Positions 1 through 64,000 of a stretch of 64,000 nt of DNA are shown piece by piece. Source of the stretch: Schizochytrium sp. TIO01 (taxonomy: Eukaryota > Protista > Bigyra: Labyrinthulomycetes). Made by a program: the position numbers and the translations under genes. The notes under the pieces are model-generated. The model was not told where the DNA came from. It worked only from the letters and a program-made list of their open reading frames with translations, and searched no databases. The DNA is taken from assembly GCA_004764695.1 (NCBI GenBank), contig SMSO01000033.1, forward strand, positions 620,001 through 684,000, in the 5' to 3' direction. Numbering within the stretch: the stretch's first letter is position 1; the number at the start of each line of letters is the position of its first letter.

Positions 1-3000
1 TGTAAGCAGGTTTACGACCTTGAACATGTCGAATGGCTTATCACCTTGTGCCGGCGTGGAGAAGACCAACGCTTAGAAAGGATCCAGGAGGAAGCTATGC
101 GACTTGTTGATGGGTGGGCGCGTAACTTACAAACATATATTCCTGCCGATGGTGTTCCAGTTCCAGACCCTCTGCGCGACGAGCTAATCGATAGTGCAGT
201 CACGTTCTTGGAGGACGAACAAGTCAAAGATAGATCTGTCGATGAAAAGGTACAATTCTTGTTAGATAAAGGCTTGAATCGAACTGAAATTCGGATTGCG
301 TGTGCTCAGGTTGGTGTGGAACCACCTAGCTCATTGCTATATTCGGAACCACTGCGCCATGAAATGGTAAAGAACGGTGCATCATTTTTAACAATTGATG
401 ATGTGAAGGACAAACCTCTAGCGGAAAAACTGTCTTTTCTCAAATCCAAGGGCTTAGCCGATGGTGAGATCATGCGCGCCTGCGAACTTGCACGTCTGGA
501 TCCGCTTCCTACACCTGAGGACTTGAAAGGCCTTCATGAATACCAGGAGCGCGCACCTCGTGAAGATATGGTTAAAAATGGCGCCATTTTCCTCAATCAC
601 AAGTCAATGGCTTCAAAAACATTGCGTGAGAAGCTTGAATTCCTTAAAACTAAAGGTATGACTGCGACCGAAGTAGCCAAGGCATGCGAACGAGCAAAAG
701 TGGATCTCCCTAGTGATCTTCGGAAAGAGTTCGCTGCTTCCACAACGACTACCACAGAAGGAGGTCGTGGCACCGGTGGTGGTAGCGACGGCTCCAAGGT
801 AAATGAGGCGTCATCTGGCAATGCAAAATCTGGTAGATCGTCTGCTGAAGATGGCACCCCAGAGTCAGTTCGTAGTGAGATGGTTCAAAAAGGTGTTACA
901 TTTTTGTCCCATCCTTCAGTTGTAAGCAAGCCTGTTGTCGAAAAGCTCGCATTCCTTCGGGAAAAATCTTTGACCGAAGCTGAAATCAAGCAGGCTTGCA
1001 AAGAAACGAACGTGGCATATATTGCTGGAACCGTTGGACTCTCGCAGGAGAATGTAAGAAAGGCAGTTGCATTTCTGCGTCATCCGAGTGCTCAGGGTCG
1101 TCCTTTACAGGAAAAAATAAGTTATCTTCGCTCAAAAGGCCTCTCTACAGAGGAAATTGAAGCAGCCTGTCGTCAAGTTGGTGTCCGATCAGCTGGTATT
1201 GGCATGTCCTATACCAATGCTGAATTAAACGAACCCTTTGAGGACGTCTCGGAGGAAGATGATCGTGACTCCTCTTCTAAAACTCCCAAGACACTTACAA
1301 ATGAAGAGGTAGAATCAATGCGACGTGTGCGACAAGGCCAACGCTTTCTGCTTCATGAAAAGACTCAAAAACTTGAGAATCGAGACAAAGTAAGCTTTTT
1401 GCTTGGAAAAGGCCTCTCCTTAGACGAAATTGAATCCTGTTTCGCGGTGGTTGGCCTGCCATGGGACGAAGAAGAAATGAAATCTGTGAAGCCCGAAGAT
1501 CAGTCTAAAGCGCGCATGGAGCGGGCTGAGCGATTTCTAGAAGATCAGCGAGAAAAGGTTCCTGAAGACGAAACATTTGATGCACAAAAACAGGCTCTGT
1601 TTCTTTGTCAACAAGGAATCCCCGAAAAGGAGCTTTCAAGAGTCTTTGAAAAGCTAGGCTTAGAATTGGATACCTCAAAACTTGATGAAGACATGGTTAA
1701 TATCGGTCGAACATTTGCTCAGAAGGCTGGCACGGGAGCAAAAGCTCGGAATTTCTTACAGAAAGAGAAGAATCTCTCTGAAGATCAAATTAATCGTGCC
1801 TTTCAAGGTCTCGAGAATAATCCAGTTGAGCTTGCTCGCCGGTTCCTTACAAGCTCTCAGGCTGCAAGAGAACCTCTTGCTGAACGCATCAACTACTTAC
1901 GGCAGCATCAAAATCTTTCAGATGAGCACATCCGTGAAGCCTTACAGCTAGCTGGTCTTGAAGCAACTGAACAAGACTTTCAAGATCCTGCAACTGTCGA
2001 TCCGCTCGTTGCACAAGGAGCAACGTTTTTGTCAAGTGCTGCTGCCGCCGCAGCGAGTCTGTCCCAAAAGAAAGAATTTTTGAGTAGCAAGGGTCTGTCG
2101 AAGTCTCAGATCATGGCCGCATTTCAACGTGCCGGACTTGACCCGGAAAAGGAGACTGTTCCAAGGCCTGAGGCAGATCCGTTAGTAATTCAAGGCCGTG
2201 CTTTTCTGACAAGTCCCAAAACTGCGTCTGTTTCTCTGGCAGAAAGGGCGGCTTTCCTGCGCTCAAAAGGGCTTTCTGAAGAACAGATCAAATCTGCGTT
2301 TGAGCTGTCGAATCAGGTTTTGCCATCTCAAGCTGAAGTTGAGTCTGCAAGCATTAAATCTGCACGATCACCTACGTCTAGCTCCGAGCCCTCATCTTCT
2401 AAAACATCAGAATTGGCATCCTCGGGGGATGCGCTTGTAGACCAAGGCGCTCGCTTTTTATTAAATGAACAGGCTGCTGCAGCGAGCGTCGCGGAGCGCA
2501 AATCCTTTTTGCGCAGCAAAGGACTAAGCGAAGATCAAATCCATCAAGCTTTCAAACATGCAGGTGTTAGCGAGAGCTCAATTCGAAAAGAAATGGTCGA
2601 TCGTGGTACTCGTTTCCTGAAAGACCCGAATACCGCAGATACACCGATCGAAGATCGTATTGAGTTTTTGAAGCAACAAGGGTTGACTGAAGACGAGGTA
2701 CTCCAAGCTGCTGTTCAAGCAAAAGTTAGTTTAGTTCCATCACATTTGTGCACGATTCCTTCTAAGCAACTTCGAGAGGATAGCAACAAGGAGTCTCTCG
2801 ACACAGAACCCTCTGGTCGTGCTTTGCAACATGCTATGAACGCCATGGTCTCTCTTTTGCCAACAGTAAAGATTCGTGCAACACCAAGTGGAAGATTTGG
2901 ATCTCGGGTTCTCATGCTCCTGGCTACTTGTTTATGTCGCAGTCGACCAGCAAGAGTGCCTGCAGCTTGTATTGCCTTTAGTTCTTTGAGCATGTCCAAG

Positions 3001-5034
3001 GGCCTACGAAATCATGAGGCTGCTGACATAGACCTCGCCGTTGAGTCAGATGTACAAGCTTTTCTCGAGGCTTGCGTTGAGCTTGCCGCTCGTGCTGCGC
3101 AAATAAATACTTATGCAAAAGAAGGGTTGGATCAGATGCAGCAAGTGAATTTGCATTTTATTTCTTGCGGAGATGTCGTTGGTTCTGTTCTTCGTTTTTG
3201 GCGGTCAAATTCCGCTGCGGATGTAAACGTAGATACTGGCATGATTCTTGCTCGCGCTGTTCATGGTCATTTCAGTCCCGCGGCTGCGTATCAGCCTATG
3301 AAGAGTGCAACAGAGCCAGCAATTGAAAAGGTTCTTGAGCATATGTCAACAGAGCGGCGTGGTCTTGCCCCTGTTGCTGCAGCATTCTTTGCTGCTGGCC
3401 TTTTAAGAGGCGCTCCCGACTATGCATGGGCTAACGATGTCGAGCGCAGCCCCCAACCCCGCGTTGAAGCTGGCTTTCGGCAACTTGCGCGGAAGTCTGC
3501 CAAACTTGAAGACAAGGTTGTGTCTTCCGGTTTAGGCTGCGCTATTGTGTATGCTGACACGCAGGTGTCCTGGAGTAACGCAATGACCTGGGCTGTAGCC
3601 GAATGTCTTTTTAACGAGGCACTGGGTGGTTTCTTTTTAGCATCAGGCTGTGCATCTCTTGAGGCCCGCTCGAACGCTTCTCGACGTTTCAACGAAAGAG
3701 AGATTTTTAAACTTGCGCCACAGTTGGTATCTTTGATTGTGAGCAAGCTTTCAAGCTCTCAGGCAACTTGGGCCACTCGTCGCCTTCATAAGTTTGCTGT
3801 GCATGTTCATCGTATATGTCGTGATGATGCAGAGCTCACGGGCGTTTTGGCACGCCGCACCACGTTAGCTCTCTACGGAACTGGAGAAGTGTCTACTTCA
3901 GAAGAAAATAACGTTGAGCAAGCTACGCCAGTCGACCTCGGGATCCATGCAGAGCTCGCCCGCCTTTTGCAAATGGGATATTTGACGACAATAGTAATTG
4001 GCGCAAAGACGGTGCCTCTAACTTCTGATTGGGTTCTTGTTTGGGATGCTATGGCAAACTTAAATGCATTTCAAGTGCGAGTCCAAGACACAGTAGATCT
4101 CGAAGATCTACTTAAACGTATGCTACACATGGAGGAAGAGCGTGGCGTAGGCGTACTTCTTGGACTCTTGGGAATCGGCGAGGATGACGATGGCACAGAT
4201 ATGAACGACTTCGGTGTAGCAGACCCTCGTGCTAAGGGAATGCGCCATGATGATCCAAGAAAACAGCTATATGACTGGGTCTTAGCAGGTCGCTTGGAGT
4301 TTTTACTGGACACTGGCGAAGAGTGGTTACATGATAAGCTCCCAGAAAGTGCAGCATTGGCTACACTTCTACTCGATGTAGCTGTGGCTCATCCATTTGT
4401 GCATCTCAACATGCGTGCGCATCGCTGGATTACGGATATGCTTCGAAACTATGCATCTGGTCAGTCAGAGGTAAAAGCGGACCCTCTCGGGCCGCCGCCT
4501 TTGCCTCTTGCAATTATTCCATCGTATGTTGACGCATCAATTGAGGCTCATCCCCACGCTACAGCTACACGGACTTTATCCTTTGCAATCGGTTCAACGC
4601 TAACTGCTTTGTCGAACCAACATGAAGAGCGTGCCCAACCCTTAGCTCTAATGACTCTCGAACGGCTGATGTTAGCACTTGATGATCGTATTGCAGGACG
4701 ACCGGAATTCAAGCAAGACGGGGCCATACTGGCCAAAATTCTTTTTTCTTCTTTGAAGGCAACGGCTTGGCCAATTTTCCCTATGGCTGTTGACGAGGTT
4801 GTCGACGTTATTGAGCGGGCGCCACTTACACTTTCGCAAGACCATTCAGAAGAGGTTAGTCTCTCTGATGAAAAGGATAGTGAGACACCACCCGATGGAT
4901 CGTCGCGTATTTCACGTAAGGAACTTGTAGAGCTTATGTTCAACGCTATCCAGACGACAGACGACCAACCCCGCCGCATGTATCTTGCCAAGGCATACCT
5001 TAAGCTTGTGCAATCATCAACGTGCAGGCTGTAA
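1..5034 (+). CDS. Giant peroxin-like protein (5'-truncated): ~13 tandem Pex14_N domains + Pex8-like alpha-helical domain, C-terminal PTS1 (-CRL)
   Basis: Frame is open from nt 1 (the ORF-track start at 46 is a TTG). Repeats such as PREDMVKNGAIFLNHKSMASKTLREKLEFLKTKGMTATEVAKAC match the Pex14_N pattern (R.emv..A..FL......s.l.eK..FL.sKGLt..EI..A) from ~170 to ~2725. The C-terminal ~740 aa are helical and end ...QSSTCRL*. Confidence 0.8.
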   Translation, partial: CKQVYDLEHVEWLITLCRRGEDQRLERIQEEAMRLVDGWARNLQTYIPADGVPVPDPLRDELIDSAVTFLEDEQVKDRSVDEKVQFLLDKGLNRTEIRIACAQVGVEPPSSLLYSEPLRHEMVKNGASFLTIDDVKDKPLAEKLSFLKSKGLADGEIMRACELARLDPLPTPEDLKGLHEYQERAPREDMVKNGAIFLNHKSMASKTLREKLEFLKTKGMTATEVAKACERAKVDLPSDLRKEFAASTTTTTEGGRGTGGGSDGSKVNEASSGNAKSGRSSAEDGTPESVRSEMVQKGVTFLSHPSVVSKPVVEKLAFLREKSLTEAEIKQACKETNVAYIAGTVGLSQENVRKAVAFLRHPSAQGRPLQEKISYLRSKGLSTEEIEAACRQVGVRSAGIGMSYTNAELNEPFEDVSEEDDRDSSSKTPKTLTNEEVESMRRVRQGQRFLLHEKTQKLENRDKVSFLLGKGLSLDEIESCFAVVGLPWDEEEMKSVKPEDQSKARMERAERFLEDQREKVPEDETFDAQKQALFLCQQGIPEKELSRVFEKLGLELDTSKLDEDMVNIGRTFAQKAGTGAKARNFLQKEKNLSEDQINRAFQGLENNPVELARRFLTSSQAAREPLAERINYLRQHQNLSDEHIREALQLAGLEATEQDFQDPATVDPLVAQGATFLSSAAAAAASLSQKKEFLSSKGLSKSQIMAAFQRAGLDPEKETVPRPEADPLVIQGRAFLTSPKTASVSLAERAAFLRSKGLSEEQIKSAFELSNQVLPSQAEVESASIKSARSPTSSSEPSSSKTSELASSGDALVDQGARFLLNEQAAAASVAERKSFLRSKGLSEDQIHQAFKHAGVSESSIRKEMVDRGTRFLKDPNTADTPIEDRIEFLKQQGLTEDEVLQAAVQAKVSLVPSHLCTIPSKQLREDSNKESLDTEPSGRALQHAMNAMVSLLPTVKIRATPSGRFGSRVLMLLATCLCRSRPARVPAACIAFSSLSMSKGLRNHEAADIDLAVESDVQAFLEACVELAARAAQINTYAKEGLDQMQQVNLHFISCGDVVGSVLRFWRSNSAADVNVDTGMILARAVHGHFSPAAAYQPMKSATEPAIEKVLEHMSTERRGLAPVAAAFFAAGLLRGAPDYAWANDVERSPQPRVEAGFRQLARKSAKLEDKVVSSGLGCAIVYADTQVSWSNAMTWAVAECLFNEALGGFFLASGCASLEARSNASRRFNEREIFKLAPQLVSLIVSKLSSSQATWATRRLHKFAVHVHRICRDDAELTGVLARRTTLALYGTGEVSTSEENNVEQATPVDLGIHAELARLLQMGYLTTIVIGAKTVPLTSDWVLVWDAMANLNAFQVRVQDTVDLEDLLKRMLHMEEERGVGVLLGLLGIGEDDDGTDMNDFGVADPRAKGMRHDDPRKQLYDWVLAGRLEFLLDTGEEWLHDKLPESAALATLLLDVAVAHPFVHLNMRAHRWITDMLRNYASGQSEVKADPLGPPPLPLAIIPSYVDASIEAHPHATATRTLSFAIGSTLTALSNQHEERAQPLALMTLERLMLALDDRIAGRPEFKQDGAILAKILFSSLKATAWPIFPMAVDEVVDVIERAPLTLSQDHSEEVSLSDEKDSETPPDGSSRISRKELVELMFNAIQTTDDQPRRMYLAKAYLKLVQSSTCRL

Positions 5035-5430
5035 TAGTTACTTTATTAGATGTGTTATGTTTTTCCACCTGAGGAAACATGCGCTTCTCCTTTCTACTGC
5101 TATGTTGGGGTTCTCCTAAGATATTAGACGAATGTGAGGAATGAAATAGGGTCCAGCAACCTCTACCTTTAGTCAAGGTCTTTTGTGGATTGTTCAATTT
5201 CATCAAAAGGACACGATATAAATTATTGCACTTATTTTCCTACTAACTTTATTATTAGTTATTTCTTTAGTTGGGCTTCTGTTTTATTGATCATCGGAGC
5301 AAGCATAATCAGTATGAATCAACTATCTTTAAAATATCTTAAAGTCTTTGTAAATTGACTCTTGGAGGAGTACATTGAATTATTTTTTAATTTATTAAAA
5401 TCACGATCAATTGGCTAAAACATTCTCAGT

Positions 5431-6576
5431 CTAGTTGGATTTCAAAGGAAATTTCTCCTCGCGATTGTGGGGGGTGTTGTAGTGGACATCATACCAGCAC
5501 TCAGGGAACTCCTTGTCAGAATTAAACTTGAAAGGGGAGATTGGGATGATGCTGAACGGATTGATATTCTTGTGACTGCAGGTGTAGTGGGTCTTAGCAT
5601 CATCAATCTCGACCGTCTCAAGAATGCCAGGCATCTGCAAGATCTCTTTGGTGTACTCGAAGAGGTTCGGGCACGTTTCAGAAATGCGGCGGATGCACTT
5701 GAAATGGGAAGCGTAGATCTCATCGAAGCGAACTGCGGTGACGAAAAGACGAATGTCAGCCTCAGTGAAGCGAGTGCCATCTCCAGCGATGTACCGCTGC
5801 TTGGAAAGAATAGCCTCAGCATCATCAAGCGCCTCCCAGACCTCATGAACAGCCTCGTTGTAGGCTTCCTGAGACTTGGCAAAGCCAGAGCGGTAGACGC
5901 CATTGTTGAACTGGTTGTAGAAAGAGTCGTTGACGGCGTCAATATCTTTCTGCAACTCTTTCGGGTACAGGTCAACTCCAGCGAGAGGGGCAGATTTGTC
6001 GGCAAACTCGTCAAACTCCTTGAGCATGCGGATAATCTCAGCAGACTCGTTAGAGACGATCTTATCTTCTTGCTTGTCAAAGAGGATAGGTACAGTGAAC
6101 TTGGTGTTGTTACCAGATTTATCGACACGTTCGTAGACATCGCGGATAGTCTTGCAGCCGTGAAGTACATCGGGGCGCTCCTCAGAGAAGACCCAGCCAA
6201 TGTGCTTGTCGTCATCATCGTCAGGGCGAGTACGCTCCATGATGGGCATGACTGGGATCATTTGGATGACATCCTGAAGGCCTAGAAGGTTGCGCACGGC
6301 GTAGACGCGGCTGGCCCAAGGGCATGCGTAGCTAAAGTACACTGCGTACCGGTCCTTTGCTGGAGGAAACTCGCCATCAGCCTTGATCCAGTTCCTGAAC
6401 TTCGACTCCGTGCGGACGAACTTGCCCTTGTCGTCCGTCTCGTCCATCGCAGTCTGTGCTTTACCCATCTTGAACTCAAGTCTTGCGCCGCACGTGCTCC
6501 TCGTCGCTAGTCTCGCCGTCTCCTCACTTCTTCTCGCAAATACTCCTGCTCCGCGCTGTGCAAGCCGTGCAAGCAT
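5431..6576 (-). CDS. Glutathionyl-hydroquinone reductase (omega/xi-class GST, YqjG/Ecm4 family)
   Basis: Motifs GKFVRTESKFRNWI, YFSYACPWASR (CPWA active site), FTVPILFDK, IVSNESAEIIRM, NNGVYRSGFA, TEADIRLFVTAVRFD, HYTCSHKNINP. In-frame ATGs at 6576 and 6468. Confidence 0.95.
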   Translation of the reverse strand: MLARLAQRGAGVFARRSEETARLATRSTCGARLEFKMGKAQTAMDETDDKGKFVRTESKFRNWIKADGEFPPAKDRYAVYFSYACPWASRVYAVRNLLGLQDVIQMIPVMPIMERTRPDDDDDKHIGWVFSEERPDVLHGCKTIRDVYERVDKSGNNTKFTVPILFDKQEDKIVSNESAEIIRMLKEFDEFADKSAPLAGVDLYPKELQKDIDAVNDSFYNQFNNGVYRSGFAKSQEAYNEAVHEVWEALDDAEAILSKQRYIAGDGTRFTEADIRLFVTAVRFDEIYASHFKCIRRISETCPNLFEYTKEILQMPGILETVEIDDAKTHYTCSHKNINPFSIIPISPFKFNSDKEFPECWYDVHYNTPHNREEKFPLKSN

Positions 6577-9428
6577 AAGCTCGTCCTCAGAGCTTCTTCA
6601 CTGCGCTGTGTCACAGGCGCCTAACTCCCTTCTTCGATTGCAGGTTTGCTGGCTGCACAAACGTCTCGCCAAGTCCCGTTTCTTCTTTTGCGCAAAGTAA
6701 CTATACTTTCAATGCTGAAGTAGGTAGTAGACTCGTACTCGCATTTGTACCTCAAGATCGATGTACATTCTTTTATTCCTTCGCTCCTGATCAGCGCTGC
6801 GTTACCCATATCTCTACCCGCACAAGAAGCTTCACGAGGTGTTGGCGTCGCAGAGGGAGTCGAAGGTGTCTTCAGGGCCCATGATCATCGCTGCAAGTTC
6901 TTCATCTTTTCCACCATGGTATCTCTCCCATAACAGGCACCTCAAAGTCATTCTTCATTCATCAAATCTTGAAAAGGTACTTACTTGACCATCGAACCAA
7001 GCGCAGTTTCTTCGCTTCGCAACTCTCTCTCTCTCATCAGACCTCGCAGAGAGAGAGCTGGCTGGCTTGTGCAGTTTCCCTCAACAGCCTTGGAGTCAGA
7101 AATCAGCAGCGCCATCAGCTTGCTCGATAACCAACAAGTTCTCTCGAGTTCTCCGCCTCACATGTGGAAAGAAAGAGTTCCGTCTTTCAATGCCTCGGAA
7201 TCCGACGCTCGCGAATCCGACTGCTTGCCCTGCATGCTAGCAACACGAAGGTCAGCACGGGTGCACACCCTCCAAATTGGGAAGCTCAGGAAATGATTCG
7301 GATAATTTTAATTGCAAAAGGTAATTCATGGATGACAATTGAAAAACTAATTAACTGCGCCCTTCGAAGCTTCGAAGCTTCGAAATCAAGAGCGATGGAG
7401 GGGCAACTTTATGATTGACTTGAAGAGCTGAAGTCCAGGAGGCTCGAGATGAAGATCTGCGGTGCAGTTGCAACGCTTGGACCCTCGAGGCAGTTGTTTG
7501 GGACTGGGCGGTAAGGAACAAAGCAAGCTAGCTAGCTACCTTGAGTTTGGGAAAGGATAAATGGGAGCTGAAGAAGAAGGCACTGACTGGAGACACGGAA
7601 AAGATGCAGCCCAAAGCCGACTCTTGAGAGAGGTTTCGTTTCGGAAAAAAGACAACCGTGGGCCGAGGGACTCTGGCACTCGATTTAGGTTTGGTTGCCT
7701 GAGAGCGGAGCGACGTGGAGATGAAGTCAGAGTCGAACTTTGTCGAAGTGGGGTAAGGTGGTGCTTTCCACAGCTTCGTTCTCATTTGTGCATTCTTTCT
7801 TGCAGAAAAATGTACATTGTATCAAGACAGAGGCAAAGGAAAACACAAGAGAAAACAAAGAGATAAGATAGAAACGAAAGCGAAATTCTGGTTGTCCAAA
7901 AATACAAGATGCAGGAGACGAAGTTGATCTCACGGAGCTGAGTGGATTATCCGACGGTTAAATGGTATCACATCAGCAGAGGCTTGAGGGAGAGCGCCTG
8001 CAAAAAGCTTGAACCGTCTCACAGTCTACGCATGGTATACGGTGATTGATTGCTGCAAACGAAACCATGACTGCATTGGGCCGTGTAAATCGTACTACCA
8101 TCCATGGTCTCGAAGCGATGGCGAGGACATACAAAATAATTAATACATAGAGGGAGGATCCGGGGCGTGGGCTTAACTAAGACAAATGTAGCATCAAGTT
8201 CAGGTGACAAGGTGCATACAACTAGGTTTAACAAGTTAGTCTAAACACTAAAAAACCAGTGTTGCTTTGCTGCTATGGGCAATGTTTCTTGATTTAACCG
8301 TAGTTACCACTATCCAAGTTCTCCACTCTTCATAACACATTTCCCCCAAATGTAGTATCTCCGTAGCGGAAACCAGGGGGGAGGGCTACTTGATGAATAA
8401 GCGCCTGAGATCCTGCGCCTGAGTGCGATCCACGCATAAGGGAGCTACGAAAAGTCCGGGTTTGCCTCTGAGTTGCAACATCCTCGTCTTGTTGAGGTTT
8501 CTTTCCTTTCTCTGAAGGTAGTCGTAGTGGACGTGGGCTGCAAAGCAAAGGAAGAAATTAAACAACTTAGCACTACATTAAAAACACAGAATCTGACCCA
8601 GAGTCTCATTACTGTGATTCTCTACCTACTGTCGTACCTACTGCTTCTGGTAAGGGAGAACGTAGAAAATATCCTTGCATAGATCCGGTGAACCTGTGCG
8701 AATCCCCCGCATTTCCCTGAATTTTAAATTAAAGTTTAAAAAAATGAATAATTGAAAAGGTGTGCGAAACGAATATGTAATCAAGAGCTCTTAGGAGCTT
8801 TTTGCAATATGGCGCGTCTGTGCGGGAAAAGAGATTTTACATTTAACCTTGGTGGGAACATCGTCGAATTTGTGAAAATGGTGGTTGGGTTAGTTGTAAG
8901 TTGTTAGGTATAATCTTAACATATTAAGCCTAATTTCGCGTTAACGTACAGAATAGACGGATCGCCGCGGACATTGAAGCAGTAATCAAGGTATTATGTA
9001 TTATAAGGAGCGGGTGTGCGTTTACTTCTATTATTTGTAAGTTCTTACAATTGTTTGAAAGAAGAAAATAGAAAGAAGAGTTTAGCTCTATGGCGCGAAC
9101 GGAGAAGGTGGTTGAAGAAATCTTGGAGAGGCGTCCTCAAAGTGGATTTTGAGCTGGCTACAAGTAGCTGACTCGTTCTTTAGCGACGCTTGTTTATCTC
9201 AATACTACTACAAACTCAAGTGCTTTCTTGTACGAAAAAGGAGCATGTACCAAGAATCACTTTTCATTCAAATAACCTTTGAGTGAAAAGAGCTTGCTCA
9301 TTACCCAGCCCTGCTGTAGTCCACTTTGGCCGCGCTGTATTAGACATTGCTACTGGTTTCTGATACTATTGCTCTACAATCGTCGGAACATTATTTGCTT
9401 GCTATTGTATGTCAAAGCTTCTTTGCAG

Positions 9429-9592
9429 GTAAGCAAACTTTGTTAAAGGTGCAGAGCGTTGCTAACCTGCAAGCTGTTCGATTCGTCGACGAGCAGGGAA
9501 GCAAGACAACTGGCCAGACAATAAGGTCTCGTCAAGGATCAATCGGGGCAAAGCTCCAACTTCCTTTGTTGTACTTTTGCATCCTAACTCAG
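9429..9592 (+). other. Probable 5'-UTR intron of the kinesin-like gene
   Basis: CAG|GTAAGC donor at 9429; pyrimidine tract and CCTAACTCAG branch/acceptor ending at 9592, 2 nt before the ATG at 9595. Confidence 0.45.
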
Positions 9593-9594
9593 CC

Positions 9595-12500
9595 ATGAAT
9601 GTTGAGGTAGTTGTTCGTGTTGTGCCGACAGGCAAGCACGGAGATGACGGATTTGGATCTGCTTCCAGACGTGGCTCGACACTTAGCTACTATGTTGAAG
9701 AGGACGAGAGTAAGGACCATTTTGATGAGGACGGCATCGATACAGAAAAATGCGTCACAGTGTGTAATTCATCTACATTAAGATCGGGTTTCAAGGTTTT
9801 CGATGTTGATGCCATCACTGAAGTTGATATGGCCAGATGCCAGGATCGAGTGGATCTGGAGAAACTTTTTCAATCTTTCATTCGCCCTGTTGTTCAATCA
9901 AGTCACCAACTGCAACGCACTGGTCTCGTGATGATTCAAGGTTGCGCCCATCATGATGATTTTGTTTATGTATTACATCAAATTGTTGCATCTTGCCTGC
10001 ATGAAGCGGGGAGGAACATTCCCATTCGCTTGACCGGCACCGAAGTATGGAATGAAACAACGAGAGACCTTATCGCTCCTGAAACCCAGGAAGATCAAGT
10101 TTTAGCATCTAAAGGCTCGAGCGTGAAAATTCGTGCGCCAGAGGATGTCCTCGGCCTTGCTGCTCTCCTTCTGAAACGTCGAAGGCGAGCACGTGGCCAA
10201 CGCGGTTTTGTTTCTCACATGATCGTGTCTTTGACCTGGGGCAAAGGTTGTGGTCTTGACCTTGTCGACCTTGCTGAAGCCCATCATGGAGCTTCCCAGG
10301 AAATGCGTTGTATTAAAAAGTCTCGCTTAGCACTCGAAAAAGTGATATGTGCGTTAAATTCAGCAAACATGCAACGCGGAGGTCACATTCCCTTTCGGGA
10401 CTCCAAATTAACCCGCATGCTTCAACCTACTTTGTTGCAGCCATCACGTGTATTACTCCTTGCAACTGTAGGCCAATCTATGGAGGAATCGATCGGAACA
10501 CTCTCTACGCTCGAATTTTGCAACAATATCCGAAGGGGTAAACGCCAGCGACGAAATTCCAGTGTTTCACTCCAGCCTAGTCAAATTTCAAATGATGTGG
10601 AGTCTGTAAGCTCTCGGCAGTCGTTTTCGACTTTAGCTAGCGCAGATGTTAAGTCGCTTGGTCTTCCGGTTACTACTGAGCCTCCCGAGGAGAACTTCTC
10701 GCGCTTACAGCGTGATAACCGAGCCAAAGCTCGTCTCATAAATATCTTAGCCTCTGAAACAGTCGGGAAGGGTGATGCAATTAAATCGCTTGTTGAGGAA
10801 TCCCGTGACAAGCAACAAGCACTTGAAAATGCGCAAAATGAGGTTGCAGCACAGCGTGAAATTATCATGCAAATGCGCGGACAAATTGAAGAGCAGCAGC
10901 TCCGCATCGAGCAACTTGCGGAGCAAAGTCAGCGGTATCTACTTGTGACAGAGACGAGCAAGAGTGCTGCAGCCCAAGCCCATCGTGACGCAGATGCTCG
11001 TATTGCCGATCTCGAGGCAGCGAATGAACGTTTGATGGAGCGTACTGCCAACAGTGCGGAGGAGTACACTATCAAACTCAAACAACAGCTCGTATCTTTA
11101 GATAAGGTAAGCGCCGAATTGTCACAAGCTCGAGCAGAGCAAGCGGCTATGCGCGTTGAGCACGAGGCTGTACTGCACACTTTGCGAACCGATTTCAACG
11201 CAGAAAAAGCCAAACTTAAGCGGGAGGCTGTTGAGCTCGCTCATGAATGCCAAGTGCTAGAGCAGCATCATGAGCGTCTAGTGAATGAATGTAGACTTCT
11301 CGAAGATGATCACAGCAGGTTTCAAGTTGAAGTTGCTGCACATGCTCGTTCTGCTTTATGTGCCGAAATGCGAGCAGTAGTTAAAGCGCGTAAATGGCAA
11401 ATGCGTGCTCGAGCATGGGAAACAACTTGCATTGCGATGCTCAGAGCTGCTTTAAAATCACAAGAAGGACTTCGTTCAGACCTTCGAACTGTCTTAGGAA
11501 TTGCAACAGCCATTCGTTTTGCATTTGCAATTTCCCTCCAATCGAAAGCTTCAACATCAGACCAGCGTCAAGAATTTAAGGCTATGCGCTCACCGAGTTT
11601 GGACTATGAAAAGGAGTTACCAGTTGTACTGCCTGGTGATGAAGAAAAGAAAATTTCTGAAGGTGATGTGTGGAGCGCACCATCGCAGGACGATAGCGAT
11701 ATTTGCGATTACTCCCAATTTATGGATAATGTAGAACACGCTATGACTGTGGATGACTACGAAAAGGCAATGTCCTTGCAAGGCCTTGATGCGGCTTCTC
11801 TTGAAGATGACGAGCTTATTACTCAACTCGAGGATGCACGTAGTATGCAGAATGAATTAGACCAAATGCTTGAGTTAGCTTGTCAGTCGTCATTGGTGGA
11901 GTCGGTTGATATGAACGAAGGAGACAGTATTCAACAAGAGCTTGAAAGCCAGATGCATGAGCTTGACGCCGAATTAGAAGAGCTCGAAATTCGCAGTATT
12001 GGTAGCAGTCTTTATATTAGTAGCGTAGCAGACGGAGATACCGCGACAAGTAATATAATAGGTGCAAAGAACCCAGATCAAATCGAGAATTCCTCAGCAA
12101 AATGTTGTATCGAAACTGAATCTCAATTGGAAATTCAAGGCGACTATTCAGATGTTGATAAAGAAGCGTCAATGGACGAAGATAAGGTTTCTTGCCTGGA
12201 AGATCCAAATGATATGATTAAGGCTTCTTGCGAAGAATACCCAGATAATTTTGTCCCTACAAAAGAGAAAGAGGGAGACAAACAAGAATTGTCTACGGAT
12301 TGCGACTCATTGGTCGGGGCAGTTGAAATCATTCGAGTAATCCAAGATATCGTCGAAGAAGTTGTGAAAACTTCAAAGATTACAAATTTGTCTGCTTCAA
12401 TGATTGTATCAGAGAAAGCTTATGGAAATTGCCCGCAAAAGGGGATTGAAGAGAGCATCAAAAGCAAAGACAGTTCTAGGTGCCCTGAAGGGGACAGCAC

Positions 12501-13365
12501 GGGGAAGTATCATACAGAGGGTGCAAGTAACTCATCTAGCTCAGGAGACAATATTCGTGAGGTGGACTCTGAGGAGTCTTCCCACGAAGATGAACAAATT
12601 CAGGAAACTTTGACTTGTGCGGACGTTTCTAGTTCCTCTGTTCTGGTTACAAACAATGCCGATAGAATGGAGTCCGGCAGTTTTGGAGCAACAAGGTCTT
12701 GCATTAAAACACCTCTGTCCATCGAGACAAGTTCTATCGAATTATTTGTCGAAGAAGAAGCACGCATTGAGCAGGAGCTTCTTGCCAAGGTTGAGAATCT
12801 TGAAAATACAATTCGCGACCGAGATGCAACCATCGAATCTCTGGAGCGTCTCCTTCTCAGTGACACTATCGAGGAAGACTTTACTGAAAACGATCAAGAC
12901 AGTATTGCAAGTGGGTCCACGAGATCAGCGGAAGAGCTTCAGCGTCTCCAACAAGAGCTTGCTTCTGCTCGTCATGAGCTTGAAGTTGCCCATGAGGAGA
13001 GAAAGCAGACGCTTCAAGCTCTGGAGCGCAAGAGCGCTGTGATTTCCCAGCTTAGCTTGGAGCGTAACCAATTCAATGAGGATAAGAGCAGCATTCAGCG
13101 AGAAGCATTTAACATTATTTCCTGGTTACAGCGAGAGGATGATCGCAAATCCAAATTAATTGCGGCTCTTCTGAAAGAGAAGAACACAGCACCTCCAGTG
13201 TTTACTAAGCCCACGGCTGTGTCTGCTTTTACCCCAGTAGAAAATCCGTTTTTGTCCCCACCAGTTTCACCTCGTGCGCCTGAACCTACGCCTAAAGTGA
13301 ACTCAGTAGAGTCAACACAGCAGAGAGAGATGAGAATTCCTTCACCTGCGAATTCGCTCGACTAG
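9595..13365 (+). CDS. Kinesin-like protein with degenerate N-terminal motor domain, long coiled coil and acidic tail
   Basis: NVEVVVRVVP, EVWNETTRDL, LVDLA, KSRLALEKVICAL, HIPFRDSKLTRMLQPTL and ESIGTLSTLEF are kinesin motor hallmarks, followed by heptad-rich segments. P-loop and switch motifs are not canonical. Confidence 0.85.
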   Translation: MNVEVVVRVVPTGKHGDDGFGSASRRGSTLSYYVEEDESKDHFDEDGIDTEKCVTVCNSSTLRSGFKVFDVDAITEVDMARCQDRVDLEKLFQSFIRPVVQSSHQLQRTGLVMIQGCAHHDDFVYVLHQIVASCLHEAGRNIPIRLTGTEVWNETTRDLIAPETQEDQVLASKGSSVKIRAPEDVLGLAALLLKRRRRARGQRGFVSHMIVSLTWGKGCGLDLVDLAEAHHGASQEMRCIKKSRLALEKVICALNSANMQRGGHIPFRDSKLTRMLQPTLLQPSRVLLLATVGQSMEESIGTLSTLEFCNNIRRGKRQRRNSSVSLQPSQISNDVESVSSRQSFSTLASADVKSLGLPVTTEPPEENFSRLQRDNRAKARLINILASETVGKGDAIKSLVEESRDKQQALENAQNEVAAQREIIMQMRGQIEEQQLRIEQLAEQSQRYLLVTETSKSAAAQAHRDADARIADLEAANERLMERTANSAEEYTIKLKQQLVSLDKVSAELSQARAEQAAMRVEHEAVLHTLRTDFNAEKAKLKREAVELAHECQVLEQHHERLVNECRLLEDDHSRFQVEVAAHARSALCAEMRAVVKARKWQMRARAWETTCIAMLRAALKSQEGLRSDLRTVLGIATAIRFAFAISLQSKASTSDQRQEFKAMRSPSLDYEKELPVVLPGDEEKKISEGDVWSAPSQDDSDICDYSQFMDNVEHAMTVDDYEKAMSLQGLDAASLEDDELITQLEDARSMQNELDQMLELACQSSLVESVDMNEGDSIQQELESQMHELDAELEELEIRSIGSSLYISSVADGDTATSNIIGAKNPDQIENSSAKCCIETESQLEIQGDYSDVDKEASMDEDKVSCLEDPNDMIKASCEEYPDNFVPTKEKEGDKQELSTDCDSLVGAVEIIRVIQDIVEEVVKTSKITNLSASMIVSEKAYGNCPQKGIEESIKSKDSSRCPEGDSTGKYHTEGASNSSSSGDNIREVDSEESSHEDEQIQETLTCADVSSSSVLVTNNADRMESGSFGATRSCIKTPLSIETSSIELFVEEEARIEQELLAKVENLENTIRDRDATIESLERLLLSDTIEEDFTENDQDSIASGSTRSAEELQRLQQELASARHELEVAHEERKQTLQALERKSAVISQLSLERNQFNEDKSSIQREAFNIISWLQREDDRKSKLIAALLKEKNTAPPVFTKPTAVSAFTPVENPFLSPPVSPRAPEPTPKVNSVESTQQREMRIPSPANSLD

Positions 13366-13638
13366 GCTTAAGAAAATAAAACAAAATAGAAATAATTGAT
13401 CTTGAAAATATGTGTCATTGTTTCTGCTAAATTGTAAGACTTAACTCAATTATTCTACGTTTTCGTAGCGAGTGCCTGGACTGCAAATAAAAAGTTGCAC
13501 AAGCAAGCTGCCACATGATCTCGCGAAAACCAGGAGGTGTATCGCAATCTTACAACATTAAACCAAAGCAAACTAGACCTTGCTAATCAATTTTTGGCAC
13601 CCACAGGCCATGTCAAACTGTAGTTGTTCTCTTAGGCT

Positions 13639-14280
13639 TTAGAACTTAATCGGCGCGTGCTTGCTCCAGTAGTCCACAGACTTACGGTACTCGTCCTTGT
13701 CAAGCTTTACGCCGGATCCACCTTCATCTTTGCCGAGCGCATTGCGCAGCATTGTGATGGGTTGCATAGGTAGCTCCTGCATGGCATTCTGGGGTTTGAT
13801 AGAGATGATGCCCCACGGAGCCGGCTCAGAGGGATCGCCTTCCTCACCCATGGCTTCATTCTCCTTATTAATCTGATCCCGGGAGTACAAAATGATGTCC
13901 AAGGACTCAGCCTCTGGGACTTTGCCAATATCCTCTGCCATAAAGAAACGCTGGAGCACAGGAAGCTCATTCTCGCGGCGAGCTTCGTATGCGGTACGAA
14001 TAAGGTGCTGGTTTTCTGAAGTGATGGGCAAGTCCAGAGTCAGAGCTCCACAAAAGTTTTTCATAAAAACGTGTTTGCAAAACGGCGCATATCCGGGCTT
14101 GAGACATGCCTCAAGGCCACCTTGGTTTGCAATTTCCTCGTTGACATGGTCTTCAAAAGCCTGTTTATCGTACGCGATTTTGCCGACCGCTGAGAGATCA
14201 CTGGAGCCAGCCTCTGCGAACTGTCTGAAAGCGAACTTGTCCAGCGTCACAAACTTGCTCCGAGTCGCAGCAAACGCCAT
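13639..14280 (-). CDS. DUF3228-family protein (reported as flagellar-associated in protists)
   Basis: LDKFAFRQF, GYAPFCKHVFMKNF, YEARRENELPVLQRFF, ILYSRDQINKE, WGIISIK, LPMQPITMLRNALGKDEGGSGV, SVDYW. Confidence 0.85.
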   Translation of the reverse strand: MAFAATRSKFVTLDKFAFRQFAEAGSSDLSAVGKIAYDKQAFEDHVNEEIANQGGLEACLKPGYAPFCKHVFMKNFCGALTLDLPITSENQHLIRTAYEARRENELPVLQRFFMAEDIGKVPEAESLDIILYSRDQINKENEAMGEEGDPSEPAPWGIISIKPQNAMQELPMQPITMLRNALGKDEGGSGVKLDKDEYRKSVDYWSKHAPIKF

Positions 14281-14562
14281 CTTGTAGGCACAATCGATAT
14301 TAGAGACTCACTGTCGAGAGATCTCTACGAGTTTGGTTTCTCCAAATCTCTGGAGAAGGTCATCCCCAGTTTTTACTGCGTTCTCCCAAAGTTCCGCAAG
14401 GGTTCCTTTTGTTTTATTTTTGTTCTACTCGTCTTCGTTTGGTGGTTAGATTGAAAGTTGCATTTAGAGAATCTTAATTCTCGAGCATTCCATTGAGCTT
14501 TTGAAGACGCGGCAAAGACTATCCGATACATTTAATCTATCTCGGCACTTCTGCGTGGGCGC

Positions 14563-15810
14563 ATGCTACGAGCTGCTGCACGTTCTGGAGGAGTGAGGAA
14601 GTTTGGCTCGATAACACTGCGAAACATGGCAACGGCTTCGGGCTCCACCACGACCAGGACAACGCGTGCACGCAAGGTCAAAGATGATGCCGAGGTGAAA
14701 GACAAAGTCGCTGAAAGTCCCGTCAAGAAGACACGCAAGCCTTCGACAAAGAAACCCGCTGAGGAGGATAAAACTCCAACAAAGCAGACTAAAGCGACGA
14801 AGTCCAAGGCAAAAGCCGAAAAGCCCGCCGATGATGCCCCAAAGGCAAAGAAGGCTCGCAAGACCCCGGCAGAACGTGATGCTGGCAAGTCTATTTTTCC
14901 GCGTGAGGAAACCAAACGCCAACTCGTAGAAGAAGGTAGACTCGACAAAGACTTGTTCAAGGTTATTTCGTGGAATGTGAACGGGCTTCGTGCACTTACT
15001 CGTAAACAGCCCACACTTCTTCAAGAGCTTGTAGATGCTGAGAAACCTCACATTGTTTGTCTCCAGGAGACCAAGATCCAAGAAAACCACGTCGATCAAT
15101 TTGATAAGCTTGTGAAGGGTTATACGAGCTTCTGGTCATGCTCCACCGTGAAAAAGGGCTACGCAGGAACAGCAATGTTTATTTCGGAGAAATTCAAGCC
15201 TGAGGAATTTACCATCAGCTATGGTATTGGGCTTGATAAGCATGAAGGCGAGGGGCGGGCCATTACAGTTCGCCTTCCATTTTGCAATATTGTTGCACTC
15301 TATGTTCCTAATGCAGGCCAGGATCTTAAACGGCTTGATTACCGGACCAAAGAGTGGGACTTGGACTTGCGGACTTACTTGCGCGACCTTGAAACTGAGA
15401 CTGGTCGACCGTGCATTGTTTGTGGAGACCTAAATGTTGCTCACAGAGACATGGATGTCTGGAACCCCGATGCAAAGCACGTTCCAAAAACAGCAGGTAG
15501 TACACCCGAGGAAAGGGCTTCTTTTACTGAGTTTCTTGATGAGATGAAGTATGTTGATGCCTTCCGCTATTTGCATGGAGATGTGCTTGGTCATTTTACA
15601 TACTGGTCTATGAGGACAAATGGCAGACCTTTCAACCGTGGTAACCGTCTTGACTATTTTTGCATGCCTCAATCAATCGCTGACCGAGAGGCCAAAACTG
15701 AAGTTCCGGTGCGTCTTTTCGACACTTATGTCTTACATGAGCCAACTGTTGGCGTCAGTGACCATTGCCCTGTCGCTTGCATTATGGAGGTGACTGACAA
15801 AAAGGAGTAA
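14563..15810 (+). CDS. APE1: AP endonuclease 1 / exodeoxyribonuclease III family
   Basis: ISWNVNGLRA, CLQETK, KKGYAGTA, EGRAIT, YVPNAG, CGDLNVAH, FTYWS, RLDYF, SDHCPV. Arg-rich N-terminus followed by a Lys-rich region. Confidence 0.95.
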   Translation: MLRAAARSGGVRKFGSITLRNMATASGSTTTRTTRARKVKDDAEVKDKVAESPVKKTRKPSTKKPAEEDKTPTKQTKATKSKAKAEKPADDAPKAKKARKTPAERDAGKSIFPREETKRQLVEEGRLDKDLFKVISWNVNGLRALTRKQPTLLQELVDAEKPHIVCLQETKIQENHVDQFDKLVKGYTSFWSCSTVKKGYAGTAMFISEKFKPEEFTISYGIGLDKHEGEGRAITVRLPFCNIVALYVPNAGQDLKRLDYRTKEWDLDLRTYLRDLETETGRPCIVCGDLNVAHRDMDVWNPDAKHVPKTAGSTPEERASFTEFLDEMKYVDAFRYLHGDVLGHFTYWSMRTNGRPFNRGNRLDYFCMPQSIADREAKTEVPVRLFDTYVLHEPTVGVSDHCPVACIMEVTDKKE

Positions 15811-15855
15811 ATATAGAAGTAGTCCCACATTTGCAATCATTCACTTTACATACAT

Positions 15856-16758
15856 CTAGAAAATAAACTTATTACTAGCTTTACTTTTTGCTGAAGGGAG
15901 GAATGTATTCCAGTTTCTTGACTTGAAACCAACAACTCTGGTATTTTGGTTATACAGTACGCTTGTAGGCAAGACCGGGCTGAGTTCCTTGAGCCTCTCA
16001 GCAGGGCTTATGAAACCTTTAATACCCAGAGTTACGTGCGGTATTCTTGCACCAACTGCTCCAGCACCTTCGAAATGGAGTCTTGAGTTCTCTACACTCA
16101 ACCTATGAAGTGTCTTCATAATGAAATTTTAGGCCCGTTCATCAAGGCAAATATATTCACCAAGACAATTCTCAATTATGTGTTTCAAGTCCCTGAGTAT
16201 GATCTGAACATAAGTGGAAGCTCCAGTTCTGTGGCTTCAATTTTTAACTGGCAATGCTGCAAGCAATTTATTGGACTTCACAAAACGGCTGGAGGTTTTC
16301 CTGAAGTCCGCACATGCGAAGGAGATATGATTGCTGTTTCGGCCAAACCTGGTATCACCTTGGTCGTAAGAGATGGTCAAGGAATGGAGACCATCTTCGC
16401 TGTTGTTGAAACTAAATGACCTAATCAATTAATTAGTATTAACTTTCAGCACGAATATAAAAAAAACATTTAGTGTCGATCCCAATACTTGGTCGTACGC
16501 TGCCTTTTCCATTTTATCCATCAAAAGAGTAAGACTCCCCAGATCAATTCCGACAGAACAGAGGTATTGAAAGTTGGTAGCTATCCTTTCAATTTCATTC
16601 CTCTCTTTTTCATTAAGGGCGGTGTTCTTACAAAGCTCACTAAGGCGCAAGCAACAAACTTCAAAACGAGGGAAAATCTGGCTCCAAACATCGGTTTCAA
16701 AGGGACTTAGATAGCCGCAGTCATTTGTTTTCGCGCGCAGCCTTAAAACTATTAACAA
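15856..16758 (-). pseudogene. Possible decayed ORF (~300 codons in one frame, 3 internal stops), family unknown
   Basis: ORF-track pieces 16429-16758, 16237-16428 and 15856-16119 share one frame and are separated by single stops (16429-31, 16237-39, ~16129). Confidence 0.3.
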
Positions 16759-17459
16759 GCTTATTTAGCTTGGTTAAACCTCGACCGGGACTGAAAAGGC
16801 CATGGTCTCAGAGACATCTTTTAAAGTAGTTTCAAAACCATTTAAAAAAGTCAAACTAACTATCGACTGATTCGAATAGACCTACGATGGTATTATGCCC
16901 TTCTGAGTTGCACCCTTGCCCTTTATCTTTGCGACTTTTTTCTTCTTTCGATAGAAAAAACATTAAGTGTTGATTGTACTCCTCTATCTTCACTTTTCCG
17001 TAGAAGATGGAGATCCCTGCGAAATGGAAAAAAAGCACGTGGCAACGGATATGTGTGTACTAGAGATAGAGAGGCATAATATAGATTTTGTTTTTCGTGA
17101 GGGGGGACCATATGGGCGATACTGTGATAGATACCATAGGGAGTCTTTATTTTATCTTTCCACCAACGTCTCTTTTTATGACAAAGAAATTTGGGTTAAA
17201 TTTGGCGCCTGTAATTGATATTAGAGGACAGGCAATCCCGATGTGACTCCGCTCATCGAGCGGTAGCGCAAAGGGAAAGGTTAACACACGTTTGTTGAAC
17301 TTGTTAAGCTGCTATAGCAGCAGCATTGGCGACACGTGTGACAAACATTGCACGTCAGTCTGGCAGGGCAAGGGTGCCAGGCAAAGAAGAGTCATTGAAT
17401 AAATATTTGTCTTCGCTGGAATTTATCAAGGTGTTTAGGTTCGTTCTTGCGAAAACAAC

Positions 17460-19229
17460 ATGTCAATGCCCCCGTCTGATCGGATGCGACCATGGTCGGC
17501 CAAGCAGCACAGCTCGCTTAACTCGCAGGCAATATCTTTAGAAAAAACGAGCTCCATACCCGCACGTCCAGCGTCGGCTATGGACCGTCTTCGGAGTAAT
17601 CGAGATATTGGTGACCCACTGACAGGGATTCGAAAACGCAACTTATATCAAGCTCATGCGCGACGAATCTATTCTCGTGAAATGACAAATCTTGACGAGC
17701 AACTTGACATGCTTGCTGCATCCATGCGTCAAGGACCTGAGAAGACTGATCATGAAAAGCGCGTGACAGCTATGGCGGCCCACCTCAACAAACAAGCTCG
17801 AGATGCTTTCCTTCAAGAGTCGCAGCATCAAGCAGCAGGCTATGCGGGCCGTCGGAGACCTTCCGCAACAGCTGTAGAGCCAAGCGTGCCTTTACACATC
17901 GCCAGTCAACGTGCTGAAGAATCAGCGAAGGCATATGGACACGGGGCTACACCATTTACTCGTCATGAACCAGAAGTCGAAGCCGAACAGTGGCTCGAAC
18001 ACATGTGGCTCGCTAAACGTACAAAGGATATGGTTTCCCGGGCACAGGAAGAGCAAGTACGGAAAGCTTTACGAGATTGGGAACGACAGCGACAAGAACG
18101 CGAAGATGCATTTGAAAACATTCTTCGGAAGAGAAAACAGTTACGGGGCTCAACTTTGCCGATGGGCTGCAAATCATCTCGAAGTGTCGATAATCGTGTG
18201 GAGGTGGATTCTGATGTACAGAGAACTCGTATGGAACGAAATCTCAAAGTCTTTGAAACTACAACAACAAATTCACATGTACCCCCGCCCCCCTTTCGAC
18301 AGCATTCCGCTAGTACTGCGGAGCAGTTGCAAAGACCTAAGTCAGCAGTTCCTACTCGCCGAGCGAAATCATTTTCCCTACGCTCAGAAAATGATGCTTC
18401 CTCAGCGCAAAAAAAACAAGCAATCGAATCCTCCAGTAAATCTCGCAAGATTGTTCCTTCGCATTTACTTGTTCAACGACGTGTGGTTATGAGCAAGACA
18501 AAAATTAACCCAGTTGAAGAGAAAATGGACGAGAGGAATAACGCTCCTTCACATAATGATGTGGCGCTAGAAGACCTCAGTGAGGGATCACAAGAGCTAC
18601 CGGAGAGTTCGATTAGAAGCAGCGCCGGAAAACCATCCCCAGGAACCGAGCTTTTGACTGGAGAATCCAATAGAGAGGCAGATTCGAGTTTAGAAAACTT
18701 GGAGGATCGCTCAAGAAGAGGCTCTGAGCAGGAAACTCAGAAAGGGCTTGTAGTCCTATCCTCATCCTCAAGATGCAATAAGTTTGCCTGGGATGTTGGA
18801 GAGGATTACGAACTTGAGGTTTTAGAGAATGCAGCTAATAATCGTGCAGCTACTCATAAACTAATGCAAAACGGCAAAATCCAGTACTTGTCAGCACAAA
18901 CGAATGATCAGTTATCTGAATGCCGAGCAATTCTTGAGCGCTTTGAGGACAAAGGTCTAGGCAGCGAAATCTCAGCAGAAACACTTTATCGAGCATTAGT
19001 GACACCACAAGATATTCCTTATAAGATTGCTATTAAGAATCTTAAACTCCCAGGGAGCACACTGCCTCATGACCCTGCTGTGCTGGCCGCAAAGAAGGCT
19101 GCTTCTGGGAAAAAGGGAAAGAAGAAAGGACTCAAAAAGAAAGCGGGTGGAGCTAAGAAGAAAGCAAAGAAGGCAGGAGCAAAATCGGGCGCCTCATCAC
19201 CAAAGAAGGGGAAGAAAAAGAAGAAGTAG
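17460..19229 (+). CDS. Hypothetical protein with coiled coil, disordered middle and poly-Lys C-terminal tail
   Basis: 589-aa ORF with ATG start. C-terminal segment RALVTPQDIPYKIAIKNLKLPGSTLPHDP is followed by a ~45-aa K/A/G-rich tail. Confidence 0.75.
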   Translation: MSMPPSDRMRPWSAKQHSSLNSQAISLEKTSSIPARPASAMDRLRSNRDIGDPLTGIRKRNLYQAHARRIYSREMTNLDEQLDMLAASMRQGPEKTDHEKRVTAMAAHLNKQARDAFLQESQHQAAGYAGRRRPSATAVEPSVPLHIASQRAEESAKAYGHGATPFTRHEPEVEAEQWLEHMWLAKRTKDMVSRAQEEQVRKALRDWERQRQEREDAFENILRKRKQLRGSTLPMGCKSSRSVDNRVEVDSDVQRTRMERNLKVFETTTTNSHVPPPPFRQHSASTAEQLQRPKSAVPTRRAKSFSLRSENDASSAQKKQAIESSSKSRKIVPSHLLVQRRVVMSKTKINPVEEKMDERNNAPSHNDVALEDLSEGSQELPESSIRSSAGKPSPGTELLTGESNREADSSLENLEDRSRRGSEQETQKGLVVLSSSSRCNKFAWDVGEDYELEVLENAANNRAATHKLMQNGKIQYLSAQTNDQLSECRAILERFEDKGLGSEISAETLYRALVTPQDIPYKIAIKNLKLPGSTLPHDPAVLAAKKAASGKKGKKKGLKKKAGGAKKKAKKAGAKSGASSPKKGKKKKK

Positions 19230-19507
19230 AATAAGTGAATTTTGTTTCTTGTCTTTCGTATGAAACGCAACTCTGACAAAGACACAAAATTCTCCCAAAT
19301 TGCGATTGACTGATTACCTATCAAATAGATACTAGTAAAAATGATAATGCGTCACCTGTATGTGTCAGAAATAGTTTTTTGGGGAGTGGTTGTTGAATGA
19401 ATGAAACTAATTGATATTTGTAAATGTGTCAACTGCGACAGCAGTGAATTTGATAAATTACACATTAAAAAGAGGAATAGGCAGTGCAAGTCATTCTATG
19501 ATCAAAT

Positions 19508-21877
19508 TCACCAAAGTAGAAATGCAAATCTCTCGTTGATGTCCTCGCGGATGACTCGTGCAGAAGGGGGCAGCCATGCATTACTTGTCTCCAGAGCTTT
19601 GGCCAAGGCGTCGAACATGTCCTTAGTGACCTGAATTACACCAAAATGTGCGTCGACGCCGTCCTGAGTTTGTTGATCCCGGTAGGTTACCTTGAGAACA
19701 GGTACCATCTCTGGTCCTGTTGCAGGTGTTCGTATCCATGAATCAGTTGTCCAAAGTTGTACGCGAAGAGAGCGACCATCAGATACACATTCAATAAGTA
19801 CTGTGCGCACTTCGTGAGTCTCGCTGAGGCGAGCCAAACGCGCTCCCAGAATGCTTCCAGCTGCATCATCATAGGTATTAAACACGGGTGTTGCAGAAGT
19901 TTGCACACGGTACTTAAAGAGACGAATTTCTTGAAGTTCATCTAGGCCTCCATCAGCAGTGCCAGCCGCGCTTATGTTTTTATTTTGACGATCAGGGACG
20001 ACTGCTTCACCAATCCAAGAGCCACATGACTTACACTCAATAGCTCGCCGTATAAGATGTTCCTGGGAGCGAGTGGCATCATCAACGGCTTGTTTTACGT
20101 TTGCAAGCTCTATGCAAAGTTGGATAGCTTCAAGATTTGCATCCTCGCGGCAAACGTCTACGTGCGCATCGTCTAAGACAAGCACTCCAGGACGTGCAAC
20201 GATAGCCTCTGATCGAAACGCCCTTGTCGCAGCATCGCTCGTACCTTTTGATTTCTCATAAACTTCTGGTGGAACACAAGTGAGATGCTCAAGCATCTCA
20301 GTCCAGGGCATCAAAGGAGCTTGATTGACGCTATGGGATGGTTTAGTTAAACTAGCTGCACACTTACGGCATTGAATACCGTTTCTGTAAGGGCCTTCTT
20401 CTTGTTCTACAGGCGCAGGGTGCAGTAACTGGCGCTGCAAACGAGCATTTGCTGCAGAGAACATGTTACTGAAGGCCAGGCGAGCGGCTAAAAAGTCTCC
20501 ATTATGGAAACTCAGAGTACTCCGGTCAAGATCAACTTGCTCATCTACAGCAAGTTCAATGTAAGGAACGAGATGCAAAGCCTCACGACCCGTTTTGTCG
20601 ATACAAGCCCCCCTTCGGGGCGCAAGAATTCGAACCTTGATCTTCTCGTCGATGGTCATTGTTGGAATGCGTGGATCAGGACTGGAGGTCATTAGTTTTG
20701 CAGGCAGATGAGTGCCAGAAAGATCCACCTTGCGGCCTTCTACTAGCTGGTGAAGGGGCATGTAAAGCCAGTAGCACAGGAGGTTAGGCTCCTTAAGAAG
20801 CATAAAAGGCGGGGTTGGTTCCTTGTTGATAATATGAATCCCTAATTCCGTACCTGAAATTTCGATTATCTGGGACCGCCCGGCACATCGTCTTCCTTGA
20901 TCTGCAATATACCTAAATTCATAGCGGCCCGTCTGAGCTGGGCGTCGCATGTGAATCAACCCTTCCCTTTCCCAAGGGATTGTTGGGACTTCTATATTGT
21001 AGGACTCCTCAATGTCACATTCATTCTGCAAATATAGGCCGATGAAATCCATCTGACGATCTGGTGCTGGATTTGGGCCTTCCGCTTCTAGACTTCCAGC
21101 AACCTCAAATCGAACAATAAGTACTTTTTCGTCTTCAGAAGATTTACATACATCAAGCATTACCTGAAATGTGGAGAGCGGCGGGAGCGCTGTACTAGAT
21201 CGCGATGGAGCCGGGGCACTAGGAGCTGTAGTGTTCATTTCGTGCGGCTTCGTATGAAAGCTATCGTTTGGTTCTGGATGCTGGGAGGACACTTGTGCCA
21301 TTAGAGATGCGGTGGCCTTTTCAAACTCTTCTTTCTTTCCCTTCAGGGAAGAGATTTCGTGCTGCGAGATAGAACTCTTCGCGTCCCGCAACTGCTCCTC
21401 TGCTACGTTCTTGGCTCCTGATGCTCTCTTAAATTGTTCAAGTGCCTCTTGTGTTTCCTGTTGAGAGGCAGAAAGTGATTCGAATGGGTCCACATGTCCA
21501 AGGCTCTTGGCGATACTTTTGAGTTGTTTGCGATCGTCTTTAGTCAGGCATCGAGCTGCCGCTTCATGCAATGCTGTTGAGGTAAGATCTTCATCCCCAA
21601 ATTTATGTGATGCGCGAGCAAGGCGAACCCATCCTTTTACAAAGTCATGAGGTGCATGTTTAATACAGTTGAATGCACATTTTGTAGCTTCCTCAGCATT
21701 GCCTATCTTCAGGTGAGCCATGGACAGGTTCGACCACGAAAGATGACACGAGTCATTGATATGCACTGCTTCTAAATAGTGCGTAATAGCTTTCTCTGCA
21801 TCCCCACTAGCAAGTGCTTTGTTTCCTGCTTCGCGAGCTTTACTGGCATCACCCAAGACTTGCGCTGTAGATGCCAT
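19508..21877 (-). CDS. TPR + SKICH-like + HECT_2 (UBE3D/Ipa1-like) domain protein
   Basis: N-terminal TPRs (REAGNKAL...AITHYLEA, WSNLSMAHLKIG, KGWVRLARA). DFIGLY...GRYEFRY is SKICH-like. CRKC, CKSCGSWIG, IRLFKYRV and LETSNAWLPPSAR are typical of HECT_2. First ATG at 21877; the upstream ORF extension is a microsatellite. Confidence 0.75.
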   Translation of the reverse strand: MASTAQVLGDASKAREAGNKALASGDAEKAITHYLEAVHINDSCHLSWSNLSMAHLKIGNAEEATKCAFNCIKHAPHDFVKGWVRLARASHKFGDEDLTSTALHEAAARCLTKDDRKQLKSIAKSLGHVDPFESLSASQQETQEALEQFKRASGAKNVAEEQLRDAKSSISQHEISSLKGKKEEFEKATASLMAQVSSQHPEPNDSFHTKPHEMNTTAPSAPAPSRSSTALPPLSTFQVMLDVCKSSEDEKVLIVRFEVAGSLEAEGPNPAPDRQMDFIGLYLQNECDIEESYNIEVPTIPWEREGLIHMRRPAQTGRYEFRYIADQGRRCAGRSQIIEISGTELGIHIINKEPTPPFMLLKEPNLLCYWLYMPLHQLVEGRKVDLSGTHLPAKLMTSSPDPRIPTMTIDEKIKVRILAPRRGACIDKTGREALHLVPYIELAVDEQVDLDRSTLSFHNGDFLAARLAFSNMFSAANARLQRQLLHPAPVEQEEGPYRNGIQCRKCAASLTKPSHSVNQAPLMPWTEMLEHLTCVPPEVYEKSKGTSDAATRAFRSEAIVARPGVLVLDDAHVDVCREDANLEAIQLCIELANVKQAVDDATRSQEHLIRRAIECKSCGSWIGEAVVPDRQNKNISAAGTADGGLDELQEIRLFKYRVQTSATPVFNTYDDAAGSILGARLARLSETHEVRTVLIECVSDGRSLRVQLWTTDSWIRTPATGPEMVPVLKVTYRDQQTQDGVDAHFGVIQVTKDMFDALAKALETSNAWLPPSARVIREDINERFAFLLW

Positions 21878-22013
21878 TATGCAGCTGATTTTAGTCGCCT
21901 TTGTTGTGCCCTGTATGAAATTGAAGTTTCTCTTTGGTAGGGGGAGAGCTTTTGATTTTTCTCCAGAATAAAATATAAACGTCTCGCCAATATTGATGTG
22001 AAGCTTACTATCC

Positions 22014-22093
22014 GTCTGTCGTTGTCGTTGTCGTTGTCGTCGTTGTTGCCGTCGTCGTTGTTGCCGTCGTCGTCGTCGTCGTCGTTGTTGCTG
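22014..22093. repeat. (GTC/GTT)n trinucleotide microsatellite upstream of the HECT_2 gene
   Basis: gtcgttgtcgttgtcgttgtcgtcgttgttgccgtcgtcg... read directly. Confidence 0.9.
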
Positions 22094-23500
22094 CTTGTCC
22101 AAACCTCTCCACAACTCAACGTTTGGTTGCGAAAGATCTAATTCTCGATCGATCGATCACTCACGGCGTCGCCTGTCGAAATCTGCTCTCACTTGCAGCA
22201 GCAGTTACAGCCACCGAACTATGAAAACAAAGGCAGTAATCTTGCACTGTCTTTGCAAAAGCCACGGCGCGCAACCTCGGTAGCACAAGTTAAATTTTGT
22301 TGCTGCGTCGCAAGAGTAGCTCTAACATTATGAAGACTTTGGCAAAAAAGAAAAGAAAAGAGAACAGAATAATAACGATTAAAGTAAGACTATCATTATT
22401 TTGTTGATATCATAAAAAGAGAATCAAAACGAGCAAAACGAGAGGCTCGCCTTACTTTTATTCTTTAATTTTAATTTTTAATCTTTAAAAACTGTAGACT
22501 TGAAAAGGAAAAAGAAAAAGTGCCTAGGCTTCAATAGTAAAAGCACTACCCGTAGTATTTTAAAACGGGAACAAAGGAAAGAAGAGGAAAAAGTTAACCA
22601 CTGCGAAGATCCCAGAGATTCCCTACCACGAACAACTAATTGGAGGAAACACAACACGTAGCAATAACAACGATAAACAGATTTAAGCATCTTCCTTGCA
22701 ATGTATATCCAACTGAAGAAGTCGAAATTCCCTCCTCGAAGAGTTTGTGAGGTTTGGGACTATCGACGATGAAGTAAAGTTGAGGATGAAGTGTACCTGG
22801 CAACGATGAGAAGAATAACGAGAGATTCGGAGAAAGACTTCAAAGGGCAATAGGAGGTTGGCGATTCGCAGGCAACTTTAAACCAACTAAATTCAGTTTT
22901 GCTGCTTGAGTGAAAACAGATCAAACATTGAAATTCTCTCATTTCAAACTGCAAAAAGTACATAGGTAGTCAGTCCTATTAAGACAATTTTTCAAATCGG
23001 TCTAGTAAGCTTTGGATCTAGCTCACAACTGTGCCCGAGTGTCTCAAATCCAAGCAACACAATAATGAAGCATTGTCCTGTACACTTCTTACCAAGAAGG
23101 AGCTCTATATAGTACCTACATAATTTATTCAGTTAATATTGATAACAGTTTGCAAGAAACAATATTCTTTGTCTCCTTTCTCCAATACAAATGTTAGAAG
23201 GTTTCACCCAATTCACAAAAGAGATTGATTTTATTGTACATGAACATGGTGTTGACATTGTCTGCTGTTCTCAGCTGCGAGCGTGCGAAGTACATCAAAT
23301 AGCGAAATCTACTTGGTAGACGACGGGTCGCGGATTAGTCTGTATTTTCATCAAGGAGTACTATGAAAGCACTCTAGGGACTCGCAAGGGGAGTCAAAGC
23401 TCTTCTTCTATGTTGGTTCGAGATGTTTCACATGAGCAATTGCTTTCTTTGGCTTGAGCGTTGACAAGAGCTCAACCAATTGCCACGGCTGGTGATGCCT

Positions 23501-24373
23501 TTAATGGCAGTCAAGAAAGACGATCCTGCCCGTGTTTCTTTCCTCTACCACAAGTCTCTCGTCTACGGGGCACCAGCAAATGCAAGGAAGGATGAGCCAA
23601 CCAATGAGCGTGGAGCGACGCCCGCAATACTTTTCCTTGCGATAGACCACTGGCCCTTCGATGCCTTTCTCGAGGAGCCTCCGGTCGTGGCTCGCCTCAA
23701 CAGGCACTCCGAGAGGCATTCTCGGCAAGGGTTGCGCCTGTATTGGCTGATCTCCGTTATTAATTTCTTGCTGCGGAAGTTGCGCCGATGGTTTTGATGA
23801 AGACGAAGACGACGAGGACGACTTCGACAGAGGCACTTGCTCCTTCGGCGGCGCTGTAAGGCTCATTGTGACGTTGCAAAGCTTTATTCCGTTGCCTGCC
23901 TCAGGGTGCTTCCCGAAGTTCTCTCGGCAACTCCCAATTTTGGTTTTGGATGCTGGTCCTTCAAGTCGTTCTTCCACTGCGCTTACAAACAGGGTATCTA
24001 TCTATCTATCTATCTATCTATCAATGTATGTATGTATGTATCTATCTATCTATACATGCATTTATGTAATGCATGTCTCCGTGCAAATCTACTTACCTCG
24101 GGGGGCGCCTTTCCTAGTGCCGTCAGGCGTCAAGTGAACAAAGGAGGTCCCGTCGTCCGTGCCGCCACCCTGCTCGCTACGCGTGTTCTCAAAGCGCAGT
24201 TCTTTAGACCCTCGCGCTCCACGCCCAAGATCGAGAGCTTCATCAAGCGGCTTCCGCTGCGTTTCTCCACTCCACCGCCGCGTGACTGGCGGCGACTGCC
24301 CGAGCCTTGGCACCCGCATCACGAGCAGAGCCAATCGCTCGCCGCTCAAACAAGCATCCGCCTCCAAGGTCAT
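23501..24373 (-). CDS. Small Cys-rich membrane-associated protein, paralog A; two exons (24373-24097, 23976-23501)
   Basis: C-terminal EKYCGRRSTLIGWLILPCICWCPVDER. GAG|GTAAGT donor at 24096 and CAG acceptor at 23977 join ORFs 24089-24400 and 23501-23977 in frame. Start codon uncertain. Confidence 0.65.
23995..24053. repeat. (TATC)n/(TATG)n microsatellite inside the predicted intron 23977-24096
   Basis: tatctatctatctatc...tatgtatgtatg read directly. Confidence 0.9.
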
Positions 24374-25083
24374 TTCTCGAGCCGCTCTCGTCCAATCCAA
24401 ACCCGAGCGTGTCTTGAGCTCGAAGTTTGCGCTGCTGCTTCAAATCCAAGCTCGTCCATGGTCCCACAAAAGAGGAATGAGAACAATCTCGGCACTGCCG
24501 TCACACGCGACCCTCGAATCCCCACAGCCCGCATTTATTTGTGGGTATCAGTAAGCTAGTTTTCGCGCACTGTGGAAAGCTGAGGGGACCCGCAGCGCCG
24601 CGAAGCACATCGCGAACGCCAGTGTGGTGAGCGAACTTTGGGGGTCGTGCATGACATGTGAGGTCGCGCGAAGTAGAACTGCGCCAGAGACTTCAGCGCC
24701 TGAAAGCTGCAAAGCAGGAAGAGCAAGCAAGATCTCGCGTTCGATCGGGTGGCCGGACCGTGGTCGGGCTCAGAGGTCGCTCGCTGGCTGGCTGCCAGTC
24801 GCGCCTCAGCCTGAGCTGGGTTCCCTCCGCAGAGGGAGTCCGGCTGCGGCACATGGAGTAACCCGTGCGACGGAAGAACTTGAACTTGAACTTGATCCTC
24901 CACTCCAGCTCGCAAGATCGGTGCGCCTGGAGCAGAAACTGCTGCTTGATTTGGCTTGGTTTGGCTTGGCTTGGCGGCGTCTTGCTGGCGTCAGGGCGCT
25001 CCAGAAAAGGACAAGGGCGAGGACCAGTCCGTGATTGGGGCTCCGGACTGCTGCTGCTGCTGTCTTGGAGGGTACGGAGAAAG

Positions 25084-25605
25084 ATGATTGACGAGACCGA
25101 TGGCCTTGAAGGGGGAGGTGAAGAGAAAGGGTCTGCGCTTCCGACGACTTCAGAAGAGCCGTCGCAACAGCTGCTGAGCCGAAGCGGAGGCGCTGAGACC
25201 GATTTGGAGAATAGGAGCTTTGCAAGGCTGCTCTGCAACTCAGGCCAGGAGCGAAGCGAGTTTGGTCTCCTGCAGCAGCCCCAAGAGAATCTCCAGACGG
25301 CAGACCTGCAAGACGCAACACAGCGTCGAGGCGTCTTTCGCATGAGTACCCGCGCGACCTCGTCGCCCAAGATTATGAACTATTACCAAGCTAAGCCTGC
25401 GATCATCGTGGGTAATAATGACCCAAGGCTACATGAAAGGGGTGTCACCGGCAAGGTGGAGTACGAGGAAGAGAGGTACTGCGGTCGTAAGTCATGGATC
25501 CTGGCGCTCTTTGGGCTCCCGTGTGTCGTTTGCTGCCCATGTGACCGCAGAACTATAGTCACCGAGCTCACCTCTGGCCGGCGTGTTGTCCTCGGAGATA
25601 CCTGA
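25084..25605 (+). CDS. Small Cys-rich membrane-associated protein, paralog B
   Basis: C-terminal RLHERGVTGKVEYEEERYCGRKSWILALFGLPCVVCCPCDRR...TSGRRVVL aligns with paralog A. ATG at 25084 is in AAG-ATG context. Confidence 0.7.
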   Translation: MIDETDGLEGGGEEKGSALPTTSEEPSQQLLSRSGGAETDLENRSFARLLCNSGQERSEFGLLQQPQENLQTADLQDATQRRGVFRMSTRATSSPKIMNYYQAKPAIIVGNNDPRLHERGVTGKVEYEEERYCGRKSWILALFGLPCVVCCPCDRRTIVTELTSGRRVVLGDT

Positions 25606-27460
25606 ATATAGCGAAGATGTCTCTCTGAGTTAGGCTTTTTACTGGGCCAGGAGGGCCTGTAGCCCATCACAAGTGTATTTTTTATTTAGTATACTGAAAA
25701 AAAAAATGTAAGCGTCCCAGCAGCTGCAAAACAGTGCGGATCCCCGTCAATGATGACAATTAAACGTCAAGGTCTCTAACCACAGACAGGCTCGTGCTCC
25801 TTATTTAAAGGGCGTGCGTTGCTGTTGTGCCCGTTAATTTTACCTATGAAGGACAAGCTCTACTCAAAATTTTAAAAGGAAGAAAAAAGATCGCGGGCGA
25901 CGGAATTTGGCCCTGGCAAGGATCGCGTGGAAGTGGAAGTGGAATAATCTGAAGATGAGCTAGGTTTCTTGTTGCGATACCTCCTGTAATCAAGAAGGAC
26001 GAGGGTGAGTACTACCTACTACCTACAACAAACAAAACCTCCCAGGCTATTAATGCATAATGAAAGAGGCCCTGGCTTCGTGAGTTTTCCCTTGCAAATA
26101 GACCAGCAAGATGCAATTCAAAGAGATCAAAGCAAGATATCACGCGATGACCATACGACCTTAGGTAGTGTTCGTAACTCTGGATAAGATGAGTCTTAGC
26201 AGAGATCAACAACGCCAGGGACAAGATCATAAACAGGTTAATTTTTATGGGCTTGGCAACACATGATCGCTTCTGCCTAGTTCTCCTAGAGAACTTCAGG
26301 AAAAAATAAGTCCATTCTACTACAGCTCAGGCAAGGATAGAGAGCACCCAAATAGATTCATAATTCTAATTTAAATATTCAAGTAAAGCAGAAGTAACTC
26401 CGTTTGCTCTTTATTTCATTTGAGGCTTTGTGCACGAAAAGTTCCAATGCAACTTTTCAATTCTGATTTCCCAAGATCATCGTTAGCATACTTTTGAGCT
26501 AATCTGACGCAATAGAGTTAGAAGCGGCCGCTGATGCGGACTTGCACACGCGTTTCGACTTGATGTATTTGCGAACGCTTCTTCAGCCGTTAACATCGTT
26601 TGGGATACGTGCATGATTCGTTCCTGCCATGTTCCAACGGAAATGCACAGATTGAGCGAATCATTCATGACAGTTGTGGGGGGCTAAGCAGAACAATTAT
26701 CATTGTCATCGCCTTAGTAACTAAATGAGAAAAAGCAAGCTCCTCTATTTTCACTTCAATCTGAACTTTCAAGAACTTATAGGGCGTATTTTACTCACAG
26801 TATAACAATCTTCGATTTTTTTAATTTTTTAATTTTCTAAATATTAACCATTCTCTTGAAAACCATAATTCTTCTTATAGTTTTTTTATTAACATAATTC
26901 TTACGGCTGTTAGAGAGTTGCCTACAAATCCTGAGGCGCTCATAAGTACATAGCGCCTTGCAATACCGGCAGATTGAGGCAGAACACCCCAATAACTACC
27001 TTGTTCAAAGAAGACATTGAATAAGAAGAACACCAGAACATGTTTTGTGTAAGGAGTGTAGTTAATTAGATTGAATGAACGAAATCAAGAGATCAAGTCA
27101 CTGGAGAACATCAGGAAAAAGGCGCCAAGGGAGTACAGTGCAAGAGATTCACCTACCATATACAATTTAGTTTGTAGAATTTCGAAAGAAATTGAACATG
27201 ATGACAATATTCATTGATAGGTTTGAAGACAATTTAATTTGTGTAGAAGATCCGCCATGCAAAGAAGTAGCTCAACTCAGGAACAAGTGGAGAACACGCC
27301 ACATTTTTTTTTTGGCCATGAGACAGTTCAAGCCAGCCATGAGCAAGAGGTGGAAATAAGACGTGGCCGTATAGATCTGCGAAAATCGCTCTGCAGTTTC
27401 GCAACAAATGCTTGGGGAATCAAGATTTAATACTTGGGATATCAGGAGCGCAAATCTCAC

Positions 27461-28885
27461 TTAGAGATCTGAGCGTGAGAGGCTCTCAAGGACGCTGTTG
27501 CCCTGCTCAAAGAAGGCATGGAGAAGTTGATAGTTGGTGTACAAGTCCTGGACGGCGCATTGCTCGCGGATCGAGTGCATAGAGAGCTGGGGAACGCCAA
27601 CGTCGACAGTGCGAATGCCTGTATTGGCCGCAATGATGGGCCCAATGGTTGTACCACAGGGGCAGTCGTTACGCACCACAAACTCCTGGACGGGGAGGTT
27701 GTTACGGCGCGCAAGCTCGCGAACAAAGAACCCAGTGACAGCGTTAGTAGCGTAGCGCTGATTGTCGTTCGTCTTAATGACAGTACCTGCGTTCATCTTA
27801 GGGGCGTGGTTTTGCTCGTGCTTAGATGCGTAGTTCGGGTGCACAGCGTGGGCGCCGTCTGCGCTGAGCAAGAAGCTCTTGGCGAGTCCGATGCGAAATG
27901 ACTCTAAATCGCCCTCCTTGATAAAGCAGTTGGAGATACGCTCTACAGCATCGCGCATGATGGGCGATCCTGCGCCAACATTACTCTCAGAACCGCACTC
28001 CTCGTGATCAAAGAGCACCACCACGGACACAGAGTTCTCCTTAGCAATGTTGCTATCCGTAGCAAAGTCCGAGAGCGCCTCGATACTTGTAAAACAGTGC
28101 ATCTGATTATCAAGGCGTGGGCTGAAGATGAATGCATCGTCAAGGCCTCCAATCGTAGCTCCCTGAGTGTCTGCCAGCGTGAGTTCCATATCTACGATCT
28201 CCTCTGCCTTGCATCCGATCTCCTTTGCAAGAAGCTCCAAGAACTCCGGCCCATGGCGTTTATCCAGTCCACCTGAAACCTCGGGTTCTTTGTTGAGCGT
28301 CTCATTCACAACGCCCAAAATCGGGGTGAGGTTATCCTCCTTGTTGAACTTGAAAGCGTTGCGCTCATCTGCAGATTGCAAATGAATCGCAAGATTTGGC
28401 ACTCGTAGAACAGGCTTGCGCACGTGTACGAGGGTCTCCTTGTAGGATCCCTCGCCGGTGCGCAAGATCACACGGCCTGCCACGCCGAGGTCGCGGTCAA
28501 ACCAGGTGTGCCATAGTCCACCTCCATAGCACTCAACGCCGACCTGGAGATAGCCGCTCTTGGACCTCTTAGAGACAGGCTTGACCTTGAGAGCAGGGCT
28601 ATCGGTGTGGGCGCCGACAACCTTGAAAGGGTTTCCTGCTTCAAAGTTACCTCCGACGGCGAAGGCGACGATGGTGCTTGCGTTTCTGGTGTAGTAGTAC
28701 TTTCCGTTCTGCTTCACGTTGCCTTTCCAGTGAACATCCTCACGGATACGCTGGAAATCACAAGCCTCAAGACGCTTGACGGTTTGAGAAACGCAGTGGA
28801 AGGGCGTCGGGCTTCCGTCCACGAACTGCGTGAACTTGCTAGCAAAGTCGCGAGCTCCCGCGCCTGAGGACGCTGCGGAGCTCAT
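27461..28885 (-). CDS. DNPEP: Aspartyl aminopeptidase (peptidase M18)
   Basis: SPTPFH, GAHTDSP, YGGGLWHTWFDRDL, LAIHL, RLDNQ, FDHEECGS, SADGAHAVHPNY, NQRYAT, CGTTIGP, LSMHSIRE. Confidence 0.97.
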   Translation of the reverse strand: MSSAASSGAGARDFASKFTQFVDGSPTPFHCVSQTVKRLEACDFQRIREDVHWKGNVKQNGKYYYTRNASTIVAFAVGGNFEAGNPFKVVGAHTDSPALKVKPVSKRSKSGYLQVGVECYGGGLWHTWFDRDLGVAGRVILRTGEGSYKETLVHVRKPVLRVPNLAIHLQSADERNAFKFNKEDNLTPILGVVNETLNKEPEVSGGLDKRHGPEFLELLAKEIGCKAEEIVDMELTLADTQGATIGGLDDAFIFSPRLDNQMHCFTSIEALSDFATDSNIAKENSVSVVVLFDHEECGSESNVGAGSPIMRDAVERISNCFIKEGDLESFRIGLAKSFLLSADGAHAVHPNYASKHEQNHAPKMNAGTVIKTNDNQRYATNAVTGFFVRELARRNNLPVQEFVVRNDCPCGTTIGPIIAANTGIRTVDVGVPQLSMHSIREQCAVQDLYTNYQLLHAFFEQGNSVLESLSRSDL

Positions 28886-31477
28886 CTTGCGAAGCGAGGT
28901 CGCGAGCAGCTTGCTAATTCAAACGAGCGGTTTTTTTGGAGTTGTTACGCTGCGAGACAGCGATCACAAGGCACGGAGACGCAATAAGAAGAATCAGTGC
29001 ACACGACCTGCGCGCGATGGAGTTAGCGGTCTGCTGCTGCTCAAGAACAAGTTTCTTCCTTCGAGACGTTGTTTGATACTAAGTCTAGTTCATCATATGA
29101 ATGTCTAAGTAATTAAGTAGAAGTAGAAGATAGGATCTTTTCTCACGAATTAAGAGAAAGAAAGAGATGAGTTATAGTAATAAAAGAAAGGGAAAGAAAG
29201 ACGTTGTTGCTGTTATTTTGTCATCATATTATCCCAGTTCTTGCGATCTGCGTCGAATGGACCAACCTGTGCTAACTTCAGGCTGCAGGCTGCTCAAGAA
29301 AGCGCAGGCAAAGAACACCATCTTGTTATTTAACGCAACGCCATACGCTGACAGACCGAATAAATGAGTTGCTTGGCGAAGGACAAATTCTTTTTGTCCA
29401 TCGTTTTTGGCAAAGTCGCGGTGTCAATTTAATCCGCCGCTTTGTTGCCGGGCGACGAGCCTCTTGCACCTGGAAAGCTCATTTATGGACACAGGATTAG
29501 GCTGCACCCTGCGTAATTGTTCTTTGGGAATGCATGCCTTGCTCAGGGTTGGTTCAATCTCGAGCTTAAGTCACCAAATGTAAGATTTGTGTTTGGGTTC
29601 TGAGTAAAAAATAAAATGAAATAAAACCACCAAAACATAAAGTCGCATCTCATTATCTTTTGGTGCAAACAAGCGGATCAGGGAAACCTTGTAAAAAATA
29701 TCTCACCGAGCCTACTATCATGTTTTGCGCAACCAAAACTACCAGGCTGTCCTTGATATCGCTTAGGTGACAATTGAGACAGGTTTGGATGACTAGTGTT
29801 AAATGTTAAATAAAACATGGCTCGTCCGAATCTTAATTTTAGGAAATAATATTTACATAGCACGATCAATCCATCACGATCTGCAAAAGCACGGGCAATG
29901 TCTCATTTTTACAGCAAAAGAGGGTGTAGAAGCCTGCTTGCTCGAATAGAAATAGCATGGAAAACCGATCATAGGCATTTAAAAAAAAAAGAACAACAAA
30001 TAGAAGAGACAACGCAACCAATGGTAGATTTGTGCTTCGCTTCATTTTTGTGGGCTGCAGGCCACGTGCTTTCTCAAGACTGAAAATTGTGAAAGTGGAA
30101 TTGCTGAATTCAATGCGTGCGAAGGTGAAGAAAAAGACCTTGCGTGTGAGGCACAGTGTAACGGTGACTTGAGAACTTGCAAGATGAGACGGCAATGAAA
30201 TAGAGAAATAGATAAAAGAAAAGCAGAGCCATCACGGTGTAAATTTTTGTAAAATGAATGAATGTATATCATAAACCTACTATTTTTATCATGGCATATA
30301 GATGGCATCGAGTCTGCAGACAGCCAAGCAGACATTGTTATCACGTGTAGTATTGGCAGCCTCAGCCGCAGGAAGAAAAATAGCAGCGACGGCGGAGGCG
30401 ACCTTCTCAGAGTAGGCCTAGAGTCAATAGTCAACGAAAGTACCAAACAAAAGATAACAAACAGCACTATCACTTTTCGAAGCTTGCAAAGCTTTTGTTT
30501 GCTGTCTGTGTTTTGTCGGCATGTTGGTGGGATTTAATTTCCGTGTGTTCTCGCGTGTATGATGTTTTATTATATAGTGAGTTCACTGTAGGACCGAAGG
30601 TAGGTGGTACAGGGGTACCAAATATGGAGGGAACATTATTCTTGATTCGACTTCCAACGTGAATCAAAATCAAAATGCATCTTCGCATCTTTTATACTGT
30701 CTTATTCGTCCAAGAGAATATTTTGTACTTGGGGAGGAAACTGTCTGTGAAAAGCAATGGCAAGTATATGCCTGCATGAAGCACTAGCAAGCGACAGGAC
30801 ATTAAAAAGCGCACATCAAAACACCCTTTCTTTTCCATAGAACTAGGTGAGGGGGATTGGGGGTGGGGGTTGTGTATTTTTAGATAAAGTAGTTTCACTG
30901 TGAGCCTCCAATTTAACTCTCGCCTTGACCTGTTGTTCCATAAGTTTAAACAAATTTGCCGAGTCCGCATAATAGTGCGCTAATTTGCCGTCCTCTAACT
31001 CAACCGAGACAGTCTCAATAAGATGATAATCTGTAACTACGAGCAACACCCGTAAGGGGTCCGAATATAACTTCTATGCTGTGGTTCTGCAGGGGGAAAA
31101 AGGGATGGGAAGCTTAAAGAAGGTGCAGGGATGGCGCGTAAGACCAAAAGGAAACTAGACAACATGGAAAGCGGAGCACCTTTTAAACGAGAGAGCCGGG
31201 TTAGACACTAGTTGCACACGCTGCTTAGTTTCTTTTCCTGTTAGGGAAGTTTATATGATCATGAATAGAATGCACAAAAAGAGGATGCTTCATGAATGCA
31301 TAAATACACAGATGGACGCACGAATTCACATAGAGATAGATGAGAGGGGGAGATAGAAAGGAGTCCTATCATCAATCAAAAGAAGCGAATCACTTGGCTA
31401 GTTGGTAGGTAAGTCAGTCAGGCTTTACTAAATGCTGAGAAAGGAACAGCAATAAGAACATAAAGGCATGGATAAGA

Positions 31478-33781
31478 TCAAAACTCATCCTCAGAGGCCA
31501 CGACGGGACTTCGAAGGTTTTTCGATGAAGATGAAGAAGCAGAGGATGATGATGATGCCTTGGGCTTGGACTTTGATGAGGATCCCGAAGACGACGACGA
31601 AGAAGAAGAAGCAGAAGCAGCAGAAGAAGAGGAAATTGAAGTTCCAGCCGAAGAAGAGACAGCCACCGAAGTCTCAGAGTCATCTTCACTGTCCTCATCA
31701 CCTGCCCCTGCAGAAGACGAGGACCCTGAAAGTGACGAGCTCGACGAGCTTGATGAGGAAGATGCTTTCTTAACACGCATGCCTCCAGTCTCTGGAGTCA
31801 CCTCTGCAATTGCCTTGCTGTCTTGAAGTAGAGTGATAATCTGATGAATTCTGAAGCGACGTCCATCAGCGTGAGCCGCTTTAGGGTCCACAGGAGATTT
31901 GGCTGCTTCTGTGTCTCTCATGTGACGCAAGAAGCGTCCAAATGCTTCTGCACTTGCTGCATGAGGGTACACGGGCCTAAACCCTCCGAGCCGCGAGTGC
32001 TCACGGAATGTGGCAAGGAGATATTGAAGGTGATCGGCTCCGAGGGCGCTTCCCTCCTTGGAAACGCCTACAGATTGAACCCATTTTGCGAGTCTTGCTG
32101 CAAGTTTTGGTGCCGCCGGCTCCTGGTTGAATACGAGCGAGACAAGGTCACGAGCCATGTAACGTTTGGTGAAATCGTAGTGTGTCTTGCCGTTGCCTGT
32201 AAGCCTCAAGCTGGGTTCTCCGTTGATCTCCACAACACGCGGGTCAAGAGAGGCGTCAAAAAGAAGATCAACACCAAGGAGCTGGTAGCAGTTTTCGCAC
32301 ATGAATCCTTCCGGCTCCATGTGGCGCAGAAACTCGGTCTCGCCTGAGAGCAGGGCCATCCCGATAGCTCTTTGCATGCGTGGGAATACGTCTCGAAAGA
32401 AGTCGACCTTAAAGTGCTCCATGAGGTATTCGCTCAGCTTCTTGAAGGACCAAGTAATGTCCTTGAGTTGAGCACCCTCTACCTTCTTGTTAAGCGAGGT
32501 GTTGGTCAGGCACGCCTCCTTATGGTTCTTGCAATCGGGCGTGTAAGGGCTCGTGCTAATACGCACAAGGCCTCTGCTGTATACGTAAGCGCGAAGAGGG
32601 TAGATGGAGGTGCAGAGCACGTAGCAACGCATGTCCCACTTGAAGTTGTTTACATTTCCGTCGATACCGGGTTTGGTGATCAAATGGGGGTCGTCAAGGT
32701 AGGTCTGCACAACGTTTTGTGTCAGACGTTCGTTCTCGAGAGCGTCGAGGCCATCGACGATATAGATTCCCATGCCTGCTCCAAGAGACCTTGGCTTTGA
32801 AATAAACCTATTGACACTATTGTCCTTTGCAAACTTGACCATCTGCGGGTAGTCTGTGGGCATGACCCAACATGGAAACGTGAATGAGAGCAGGTCGAGA
32901 TCCTGCAAACCTTGGGTTGCCGCCGATATAGTGCGGCAGAACTTATGTTTGCTCCAAAGCACATCTCTCAACGCCTGAATTCGGTTTACTTTACGGGTCT
33001 TGCCAATTGCAATGAACTCTTTCGGGTCAAAACAATGATCTGTGTTGAACGAGAGGCAAACAATCACATTATAGTCCAATCCCTTGAGCTGGCTCACCGT
33101 ATACATTCCCGTTTTGGGCCTTGAAAGCACTGTGATATCCTCTCGTGCAAATCCTGCTTTGTATACTGGAAGGTCTCTCTTGACGTATCCAGCTTGACCC
33201 AGAGGCAAAACCTTTAGCTCGGTATGGTTCCAGCCTGCGTTCATGCCAGTTTCGAGCCTTGTGAGAACCCTGAGCAGGGTCGAAGCCGACAGGGACCCCA
33301 CGTCCGTCGTCTCAACGCCTTTGCTCCTTAGAGTTTTAATTTCATGCGGTAGAACCCTCCCGAAACCACCGAGGTCTCTCTGAATCCTTTCGAGAGCGCT
33401 AAGTCCGTCGTCGATTGGGGCTTTATCCTCCTGACTGTTTCTCCTTTTTTGGTCCAAAATCTGCTGCTGTTTCTGCAGGTTGTGGTTCACAAGACCATCG
33501 ATACCAGAATCTTCATCCAGGCCATCGAGGCCGTCCGTGTCGTCACTGTCGAGGCCGTCAGCGGATCTCATGCCAGAGAAATGCAAAGCTGGGGAGGTTC
33601 GAGAGGCCTGAAGGGCATGGAGCACAATAATGAGCGAGACCAGGGCCAAGACGGCACCGACGCGGTGAGGACTGCTTTTGCATGTAAGAAGCAGTAAGCG
33701 TAAACGACGTACAATCTCTTCCTTCGAGTACGGAACGGGCTTCGTCCTCTTGCGCCGTTTCGAGCCGGACTTGGAGCCCAT
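31478..33781 (-). CDS. Tubulin-tyrosine ligase (TTL/TTLL) family ATP-grasp protein with an N-terminal transmembrane anchor and Ser-rich tail
   Basis: FPCWVMP, FISKP...GMGIYIV, VVQTYLDDPHLI, KWDMRCYVL, GLVRIST, LTNTSLNK, YQLLGVDLLFD, VVEINGEPSL. Hydrophobic VGAVLALVSLIIVLHAL at aa 41-57. Confidence 0.9.
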   Translation of the reverse strand: MGSKSGSKRRKRTKPVPYSKEEIVRRLRLLLLTCKSSPHRVGAVLALVSLIIVLHALQASRTSPALHFSGMRSADGLDSDDTDGLDGLDEDSGIDGLVNHNLQKQQQILDQKRRNSQEDKAPIDDGLSALERIQRDLGGFGRVLPHEIKTLRSKGVETTDVGSLSASTLLRVLTRLETGMNAGWNHTELKVLPLGQAGYVKRDLPVYKAGFAREDITVLSRPKTGMYTVSQLKGLDYNVIVCLSFNTDHCFDPKEFIAIGKTRKVNRIQALRDVLWSKHKFCRTISAATQGLQDLDLLSFTFPCWVMPTDYPQMVKFAKDNSVNRFISKPRSLGAGMGIYIVDGLDALENERLTQNVVQTYLDDPHLITKPGIDGNVNNFKWDMRCYVLCTSIYPLRAYVYSRGLVRISTSPYTPDCKNHKEACLTNTSLNKKVEGAQLKDITWSFKKLSEYLMEHFKVDFFRDVFPRMQRAIGMALLSGETEFLRHMEPEGFMCENCYQLLGVDLLFDASLDPRVVEINGEPSLRLTGNGKTHYDFTKRYMARDLVSLVFNQEPAAPKLAARLAKWVQSVGVSKEGSALGADHLQYLLATFREHSRLGGFRPVYPHAASAEAFGRFLRHMRDTEAAKSPVDPKAAHADGRRFRIHQIITLLQDSKAIAEVTPETGGMRVKKASSSSSSSSSSLSGSSSSAGAGDEDSEDDSETSVAVSSSAGTSISSSSAASASSSSSSSSGSSSKSKPKASSSSSASSSSSKNLRSPVVASEDEF

Positions 33782-34725
33782 CTTGAGCGCCGCTGGATGG
33801 ATCGGTGGGTGGAAAAGTTGTTAGGACAGGCAAGGATATCGACACCCGCAAGAGCACGCCGTTCAGCGGCGAAGCGGGTCAAGTCCCGCCGAAGTTGGGG
33901 GTCGCCACGGGGCTCGATCGCTCGCGGCGGGTGCGGAGACGACGCGGGGTCGCGCGCCTGGCCGCACGGAGATGCGCTGCGGCTGCAGTTATGCTGATGA
34001 ACGAAAACATTTTATTTTAATTTATTTTTATTTTTATTATTTATTTTATTTTTAAAAGAGTTAAAAGAAATACTTATCATGATGTAATCTCAGGGTTCTT
34101 TCTTTATCGGCCTACTACCCGCCTTCTAGGTATCCCTATAGCAGACGGCACAGTCTTTAATTCTCGTTCCTATTCTTCTTACTTTCATTTATCTTTAGAC
34201 TCGCGTACCCATTGTAATAAAACAAAATAGAAAACAGAATGAAAGTGGAAATGAAAGAAATACTGGTAAATAAAAAATAACAAAGCCAAACCGTGGCCTC
34301 GAACAGTGAATGCGGCATTGTCCCAAAGATCGACGCCTTTCTCAAGCTTGCCATTGGTCTCCACGGGCTCGGGCACCGGTCGATCGGCATGATCGAATGT
34401 GGCACAGAGCTTGAACTCGAAGAGATCGCAACGAGCTAGTTTCACAAGATCAACGACTCGGGTTGGATGAAGTTAGCACTTAGTCACTGCTAATTGGCTG
34501 CTAGCTAATCATTATCCATCCGACTGGTAATGTGTATGATCAAATAATAGATCATCGAGCGCTGGGCACCTTGAGCGATCTGGAGATCTACGATTTCGAG
34601 ATCCACGCGCTGCGGAGCAAGTGCCAGTTGTAGAATTTCGAGGCTTCACCATGCCGCGAGTTATGTCCTTCCGCCCGATGTCTTACCCAAGTTGACGCGA
34701 AAGGATTGATGCTGAGATTACATGA

Positions 34726-35007
34726 CATTGCATTGCATCGCATTGCATCGCTTTGCATCGCGTTGCATTGCATTCCATTACTTTGCATCGCATTGCATCG
34801 CTTTGCATCGCATTGCATTGCATTCCATTACTTTGCATTGAATTGCATAGCATATCACTACATAGCATTCCATTGCATTGCATTCCATTACTTTGCATTG
34901 AATTGCATAGCATATCACTACATAGCATTCCATTGCAATGCATTCCATTGTATTGCATTGCATTGCACTACATTGCACTACATTGCATTGTCCTGCATTC
35001 GTTGCAT
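34726..35007. repeat. (CATTG)n-derived pentamer satellite with 50- and 60-bp higher-order duplications
   Basis: Pentamer variants CATTG/CATCG/CATTC/CTTTG/CACTA. 34811-34870 is identical to 34871-34930; 34741-34790 is nearly identical to 34791-34840. Confidence 0.95.
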
Positions 35008-36442
35008 ACCCGTGAATTGTAATGCCGTGCCGTGAACTGTGAGTGAGTCAATCCTTCAAGCGGGTTTTGGATGAATCCACCCATCCCACCGAGAGAAAGC
35101 TCACAAAGTTCCGCAAGCATCGGCGTTTGGAGTTCCCATCCATCGACGCAAAGGCAAATGAAATGTTCTGGACCCGAAGCGAGATTCTTACACGCTGGAT
35201 GATGGATGACTTTGATGACTTGGCTCCAAGTTTTAATCACTTACTCAGTAGCCTTCGCACCCCCACCATGAACAAATGAAATAAACGCATCGATCTACGA
35301 ACCACTCGGCTTTTCGCAAAGCTCACAAAGCGCTGATTTGGTGATAGGTGGGAGGTAAACGCGACTTGCGAGGGCGTGAAGAAGGCAAGAACCAACCAAC
35401 GCAATCGAGCCATGGTTTGCATTCTGTTGTGCGCCATATCTTCTGCTGTCTTAAAAGTGAACTTGGCTGGCTTTCCAAGAAGGGCCAATAGGCGCGGGCG
35501 GTTGGCCAATAGTGGAGCGGATGGGTCTACAGTAGAGAATAGGGCCCCACACTATAGAGAATACAGCTTGCAAGTAGAGTAAACCAGAGAACCGATGGGA
35601 GGCGAGCTCCTAGCAGGAGCAGTAGCGAAAGCGGTAGGAGGCGGAGAAGGAGACGATGAGGATACTACTACTGGTACCTTCTGCGATGATACTACAACTA
35701 CTAAGGGTTCTTCCTTCGAGATGGAAAGCAAGCTGTGAAATGAAATGAGTGGGATCAAAATGCCCATAATTGCAGAGGAGGTATCGTATCCGCAGTCACC
35801 TTATCCCCATTTGATGGGCGGCGCTTTGCTTCGTGATCTGGCACGAAGAAAAGATTATTGACGCGACGAAAGCTGAGGCAAAAGAAGAATTTTTTTGGTG
35901 AAAAGAATCTTTTCCCCAATTATTATTTTTCTTGGAAAAGTGATTTCTTTTTACAAAGATCAAAGGTCAGGTTGGGAGGAGAGAACGATGATGATCACAT
36001 GGACCATCGGCCTTAGTGCTCTACACTTATCCACCATTTGCCGCGAAATTAGAACTTGTAGGCTTCGAGGATTTTACGAATCTGAAATACGTAATTGCCC
36101 AAAGTTCGCTTCGAATGATGAGGAAGTTTTGTTATTATCAAACTATCAAACAGAAAGAGCTTGATAAGAAACACAGTTTCTACTGGGTGAACTAAAACAA
36201 AAACCTTCAGGTTTCGAGTTCATCCAGAACTTGAGATCTTGGCAAAAACCAACTGCACCACACGTATTCTAACCTATCGCTCATCCTAATTACTCGGTGG
36301 TACCTTCCACGGCATTGTGTTATTTGAATAGACATTTATGGATTTCATTATCGACTCTGGTTTTTGTTTTGTTTTGTTTTGTTTTAAAGTTTATTTTAAA
36401 GTAATAAATAAATAATTACAATAACAATAATATTATTATGTC

Positions 36443-36443
36443 T

Positions 36444-36527
<84 letters not shown>
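36443..36527. repeat. (TTTA)n microsatellite
   Basis: tatttatttattt... read directly. Confidence 0.95.
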
Positions 36528-36528
<1 letters not shown>

Positions 36529-38360
36529 AAGGAAGTAAATAATAATAGAAAAAACCTTTCAAGCAATTCTTTGGTGCCATGAAAAATACTTTTGCTCTGC
36601 AATTCACGGGATCGGGCCGATGCCCTTCGGCGAGGTCCCTCGCTCTCTGAGCTGTCATTGAAGGCCTCGCAAGGAGCACTCCTCCACCACCTGATCATCT
36701 CGATTCGTATCAATATTTGAGGATATCTAGCTAGGGCCCTGAGAAGCCTCGCTTGAGGAGCGACACGAAGCGAAGGAGCAGCATAAACCACGGTACGATC
36801 GCAATGTGGGCCGGTAATGCGGCGTTCTACTGCGCGGAAAATGAGAAAGATAAATAGAACATAACTCTAACATAGTGAAGAATACCACTTTTAATCTACT
36901 TCTAAAAGAGCTATAATCCACTGGTGCGGTCTCAAGAGAGACGACGAGGATGGGCTGGGGCCTTTAAATTTTGATTATAAATATATATACGTATATGTTT
37001 ATTTATTTATTAAAGCGTATATGAAAAGAAAAGCAAAAAATTAATGAATATGCGGTAGATATGCACAATGTCCGTAGAAAACCCGTGGCCAGCGATGACT
37101 TAGCCGAGGTATGAAATGGCATAGACGACTAGCATAGAAAACGAAAAGCAGAAAGCAGAAAGCACGACAGTTTTAGTTATGAGTAAGTTAAGTTTGAAAA
37201 GAAAAAGGGAAAAAAGGGATTGTAAGGGTGGACAAACCAGTAAAAGGTCAATGATGAGAAATTGAAATTTTGTGAAATCTCGGATACTTTGCTTGAAAAG
37301 CCAATCATCACGTGGCTAGTTTCAAAAAATTAGCCACGCGATTAGATCTTGAAGAAAACTAGTTCTTGTGGGATGTCTTTTATAAATGGTTGATTCTGGG
37401 CTTGCTCTGTTTTCTAAAATTGAAGTAAGTAAAAGTGATGTTCACTTGGTTATGCTTACAGCAGATCCCTCACGTTTTGGACGGAGGAGAAAAAGCAATC
37501 AAGCTTAATCTTAGCATGACACAATATCTATTTGAAATTTGATGTGATGTGTTGTTATGTTTTGCGTATGCTTGATGCAACTATGTGGCAAAGTGCATGG
37601 ATAAACCTGAGCGCATTTCTGCATAAGGCTAACCCAAAACACTTTGCAAAAGCCGAAAATTGGTAAACAGAATCGAGTAGCAAAACATCATTTTTCAGTG
37701 TAGAAACCCTGTTCAAATGCACGCGCTAGGTTATGAAAGTATTAAGTCGCAACTACGCCGGTATTGCAAGGCTAAATGGACCATTCGTTTTTCAGGTGCG
37801 TAATTTACTTTTCTTTTTTCTTTTTTCTTTTTTAAGTTAATACTAATACCTTGTAGTTATTTCTGCTTGAAAGAAATTAAAATATGCCAGCGAATGAGCT
37901 TTCTCCGCCCCTCTGTGCGTCTCAAAGACTAGAGGGGGAAATCGTCACTGTCACTACAGAACCCATGCGTGGTATTTGTGTGGAAATGCACCTCGAGCGC
38001 ACAGCCGGTACTTCCAGCTGATTGGCCAAAGAACAATTAGAAAATTTATTAATTGTCTTTTGAAATACAATCTTTGAAATGAAGGTCATCACTTTGACTC
38101 GTTAGTCTGAGTGGTGCTTCACTAACTGCTTTATACACTTGGTACCTTTGCGGTTTTCTTCGGTTGAGGCTAATAAAAAATAGCACAATAAAACGTGCCC
38201 GTTAAACACCATAAAAATGTCATTCGTCGTGAGTTTAAACGGTGTATCATGGTAGATAGATTTTAATTGAGATCTTACATGTTGTGGCATAGGGCTGAAA
38301 TATACCATGCAATACAGTTATTTTAGTCTTTTGCACACATTGAATCACAAAACAAATGCT

Positions 38361-39347
38361 TTAGTTGAAGTGCCAAGGCCCCTGGTCAAGGAGTGGCGAG
38401 CCAGTAAGGCTTGCTGTGAAGAGTGCTGCGCCACTGACAGCACAAGTAACACTAGCCACTAGCCAGCCTTGTGTTGTGAAGGCAAGAAAATCAAGACTTT
38501 GTGCATATGAACGATTCCCAACAAATACAGTAGTACCATCGTCGAGGGGCCTGATTATGTATCCTCCAGAGGATAAATCCCTTCGAACAACGCCAAAGGC
38601 CCAAATCTGTGCGTTCAAAGGTAAAATCTTCTCCCGGCTTCGAAATCCAACTGTACGTGGGTTGCTGTCGGACGCCGGTTCTGAAAAAATTTCTGTTGAG
38701 GTATCCATGTAAACGAATGAGCGTCCATCTGTTAGTGGGATTCCATGCAAATCAAGCGCTAATCTTGGCGAGCTACGCGACTCGGCAAGCTCTATAATCT
38801 CAAGCTGGTCTCCATCACGTTCTACAAGGACCTCATCAAGAGTCCTTTTTGCATTCGCTGTTGCTGCAGATTGTCCCAACCCAGCATGACCTTGCTCTGA
38901 TCTTTTTGAGGGCTTGCCCGCGGCATCTTTCGATCTTGCATCAAAAGAGTGGCTGTTATCGAAACCTCTTCCGCATGCCTGGCATGGAATCTCACTATCA
39001 CCTTTAGAACTCTTGAAGAAATTCTGGGCCTTGGGGCTCTTTGCCTCCACGAGTCGAACTTTATCCACTAAGAATGCCAAGCATGGTCTACCTGAAAGCT
39101 TTCCGACGAGATCGAAACTGCTACTACCTGTATGACCGCTTGCACTCCCGCTTCCATGGCCTGTGCCTTGAACAATTCTTAGTGCGCCCACATCTGCAAG
39201 GGCGATGTCATCAGCACTCTTAACGCCATGCGAGGCAGCCTCCACAAAGACACGCTGGCGACGCCTTGAGCGAAGATGAGCAGAGAAACAGAACCAAGCA
39301 GCCAGCCCCAGGCTGATACCAGCGCAGAAGGCAACGCGTTCGCTCAT
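38361..39347 (-). CDS. GIDE-domain two-TM protein (MUL1/SP1-like intermembrane domain), no RING
   Basis: N-terminal TM (VAFCAGISLGLAAWFCF), GFRSREKILPLNAQIWAFGVVRRD resembling the GIDE core, then a C-terminal TM (WLVASVTCAVSGAALF). First ATG at 39347. Confidence 0.6.
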   Translation of the reverse strand: MSERVAFCAGISLGLAAWFCFSAHLRSRRRQRVFVEAASHGVKSADDIALADVGALRIVQGTGHGSGSASGHTGSSSFDLVGKLSGRPCLAFLVDKVRLVEAKSPKAQNFFKSSKGDSEIPCQACGRGFDNSHSFDARSKDAAGKPSKRSEQGHAGLGQSAATANAKRTLDEVLVERDGDQLEIIELAESRSSPRLALDLHGIPLTDGRSFVYMDTSTEIFSEPASDSNPRTVGFRSREKILPLNAQIWAFGVVRRDLSSGGYIIRPLDDGTTVFVGNRSYAQSLDFLAFTTQGWLVASVTCAVSGAALFTASLTGSPLLDQGPWHFN

Positions 39348-40172
39348 AGGAAGGAACTTTGATTGTAGAACAGGTTTTGCTGTTGACAAAGATATATTTG
39401 GCTGTCAATGAACTCATTGTAAATAAAATGATACTCCTACCAGGTATGACCGATTCAAGTGCATGTGCATTTATGTGCTTTCTGTAGTGACAGTGATCAT
39501 TCTATCAAAGAGGTTGCCAAACAAATGGGCCTTTAGCCCTAACTGTTGAGACTTTGACTGCCCGGATATCATACTTGGTCTTCCGCTCCGTACTCTTGAA
39601 GCTCATGTCGAATGATCTGTCCTTGTTCTTTTTCAATACAAATAATAATAACAACCAAATGTCATTCTAATTTTATGGTAAACCATGAAAGCAATTACGC
39701 CAGGGCAGGACAGTCTTTAAGTCGCCTCTACAGGACATCTGCTTCTTTCATACGCCATCATTGATTCCCAAGATTTATTGAATGCCTTTTTTAAAGCATC
39801 GATTGTGTATTTATTTGATTAAGCCAATATAAATAATAATATTAAGCTTTTCTAGTTTAAACTTAAGGAAGATCTTTATCAATTTACTTAAAACAAATGT
39901 CAACTAGCTATCAGGATTCGTGATACCTGGGACAAAGTTTTTAATTTTAAAAGATAGAATTTAACTTTCTTTAAATGAATATATCCGTTATGGCTTGATG
40001 TCAACTAAAGCTCAATAAGTGGTGAACTTGGGTTAGTTAGTATCATCCCAAATATTCTTCTCTATTTACCTTACACGATACATTCCTTCGCACTCTCTAC
40101 TAGACCACAATTAATTGTATTCATGCACCGCCGTGTTGTCAATATTGGTGATCTTTCAGTCGAGTTGGCAGC

Positions 40173-41663
40173 ATGAAGAACTCTCAAGGTGGCAGTGTGG
40201 CGCAGTCCTTCAAGCATAGACGCAAACCAGCTCCCCAAAGCGGAGCTGCAAGAGCTTCAGCACCTTCAAAGCCGAACTTTGCTCCTTCTGAGTCTGCATT
40301 AGAGAAGCGGCTCGCCGAACTTGAGCGAGAAGGTCGCACTGCTGACGAAGAGGCTATACTGAAGGCAAAACTCGAGCTGCGCAGTGTTCAGGCAGGTGTC
40401 TGGCATCTCTTGAATGTTCTCATTCCTGGTCGTGTGTTTGTAGTTGCGCTTCGGGAGCCAAAGATAAGAGAAGTCTACATTGCGTTGGACTCAGTGTTGA
40501 CTGGTATTAAGAGAGATCGCGAGGCACAAGTGAAGCAGAAAGAAAACACCTCCTCTCCCCCAAACCTGCGGGGCAAGTCAAAGAAAATTGCAAAAGAGAG
40601 TAGAATACTAAACTCATCTTCTGCTCTTTCTTCAGGAAAATTTGAGAAAGTCCCAACTGAAGCACTTGTGGAGGGAAAATCTGACGATGCCAATTCTGAA
40701 GATCCGGATGAACCACTCGAAAAGTTGGAAGGCACAGAAGAAAGCGCCAAACTATCTGGAGCCGGCTATACAATTCGTGATCTCGATCACTCACAAATTT
40801 TAATTGCTCACGGCAGTAAACAGTATAACCTTGTACAAGCAGCTGCCCTAGCTGGTCATGGAATTGCCTTGACTGAGTTTGCACGTGATCAAAACCTCCA
40901 AACACTATTTACATCATCCAGCCCAACTCCCTTGCGAATCGCGATTGTCAAGCTCGCCGAAGCAGCACAAGATGGCAAAGTAGAGCTTGGCAAGGTATAC
41001 GAGGCTGCGGCGCTTGCCTGTCTTGATGTTCTGTTAAATACAGACCAAAGCTCAACGCATAGTGAAAATATTTGGTCACAAAGCGAAATCTGTCAGGGAG
41101 CAAACGAAGATGATAGCTTTGCAGATTCTCAAGAATCAATGCTCGTGCTTGCCGCCCAAGCAGGGTCCGAGAGACTTTGCAGAACTCTTTGTGAACAAGG
41201 TGCGTTTTTAGAAGCCCTGGCAGTCTTTAAGGCTGTTGAAAATGGACAATTTGCTGCAGCAGACTGGCTCTTAAGACACATTGCTATAAATGGGTCACCT
41301 GAGGAGTCTCAGTTTGCCCAACAAACAATTGTTCATGTAATAGTTGAAAGCGCTGCTAACGGCACTCTTCAAATGCACCATTACAACAAACTTATGGACA
41401 CTATCACGGAGCTTTGTATACCTGTGACAGTTTACAATTATCTCGGTAGGACCCCTCTTCATGTGGCGTGCATTGAGCAGAGCGTAGATCCCATTGCAGT
41501 CGACTTATTAGCAAGAGGAGCGGACCCCTCGGCCATAGATGCATATGGGCGCACACCAGAGATGTACCTCTCCCGCCTTGATAATGGTGCATTAATAAGC
41601 ATGTTTAGTTTTTATGCGCATAACGATGCATCTGCATTTCGAGTGTTAGCCCCTTCTATTTGA
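40173..41663 (+). CDS. Ankyrin-repeat protein
   Basis: GRTPLHVAC...LLARGADPSAIDAYGRTP, plus degenerate repeats LVLAAQAG and AVENGQFAAADWLL. Confidence 0.8.
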   Translation: MKNSQGGSVAQSFKHRRKPAPQSGAARASAPSKPNFAPSESALEKRLAELEREGRTADEEAILKAKLELRSVQAGVWHLLNVLIPGRVFVVALREPKIREVYIALDSVLTGIKRDREAQVKQKENTSSPPNLRGKSKKIAKESRILNSSSALSSGKFEKVPTEALVEGKSDDANSEDPDEPLEKLEGTEESAKLSGAGYTIRDLDHSQILIAHGSKQYNLVQAAALAGHGIALTEFARDQNLQTLFTSSSPTPLRIAIVKLAEAAQDGKVELGKVYEAAALACLDVLLNTDQSSTHSENIWSQSEICQGANEDDSFADSQESMLVLAAQAGSERLCRTLCEQGAFLEALAVFKAVENGQFAAADWLLRHIAINGSPEESQFAQQTIVHVIVESAANGTLQMHHYNKLMDTITELCIPVTVYNYLGRTPLHVACIEQSVDPIAVDLLARGADPSAIDAYGRTPEMYLSRLDNGALISMFSFYAHNDASAFRVLAPSI

Positions 41664-42046
41664 TTATGTCACAGGATCTTATGACTGTGATATGCTTAGC
41701 TGCAAAAGGATGAATGAAGCTACAAGTATTATATCCCGTGATGATGTTTTAGTTATCAACCAGGTAGCTTACTTGGCTTCACCTGGTGATAATTTTAACC
41801 TATAAAGAGTATATTTGATTTTGGAATTGGAAATTAGACAAACGAATAGAACCTAAGTAGAAAAGGTTTCTTTTGATCACAGTACATAAAACTCTCCCAT
41901 CGCATAGAAATGAGAACATGCACAGAAGTAGAAATATGCACACCACAATCATGCTTTAATTGGTTGTAGTTTTAGTAGAATCTTAGTTTTAAAAAAAGGA
42001 AAAGAAGAGTAGTGGACAAGTAGGACGAAATAAAGATTTTTCAAAT

Positions 42047-43642
42047 TCACTCCTTTGATTCCTTGTACTCATTGTATGCATGGTTGGAAAGTGCAAATGT
42101 CTCCTCCTCATCTTCGATTTCGTCGCGAAGCTTCACTATATTTGAGCGATCGCTACCCATGAACGAGTTTCGAAATGAAGAGTTAGCTTGCACAGCGTCA
42201 TTCTCGCCATTGCCAAGGCGTAACGCAGCCGACGGCTCGTCTTGGTTAAGTTTTTTGTAGCGAACAAGTTCACGAAGCATAAAGTCGAGAATCTGTTTTG
42301 CACCATGTTCGCCTTTTAGATGTTCTGGATCCACACCCATTTCGCGGACAACGCCAAGAATTTCGCCACTCTCGCGGACAAAGTATTCAAGATCGTCATC
42401 GTCGCATTTGTTGGTCAGCTGCGCCAGTCGGAGGCGCTCTGATGCAAAGTGTTCGTCTAGATCAAATTGGTCAAGTGCTGGCGGGGGCGGCTCACGCATG
42501 GCTGGGACAAATACCGCAGGAACTAAAGGCGGTAACGGTGCCTCGAACTGAGGCGGAATTAGCGTCAATGGCTCGTGCTTTACACCCAACGTCTTGTACA
42601 AATTCACAGCTTCAGGAATAAGATGGGTATCAAATTTAAAGACATCATCTGTGAAGAGCTCCGTGAAGTCTTGAGGCAACGGATCACCCTCTTGCAGGCA
42701 AGACCGCAGCCGCTCAGCGAGTGCTTCAGTGTTTGGAATATGGTGATAGTCGCTGACATCAGGATCCTCGGCATCCGCATGGTCCCAAACAACGCCACTC
42801 TCACCAAGTAACCATTTGCACATCACATCAAAAATTTTCTCGTTTTCTTCTGAGTTGATCCAATCATCCGAAAACATTTCTACCGAGCCAACAACACCAA
42901 TGCGGCCAGCATCCTTTTTCTCCCACGTTGGTGAACCACTGGTTTGAGCACATGCAACAATTGGTCGGTTCAATGGATACGAGATGTGACCTGAAGAGAG
43001 CAAGGCAACCGCAGGTTTTTGAACATTGAGCGTGCTGCCGTATGGGTAAACAAACTCAAGTCCGCCATTGTCCTTGGTGTTTTCGTCTCGTTTCTTCATT
43101 TTCATAGCAGATTGTTTCGCGCGACGTTTCTCTGATTTTCCGCCCTCACGTTTACTAAAAGACTTGGTCCCCTCAATCATGCCACGGTTCAACACACCAT
43201 TCCCAATGAAAACCTCCTTTGGGTGAAGATATTTATAATATACAGTGCGCGCAACACTGTCGTTGTTAAATGAGATACCAAATTCCTCAAGCAGAAAGTT
43301 TATATTGGTTGAGTATTTCTCCTCTCCACCCTCACCAAGCATGAACAGAGCAGAACCACCTGCCTCAAGGTACTCCTTCATAATCTTAAATTCTGCAGCA
43401 GAGAACTTCTCGCGAGGACCACCAAAAATTACAAGAGAAGCCTCGTTCAAACGCTCCCGTGTCAAGGGGTCTTTGTTCACTTCCACCTTGAAGTTATTCC
43501 GCAGCCTTCGATGCAGGCGCTTAAAGCCATTGTTGCCATGGTGAGTCTCACGCTTTGATGCATCAAGAAGAATAAGTTTTGAACTCGCTCCCCCAACAGG
43601 AGCTCCTGCCGCTGCTGCAGGTGTCAATGCTGAAGAACTCAT
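42047..43642 (-). CDS. IFT52: Intraflagellar transport protein 52
   Basis: GIFT domain (GPREKF...GGE...TNINFLLEEFGI, VARTVYYKYLHPKE, FVYPYGSTLNVQKPA, YPLNRP), VKHEPLTLIPPQFEAPLPPL, PPPALDQFDLDEHFASE, RLAQLTNKC, KKLNQ. ATG at 43642. Confidence 0.97.
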   Translation of the reverse strand: MSSSALTPAAAAGAPVGGASSKLILLDASKRETHHGNNGFKRLHRRLRNNFKVEVNKDPLTRERLNEASLVIFGGPREKFSAAEFKIMKEYLEAGGSALFMLGEGGEEKYSTNINFLLEEFGISFNNDSVARTVYYKYLHPKEVFIGNGVLNRGMIEGTKSFSKREGGKSEKRRAKQSAMKMKKRDENTKDNGGLEFVYPYGSTLNVQKPAVALLSSGHISYPLNRPIVACAQTSGSPTWEKKDAGRIGVVGSVEMFSDDWINSEENEKIFDVMCKWLLGESGVVWDHADAEDPDVSDYHHIPNTEALAERLRSCLQEGDPLPQDFTELFTDDVFKFDTHLIPEAVNLYKTLGVKHEPLTLIPPQFEAPLPPLVPAVFVPAMREPPPPALDQFDLDEHFASERLRLAQLTNKCDDDDLEYFVRESGEILGVVREMGVDPEHLKGEHGAKQILDFMLRELVRYKKLNQDEPSAALRLGNGENDAVQANSSFRNSFMGSDRSNIVKLRDEIEDEEETFALSNHAYNEYKESKE

Positions 43643-44568
43643 TGCAACGATTGTCAACAAGCCGTGCTTCTCGACTTGATTGTTTCCCTTGCCTCACAAA
43701 TGGGCACTGGCAAGTTGACGAGCTGGAAAACCCTGAATGCACGAAGCGTAAATAGCTAAGACAATATCAAGCGCTGGAAAGAGACGCAGCACAGCTTCTG
43801 CTGTACCACGACTTCAGCACTCAAGGTCTCCCGCTCAAACGGTTGTATACCCACGTTTGCAGAAACACCAGCTTGCTATTATACAAGCTTTGAAAGCTCT
43901 TTCGTACTGATATATATGCTCCTGCTTTCCAGCACCTGTTATTAATTCATTCGTAAAATATACGGGTATCAATTCATTCAGACACTGACTGGGCTCGTAA
44001 CGGTAAACCCGGTTATGAGTTCTATGTTAGCTTAGCTGCTGGATTAGAAATGGTAAAGTTTTATGTTTTATGTAACTTAAAGGTTACGTATTTTGCGGTT
44101 ATCATTCCCAGGAATCCGTTCTCAAGAGTTTTTGCGAACGAGTGCGCCAATATGTGTAGAACGGTGGATATATAAAGGCTCTATCATAGTGGATAGGTAC
44201 AACTCGATTAAAATGAAAATATATAAGCTTGGCTTCGAAAAAGACTTTACAATTGCTTGCAAGCAAGACCTTTAGCTCTTTGTTGCTTTGGTTTGAGCGC
44301 GAGAGTGCTCTACAAATGCACGTTGCCTGAATGAGCCAGTACGGCAATAATAAGACATAAACGGGCAGCCCCTAGCGCCGAAAGTAGTGCACATTATTTT
44401 CATCAGGTAATAGTCAGTAGTGCTAGAGTTTTGTTGCTGAAGGTGCCGAGGAACACAGACGATACAGATACAGTGTATTCAAAGCATCCTTCAAAGACTC
44501 CACATTATCAGCACTGATTGATCTCAAAGTTGGCAAATATCAACTGCAATAGTACTGAAAACACGACA

Positions 44569-47500
44569 ATGATTCCTGTGACAGGAGTGAGATCTCCGTT
44601 AGGAGGGCTTCGAAAGCAGGATCTATGGTGCGTTGAAAACAATGATCAGCTGGAAGCACGCCTTCAGAAAATAGCAAGAAGGCGAGCTCGACTTCAGATG
44701 GAAATTTCAGGAGCTTATGGTAATCATCAAACAGTAAACAGTAGTTTTTTGCCCTCGGCTAAGCCAAAACCAAAAATATCGCCCAGGCAGTATGTACCAA
44801 GGAAGATTGAGCTGTCAGATGCAGATCGCCTGCGCATTATTTGTGAAGAACACGGCCGAGTGCTGCGACGCGGAGGTGATCTTGGCAGCCTCCTCTCAAC
44901 TAAGGATATTTTAGTTGACCCAAGAGTGTCCAAGGGAAACCGTACGGTTGCCTCACCGACAGCACACATGTCACACGGATCCAAGGGAAATAATCAATTT
45001 GAAGCTGATCACACAACTACACACATTCCACAAAACAGTTTTATTTCTCCCTTTCTTCAGGCTGAGGTAGCACTTACAGAGTATCAGCGTAAAACATGTG
45101 CGCTTTCTCAGCCAAACGAGATTCTGACAAGTGGAGCTATTAACGTACTCGGTGAACTCAGTGAACATGTTAGCTCCCCTCTGCGAGAGCTATTACAAGA
45201 CCTTCACGAACAACTACTACAAGTAATTTATGCAGATGACATGAGTACTCCACATTTTACCTGTGTAAAGACTCTTCGAGACGAAGTTAAAAACCTTCGG
45301 ATACAACGGGCAAAGTTGATGGAGAAGCAACAGCTTATGAAACAGGAGCATGAACGGCACAAAAATCTTTTTGATGACACATTCCAATTCTGGCAACAAG
45401 GTCTACTGAAGCGTACATTCAATGTTTGGAAACGTGCGGTAGCCATGGGAAAGCAACACATGGGGAAAGTGCAAAATATTTTTGCAAAGTGGTACCAAGG
45501 AGACGATCTTTTACGAATCTATTTTTCTAGGTGGTGTACATATCGCCAAGCTGCTGTTCGCCAGCGCTTGCTCGATGACTTGCAGCGAAATACAGACGAT
45601 CTTGCCTATCATGAGCGTATTGCGGCGGAGCGCGAAAGAATCCTTCGCAAAAAGCGGGAACAAATCGCAAGTCTTGAGGAGGAGTACGAAAAAGAGAAAA
45701 AGGCATGCGAGGAACTACGCGCAGCAGTGGCTTCGGAATCCGAGAATTCATTAGACATCAAGGAGGCCAAAATTACTTTGATGGAAATTAGTCGGAAGCT
45801 TCGTAAACTTTCTGATTCTATTGGAAATGGTGTACTTCGATTCCTAATGAGCACATTGAAACAGTTTTCTGAGGCACCGGATGCACAGTCTGTTATAAAT
45901 GGTATCGACCAAGCCGATGGGGATGAAAAAGTTCTTCTCTCGTGGCTACGCAGAGCATTAGGAGTTTTATATGAATCTGATGAACAGAAACGCATACTCT
46001 TGACCAATGCGCATTCGGTTACTGAGTTAGCACATTTAGGCCTTTGTCTGGATCTTGTTCGATGCATTCCTCAGCGCATTCGTATGGAGGCGTCAGACGC
46101 TGTTTCTGGAGACCAAGTGTCAGAATATGCAGATCTAGATTCTTACAACATGGAGCAAGTAGAAATTGTCACAGTGCTTATGCAGGTTGAACACATGTGC
46201 CGAAAGGATGTAAGAAGCGGAACCATGATGCGAAGAGGTTCGAGGCTGAGTCTAAGCCGTGGATCGACATTGCGCGGGAAAGAGCTTCTTGAACTCAATG
46301 AAGCACAGAGCAGGCTAAGTTTACCGGGAGCATTTCTTCTGCAAAAACAGCCATCAGCTTCAAATGAACTAGGAACCTTCAATCGCCGCATGAGTTCAAG
46401 ACGTTCTCTACTTGAGAGACAAAACAGTATGCTTCTTCACACAGAAGTTGATGGACAGTCCCAAAATAGCACTGCATTAAGTCGTGCCGCCCATACTTCT
46501 CCAGCTAATAACTTTGTTGATGAATCTCTGCCTATTGTTGCAATGACAGAAATTCTAGAAGCAGTTGAGGCAGATAGTGAAGAGGACTCTACATTTTTGT
46601 CTGCATTTCTTTCGCAGTTTATGCTCTATGCACCCTTACTTCCGTCCATAATTCCAAGCGAAGACGAAACATTTCAGAGCATAGCGCACCTGCGCAATGA
46701 ATTCCAACGAGTGCTAGATCAAGCAATGGGGGCAGGATTACCAAAATCAGATGGCACAGGTTTGCGACAGCCCCCCCCCATGCTTTCGCGAAGCCAGACC
46801 ATACATTCTCGCTCCTTTATAGGTGACGCAATAGAGACAGAGAGCAATTTCGAGATGAACCAGGCTGAAGTGGACTTTCTCCTGAATGATCCTGATAATC
46901 TAATCGATAGCGTAGAGCATACGAAACGTAAATGGAGAGAAACTTTGCACGACTACTTTCATCGCATTGGAAAGCTTCAAACAGAGCAAACATGGCCTGT
47001 TGCAGCATTAAAAACTGAGGATGAGCTATGGACTCGGCTTTTGAATTTAGTGTCTGAGCAAATCAATGTGCAGCTCAGTGCTGCAAGCAGGGCAAAGGAA
47101 AGCGGGGGATCAGGAGACGGACGCAGTCGGCGAAGCATGCGCTCTTCTCATGGAAGCTTTGTACGTAAACATGGTGTTATTATTATTGGCAATCAGGAAC
47201 TCTCGGACTGTGTTGAAGAAACAATGATAGACCATGGAATAAATCTTCCCGATTTGCCTCAGATATTTCTGGAGTACGGGAAGCTGCTTAGTATTGCTCT
47301 AGACCGCTACGAATCGCCCGTTGACATCATCAAGGAGGCAAAACTTGTGGACTTGAACAAATTGTTCACGAAAAAATACAAGGTTAAATTAACTGCGTTA
47401 TGTGCTTCTGAAGGGAAATCTCATTTGCAACTTCTCATGCAGGGAATCTTTTTTGTGGCAGATTGGCAATTTGATTTGGCGATCGAGGAGAACGCATCTT

Positions 47501-47916
47501 TGTCTTTTGAGGAAGTCGTTGTGCAACGTGTATTGGAACCTATCAAGGAATGTTCCCAAGTTACTTCTGGGGATCTTGCCATGTATAATCTTGAGAACCA
47601 CTCCCAGATTCGCCACCTCTTTCACAAGATCAGAAATAAGAGTTCACCTATTGACCAAGTTTCCTTAGGAAACTGGAAACAAATTCTTGAGACTAATCGT
47701 TGGCTTCAAGACAAGGGCAGTGTGACAAAGCAGCTCATGAATGATATATTCCATGCATGTAACAGTGCTGGTGAAGACTGTGAAAAGGGCGCCCAAGGGC
47801 TGAGCCTGACCGAATTCAAGAAAGCAATTATACTCTTAGTGCAAGCATGCTTTCCTAGTCCCTTCAAGACAGACAAGGAAAAACTCATTGAGTTCATTTC
47901 ACAACTTAAGAAATAA
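44569..47916 (+). CDS. Large hypothetical coiled-coil protein, possibly cilium/centriole-associated
   Basis: ~1115-aa ORF from ATG 44569. Coiled coils, two Sfi1-like motifs (LLKRTFNVWKR, LLRIYFSRWCTY) and an EF-hand-like C-terminal helical region (GLSLTEFKKAI). Confidence 0.75.
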   Translation: MIPVTGVRSPLGGLRKQDLWCVENNDQLEARLQKIARRRARLQMEISGAYGNHQTVNSSFLPSAKPKPKISPRQYVPRKIELSDADRLRIICEEHGRVLRRGGDLGSLLSTKDILVDPRVSKGNRTVASPTAHMSHGSKGNNQFEADHTTTHIPQNSFISPFLQAEVALTEYQRKTCALSQPNEILTSGAINVLGELSEHVSSPLRELLQDLHEQLLQVIYADDMSTPHFTCVKTLRDEVKNLRIQRAKLMEKQQLMKQEHERHKNLFDDTFQFWQQGLLKRTFNVWKRAVAMGKQHMGKVQNIFAKWYQGDDLLRIYFSRWCTYRQAAVRQRLLDDLQRNTDDLAYHERIAAERERILRKKREQIASLEEEYEKEKKACEELRAAVASESENSLDIKEAKITLMEISRKLRKLSDSIGNGVLRFLMSTLKQFSEAPDAQSVINGIDQADGDEKVLLSWLRRALGVLYESDEQKRILLTNAHSVTELAHLGLCLDLVRCIPQRIRMEASDAVSGDQVSEYADLDSYNMEQVEIVTVLMQVEHMCRKDVRSGTMMRRGSRLSLSRGSTLRGKELLELNEAQSRLSLPGAFLLQKQPSASNELGTFNRRMSSRRSLLERQNSMLLHTEVDGQSQNSTALSRAAHTSPANNFVDESLPIVAMTEILEAVEADSEEDSTFLSAFLSQFMLYAPLLPSIIPSEDETFQSIAHLRNEFQRVLDQAMGAGLPKSDGTGLRQPPPMLSRSQTIHSRSFIGDAIETESNFEMNQAEVDFLLNDPDNLIDSVEHTKRKWRETLHDYFHRIGKLQTEQTWPVAALKTEDELWTRLLNLVSEQINVQLSAASRAKESGGSGDGRSRRSMRSSHGSFVRKHGVIIIGNQELSDCVEETMIDHGINLPDLPQIFLEYGKLLSIALDRYESPVDIIKEAKLVDLNKLFTKKYKVKLTALCASEGKSHLQLLMQGIFFVADWQFDLAIEENASLSFEEVVVQRVLEPIKECSQVTSGDLAMYNLENHSQIRHLFHKIRNKSSPIDQVSLGNWKQILETNRWLQDKGSVTKQLMNDIFHACNSAGEDCEKGAQGLSLTEFKKAIILLVQACFPSPFKTDKEKLIEFISQLKK

Positions 47917-48047
47917 CTTTCCCTATTTTGTCATTATACAAAGTTCTATTCTCGTTGATAGAAGTGCAATATTTGACACTCTAGATTACCTAAATCTCCC
48001 AAAAGATGTAAACACAGCAAACATGAGAGAAACAGACAAAACAAATA

Positions 48048-51000
48048 TTACACAGTTTCCTTAACATCTGACGCTATAGAGGCCAGAAAATCTAGTTGCG
48101 AAATAAACAGGAACCACTGCACAAAGAAAAGGTCCCCTGCCATTAACGCTAACATAATATGGCCAGATACAATTAAAAAAAGGCGCAAGCTAACCTCGAG
48201 TCGGTCCTCTCGCAATAACAAAATGCAAAAAGCTAGCATCATAAGCTCTGCGGGGTTCAACACCAGCAAATACGATGGACGAGAGACCCCTTCAAGCACA
48301 AATAAAACAGGAAGTGCAAATTGAAAGGTAGCCGCTTTATTAGTGTCTCCCATGCACAGATATTGCGCTAGAAAGGCGTACCACAGACAAATGTGAGCCC
48401 ACGGAGGCGTGTTGGCAAGTACAGAAGTGACAAAAGGCGAAAAGGCTTGCAAGAAGGCATAGCACAGCAGAACATGAGCCCCCTCGCCATTCTTGAGTAC
48501 TCCCTCAAGAGCCCGCTGGTGAACTCCCCAAACGCAGGCCATGGAAGCTATGGCGACACTGTAGCAGACTTGAAAAAGCCTTGTAAATGTTACGACGAAG
48601 TAATTTCTTGCATCCAAAGTAAGCGCATGCAGCTGTGAAGTTATATCATAAAACCACTGCTGCACTTCAAAAGGCGCATAAGAGGGGTTTGTTTCTGTAG
48701 TAATGTCTGAGGTTTCAATCCGTGATTCCGCCTTCAGGTAGGAACCACCCTTTTTGTCCATGACGTCATTTAGATCAGAATGTGTTCCGCTATTCTGCGA
48801 TTTCGATGGTTGTTGGCTTTGCTGAGCAGCTGAAGTAGTATGATTGGAAGAACGTTTTCGTGTTCTTGATTTGGCGGCACCCTTGGTTTTATTTTTGTTC
48901 ACATTAGATGAAGAAGATAATTGTTGGTCTTTCGGGGCAGGTTCCGTTGCAACTTGTACTGAAGGTAACTTCGCTTGGTTTTTGCTTGTGGAGCGAGCAT
49001 CGTCTATGTCTTGGGTAGTAGAGGTTGGTTTATTGTAGTGGTCAGAAACAACCTTATCATTCTCCTGGCTCGTGTCTGTGCTTGAAAAAGAATTCGTCTT
49101 ATGTCCTGTATGGAGATTCTTCAGTGAATCATTATCAGTCCTTTGTTGCAGTGAATCATTATCGTCCTTTGTTGACTTTGCGCTAGTAGGCGAGGACCTG
49201 TTCATTGCACTGTTATCAGAGGAAATGGTGTTGCGCCGATGTGCTTCGGTATCTTCAGTATCCAAGTTTGATTTTCCCTCATTTTGAGATGCCGATGAAC
49301 TTGTACCAGCAAAAGGCTCAGAAGACGCAGAATCTTCCGCAGTCTCTCCGGAAACTTCCTCGTCATTTGAGTCCAGCACTGCCCACACATTTTCATTTGT
49401 CGAATCTTCGTGTTTGTGCATCTCGCTTGGAGATGAGAAGGTCGATGCGGCATGGTGGCGACCTCGAGGTGAGGGTTCATTTGTAGTCCACAACTTATCA
49501 CGGAGGGAGCGAGGCTCTGAGCCGTGACGCTCCCGGCGCACCGTACGTGTTTGTTTCTTTGCATTCGTGCTGTGGGTTTCCGTCTCTGCATTGGGATTTG
49601 TTTGACGGGGAGACGGTGGCTGGGAGGCATTCCGAGGACTTTCCACTTTGTAAGTGGACGAATACATACTCCCGCGGTGAGATGTTCCTAAAGATTGCAG
49701 GTGTTGTTGCTGATTATGCGAATGTTTCCGGTTACTATTTCGAGAGTGTACTCCAGGCTCAGGTGTTGAACGTCCGCTTGTATTTGCTGACGTGGAGGCA
49801 TACTTGTTGGCAGGCCAAATCGGTTTCCCTGCTTCGTTGCTCCTATGAGAGGTTGCTGGTGAATCAACTTTGCTACTTCGTAATGGATGCTGACGTCGGC
49901 GTTGCATGGTTGACACGGGGGCATTCATGGGAGTAGGGCTTGGTGATTTGATTTGCCAAGCCCTCTTTTCGATAGATTTATTAGTCTCAACTGAGTTCTG
50001 CGAAGCTGTGGGGGACGAAGCTGCAGGCCATTGTGGTACCGAGGTGGGTTCAGGCGTTGTGCTTGGCAAAGGAGGAGTAATTGACGCTGCCTTTGAACTA
50101 GCTGCCCGCCAAGGATATAAAGGGAAATGAGACCTGCCTTGACCACTATCAGGGTTGTTTTCCCCATTATCACAAGGTGAACAAATCTGATTTAACGGTG
50201 GATGTTGTTGCTGTTGGTGAATTGGCTGGAACGAGTAGGGTTGACGCTGCTGGACATCAAAGTGATGCTGTTCAGAACCATATTGTTGTTCTTGGTGCTG
50301 TCGACGATCCATATGTTCAGGCGGCACGCAGGTTGTGTCTACAGATATCTGTAAAGCACCTAGGTTTTGGCTGGTACTTCGAGGAGAAAATATGTTTGAA
50401 GGAAACGCCCCAGAAACGAGATTACGCGCGCTTCGTAAATAATTAGCTGGAGATCTTCGATTAAAAGATGATCTACCATTTCCTTGATTTACAAAAGGAA
50501 CAGTAGTGTTTTGTTCAGGTGGTGTGACGTAGGCAAAGGGCGTTCCAGGCCATGCGGCAGAGCCTGATGCATGCACGCTCGACACATTCTGGTGCATGCT
50601 TACATCGGGGCTATTCACAAATTGGGGCGATTCAGCTCGAGCATAGCCTGGTGGAAAATCCTGTGCAGCAGGTCTGAGCGTCGATTGTGTGGGCGGGTCA
50701 AAGATGTTGTTTGTATGACCTAGCGCTGGTGAGGACGCATTACTGTGGGATGGTACCGATACTTGAAACGGATGCTGGTGCTGAGGATGAGAATGTTGAT
50801 GATGATGGGGTGGCGCAGAGATAGGATCCGACAAAAGCTCCAAGACATTTGAGCTTTGGCGCTCACGAATTTCAGAGCTTAGGTAGTTGCCAAATCCAAC
50901 ATCAAGCAGAGGCTGCTCGTGTTGATGCTGCTGATGCTCCTGCTGTTGATGCTGATGGCTGTGTTGATGGTCAAATACGTTGGATCCGTGTCCGGTAGAG

Positions 51001-51767
51001 TGTATAATTCTAGACGGGCTATGAACAGGCTCGAAGACATCTGACAGATCGAAAAGTCCCGGTCTGGGGTTCGATGCAGGCGTCACGGAGCTTGATGAAA
51101 GGTTATTTTCCACATAGGATACATTCAAGGGAGGTAAGCTAGGGATAGGTCGGTGGTGGCGGTTGCTTTGAGCCGAAGCTGCTGCTGCAGCATCTGAGGG
51201 TAGATTAGGCGGCGGAGAAACTGTCATCATCCTTGGCTGACCCTGCTGTTGCTGATGTAGGCTTTGGTGTGGCAGCATACCTTGCCCTGGAGGAGGTCCC
51301 AGGATTGAGCTTTCTGACATGGCCGGATGCCTGGGTCCCATCCCGCTGTAGTCATCATTAAGATCCTGCGAGGGCGGGGGAGGTAGTCTCAAACTTCCTC
51401 GCCTTGTGGTGGCTGAGAATGCCGAGGCAGCTTTATCCCGTTCCTCGCCATCATTGTTGATATGATTGCTGTTGATATTACCAATATCATTGCCAATGTT
51501 GATGGAGTGATGGTTGTAATTACTGATATTGACAGTCCTGATGTTGTTGTCAAGACCAACGCCATTCTGATTATCATTGATGCTTCCCCTGTTATTGGTG
51601 GGGTTGTCTGCTACCTCGTTGTGCTCGTCGTCGTCGCCGCCAAGGCCACTACTAGTGTCGAGGTCGTCGCCAATAAGGTCATCTGGCAAAAAGTACAGCG
51701 AACTTTCAGGCTGTCCTGCAGAAGGACCACCGTCCTCCGGCAGCATACCGCCCGAAGCGTGCTGCAT
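48048..51767 (-). CDS. Long intrinsically disordered protein with a PAM2-like motif and a C-terminal multi-pass membrane domain
   Basis: ~1050 aa of S/P/Q/H/N-rich sequence containing STLRPAAQDFPP. The last ~180 aa hold several hydrophobic helices (e.g. PPWAHICLWYAFLAQYL). First ATG at 51767. Confidence 0.8.
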   Translation of the reverse strand: MQHASGGMLPEDGGPSAGQPESSLYFLPDDLIGDDLDTSSGLGGDDDEHNEVADNPTNNRGSINDNQNGVGLDNNIRTVNISNYNHHSINIGNDIGNINSNHINNDGEERDKAASAFSATTRRGSLRLPPPPSQDLNDDYSGMGPRHPAMSESSILGPPPGQGMLPHQSLHQQQQGQPRMMTVSPPPNLPSDAAAAASAQSNRHHRPIPSLPPLNVSYVENNLSSSSVTPASNPRPGLFDLSDVFEPVHSPSRIIHSTGHGSNVFDHQHSHQHQQQEHQQHQHEQPLLDVGFGNYLSSEIRERQSSNVLELLSDPISAPPHHHQHSHPQHQHPFQVSVPSHSNASSPALGHTNNIFDPPTQSTLRPAAQDFPPGYARAESPQFVNSPDVSMHQNVSSVHASGSAAWPGTPFAYVTPPEQNTTVPFVNQGNGRSSFNRRSPANYLRSARNLVSGAFPSNIFSPRSTSQNLGALQISVDTTCVPPEHMDRRQHQEQQYGSEQHHFDVQQRQPYSFQPIHQQQQHPPLNQICSPCDNGENNPDSGQGRSHFPLYPWRAASSKAASITPPLPSTTPEPTSVPQWPAASSPTASQNSVETNKSIEKRAWQIKSPSPTPMNAPVSTMQRRRQHPLRSSKVDSPATSHRSNEAGKPIWPANKYASTSANTSGRSTPEPGVHSRNSNRKHSHNQQQHLQSLGTSHRGSMYSSTYKVESPRNASQPPSPRQTNPNAETETHSTNAKKQTRTVRRERHGSEPRSLRDKLWTTNEPSPRGRHHAASTFSSPSEMHKHEDSTNENVWAVLDSNDEEVSGETAEDSASSEPFAGTSSSASQNEGKSNLDTEDTEAHRRNTISSDNSAMNRSSPTSAKSTKDDNDSLQQRTDNDSLKNLHTGHKTNSFSSTDTSQENDKVVSDHYNKPTSTTQDIDDARSTSKNQAKLPSVQVATEPAPKDQQLSSSSNVNKNKTKGAAKSRTRKRSSNHTTSAAQQSQQPSKSQNSGTHSDLNDVMDKKGGSYLKAESRIETSDITTETNPSYAPFEVQQWFYDITSQLHALTLDARNYFVVTFTRLFQVCYSVAIASMACVWGVHQRALEGVLKNGEGAHVLLCYAFLQAFSPFVTSVLANTPPWAHICLWYAFLAQYLCMGDTNKAATFQFALPVLFVLEGVSRPSYLLVLNPAELMMLAFCILLLREDRLEVSLRLFLIVSGHIMLALMAGDLFFVQWFLFISQLDFLASIASDVKETV

Positions 51768-54646
51768 CGCAGGAGCGGTGCTGCCAGAGGGTTTGCAGCT
51801 CCTCTGCACAGCTCTCGACTCACCTACGAGGGAGTGAATTCATCGTTTTTATCACATTCATTCGTTCATTCATTCCACTAATTTGCCAAAAACTTTTTTT
51901 ACATTTATTAACTCTTACTGTCCGTAAGAATAACAACTAATTAGCTACTTGGCCTTCGAATCACTTTAAAAAAGAAAAGAAAAAAATAATGATTGCTTTA
52001 TTCTTTCACAAATAGAGTAAAAGAAAAGAAAAACACGAGAGTAAGAAAAAAGGAACTTTCAAGCTAAAAACACAGATTACTCAACACCGCAAACCCAGCA
52101 AACTCTTCGGTCTGAGATGCAACGCAAGAGCACAGTAGCGGTGTAAATAATTGTGGCGTGAATATCTTGATAATGCACCATGTGGCGACAGGCGCTTTCA
52201 TGCTGTGGACCTGGCTTTGAAGAAGATTTCGTTCACAGATCTGGCCATCATTTCCCTCTTCTACCAATTTTTATTATTAGCTGTCGGTTTTTAGCATTCT
52301 TTCGATAGTAACAATGTGCTACCTATAACTGTAACAGTAGTAAGCAGCAAATATGAAAAGAACATGTCTTTCTGCAAAAGAGATAGAACTTGGTGTGCCT
52401 TGTGCCCCGGTTTAGACTGGCCTTGTTTACAGTGGGGCAGTTCGCTTGCATCCGGGACCCTCACTTATGAGCAAATCCCGCAATTGTGGCCAAAGATTAA
52501 TCAATTGCGCTTCATAGATTACTTTGGCGTTTCATGGTTGTCTCTCAGGTAGATTTGCGAAGCTAGCACTCACAGAGTGCTAAGGAAAAAGATAAGTATA
52601 CTGGTAGGAGTGGGGAGACCTAGTTTGAGAATATCCTCGGATTAGCCAATTGTGCCGGTGATGATAATTATTTGCTATCAAAATGGGATAAGAAAGTCAT
52701 ACTTGAGGGATTACAGTGCAAACCATAAACACAAAAGTCGCAATATAGCTTGAATGATGATCAAATGCAAGTACTCAATGCAGACTTCTTGCGATTGGAG
52801 CTCTGCAATCCGAACAGTGATGGAATAGTTGACCTTTGGTTGAAGGCACTACTACTTCCAACCTTGGCTTTTCATGGCTACAGGGACGAAGCTCTGCATT
52901 ACATCTGCAGGAAGGTATCGCCAGGCTTCTGGCACGGAGAGTAGAGCTTGAAACTCACTGTGCAGCTGGTTGTGTGTTCGAGCTAGATGACCGAAATCTA
53001 TATGACCAGATCGTGAAACTTTGAGAAGATTTGGAAGACAACCAACTTGAAGAAAACATAGTTCAAGTGCTACATAATTTGAGCCACTTCCTTACGTGCA
53101 ACTTGTAGGGTCATTTCAGCTACTTTGGAATTGGTCTAAATACCCTTGGTGGTACTGAGTTGTCGATTTGCATCACGATCTGCAACATAGGTAACTACCA
53201 TAGTACCCGAGGGTAGACTCCTTTTGCTTGAGGTAAAAAAATTATGTGCTCGGTTGAGGAGAAGGTAGCAGTTAATTTGCTTCCTATTCTCTCATGGACA
53301 GGCCAGGGTTGGACAAAGTGCTCCGTTCAAGCTGGAGCGTTAAAACGTTAAAAATGACGATGCGAGCAAACAAAATTCAGCATCTTTGCCTTTGCATATA
53401 CATTCTTCGTCTTCATAAGATTTAAGTCGTAATCGTTTGCTAATTAATGCAAGGTTTCATTTCGAAAACGCACAGTTCGCGCGCATTCACCACACACACG
53501 CATCTAAACCATAAAGTTCTGATTTATCGAACGTCCTCCATTCAAAGGTCCAGTAGATGAAAGACAGCACTCAAACTCTAGAGCAAGCTATCACATGGAG
53601 ATTTTGATAAAATATAATTGTAGCAAGTTATAATCACTTCAGTTATACCAGTGATGATGCTAATGGGACGTTCTATATGGAATTTTATAGTTTAACATGC
53701 TATCATTGAAAAATGTTGCCAGGTGTTACGAGTTAGAGTGAATTTAACTGCTATCTAACCGATTCAATATGGAGAAATCAACAAGAGCGTTAGTATCTGC
53801 TCGCAACCTAATACGCGATGTAGAGAAGAAAAATGTTCGAAGCGGATAGAGGTAGAATCACAACTAATAATCACTTGCAATTGTCCATCTAGTTTATCCT
53901 TTCTGTGCATTCGTACTAGCGGGCAAAATCCCAAGAACATTACTGCCAGTAATTTTTTAATTTGATATATTCCTCCAAATATAAAGCTTCGATATTTAAA
54001 AATTAAACTACTGTATCCCCCCCAAAAAAGCTGAATTGGTTGCAGCATTGTACCAATCCTTTACACACATACTTAAGGTCCACTATTACCATTCGCAGAA
54101 CTTTATTTCCCGTGCTTGGGAAGTTCTCTTCAGAATTTCAACGAAGGACACAAACACTTAATCCCCTCTCTTCTATCCGCATTCTCTAGATCCCATCCAC
54201 TTTTTATTCACCACATCATCCTCAGCTTTCATCTTATTCATAGCTCATGATTCGCAATCCACATTCATGACTTCTCTTCACATCCGCTTTTCATTCACTT
54301 CCAATGCTATGAGGGACGTTTAGAGAGAGTCTCTCTTTCTAACACCTCGTTCTGCTAAGGTTATACCACTCCTTAAATATTTGATTATACATATTTAAAA
54401 CTACACTGTCTTATTAGAAGACCCGTGTATTGGCATCGAGTGGCACTCGCCACTGGTGGGTCCTGACGACTAGTCCAGCAACTTGCGCGGCTCGACCACC
54501 CGCTGAGTGCCTTGTTACGCCTCCGGCTTGGATTCCTGCGTCTTTGGTGGGGCCTTTAGAGCTCGTCCTTCATAGGTGGTCTTGGTCAGCTCAGCTAACG
54601 TAGCTGTGTAGTGCATCGCCTAATTCTGCTCAGACTTAAGTAGAAG

Positions 54647-55651
54647 ATGGCGTCGGCGCAGGGTCTTGTGGCACTGCCGGTGCTATGCGGAGCTCTACCT
54701 GTAGAACTGGAGGCGTGGGCAGAGAAGGCTTCCCCGCGTCTTGGCCTCGCAGCGACCAAGAAGCGTAAGCGTCAGCAGGTTTCTGCCGAGCTCGCGCAGA
54801 CCGCCGAAGGCCGCAAGCTCGTAAAATACCTTTTTCTTAAGCTCCACGGCGCACAGAAACTTCGCGTTGGCAACACATTGAAAGCACAGGGGGGTGATTC
54901 TGAGGATGACGCCAGTAGTGACAGCGATGATGATAACGAGGATGAGGGCGCCACTCTGTTCGTGGCGAACGTTGGCGTGACTTGGACGCGTGATATTGTG
55001 CGTAAGGTGTTTGAGCTCTTTGGCGAGGTGGACTCGGTGGCTCTGGGCCAGTCGGGAACTTCTAGATTTGCTCGCGTGCAGTTTGCAACAAAAATGGGAG
55101 CTATGAGGGCCCTCGATAGAGCTGCGCTAGCGTCGAAGGAAGGACCTGTTGATGCGAGCGAAGCGTGGAAGAAAACAGGCGTGGAGGACGCAGAAGACAC
55201 CGAAGTTGCAACAAAATTGGCTAAAAGGTCCAAGAAGGTGCCCAGGTGGATGCAGCAGTATGAGACTGAGCGCCCCGGCATGACCAAGCTCAAAGAATCT
55301 TCGGAGTCCTACATGGAGCGTTTTGCAGAATTGGAGAAGGAGATCGAGATCCTGCGCAAGGAGCAGGAGAAACAAGTGGACGACGACGGGTTTACCATGG
55401 TCAGCTACCGCAAGGGATCCCGCGCGAGAGCGCCGACCGTGGCCAGCGAAAGCTCCGCAAAGGTCAGCCGCAAACTTACAGATGGTACTGGCAAGAAGAA
55501 AAATGCCAATGCTCCTCTTGCCGACTTTTACAAATTCCAAACACGCGATCAGAAGAAGAGCAAGCTTGCCGAGCTTCGTGCCAAGTTCGAGCAAGACAAA
55601 CAGCAAATCGAGCGCCTCAAGGCGTCCAGGCGCTTCCGTCCTCTGTCATAA
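54647..55651 (+). CDS. RRP7: Ribosomal RNA-processing protein 7 (RRP7A-like)
   Basis: RRM (TLFVANV...FGEV...FARVQF), VDDDGFTMV, DFYKFQTRDQK, LRAKFEQDKQQIERLKASRRFRP. Confidence 0.93.
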   Translation: MASAQGLVALPVLCGALPVELEAWAEKASPRLGLAATKKRKRQQVSAELAQTAEGRKLVKYLFLKLHGAQKLRVGNTLKAQGGDSEDDASSDSDDDNEDEGATLFVANVGVTWTRDIVRKVFELFGEVDSVALGQSGTSRFARVQFATKMGAMRALDRAALASKEGPVDASEAWKKTGVEDAEDTEVATKLAKRSKKVPRWMQQYETERPGMTKLKESSESYMERFAELEKEIEILRKEQEKQVDDDGFTMVSYRKGSRARAPTVASESSAKVSRKLTDGTGKKKNANAPLADFYKFQTRDQKKSKLAELRAKFEQDKQQIERLKASRRFRPLS

Positions 55652-56128
55652 ACGTTTTAGTCTTCAGGTGTTTTCATCGCCCACAATGTTGTTCTTTTTG
55701 GTATTTTGGCCTGCTATATTCGCTTACCTATGCGATAATCACGGCATGGCTGCTGCACTAACGCGCGCATAAGAAATATAGATACATAACTTTCCCTTGA
55801 ATGCTTAAAATAAATCATGTTTTGCAGCTTGCATTCGAAAATATATTTTGGATGAGCACTTGATTGATTAAAATATTAAAATGCTATCTATATGCATATG
55901 CATATGCATTCGCATTGGTGAAGTAATTTCATTGTTTGAAGGTCAATGAGAGAAGCTTATGATGATATCTTTTTCATATTTCCCGAAGAATCTACTACTC
56001 GAATCAAGCCTTTTCTGGCAATTCGCTTTCACCAAAAGCAAGATAAAGCTCTATGGTTGTAGCCCTTTAAAAAATATATTTTTTTAATGATTTTCTTTCT
56101 TAGCGTTGTGACAATATTTTCACTTTTG

Positions 56129-57451
56129 CTATGCGTCACGTCGTCTGCTGAGCTCTTCAAGAAGCTTTTGTGTTTCATGGTCCAGATCCCCCAAAGAGCT
56201 CGTTCCAAACGTATTAGGATTCTCGCTCGCAGAAACGTCCGAGTTTTTGGACGGGCGTCGCCGTCTCTTCCGATTAGAGTTCGACTGTACCAAAGCAGCT
56301 TGAGCATTCAACCTGGTTCGTTCCAAAGGATCAGGAAGAATAATTGATAAAATTGGTGACCGGGCATGTATGGCCTTGTGAACAGAAAACGCCTTTTTTT
56401 GATCACGTGCACGAAGCGAAAGATTATCATGCCCTAATAATGCAAGCTCTGCCTCACGAAGACTTCGTCCAGCTCGGGGAGACATGCGATTTCCTGAAAA
56501 TGCTCGTGTCTGAGGCGGCTCAGGCTGGATGGGATTTAGTGAAGCGATTCCAAGAAACTTGTTATCTGGCAAGATAAGAGGCGTATCTGGTTTTGGTTGC
56601 TCTGAGTTTAGCGAGTAGTTGCCAACACTTTTTCGAATACTAATGTTAGCCTTACTACTTCGGCTCCACGAGCGAGAATTACTATTACTTGAATGCGCGT
56701 TTAGATCATCATTTCCTGACACGGGCTCTGGTGGACGAAAGCTCGAGGTCGCTGATCCAAGTGCATCCTCCTTCTTGAGACGCTCGATTTCTTTCGCTTT
56801 ATTCTCCATTTCAAGCTTAAGCGCCCTCTTCGATTCAATATCGAAATTTGGCCCACGAAATACGTAGCATAGTTCGCCCTGGATACGGTTCCATAGCTCG
56901 CGAGGCGCAAATGGCGCTGGGTCTACGCTGGCTTTGAGCACCAAAAAGACAAATTGATAGATACATTCGAACAGTAGAACATCGTCATAGGTGTGCTCAA
57001 AATTACTGCATGCAAGCAAAAGTCGAGCATATGAGCGAGACATACATTCCAACCGCTCCTTTTGTTCACTCCTTGCAGCACAGAGCTCTGCATTAGCATC
57101 GAAATCAATTGGTTGATCACGTTGCATCAGAGCCTCATGACCATCAGTTACAGCATCGCGATGCTGCTGAGCAAGCCGCATTACCCTAATGTATGAGTAG
57201 AAATAAAAAATAGCGCTAGCTAAGAAGTTGCGCATGAGACTGCTTTTATACATGTCATAGAACCCGATGGGGATCTCCAGGTTGGCCTTGGTGCCATATT
57301 CACCGACAATCAAACCAAAGGCACTTTCGATTACCTCATTTAAATTAAACTTTCGCTGCCTTCCATCCTTGCCATTTGCACGACGGCTACCTCGACTATT
57401 CAACGAGTGGAATGAAAGCATACTTGGTGATGCTCTCATGAGACCAACCAT
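56129..57451 (-). CDS. PPP1R36-like protein (PPPI_inhib family)
   Basis: FLASAIFYF, YARLLL, DVLLFECIYQF...IQGELCYVFRGPNFD and RSPILSIILP resemble the conserved blocks of PPP1R36. Confidence 0.65.
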   Translation of the reverse strand: MVGLMRASPSMLSFHSLNSRGSRRANGKDGRQRKFNLNEVIESAFGLIVGEYGTKANLEIPIGFYDMYKSSLMRNFLASAIFYFYSYIRVMRLAQQHRDAVTDGHEALMQRDQPIDFDANAELCAARSEQKERLECMSRSYARLLLACSNFEHTYDDVLLFECIYQFVFLVLKASVDPAPFAPRELWNRIQGELCYVFRGPNFDIESKRALKLEMENKAKEIERLKKEDALGSATSSFRPPEPVSGNDDLNAHSSNSNSRSWSRSSKANISIRKSVGNYSLNSEQPKPDTPLILPDNKFLGIASLNPIQPEPPQTRAFSGNRMSPRAGRSLREAELALLGHDNLSLRARDQKKAFSVHKAIHARSPILSIILPDPLERTRLNAQAALVQSNSNRKRRRRPSKNSDVSASENPNTFGTSSLGDLDHETQKLLEELSRRRDA

Positions 57452-58112
57452 AGTGCGCGTCTCTTTTTAGCAAGTTCTGACTCCCCCACCTCTCCTGAAT
57501 GCTGTCTTTCCGAATCTTGTCACCTAGCCAGGTGCAGAAACGCAGCGCCCTCTGGGAAAGCAAGTAGTTTATTGTATATCAGTTTATACCTTCTATCTTG
57601 TAAAGCGAGACCGCAAAATAGTGCCCTTTTCAACTAGCGATAGCAGAACCAACTTAGTCAGCGAACCATACTAAATCCTGCGCGGAGGTCACTTGCGACT
57701 CCGCGCTTTCTGCGCAACGCATTTTTATTTTTAAACTTGCGCAACGCATTTGTTTTGGACTCTGGAGGCGTACGAGCCGAACTCTTGATGAGGCATAGCT
57801 GAGTGGCTTCAAGGTTCAGGTACATGTACGCACGCATGCATGCAGCGGACTATGGGGATTTCAATATCCCCTGACATCTTGATCATATTGATATAGCAAG
57901 AGTAGTCTAGTACGATGTTATGTGTATGTACGAAAGTTTTTGAGACTTTCAACAGTGGAAGAGGGTGATAGCAATACCTAAGAAATACTAGTAGAATTAC
58001 TTTTTTTAATTACCAAGAAGTATTTACTTGAGGAATGAATGAACAATGAGTATAGGTCTTATGAAGGAGAGATTTATTGTCAAATGTACAGGTCGTCTGG
58101 GTGTATTACAGG

Positions 58113-59402
58113 TTAAGTAGAGTCTGCATGGTTTGCGGTGCTGCACGAGTCAGTGTTAAGAAAATCAAGAACCTTTTCGTGCCAAAGCTCAAAATTCCAG
58201 AGATATTTGTTTTCTGGATCACCGTCTTTGAAAACACGCGAAAGCACCCGTAGTGGCTGGCCGCGCAAGTAAGGCTGAACTTCGAAGCTTTGCCCAATGG
58301 CCCGAAGTTGAAAATTTTCCATATCAAGCTTGTTGTTGAAAAAATCAAACGTGTATACTCTATCTGTGCGAAAAGAAAAATTTTCCAAGTTTGATTGTTT
58401 GGAAAAGAACTTTTTACGTTCTGCTCGACTCATAGACTCACCAAGCTCCACTGCACCAAAGTTCTCTTTTACCTCCATGTTTGGAGTAAGGTCTAAAGGC
58501 TCATCCGAAACATGCATTATTTGTACAGTTTGGGCCAGGGGGCTTAGCATATAGGTTTGGTCGCCGACGTAGATCTGCAAAAGTGGTGCGAGAAGCCGGA
58601 AAAACTTCACCACAGGCTTAAGAACAAATTGAGAGGGTCGTTTCACAGGTTTACAAAATTCTTGTCCAGTCTGCACATCAGCAAAGGCCAGTTCCTCCTT
58701 GAATTTGCCAGAAATCACTACGGAAGAAAGCCTCGAGCGTCCATCAAAATATTCACTGGCCTCAGGCAAACCTTGCATACGAAACATAGCTGTTCCAACG
58801 AAGAGGTTTGTTTCAAACGGAAATGCTACGCCTTGGGTAGACAAGGGGTTACCGATGTTGGTTTTACTGTCCCATCCATAATGGACCATGCTTTCCCTAA
58901 ACAAGAGAGGCTTTGTTGGCCAAAAGTCTGGATGGGGCAAGGTATTTGGACAGCTAAACTTATGCTTCATCTCGCCACCTTTCGCATCTCCATCCGAGCT
59001 AGCAAGCCTCAGCCCATCCGCATAAGTGTCAGCTACATTGATACAGGGCACTTCTGCGCTCCAAGTCGTCCAGACGATACTCCCAAACGAGCTTTTGCCG
59101 CTGCCTTCCGCAGACCATTCTGCATCCAGTGATTTTGACAAGCTTGACTCCGAGTCTCCCTCTTCCTCGTCTTCGTCTTCAGTCTTGTCCTCCTCCTCTT
59201 GATCCTCCACGGAGTCTTCAAGGTCGTCTTCGAGCTCTTCTTCGGTCTCGTTTTCAATTGACGCTGTACGTTCTCTGTTCCGGCCAGACTCTGTGTGCTC
59301 ATCTCTACTTGCAGCCAGTGTTATATTACAGCCAGCTTCTCTCGCGTGCGCACGAGACCCAGGCAGCAGGACAGCCTTCATAGCCTCCATCGTGCGGCCC
59401 AT
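58113..59402 (-). CDS. DUF1769-family protein with acidic N-terminus
   Basis: FPFETNLFVG, YFDGRSRLSSVVISGKFK, TGQEF, YMLSPLAQTVQ, RKKFFS, VYTFDFF, YLWNFELWHE. Confidence 0.85.
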   Translation of the reverse strand: MGRTMEAMKAVLLPGSRAHAREAGCNITLAASRDEHTESGRNRERTASIENETEEELEDDLEDSVEDQEEEDKTEDEDEEEGDSESSLSKSLDAEWSAEGSGKSSFGSIVWTTWSAEVPCINVADTYADGLRLASSDGDAKGGEMKHKFSCPNTLPHPDFWPTKPLLFRESMVHYGWDSKTNIGNPLSTQGVAFPFETNLFVGTAMFRMQGLPEASEYFDGRSRLSSVVISGKFKEELAFADVQTGQEFCKPVKRPSQFVLKPVVKFFRLLAPLLQIYVGDQTYMLSPLAQTVQIMHVSDEPLDLTPNMEVKENFGAVELGESMSRAERKKFFSKQSNLENFSFRTDRVYTFDFFNNKLDMENFQLRAIGQSFEVQPYLRGQPLRVLSRVFKDGDPENKYLWNFELWHEKVLDFLNTDSCSTANHADST

Positions 59403-60533
59403 CTTTCAACGAGCACAAGTTTATTCAAGGTTTGCTTTCTGAGACGACCTCGAACAAGTTCTCAACCAGCAAGTGAAAGAATTGAAATGAAATGAAATGA
59501 AGTAAAATCTCACAAAAATGAACGCGAATCACCCTTTTCCATAGCAGTCTTAATCACGCTTACCACAATGGAATGCACTAATCAAATCGATTGTAATCTC
59601 AACTCCCCGCCCAAATACCTGTGGCGTTCACGATAAACTGTACCAGGCGCTCGCTAGATGTTTGACATGAATGATCTGCACGTCTTTGCGGCTGCTGGAT
59701 GGCATAGGGGAGTTGGCAACTAACTGCACATAAATGATGGAGATCTTTGATCGTGTGGAATAAAGTGATGAGGAACTCGTGCTACTAGAAGGTCTGAGCA
59801 CATGAACCATGAAACAAAAGTAGCTGTATCTTGCGTAGGTATCGATTCGGAAGGAGTTGGTTGCTATAGACCGAGGATTTGTTGATGGTGGCGAATCTTT
59901 GGCACTGGCCAGAAGCACGATAGATACCTCGGTACTATTGTATTAGAAGACTTCGAGCCATCATCATTGTGAAGTATCTGGTGGGTGCCATTTTTAGTTC
60001 CCCCGCTTAATGTGCATATATTCATCTCAGCCGATAAGTTTCATAGTCTGCTTCTCTTTATGCAATGAAAAGTACGTATAATGGTGCGTGCAATAAAGGC
60101 GAAGGCTCAAGTTGGTCCTTGAGGCAAATTGAAACTTCGATACCTTCATGGGCAACGCATGTACGTTCGTACATCGAAATTATTTTTGTCTATGAAAAAT
60201 ATTTCAAGAGGAGCTGTTTTCGAACTGCTTTTTCCAATGAACTCAATAGTAGTGTAGGTACTACCTAAGTACTCTCGTTTTCTTGACTCGTCACCAGCGA
60301 TCGCGCACAGCAACCTCAAAGTCTACCTCAAAGTCAGAGCATGGTAAAGTTACAAATTAGGTATGTAATACGACACGGATATTTTTTTTTTTTTTTATAA
60401 GAATCAGAAATGACCTTGAAGAAGTTGGTCGAACAAAGTCAACAGACCGCCTTAGATCGCGAACTCCAGCAGCCTTGTTTGCCTTGTTTTCTCTTTGATC
60501 TTGAAAAGCTTCTAGGGCCCATTGCGGGGCAGC

Positions 60534-61082
60534 ATGTGTCGCCAGTGTGCAATAGAAGCGCTCCCAGATCGTGGACGCACGTGTCTAGATGGTGGCGCCT
60601 ACCTCATGAACTGGGCAGGATGCGGCTCCTGCGGCTCGAGAGACCTTCCTAAGATCGCCGAGCGTAGCATTGAAGAAGATGGTGCAGAGGATGACGAATT
60701 CTGTGAGCTAGAGGAAATTACGACTTTCAAGCACCTTTGCTCCGCCTGTGACCATTTCATCTGCGAGCATTTCCACAAATACGCTGCCACACAGTCGAGA
60801 CAGGACTTCTTCATGGAGTGCATTCTTTGTGGTCGTGGCACTGACGAGAAGAGGCTTGACGAGGACGCAACCCACATGAAGGCTGCTGATGAGGAAAGTA
60901 CTGTCACCATCTCCACAACTTCGGCCTCTCCTCCACTCCCAAACGACCCTGACAACATTGACCGACCATCTCCAGGCCAGGTTACGGCTGGCTTAGCCGC
61001 TATGGTAGCAAGCGTGCGGATTAATCATGGCGATAATGACACACTCTCACACGATGGATCTGACGACGACGAGTGGGACTAG
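60534..61082 (+). CDS. CHURC1: Churchill-domain zinc-binding protein with C-terminal extension
   Basis: MCRQC...PDRGRTCLDGGAYLMNWAGCGSC...EEITTFKHLCSACDHFICEH...QDFFMECILCGRG matches the Churchill Cys/His pattern. Confidence 0.9.
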   Translation: MCRQCAIEALPDRGRTCLDGGAYLMNWAGCGSCGSRDLPKIAERSIEEDGAEDDEFCELEEITTFKHLCSACDHFICEHFHKYAATQSRQDFFMECILCGRGTDEKRLDEDATHMKAADEESTVTISTTSASPPLPNDPDNIDRPSPGQVTAGLAAMVASVRINHGDNDTLSHDGSDDDEWD

Positions 61083-61377
61083 GCATCTTGCTCCACGGAA
61101 CCGATATAACTTCGAGATTTCGTTTATGCTTTCTGTGATAGTTCACATCTTTACTTTAAGGTAGTGTTAGAACGAGCCGCCCTTGAAAAGAGTTGGATTG
61201 CTTGTCTTAAATCGATGTTTTAGCGTCTTGGTTGTGCGTGTAATTCTTTGTATGCGATAAAATGAAAAGGATTGTTTAAAAAACGTGCAAGAAGTGTATG
61301 AAGACCTTATAAACTTTTGTTAAAGAGTGTTTGTTGATATGAACTTGCCGTTAATTAGCTTGACCGGCACTCCAGTT

Positions 61378-63588
61378 TTAATCATCTGCGATACGGGATT
61401 TTTTATTGTGGTGATCTGAAGTATCTTGGAAAGGATCATCCTCATCCACATCAAGGTCTTCACTATTATCTGCCCGATCGCCTTCACTTTGTGTCACGAA
61501 CATAATTTTCTTGCGTTTCGGAGTACGAAGGCTGATCAATGGCTTTTTGTTAGATACATCTGCACTATTTTCCTCCAAGTTCGCGCTGCCTTTTTGTTTA
61601 TGTGACCTGATGTCATCGTCCAGGTCACCATCAAGGGTTGCATCATGAGGAGAAGAGTCCATGAGAATTTCTTGGTCTTGATCATTTGAACTCGCTGCAT
61701 TAGACCCCTTTCCTGTTTCCACACCCTTGTTTACTCCATCAAGGGATTTGGTGACTTGGGGTTCACCGAGGTGTCTGCTAGCTACATTTTCCCCACTGCC
61801 CTTTTCTTCTTCATTATCATTATGCACGACGCTGATGCAATCATCTTCATTATTCCGAGTTTCGTTCATAGAAACGTCCATTGGATTCAGTGTTGCCAGA
61901 TTGGTATCAAGACCACCAGCTTCAAGAGTTTGCGGTTCCGCGCAGGCATTTTGATCATCATCATTTGTTTGATCACGGCCATCGTCTTCATCTTTTGGGG
62001 ACGAAACATGGCTAGGCTGATGGTTTATAAGATTTCCGAGACGCTCTCCTGTTACACATTCTTCGTTTTCCTCGGGAGCTTCACCTTCACCTTGAGTCGC
62101 AGGAACATAGGTTGACATGGGCATGGCATCATATTCGTTGATTTCTTCATCATCCTCGCTTCTCTCCCTTTCTTCGTCGAGCTCTCGCGCTTTTTGCTCT
62201 CTATCTTGTTTTGTACGCCAATTCGTCTGATTCTTCATTTCCTCATCACTAGAGACCTCTTCATCTTCCGGATCATCAGGGAGGAACTGAGTAGCTTGCA
62301 TCTCTGCTCGAGCAAGGGACTGGCGACCGGGGTTTGTAACAGGTCCACCAAGTGTTTCCGTGATTGCCTTGAAATTTTGGTCTTGAGATTCCTTCATTTC
62401 TGTCATTAGAGCAGACATTCGGTCCATAAATGTTTGCATTTGCTGAGGATGCGCAGCTTGAACGTCCTTAGCGGTCCGAACGGCACGTTTAAGTTTTTTC
62501 TCAAGTAGTTCGCTGTGCGCGGTAGATTCTTGCAACCTAGCTTTGAGTTTCCCATCTGCAGCCTGGCGTACGCGTTTCTTCTCCATTTCTAGCTGCTGGC
62601 GCACCAACTTGAGGCTCAGTTCAAGAGACCCTTTGTCCTCACGAAGTCGCGTGAGTTCCTTTTCCTGACGTTCATTGTCTTCCACAAGCTTGTTTGCTCG
62701 GTTTGCTTCCCTCGCAACCTGCGCTTCCAGCTCTGATGTTTTCTTTTGCATTTCACTTCGCAGTTCAAGTGCCATCATTTCTTTATCACTGTTCGCTTTC
62801 GCGAGCGATTCTTGTGCCTCGCTGACCTCCCCACGCAATACTTCAATCCTCTTTTGCAGTGCCTCTTCAGACTCTGTCGCAATCTGAATTCGTTTCTGCT
62901 CTGCTTGCAATTCCATCCTGACGTCTTCAAGTTCTTTGTCATATTCTGCCCGCAAAGCAGCTTCTGACGCCTCAAACTCTTTTCTCAGCTCTCGCATTTG
63001 CTCAATATACTTTGCATGTGCGTCTAAATCATTGGCATTGATCGGTGTCGCTGATCCTTCCGATTCCTTTTCTTTCGCTATAGCATTGGGAACCTTGGGC
63101 GTCGACGACTCATTAGAGCTTCTGCTAGAGTTTGTTCCAAGCCCAAGCTTTGCATTGTTGGGTTTCGTCGCGTGGTGTTGAGCAATTCTGCGTTCTTCGT
63201 CGCTCAAGGGTAGGAACTCGAATTGGTGAAGAACTTTGGCAGTCTCGTTTTTTGCGTGCATGGAGAGCACAATAGTATCACCTTTGCGCAGTGGACACCT
63301 TTTGCCTTTACCAACGCGTGAACGGTTGACCGAAGTGCCGTTCGTACTGGTGTCAAGCAATTCGTAGCGCTCACCTCCATGGTCGTCGGCGCGGATTCTA
63401 ACTATGGCGCAGTGTCTACCAGAGACAATGATTTCGCGGAGCACGAGCTGGCATTGGGAAGGGTCACGGCCAATCCAGAACTCATCGCGGGTCAGGGTTT
63501 CATCACCTTCGTCGTGGACCACTTCCCAGCTCTCATTTACAAGCGTGTGCCGTAGACGTGCCCACGCAACGCCTTCAGAGCTACTCAT
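61378..63588 (-). CDS. FHA-domain coiled-coil protein with acidic tail, probably nuclear
   Basis: WARL...IGRDP..C......VSGRHCAI...LLDTSTNGTSVN...LRKGDTI (FHA), ~200-aa coiled coil, and NLS-like PKRKK and KKSR. ATG at 63588. Confidence 0.88.
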   Translation of the reverse strand: MSSSEGVAWARLRHTLVNESWEVVHDEGDETLTRDEFWIGRDPSQCQLVLREIIVSGRHCAIVRIRADDHGGERYELLDTSTNGTSVNRSRVGKGKRCPLRKGDTIVLSMHAKNETAKVLHQFEFLPLSDEERRIAQHHATKPNNAKLGLGTNSSRSSNESSTPKVPNAIAKEKESEGSATPINANDLDAHAKYIEQMRELRKEFEASEAALRAEYDKELEDVRMELQAEQKRIQIATESEEALQKRIEVLRGEVSEAQESLAKANSDKEMMALELRSEMQKKTSELEAQVAREANRANKLVEDNERQEKELTRLREDKGSLELSLKLVRQQLEMEKKRVRQAADGKLKARLQESTAHSELLEKKLKRAVRTAKDVQAAHPQQMQTFMDRMSALMTEMKESQDQNFKAITETLGGPVTNPGRQSLARAEMQATQFLPDDPEDEEVSSDEEMKNQTNWRTKQDREQKARELDEERERSEDDEEINEYDAMPMSTYVPATQGEGEAPEENEECVTGERLGNLINHQPSHVSSPKDEDDGRDQTNDDDQNACAEPQTLEAGGLDTNLATLNPMDVSMNETRNNEDDCISVVHNDNEEEKGSGENVASRHLGEPQVTKSLDGVNKGVETGKGSNAASSNDQDQEILMDSSPHDATLDGDLDDDIRSHKQKGSANLEENSADVSNKKPLISLRTPKRKKIMFVTQSEGDRADNSEDLDVDEDDPFQDTSDHHNKKSRIADD

Positions 63589-64000
63589 GACGGTTGAGTA
63601 CAGCAACTCTGGCAACCGAAGATGGAGCGATGGTTAGGACGAAAGGGGAGTCCACCGGTTTTGCGGCTATGAACAGCCTGGCCTCAAAGTTTTGCCAGGG
63701 CCGCTATGCTGGTTGTGCCGCGGTTTCTGATTTGATTTTCTTGCGAAGTTTAGTTGTTCTGAAGAGAAACATTTTTCTAACCATCATTGTAAATAAACTG
63801 CTACGTATTGGATAGGAGGCAGTTAAGACTTGGGGAATGGTGAATTGAAGGGGACGAATTTATGGAATCGAATCGAGCATTGTCTGTGAGACCAGGCTGA
63901 GAAGAGCTTGGAAATTGAAATGCAAAGTGGAGTATAAGAACTGATGTAATCATTTGCGTCTTTCTCCTTTCTACAGGCCATAAATGGCTGTGAGGAGTGG

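Follow-up and report, generated by a model that had tools for sequence, protein, structure and literature searches.

A single long gene at the start of the window

The window, a 64,000-nt stretch of the Schizochytrium sp. TIO01 genome (contig SMSO01000033.1, positions 620,001–684,000, forward strand), begins inside a protein-coding gene. Positions 1–5034 are open throughout in frame 1 of the + strand, with the stop codon at 5032–5034, and encode residues 131–1807 of the product. The upstream part of the gene, sought after an initial sequence-only reading of the DNA, was found: the start ATG, at G000:C32:619611, is 390 nt upstream of the first base of the window, with an in-frame stop four codons ahead of it. 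The full product has 1807 residues encoded in one uninterrupted frame of 5421 nt without the stop (whole gene, L012:611–6034). The mechanically called open reading frame at 46–5034 is only the portion of this longer frame after its first TTG. A non-repeat region of 187 residues, whose end occupies window positions 1–171 (+ strand), forms the N-terminus and consists of an acidic low-complexity stretch followed by a helical stretch; a Pfam search of the full protein gave no match in it. An array of Pex14-type domains follows, and then a C-terminal alpha-helical domain.

We considered whether two adjacent genes, one Pex14-like and one PEX8-like, had been read by accident as a single frame. The sequence-only reading had named transcripts that split the region as evidence against its proposal, and the contigs we recovered are unsplit. 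Single contigs of ~6.1 kb from three separate studies span the whole gene, array and solenoid alike, without joints or internal stop codons, and terminate 120–230 nt past the stop codon. Their RNA nature is a guess of the search tool rather than a matter of record, a point in favor of the two-gene explanation. The same fusion in one frame is found in Hondaea fermentalgiana and in at least four other lineages, extends to proteins as little as 24% identical, with repeat counts of 2–13, and includes a transcript-derived (MMETSP) protein from Mucochytrium quahogii. Together with the 5421 nt of open frame, the spanning contigs and the recurrence of the fusion in relatives lead us to reject a two-gene artefact, to which we assign a negligible probability. 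The joining of a Pex14_N array to a solenoid is real and well past chance, with the exact arrangement repeated in other species.

The C-terminal domain has 16 homologues among the 1.84 billion representatives searched. A second homologue search, using the alignment A2 of this domain, gave no match at E ≤ 0.1, probably because the columns that supplied its search words were sparsely aligned and low in complexity. A search starting from a distant relative (P0012) recovered P0012 alone.

Thirteen Pex14-type N-domains form the array

Window positions 172–2742 (+ strand; residues 188–1044) hold 13 Pex14_N domains separated by Ser/Thr/Gly-rich and acidic linkers. The sequence-only reading had claimed about 13 such repeats and expected some 12–13 matches in a scan with the Pfam family PF04695. 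The family itself is matched strongly (E 1e-96 for the window part and 3e-96 for the full protein), and 11 stretches rise above the Pfam threshold. A six-frame scan of the genome for Pex14_N likewise gave 11 matches above the cut-off in the frame of this gene. The claimed number of 13 is reached with an HMM built from the protein's own repeats.

All repeats lie on the + strand. Those detected both by the genome scan and by the own-repeat HMM are repeats 1 (172–330), 2 (352–513), 3 (559–717), 4 (868–1026), 5 (1039–1197), 6 (1315–1464), 9 (1813–1965), 10 (1999–2145), 11 (2173–2328), 12 (2428–2580) and 13 (2584–2742). Repeat 1 is the best Pfam stretch and shares 89% identity with the first repeat of the Hondaea protein; for repeat 12 a residue-level alignment with the human PEX14 N-domain was made. 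Repeat 7 (1501–1668), found by the own-repeat HMM and below the Pfam cut-off, is divergent, with a longer loop and a Gln where the Lys equivalent to human K56 is expected. Repeat 8 (1681–1827), found by the own-repeat HMM only, is degenerate, its first helix and loop being shortened.

None of the 13 units lacks either aromatic pocket residue, the equivalents of human F35 and F52, and 10 retain the K56 equivalent; we take the roles of these three residues in human PEX14 to be those established for PDB 2W84. Identity between the repeats and the N-domain of the organism's own Pex14 is 33–52%, apart from repeat 7 at only 19%. Among the relatives, four also carry 13 repeats, and more distant ones carry 2–5.

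The C-terminal domain is predicted to be a Pex8-like solenoid

Residues 1045–1807, encoded at window positions 2743–5031 (+ strand), are predicted to form an all-alpha HEAT-type solenoid of about 33 helices (AF2, pLDDT 82.6 and pTM 0.80; a second AF2 model has pLDDT 81.3). Its length of ~760 residues agrees with the ~740-residue helical domain described in the sequence-only reading. The domain is present once in the genome, with no second PEX8-like gene.

We compared the model with 48,161 representative PDB chains using VIA-align. For the whole domain the first-ranked chain is Pex8 of Pichia pastoris (8rqt) with a Z score of 14.4, the next match having 11.3. The alignment runs end to end and includes 539 of 621 residues, placing model residues 88–761 on chain residues 43–706; this collinear part lies at window positions 2992–5013 (+ strand). 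The C-terminal half taken separately also ranks 8rqt first among the 48,161 chains (Z 15.4, next 12.5), and maps onto the C-terminal half of Pex8 with an rmsd of 6.1 Å over 290 aligned residues at 16% identity. In both Foldseek lists 8rqt has the top TM-score, with weak E-values. VIA-align Z scores below about 13 are uninformative for repeat proteins; HEAT solenoids score highly against each other, and many other HEAT proteins reach Z 9–12 against our model. The margin of about 3 Z units for Pex8 over the next match is real but modest.

A Pex8-like C-terminal domain had been proposed in the sequence-only reading from a claimed resemblance of sequence blocks to Pex8. The structural comparison supports such a domain, and the sequence resemblance was not recovered: two profiles, A1 and A2, run against PDB sequences with E values of up to 10 allowed, returned only Pex14 N-domains or noise, with 8rqt absent. 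Pfam gave no match to the solenoid, and a protein atlas search with it reached best scores of 0.75, below the useful level. The Pex8 assignment is thus supported by predicted structure and not by sequence.

In a different account, the solenoid is a generic HEAT/ARM scaffold that merely resembles Pex8 and binds some other partner. The protein would then be a Pex14 paralogue specific to this lineage, a soluble adaptor that puts its many Pex14_N domains to another peroxisome-related task. The missing sequence-level tie, the weak Foldseek E-values, the crowd of HEAT proteins at Z 9–12 and the caution attached to helical repeats all speak for such a scaffold. We nevertheless think it unlikely, given that Pex8 ranks first in two unbiased searches, that the alignment is collinear with corresponding C-terminal halves, and that the domain fused to the solenoid is itself an import peroxin domain. 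The organization of the C-terminus adds to the case for a Pex8-type protein.

A PTS1-type end is conserved in the family

The protein ends in C-R-L (5023–5031, + strand), a PTS1-type tripeptide read directly from the sequence, as the sequence-only reading had noted. A PTS1-like end of the pattern [ACG][RKS]L is kept in each of the 12 relatives whose C-terminus is complete, as CRL, ARL, AKL, GKL, GRL or ASL. A W-[Y/F] pair lies 11–14 residues from the C-terminus in 9 of 12 family members. At the equivalent site in the last helix the window protein has K-A-Y (4990–4998, + strand), whose register to the WWY motif of Pex8 (residues 700–702) would follow from the ends of the alignment range only; the pair itself reads A-Y in the window protein and in Hondaea, and Y-Y in one relative. 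Pex8 has an essential WWY motif plus a PTS1 (bioRxiv 10.1101/2025.08.30.673231), and the PTS1-like ends and near-terminal aromatic pair of the family appear to match these two features. Conservation of the PTS1 and, less firmly, of the aromatic pair, as in Pex8, further disfavors a generic scaffold. Several relatives have Gly at position -3 of the PTS1, which is non-canonical.

No PTS2 was found in the fusion protein. There is no membrane segment: the most hydrophobic 19-residue stretch, with a Kyte-Doolittle mean of 1.64, is part of a solenoid helix.

A soluble protein of this kind could also act before or outside import. It might bind Pex5 or Pex19 in the cytosol through its many domains and so buffer or regulate receptor availability, with the tripeptide providing only an extra contact to Pex5. 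Pex5 is first met in the cytosol, 13 receptor-binding domains could compete there with membrane Pex14, and PEX19 is a further known ligand of Pex14_N (PDB 2w85). Nothing indicates cytosolic retention, however, and the PTS1-type end in every relative together with the Pex8-like fold points to the peroxisome lumen, where Pex8 works. We regard the cytosolic role as improbable, and favor a protein that would be lumenal.

Partner peroxins in the genome

The genome encodes a separate, canonical Pex14 (G000:C3:1577217) with Pex14_N, PUB and KPWE domains, which settles affirmatively whether the organism has such a gene besides the fusion. Three genes of the Pex2_Pex12 (RING peroxin) family are present. 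The Pfam family Peroxin-13_N has no match in the genome, a result that does not prove absence.

Pex5 was located through a degenerate search pattern based on the W-N-K-L-G-A motif (locus L021, also recovered in a TPR_16 scan) and matches PEX5 structures at E 1e-55. At least one intron interrupts the gene, whose two exons were analysed separately, unjoined. They contain one canonical WxxxF/Y motif (WINDF); in about ten further W motifs the second aromatic residue is missing. The multivalent trap envisaged in the sequence-only reading would call for many WxxxF motifs; with a single canonical one, a simple pairing of the 13 domains with many motifs is not evident. A complex prediction that paired the 767-residue solenoid with residues 1–150 of Pex5 exon 1, run with the alignment unused, returned a score of 0.00, which speaks neither for binding nor against it.

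Comparison with known peroxins

PEX8 proteins are HEAT-repeat solenoids of about 12 repeats that are lumenal and membrane-associated and bind both the N-terminal helical bundle of Pex5 and the RING complex. Like Pex8 of P. pastoris (8rqt), the fusion protein has an irregular HEAT-repeat solenoid of similar length, a C-terminal PTS1 and no membrane segment, and its final helix may carry a counterpart of the aromatic motif that precedes the PTS1 in Pex8. Unlike the fungal protein it has A-Y in place of WWY and lacks a PTS2; the two are only 12–16% identical, with no HMM-level similarity. Some 1040 additional N-terminal residues with 13 Pex14_N domains are absent from any described Pex8. Low identity is also found between fungal and plant PEX8, which are only 11% identical and required HHpred to be linked (Plant Cell 2025, PMC12264594). 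The Arabidopsis PEX8 (At1g73970) is recognised only by structure or profile methods, and is a lumenal HEAT solenoid with a canonical PTS1 encoded by a single gene (PMC12264594). Compared by this published description, it resembles the window protein as a non-fungal, single-gene HEAT solenoid with a C-terminal PTS1, and differs in having no Pex14_N domains.

With canonical PEX14 (human N-domain structures 2w84 and 4bxu, and the organism's own Pex14) the fusion protein shares the three-helix Pex14_N fold and both aromatic pocket residues. In canonical Pex14 a single N-domain precedes a hydrophobic segment and a coiled coil, and the organism's own Pex14 carries PUB and KPWE domains as well; in the fusion protein a HEAT solenoid follows an array of 13 N-domains, and a hydrophobic segment is missing.

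A candidate lumenal receptor capture and recycling factor

The gene is probably the PEX8 orthologue of this organism rather than a Pex14 orthologue, extended at the N-terminus by an array of 13 Pex14-type domains for receptor binding, and its product would work as a lumenal factor for Pex5 capture and recycling. In the mechanism we propose, Pex5 would recognise the C-R-L terminus, and probably the array too, of a soluble 195-kDa protein without a membrane segment, which would be imported into the peroxisome lumen. There, the Pex14_N domains could bind tryptophan-based motifs in the disordered N-terminal half of Pex5, and the array may retain the incoming receptor on the lumenal side through avidity. 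The PEX8 solenoid would bind an N-terminal helical segment of Pex5 and dock the receptor on the ubiquitin ligase (Pex2/Pex10/Pex12) that serves its recycling. At the Pex5 TPR domain, the PTS1 of the fusion protein would compete with cargo. Lumenal location, binding of Pex5 by array or solenoid, and delivery to the RING ligase are all inferred.

The sequence-only reading knew of no described peroxin with such an architecture, and our literature search found no published description of a fusion between a Pex14_N array and PEX8. PEX8 was considered fungus-specific until 2025, when a structure-based search found it in plants (PMC12264594), and reviews from 2026 list it in fungi and plants only. 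A PEX8-like protein in a stramenopile would widen this distribution, and would support the view that 'missing' peroxins are concealed by sequence divergence.

Gene fusions usually unite proteins that work together. A lumenal, PTS1-bearing PEX8 fused to Pex14_N would therefore be independent evolutionary evidence that the Pex14 N-domain contacts Pex5 within the organelle in a step linked to receptor recycling, a point under debate in models of peroxisomal import. It is a serious possibility, if somewhat short of an even chance, that the fusion reveals the Pex14 receptor-binding domain and PEX8 acting together on the lumenal side, as a soluble PTS1-bearing protein in which 13 Pex14_N domains capture Pex5 and the solenoid feeds the RING ligase, and that it is the first PEX8 from outside fungi and plants, placing PEX8 early in eukaryote evolution. 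Thraustochytrids are transformable industrial oil producers, which makes the protein directly testable.

The Hondaea fermentalgiana protein (P0002, 2200 aa) is the orthologue of the window protein. Its 13 repeats follow the same order, it too ends in C-R-L, and its solenoid is 66–72% identical to that of the window protein; it differs in a longer N-terminal extension, with ~500 residues ahead of repeat 1. NCBI and UniRef label it 'Peroxisomal membrane protein PEX14', a name derived from its Pex14_N matches only, with the PEX8-like domain unmentioned.

One gene encodes the array and the C-terminal domain

The assembly that holds the window comprises 64 Mb in 37 contigs. Frame 1 of the forward strand has no stop from window base 1 to the stop codon at 5032-5034. 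The sequence-only reading had supposed that part of the gene lies upstream, and this part was recovered: the same frame extends past the window start to an ATG at C32:619611, with an in-frame stop four codons before it. The full gene, at L012:611-6034 (forward strand) of the locus extracted around it, encodes a protein of 1807 aa. Its nearest public relative is the orthologue of Hondaea fermentalgiana (P0002, 2200 aa), which carries only the public label 'Peroxisomal membrane protein PEX14' and places the organism among the thraustochytrids (Labyrinthulomycetes, stramenopiles). P0002 has ~500 residues ahead of repeat 1 whereas the window protein has 187, so this region is variable and probably disordered.

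We considered whether two adjacent genes had been read as one, and rejected this. The fused frame of array and C-terminal domain is present in every full-length relative, among them the Mucochytrium quahogii protein (1653 aa), derived from an MMETSP transcriptome, which contains 12 repeats and the C-terminal domain. Among public run contigs from four studies aligned to the window gene, single 6.1 kb contigs from two studies span both the array and the solenoid with no joint. In three studies a covering contig stops 120-230 nt past the stop codon, a pattern expected from transcripts, although these runs are only presumed to be RNA.

The contigs also differ from the window sequence at strain level, in both the coding sequence and the putative 5' untranslated region. 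Eleven nucleotides are absent at L012:478 in contigs of three other studies (~130 nt 5' of the ATG and ~520 nt before window base 1, outside the window), and a few single-base differences across the gene occur in contigs of all four.

The Pex14_N array

Pfam family PF04695 matches the window protein at E 3e-96, with 11 stretches above threshold, and a six-frame scan of the genome agrees. An HMM made from the array's own repeats resolves 13 units at aa 188-1044, bearing out the approximately 13 Pex14_N repeats originally proposed. A search of PDB sequences aligns the units with PEX14 N-domains of human, trypanosome and others. By this alignment, the equivalents of human F35 and F52, the two aromatics that form the WxxxF/Y-binding pockets (PDB 2W84), are Phe or Tyr in all 13 units, and the equivalent of human K56 is Lys in 10. 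Degeneration is greatest in units 7 and 8. Median identity among the repeats is 37%, and identity to the organism's own Pex14 N-domain is 33-52%, except for unit 7 (19%).

The array is old. The own-repeat HMM also finds 13 units in three other species and 12 in Mucochytrium. Units 1-6 and 13 find their best matches in their positional counterparts in Hondaea, Mucochytrium (where the counterpart of unit 13 is the last unit) and a further relative, P0003; in the most divergent relative, P0005, they mostly do not. Distant relatives, with C-terminal domains 24-31% identical, carry only 2, 4 and 5 units, and the fusion is therefore older than the array expansion.

The C-terminal domain resembles Pex8

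Searched exhaustively with phmmer, 1.84 billion representatives yielded only 16 relatives of the C-terminal domain, all of them Pex14_N fusions or fragments of such fusions, and no second copy was found in the genome. AlphaFold2 models the domain as an all-alpha solenoid of ~33 helices (pLDDT 82.6, pTM 0.80); the C-terminal half modelled by itself has a pLDDT of 81.3. For the whole domain, Foldseek gave a mix of HEAT proteins with weak E-values; the top TM-score, there and again with the C-terminal half, belongs to 8rqt, the crystal structure of Pichia pastoris Pex8. A VIA-align search of 48,161 PDB representatives, independent of Foldseek, also ranked 8rqt first, both for the whole domain (Z 14.4, 539 of 621 residues aligned, model 88-761 on chain 43-706; runner-up Z 11.3) and for the C-terminal half (Z 15.4, rmsd 6.1 Å, 290 aligned, 16% identity, model 1-358 on chain 328-706; runner-up Z 12.5). 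VIA-align cautions that Z values below ~13 can be trivial for helical repeats; both 8rqt values lie above this and ~3 units ahead of all other matches. The two alignments share one register, placing C-terminal half on C-terminal half.

The Pex8 resemblance first proposed from C-terminal sequence blocks is supported by structure and not by sequence: neither Pfam nor profiles against PDB sequences connect the domain to Pex8. This missing link decides neither for nor against; plant and yeast PEX8, at 11% identity, are themselves connected by HHpred only (PMC12264594).

Pex8, a lumenal HEAT protein, ends in a PTS1, and its last helix bears a WWY motif (residues 700-702 of 713) that is essential (bioRxiv 10.1101/2025.08.30.673231). 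In each of the 12 relatives whose C-terminus is complete, the final tripeptide is CRL, ARL, AKL, GKL, GRL or ASL. A block on the last helix is conserved, acidic-Asp-x-Pro-Arg-Arg-x-x-Leu-Ala-x-Trp-[Tyr/Phe], with the W-[Y/F] pair in 9 of 12 members and A-Y in the window protein and Hondaea. The pair would match Pex8 residues 700-701, taking the register from the range ends (model 358 on chain 706) rather than residue by residue. Neither a hydrophobic segment nor a PTS2 was found in the window protein.

Lacking both membrane segment and coiled coil, the window protein is not of Pex14 type; in fold and in signal it shows the features of PEX8. The likeliest reading, and in our view a probable one, is that the C-terminal domain is homologous to PEX8 and that the protein is a PEX8 orthologue that gained a Pex14_N array. 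Comparative surveys and reviews place PEX8 in fungi only (2021) or in fungi and plants (2025-2026; PMC12264594). We found no description of the combined architecture in the literature on thraustochytrid or stramenopile PEX8 and PEX14.

Partner genes and a possible mechanism

The genome also has a canonical Pex14, the presence of which had been left to be checked (L013:3217-5622 in its extracted locus, G000:C3:1577217-1579622, forward strand). It is 802 aa long, with a single Pex14_N, a hydrophobic stretch, and then PUB and KPWE domains; the PUB domain is of the p97/VCP-binding type and the KPWE domain is PEX39-like, as in plant PEX14. Three genes belong to the Pex2_Pex12 family. Peroxin-13_N (PF04088) has zero six-frame matches across the genome; Pex13 may have diverged, be split by introns or be missing.

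Pex5 was located with a degenerate pattern for its W-N-K-L-G-A-T-L-A-N motif, on the reverse strand of L046 (G000:C30:5033001-5043000). Exon 1 (L046:5562-6365) and exon 2 (L046:3473-4681) were analysed separately, unjoined; the gene is interrupted by at least one intron, roughly 0.9 kb long, and matches PEX5 TPR structures at E 1e-55. The N-terminal half contains the conserved Cys (C13), a single canonical WxxxF (W-I-N-D-F) and an F-A-A-E-F element. Besides these it has ~ten tryptophan motifs, mostly A/Q-W-[Q/E], in which the second aromatic residue is missing, so it is not evident that the 13 domains simply pair with many diaromatic motifs. The A/Q-W-[Q/E]-x-x motifs may represent a version of the Pex14-binding motif particular to this lineage, and the array could possibly supply avidity for such weak, single-aromatic motifs.

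Because PEX8 is lumenal, and the window protein is itself soluble and bears a conserved PTS1, the array should be lumenal too. There it could hold Pex5 through its W motifs while the solenoid offered the N-terminal end of Pex5 to the RING ligase, a presentation already put forward for fungal Pex8 (bioRxiv 10.1101/2025.08.30.673231). We consider this full mechanism, a PEX8 orthologue with its array working in this way, slightly less likely than not, and so more tentative than the homology.

Genes surrounding the window gene

Peroxisome-related clustering was not seen among the annotated neighbours in the window. Three long ORFs, of 589 aa (17460-19229, +), 1132 aa (44518-47916, +) and 1253 aa (48048-51809, -), match no Pfam family at E <= 1e-5. 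The annotated genes encode a GST-like protein (5431-6576, -), a kinesin (9577-13365, +), an endonuclease/exonuclease/phosphatase-family (EEP) protein (14563-15810, +), a HECT_2 protein (19508-22114, -) and an M18 aminopeptidase (27461-28885, -); all are of unrelated, ordinary housekeeping types.
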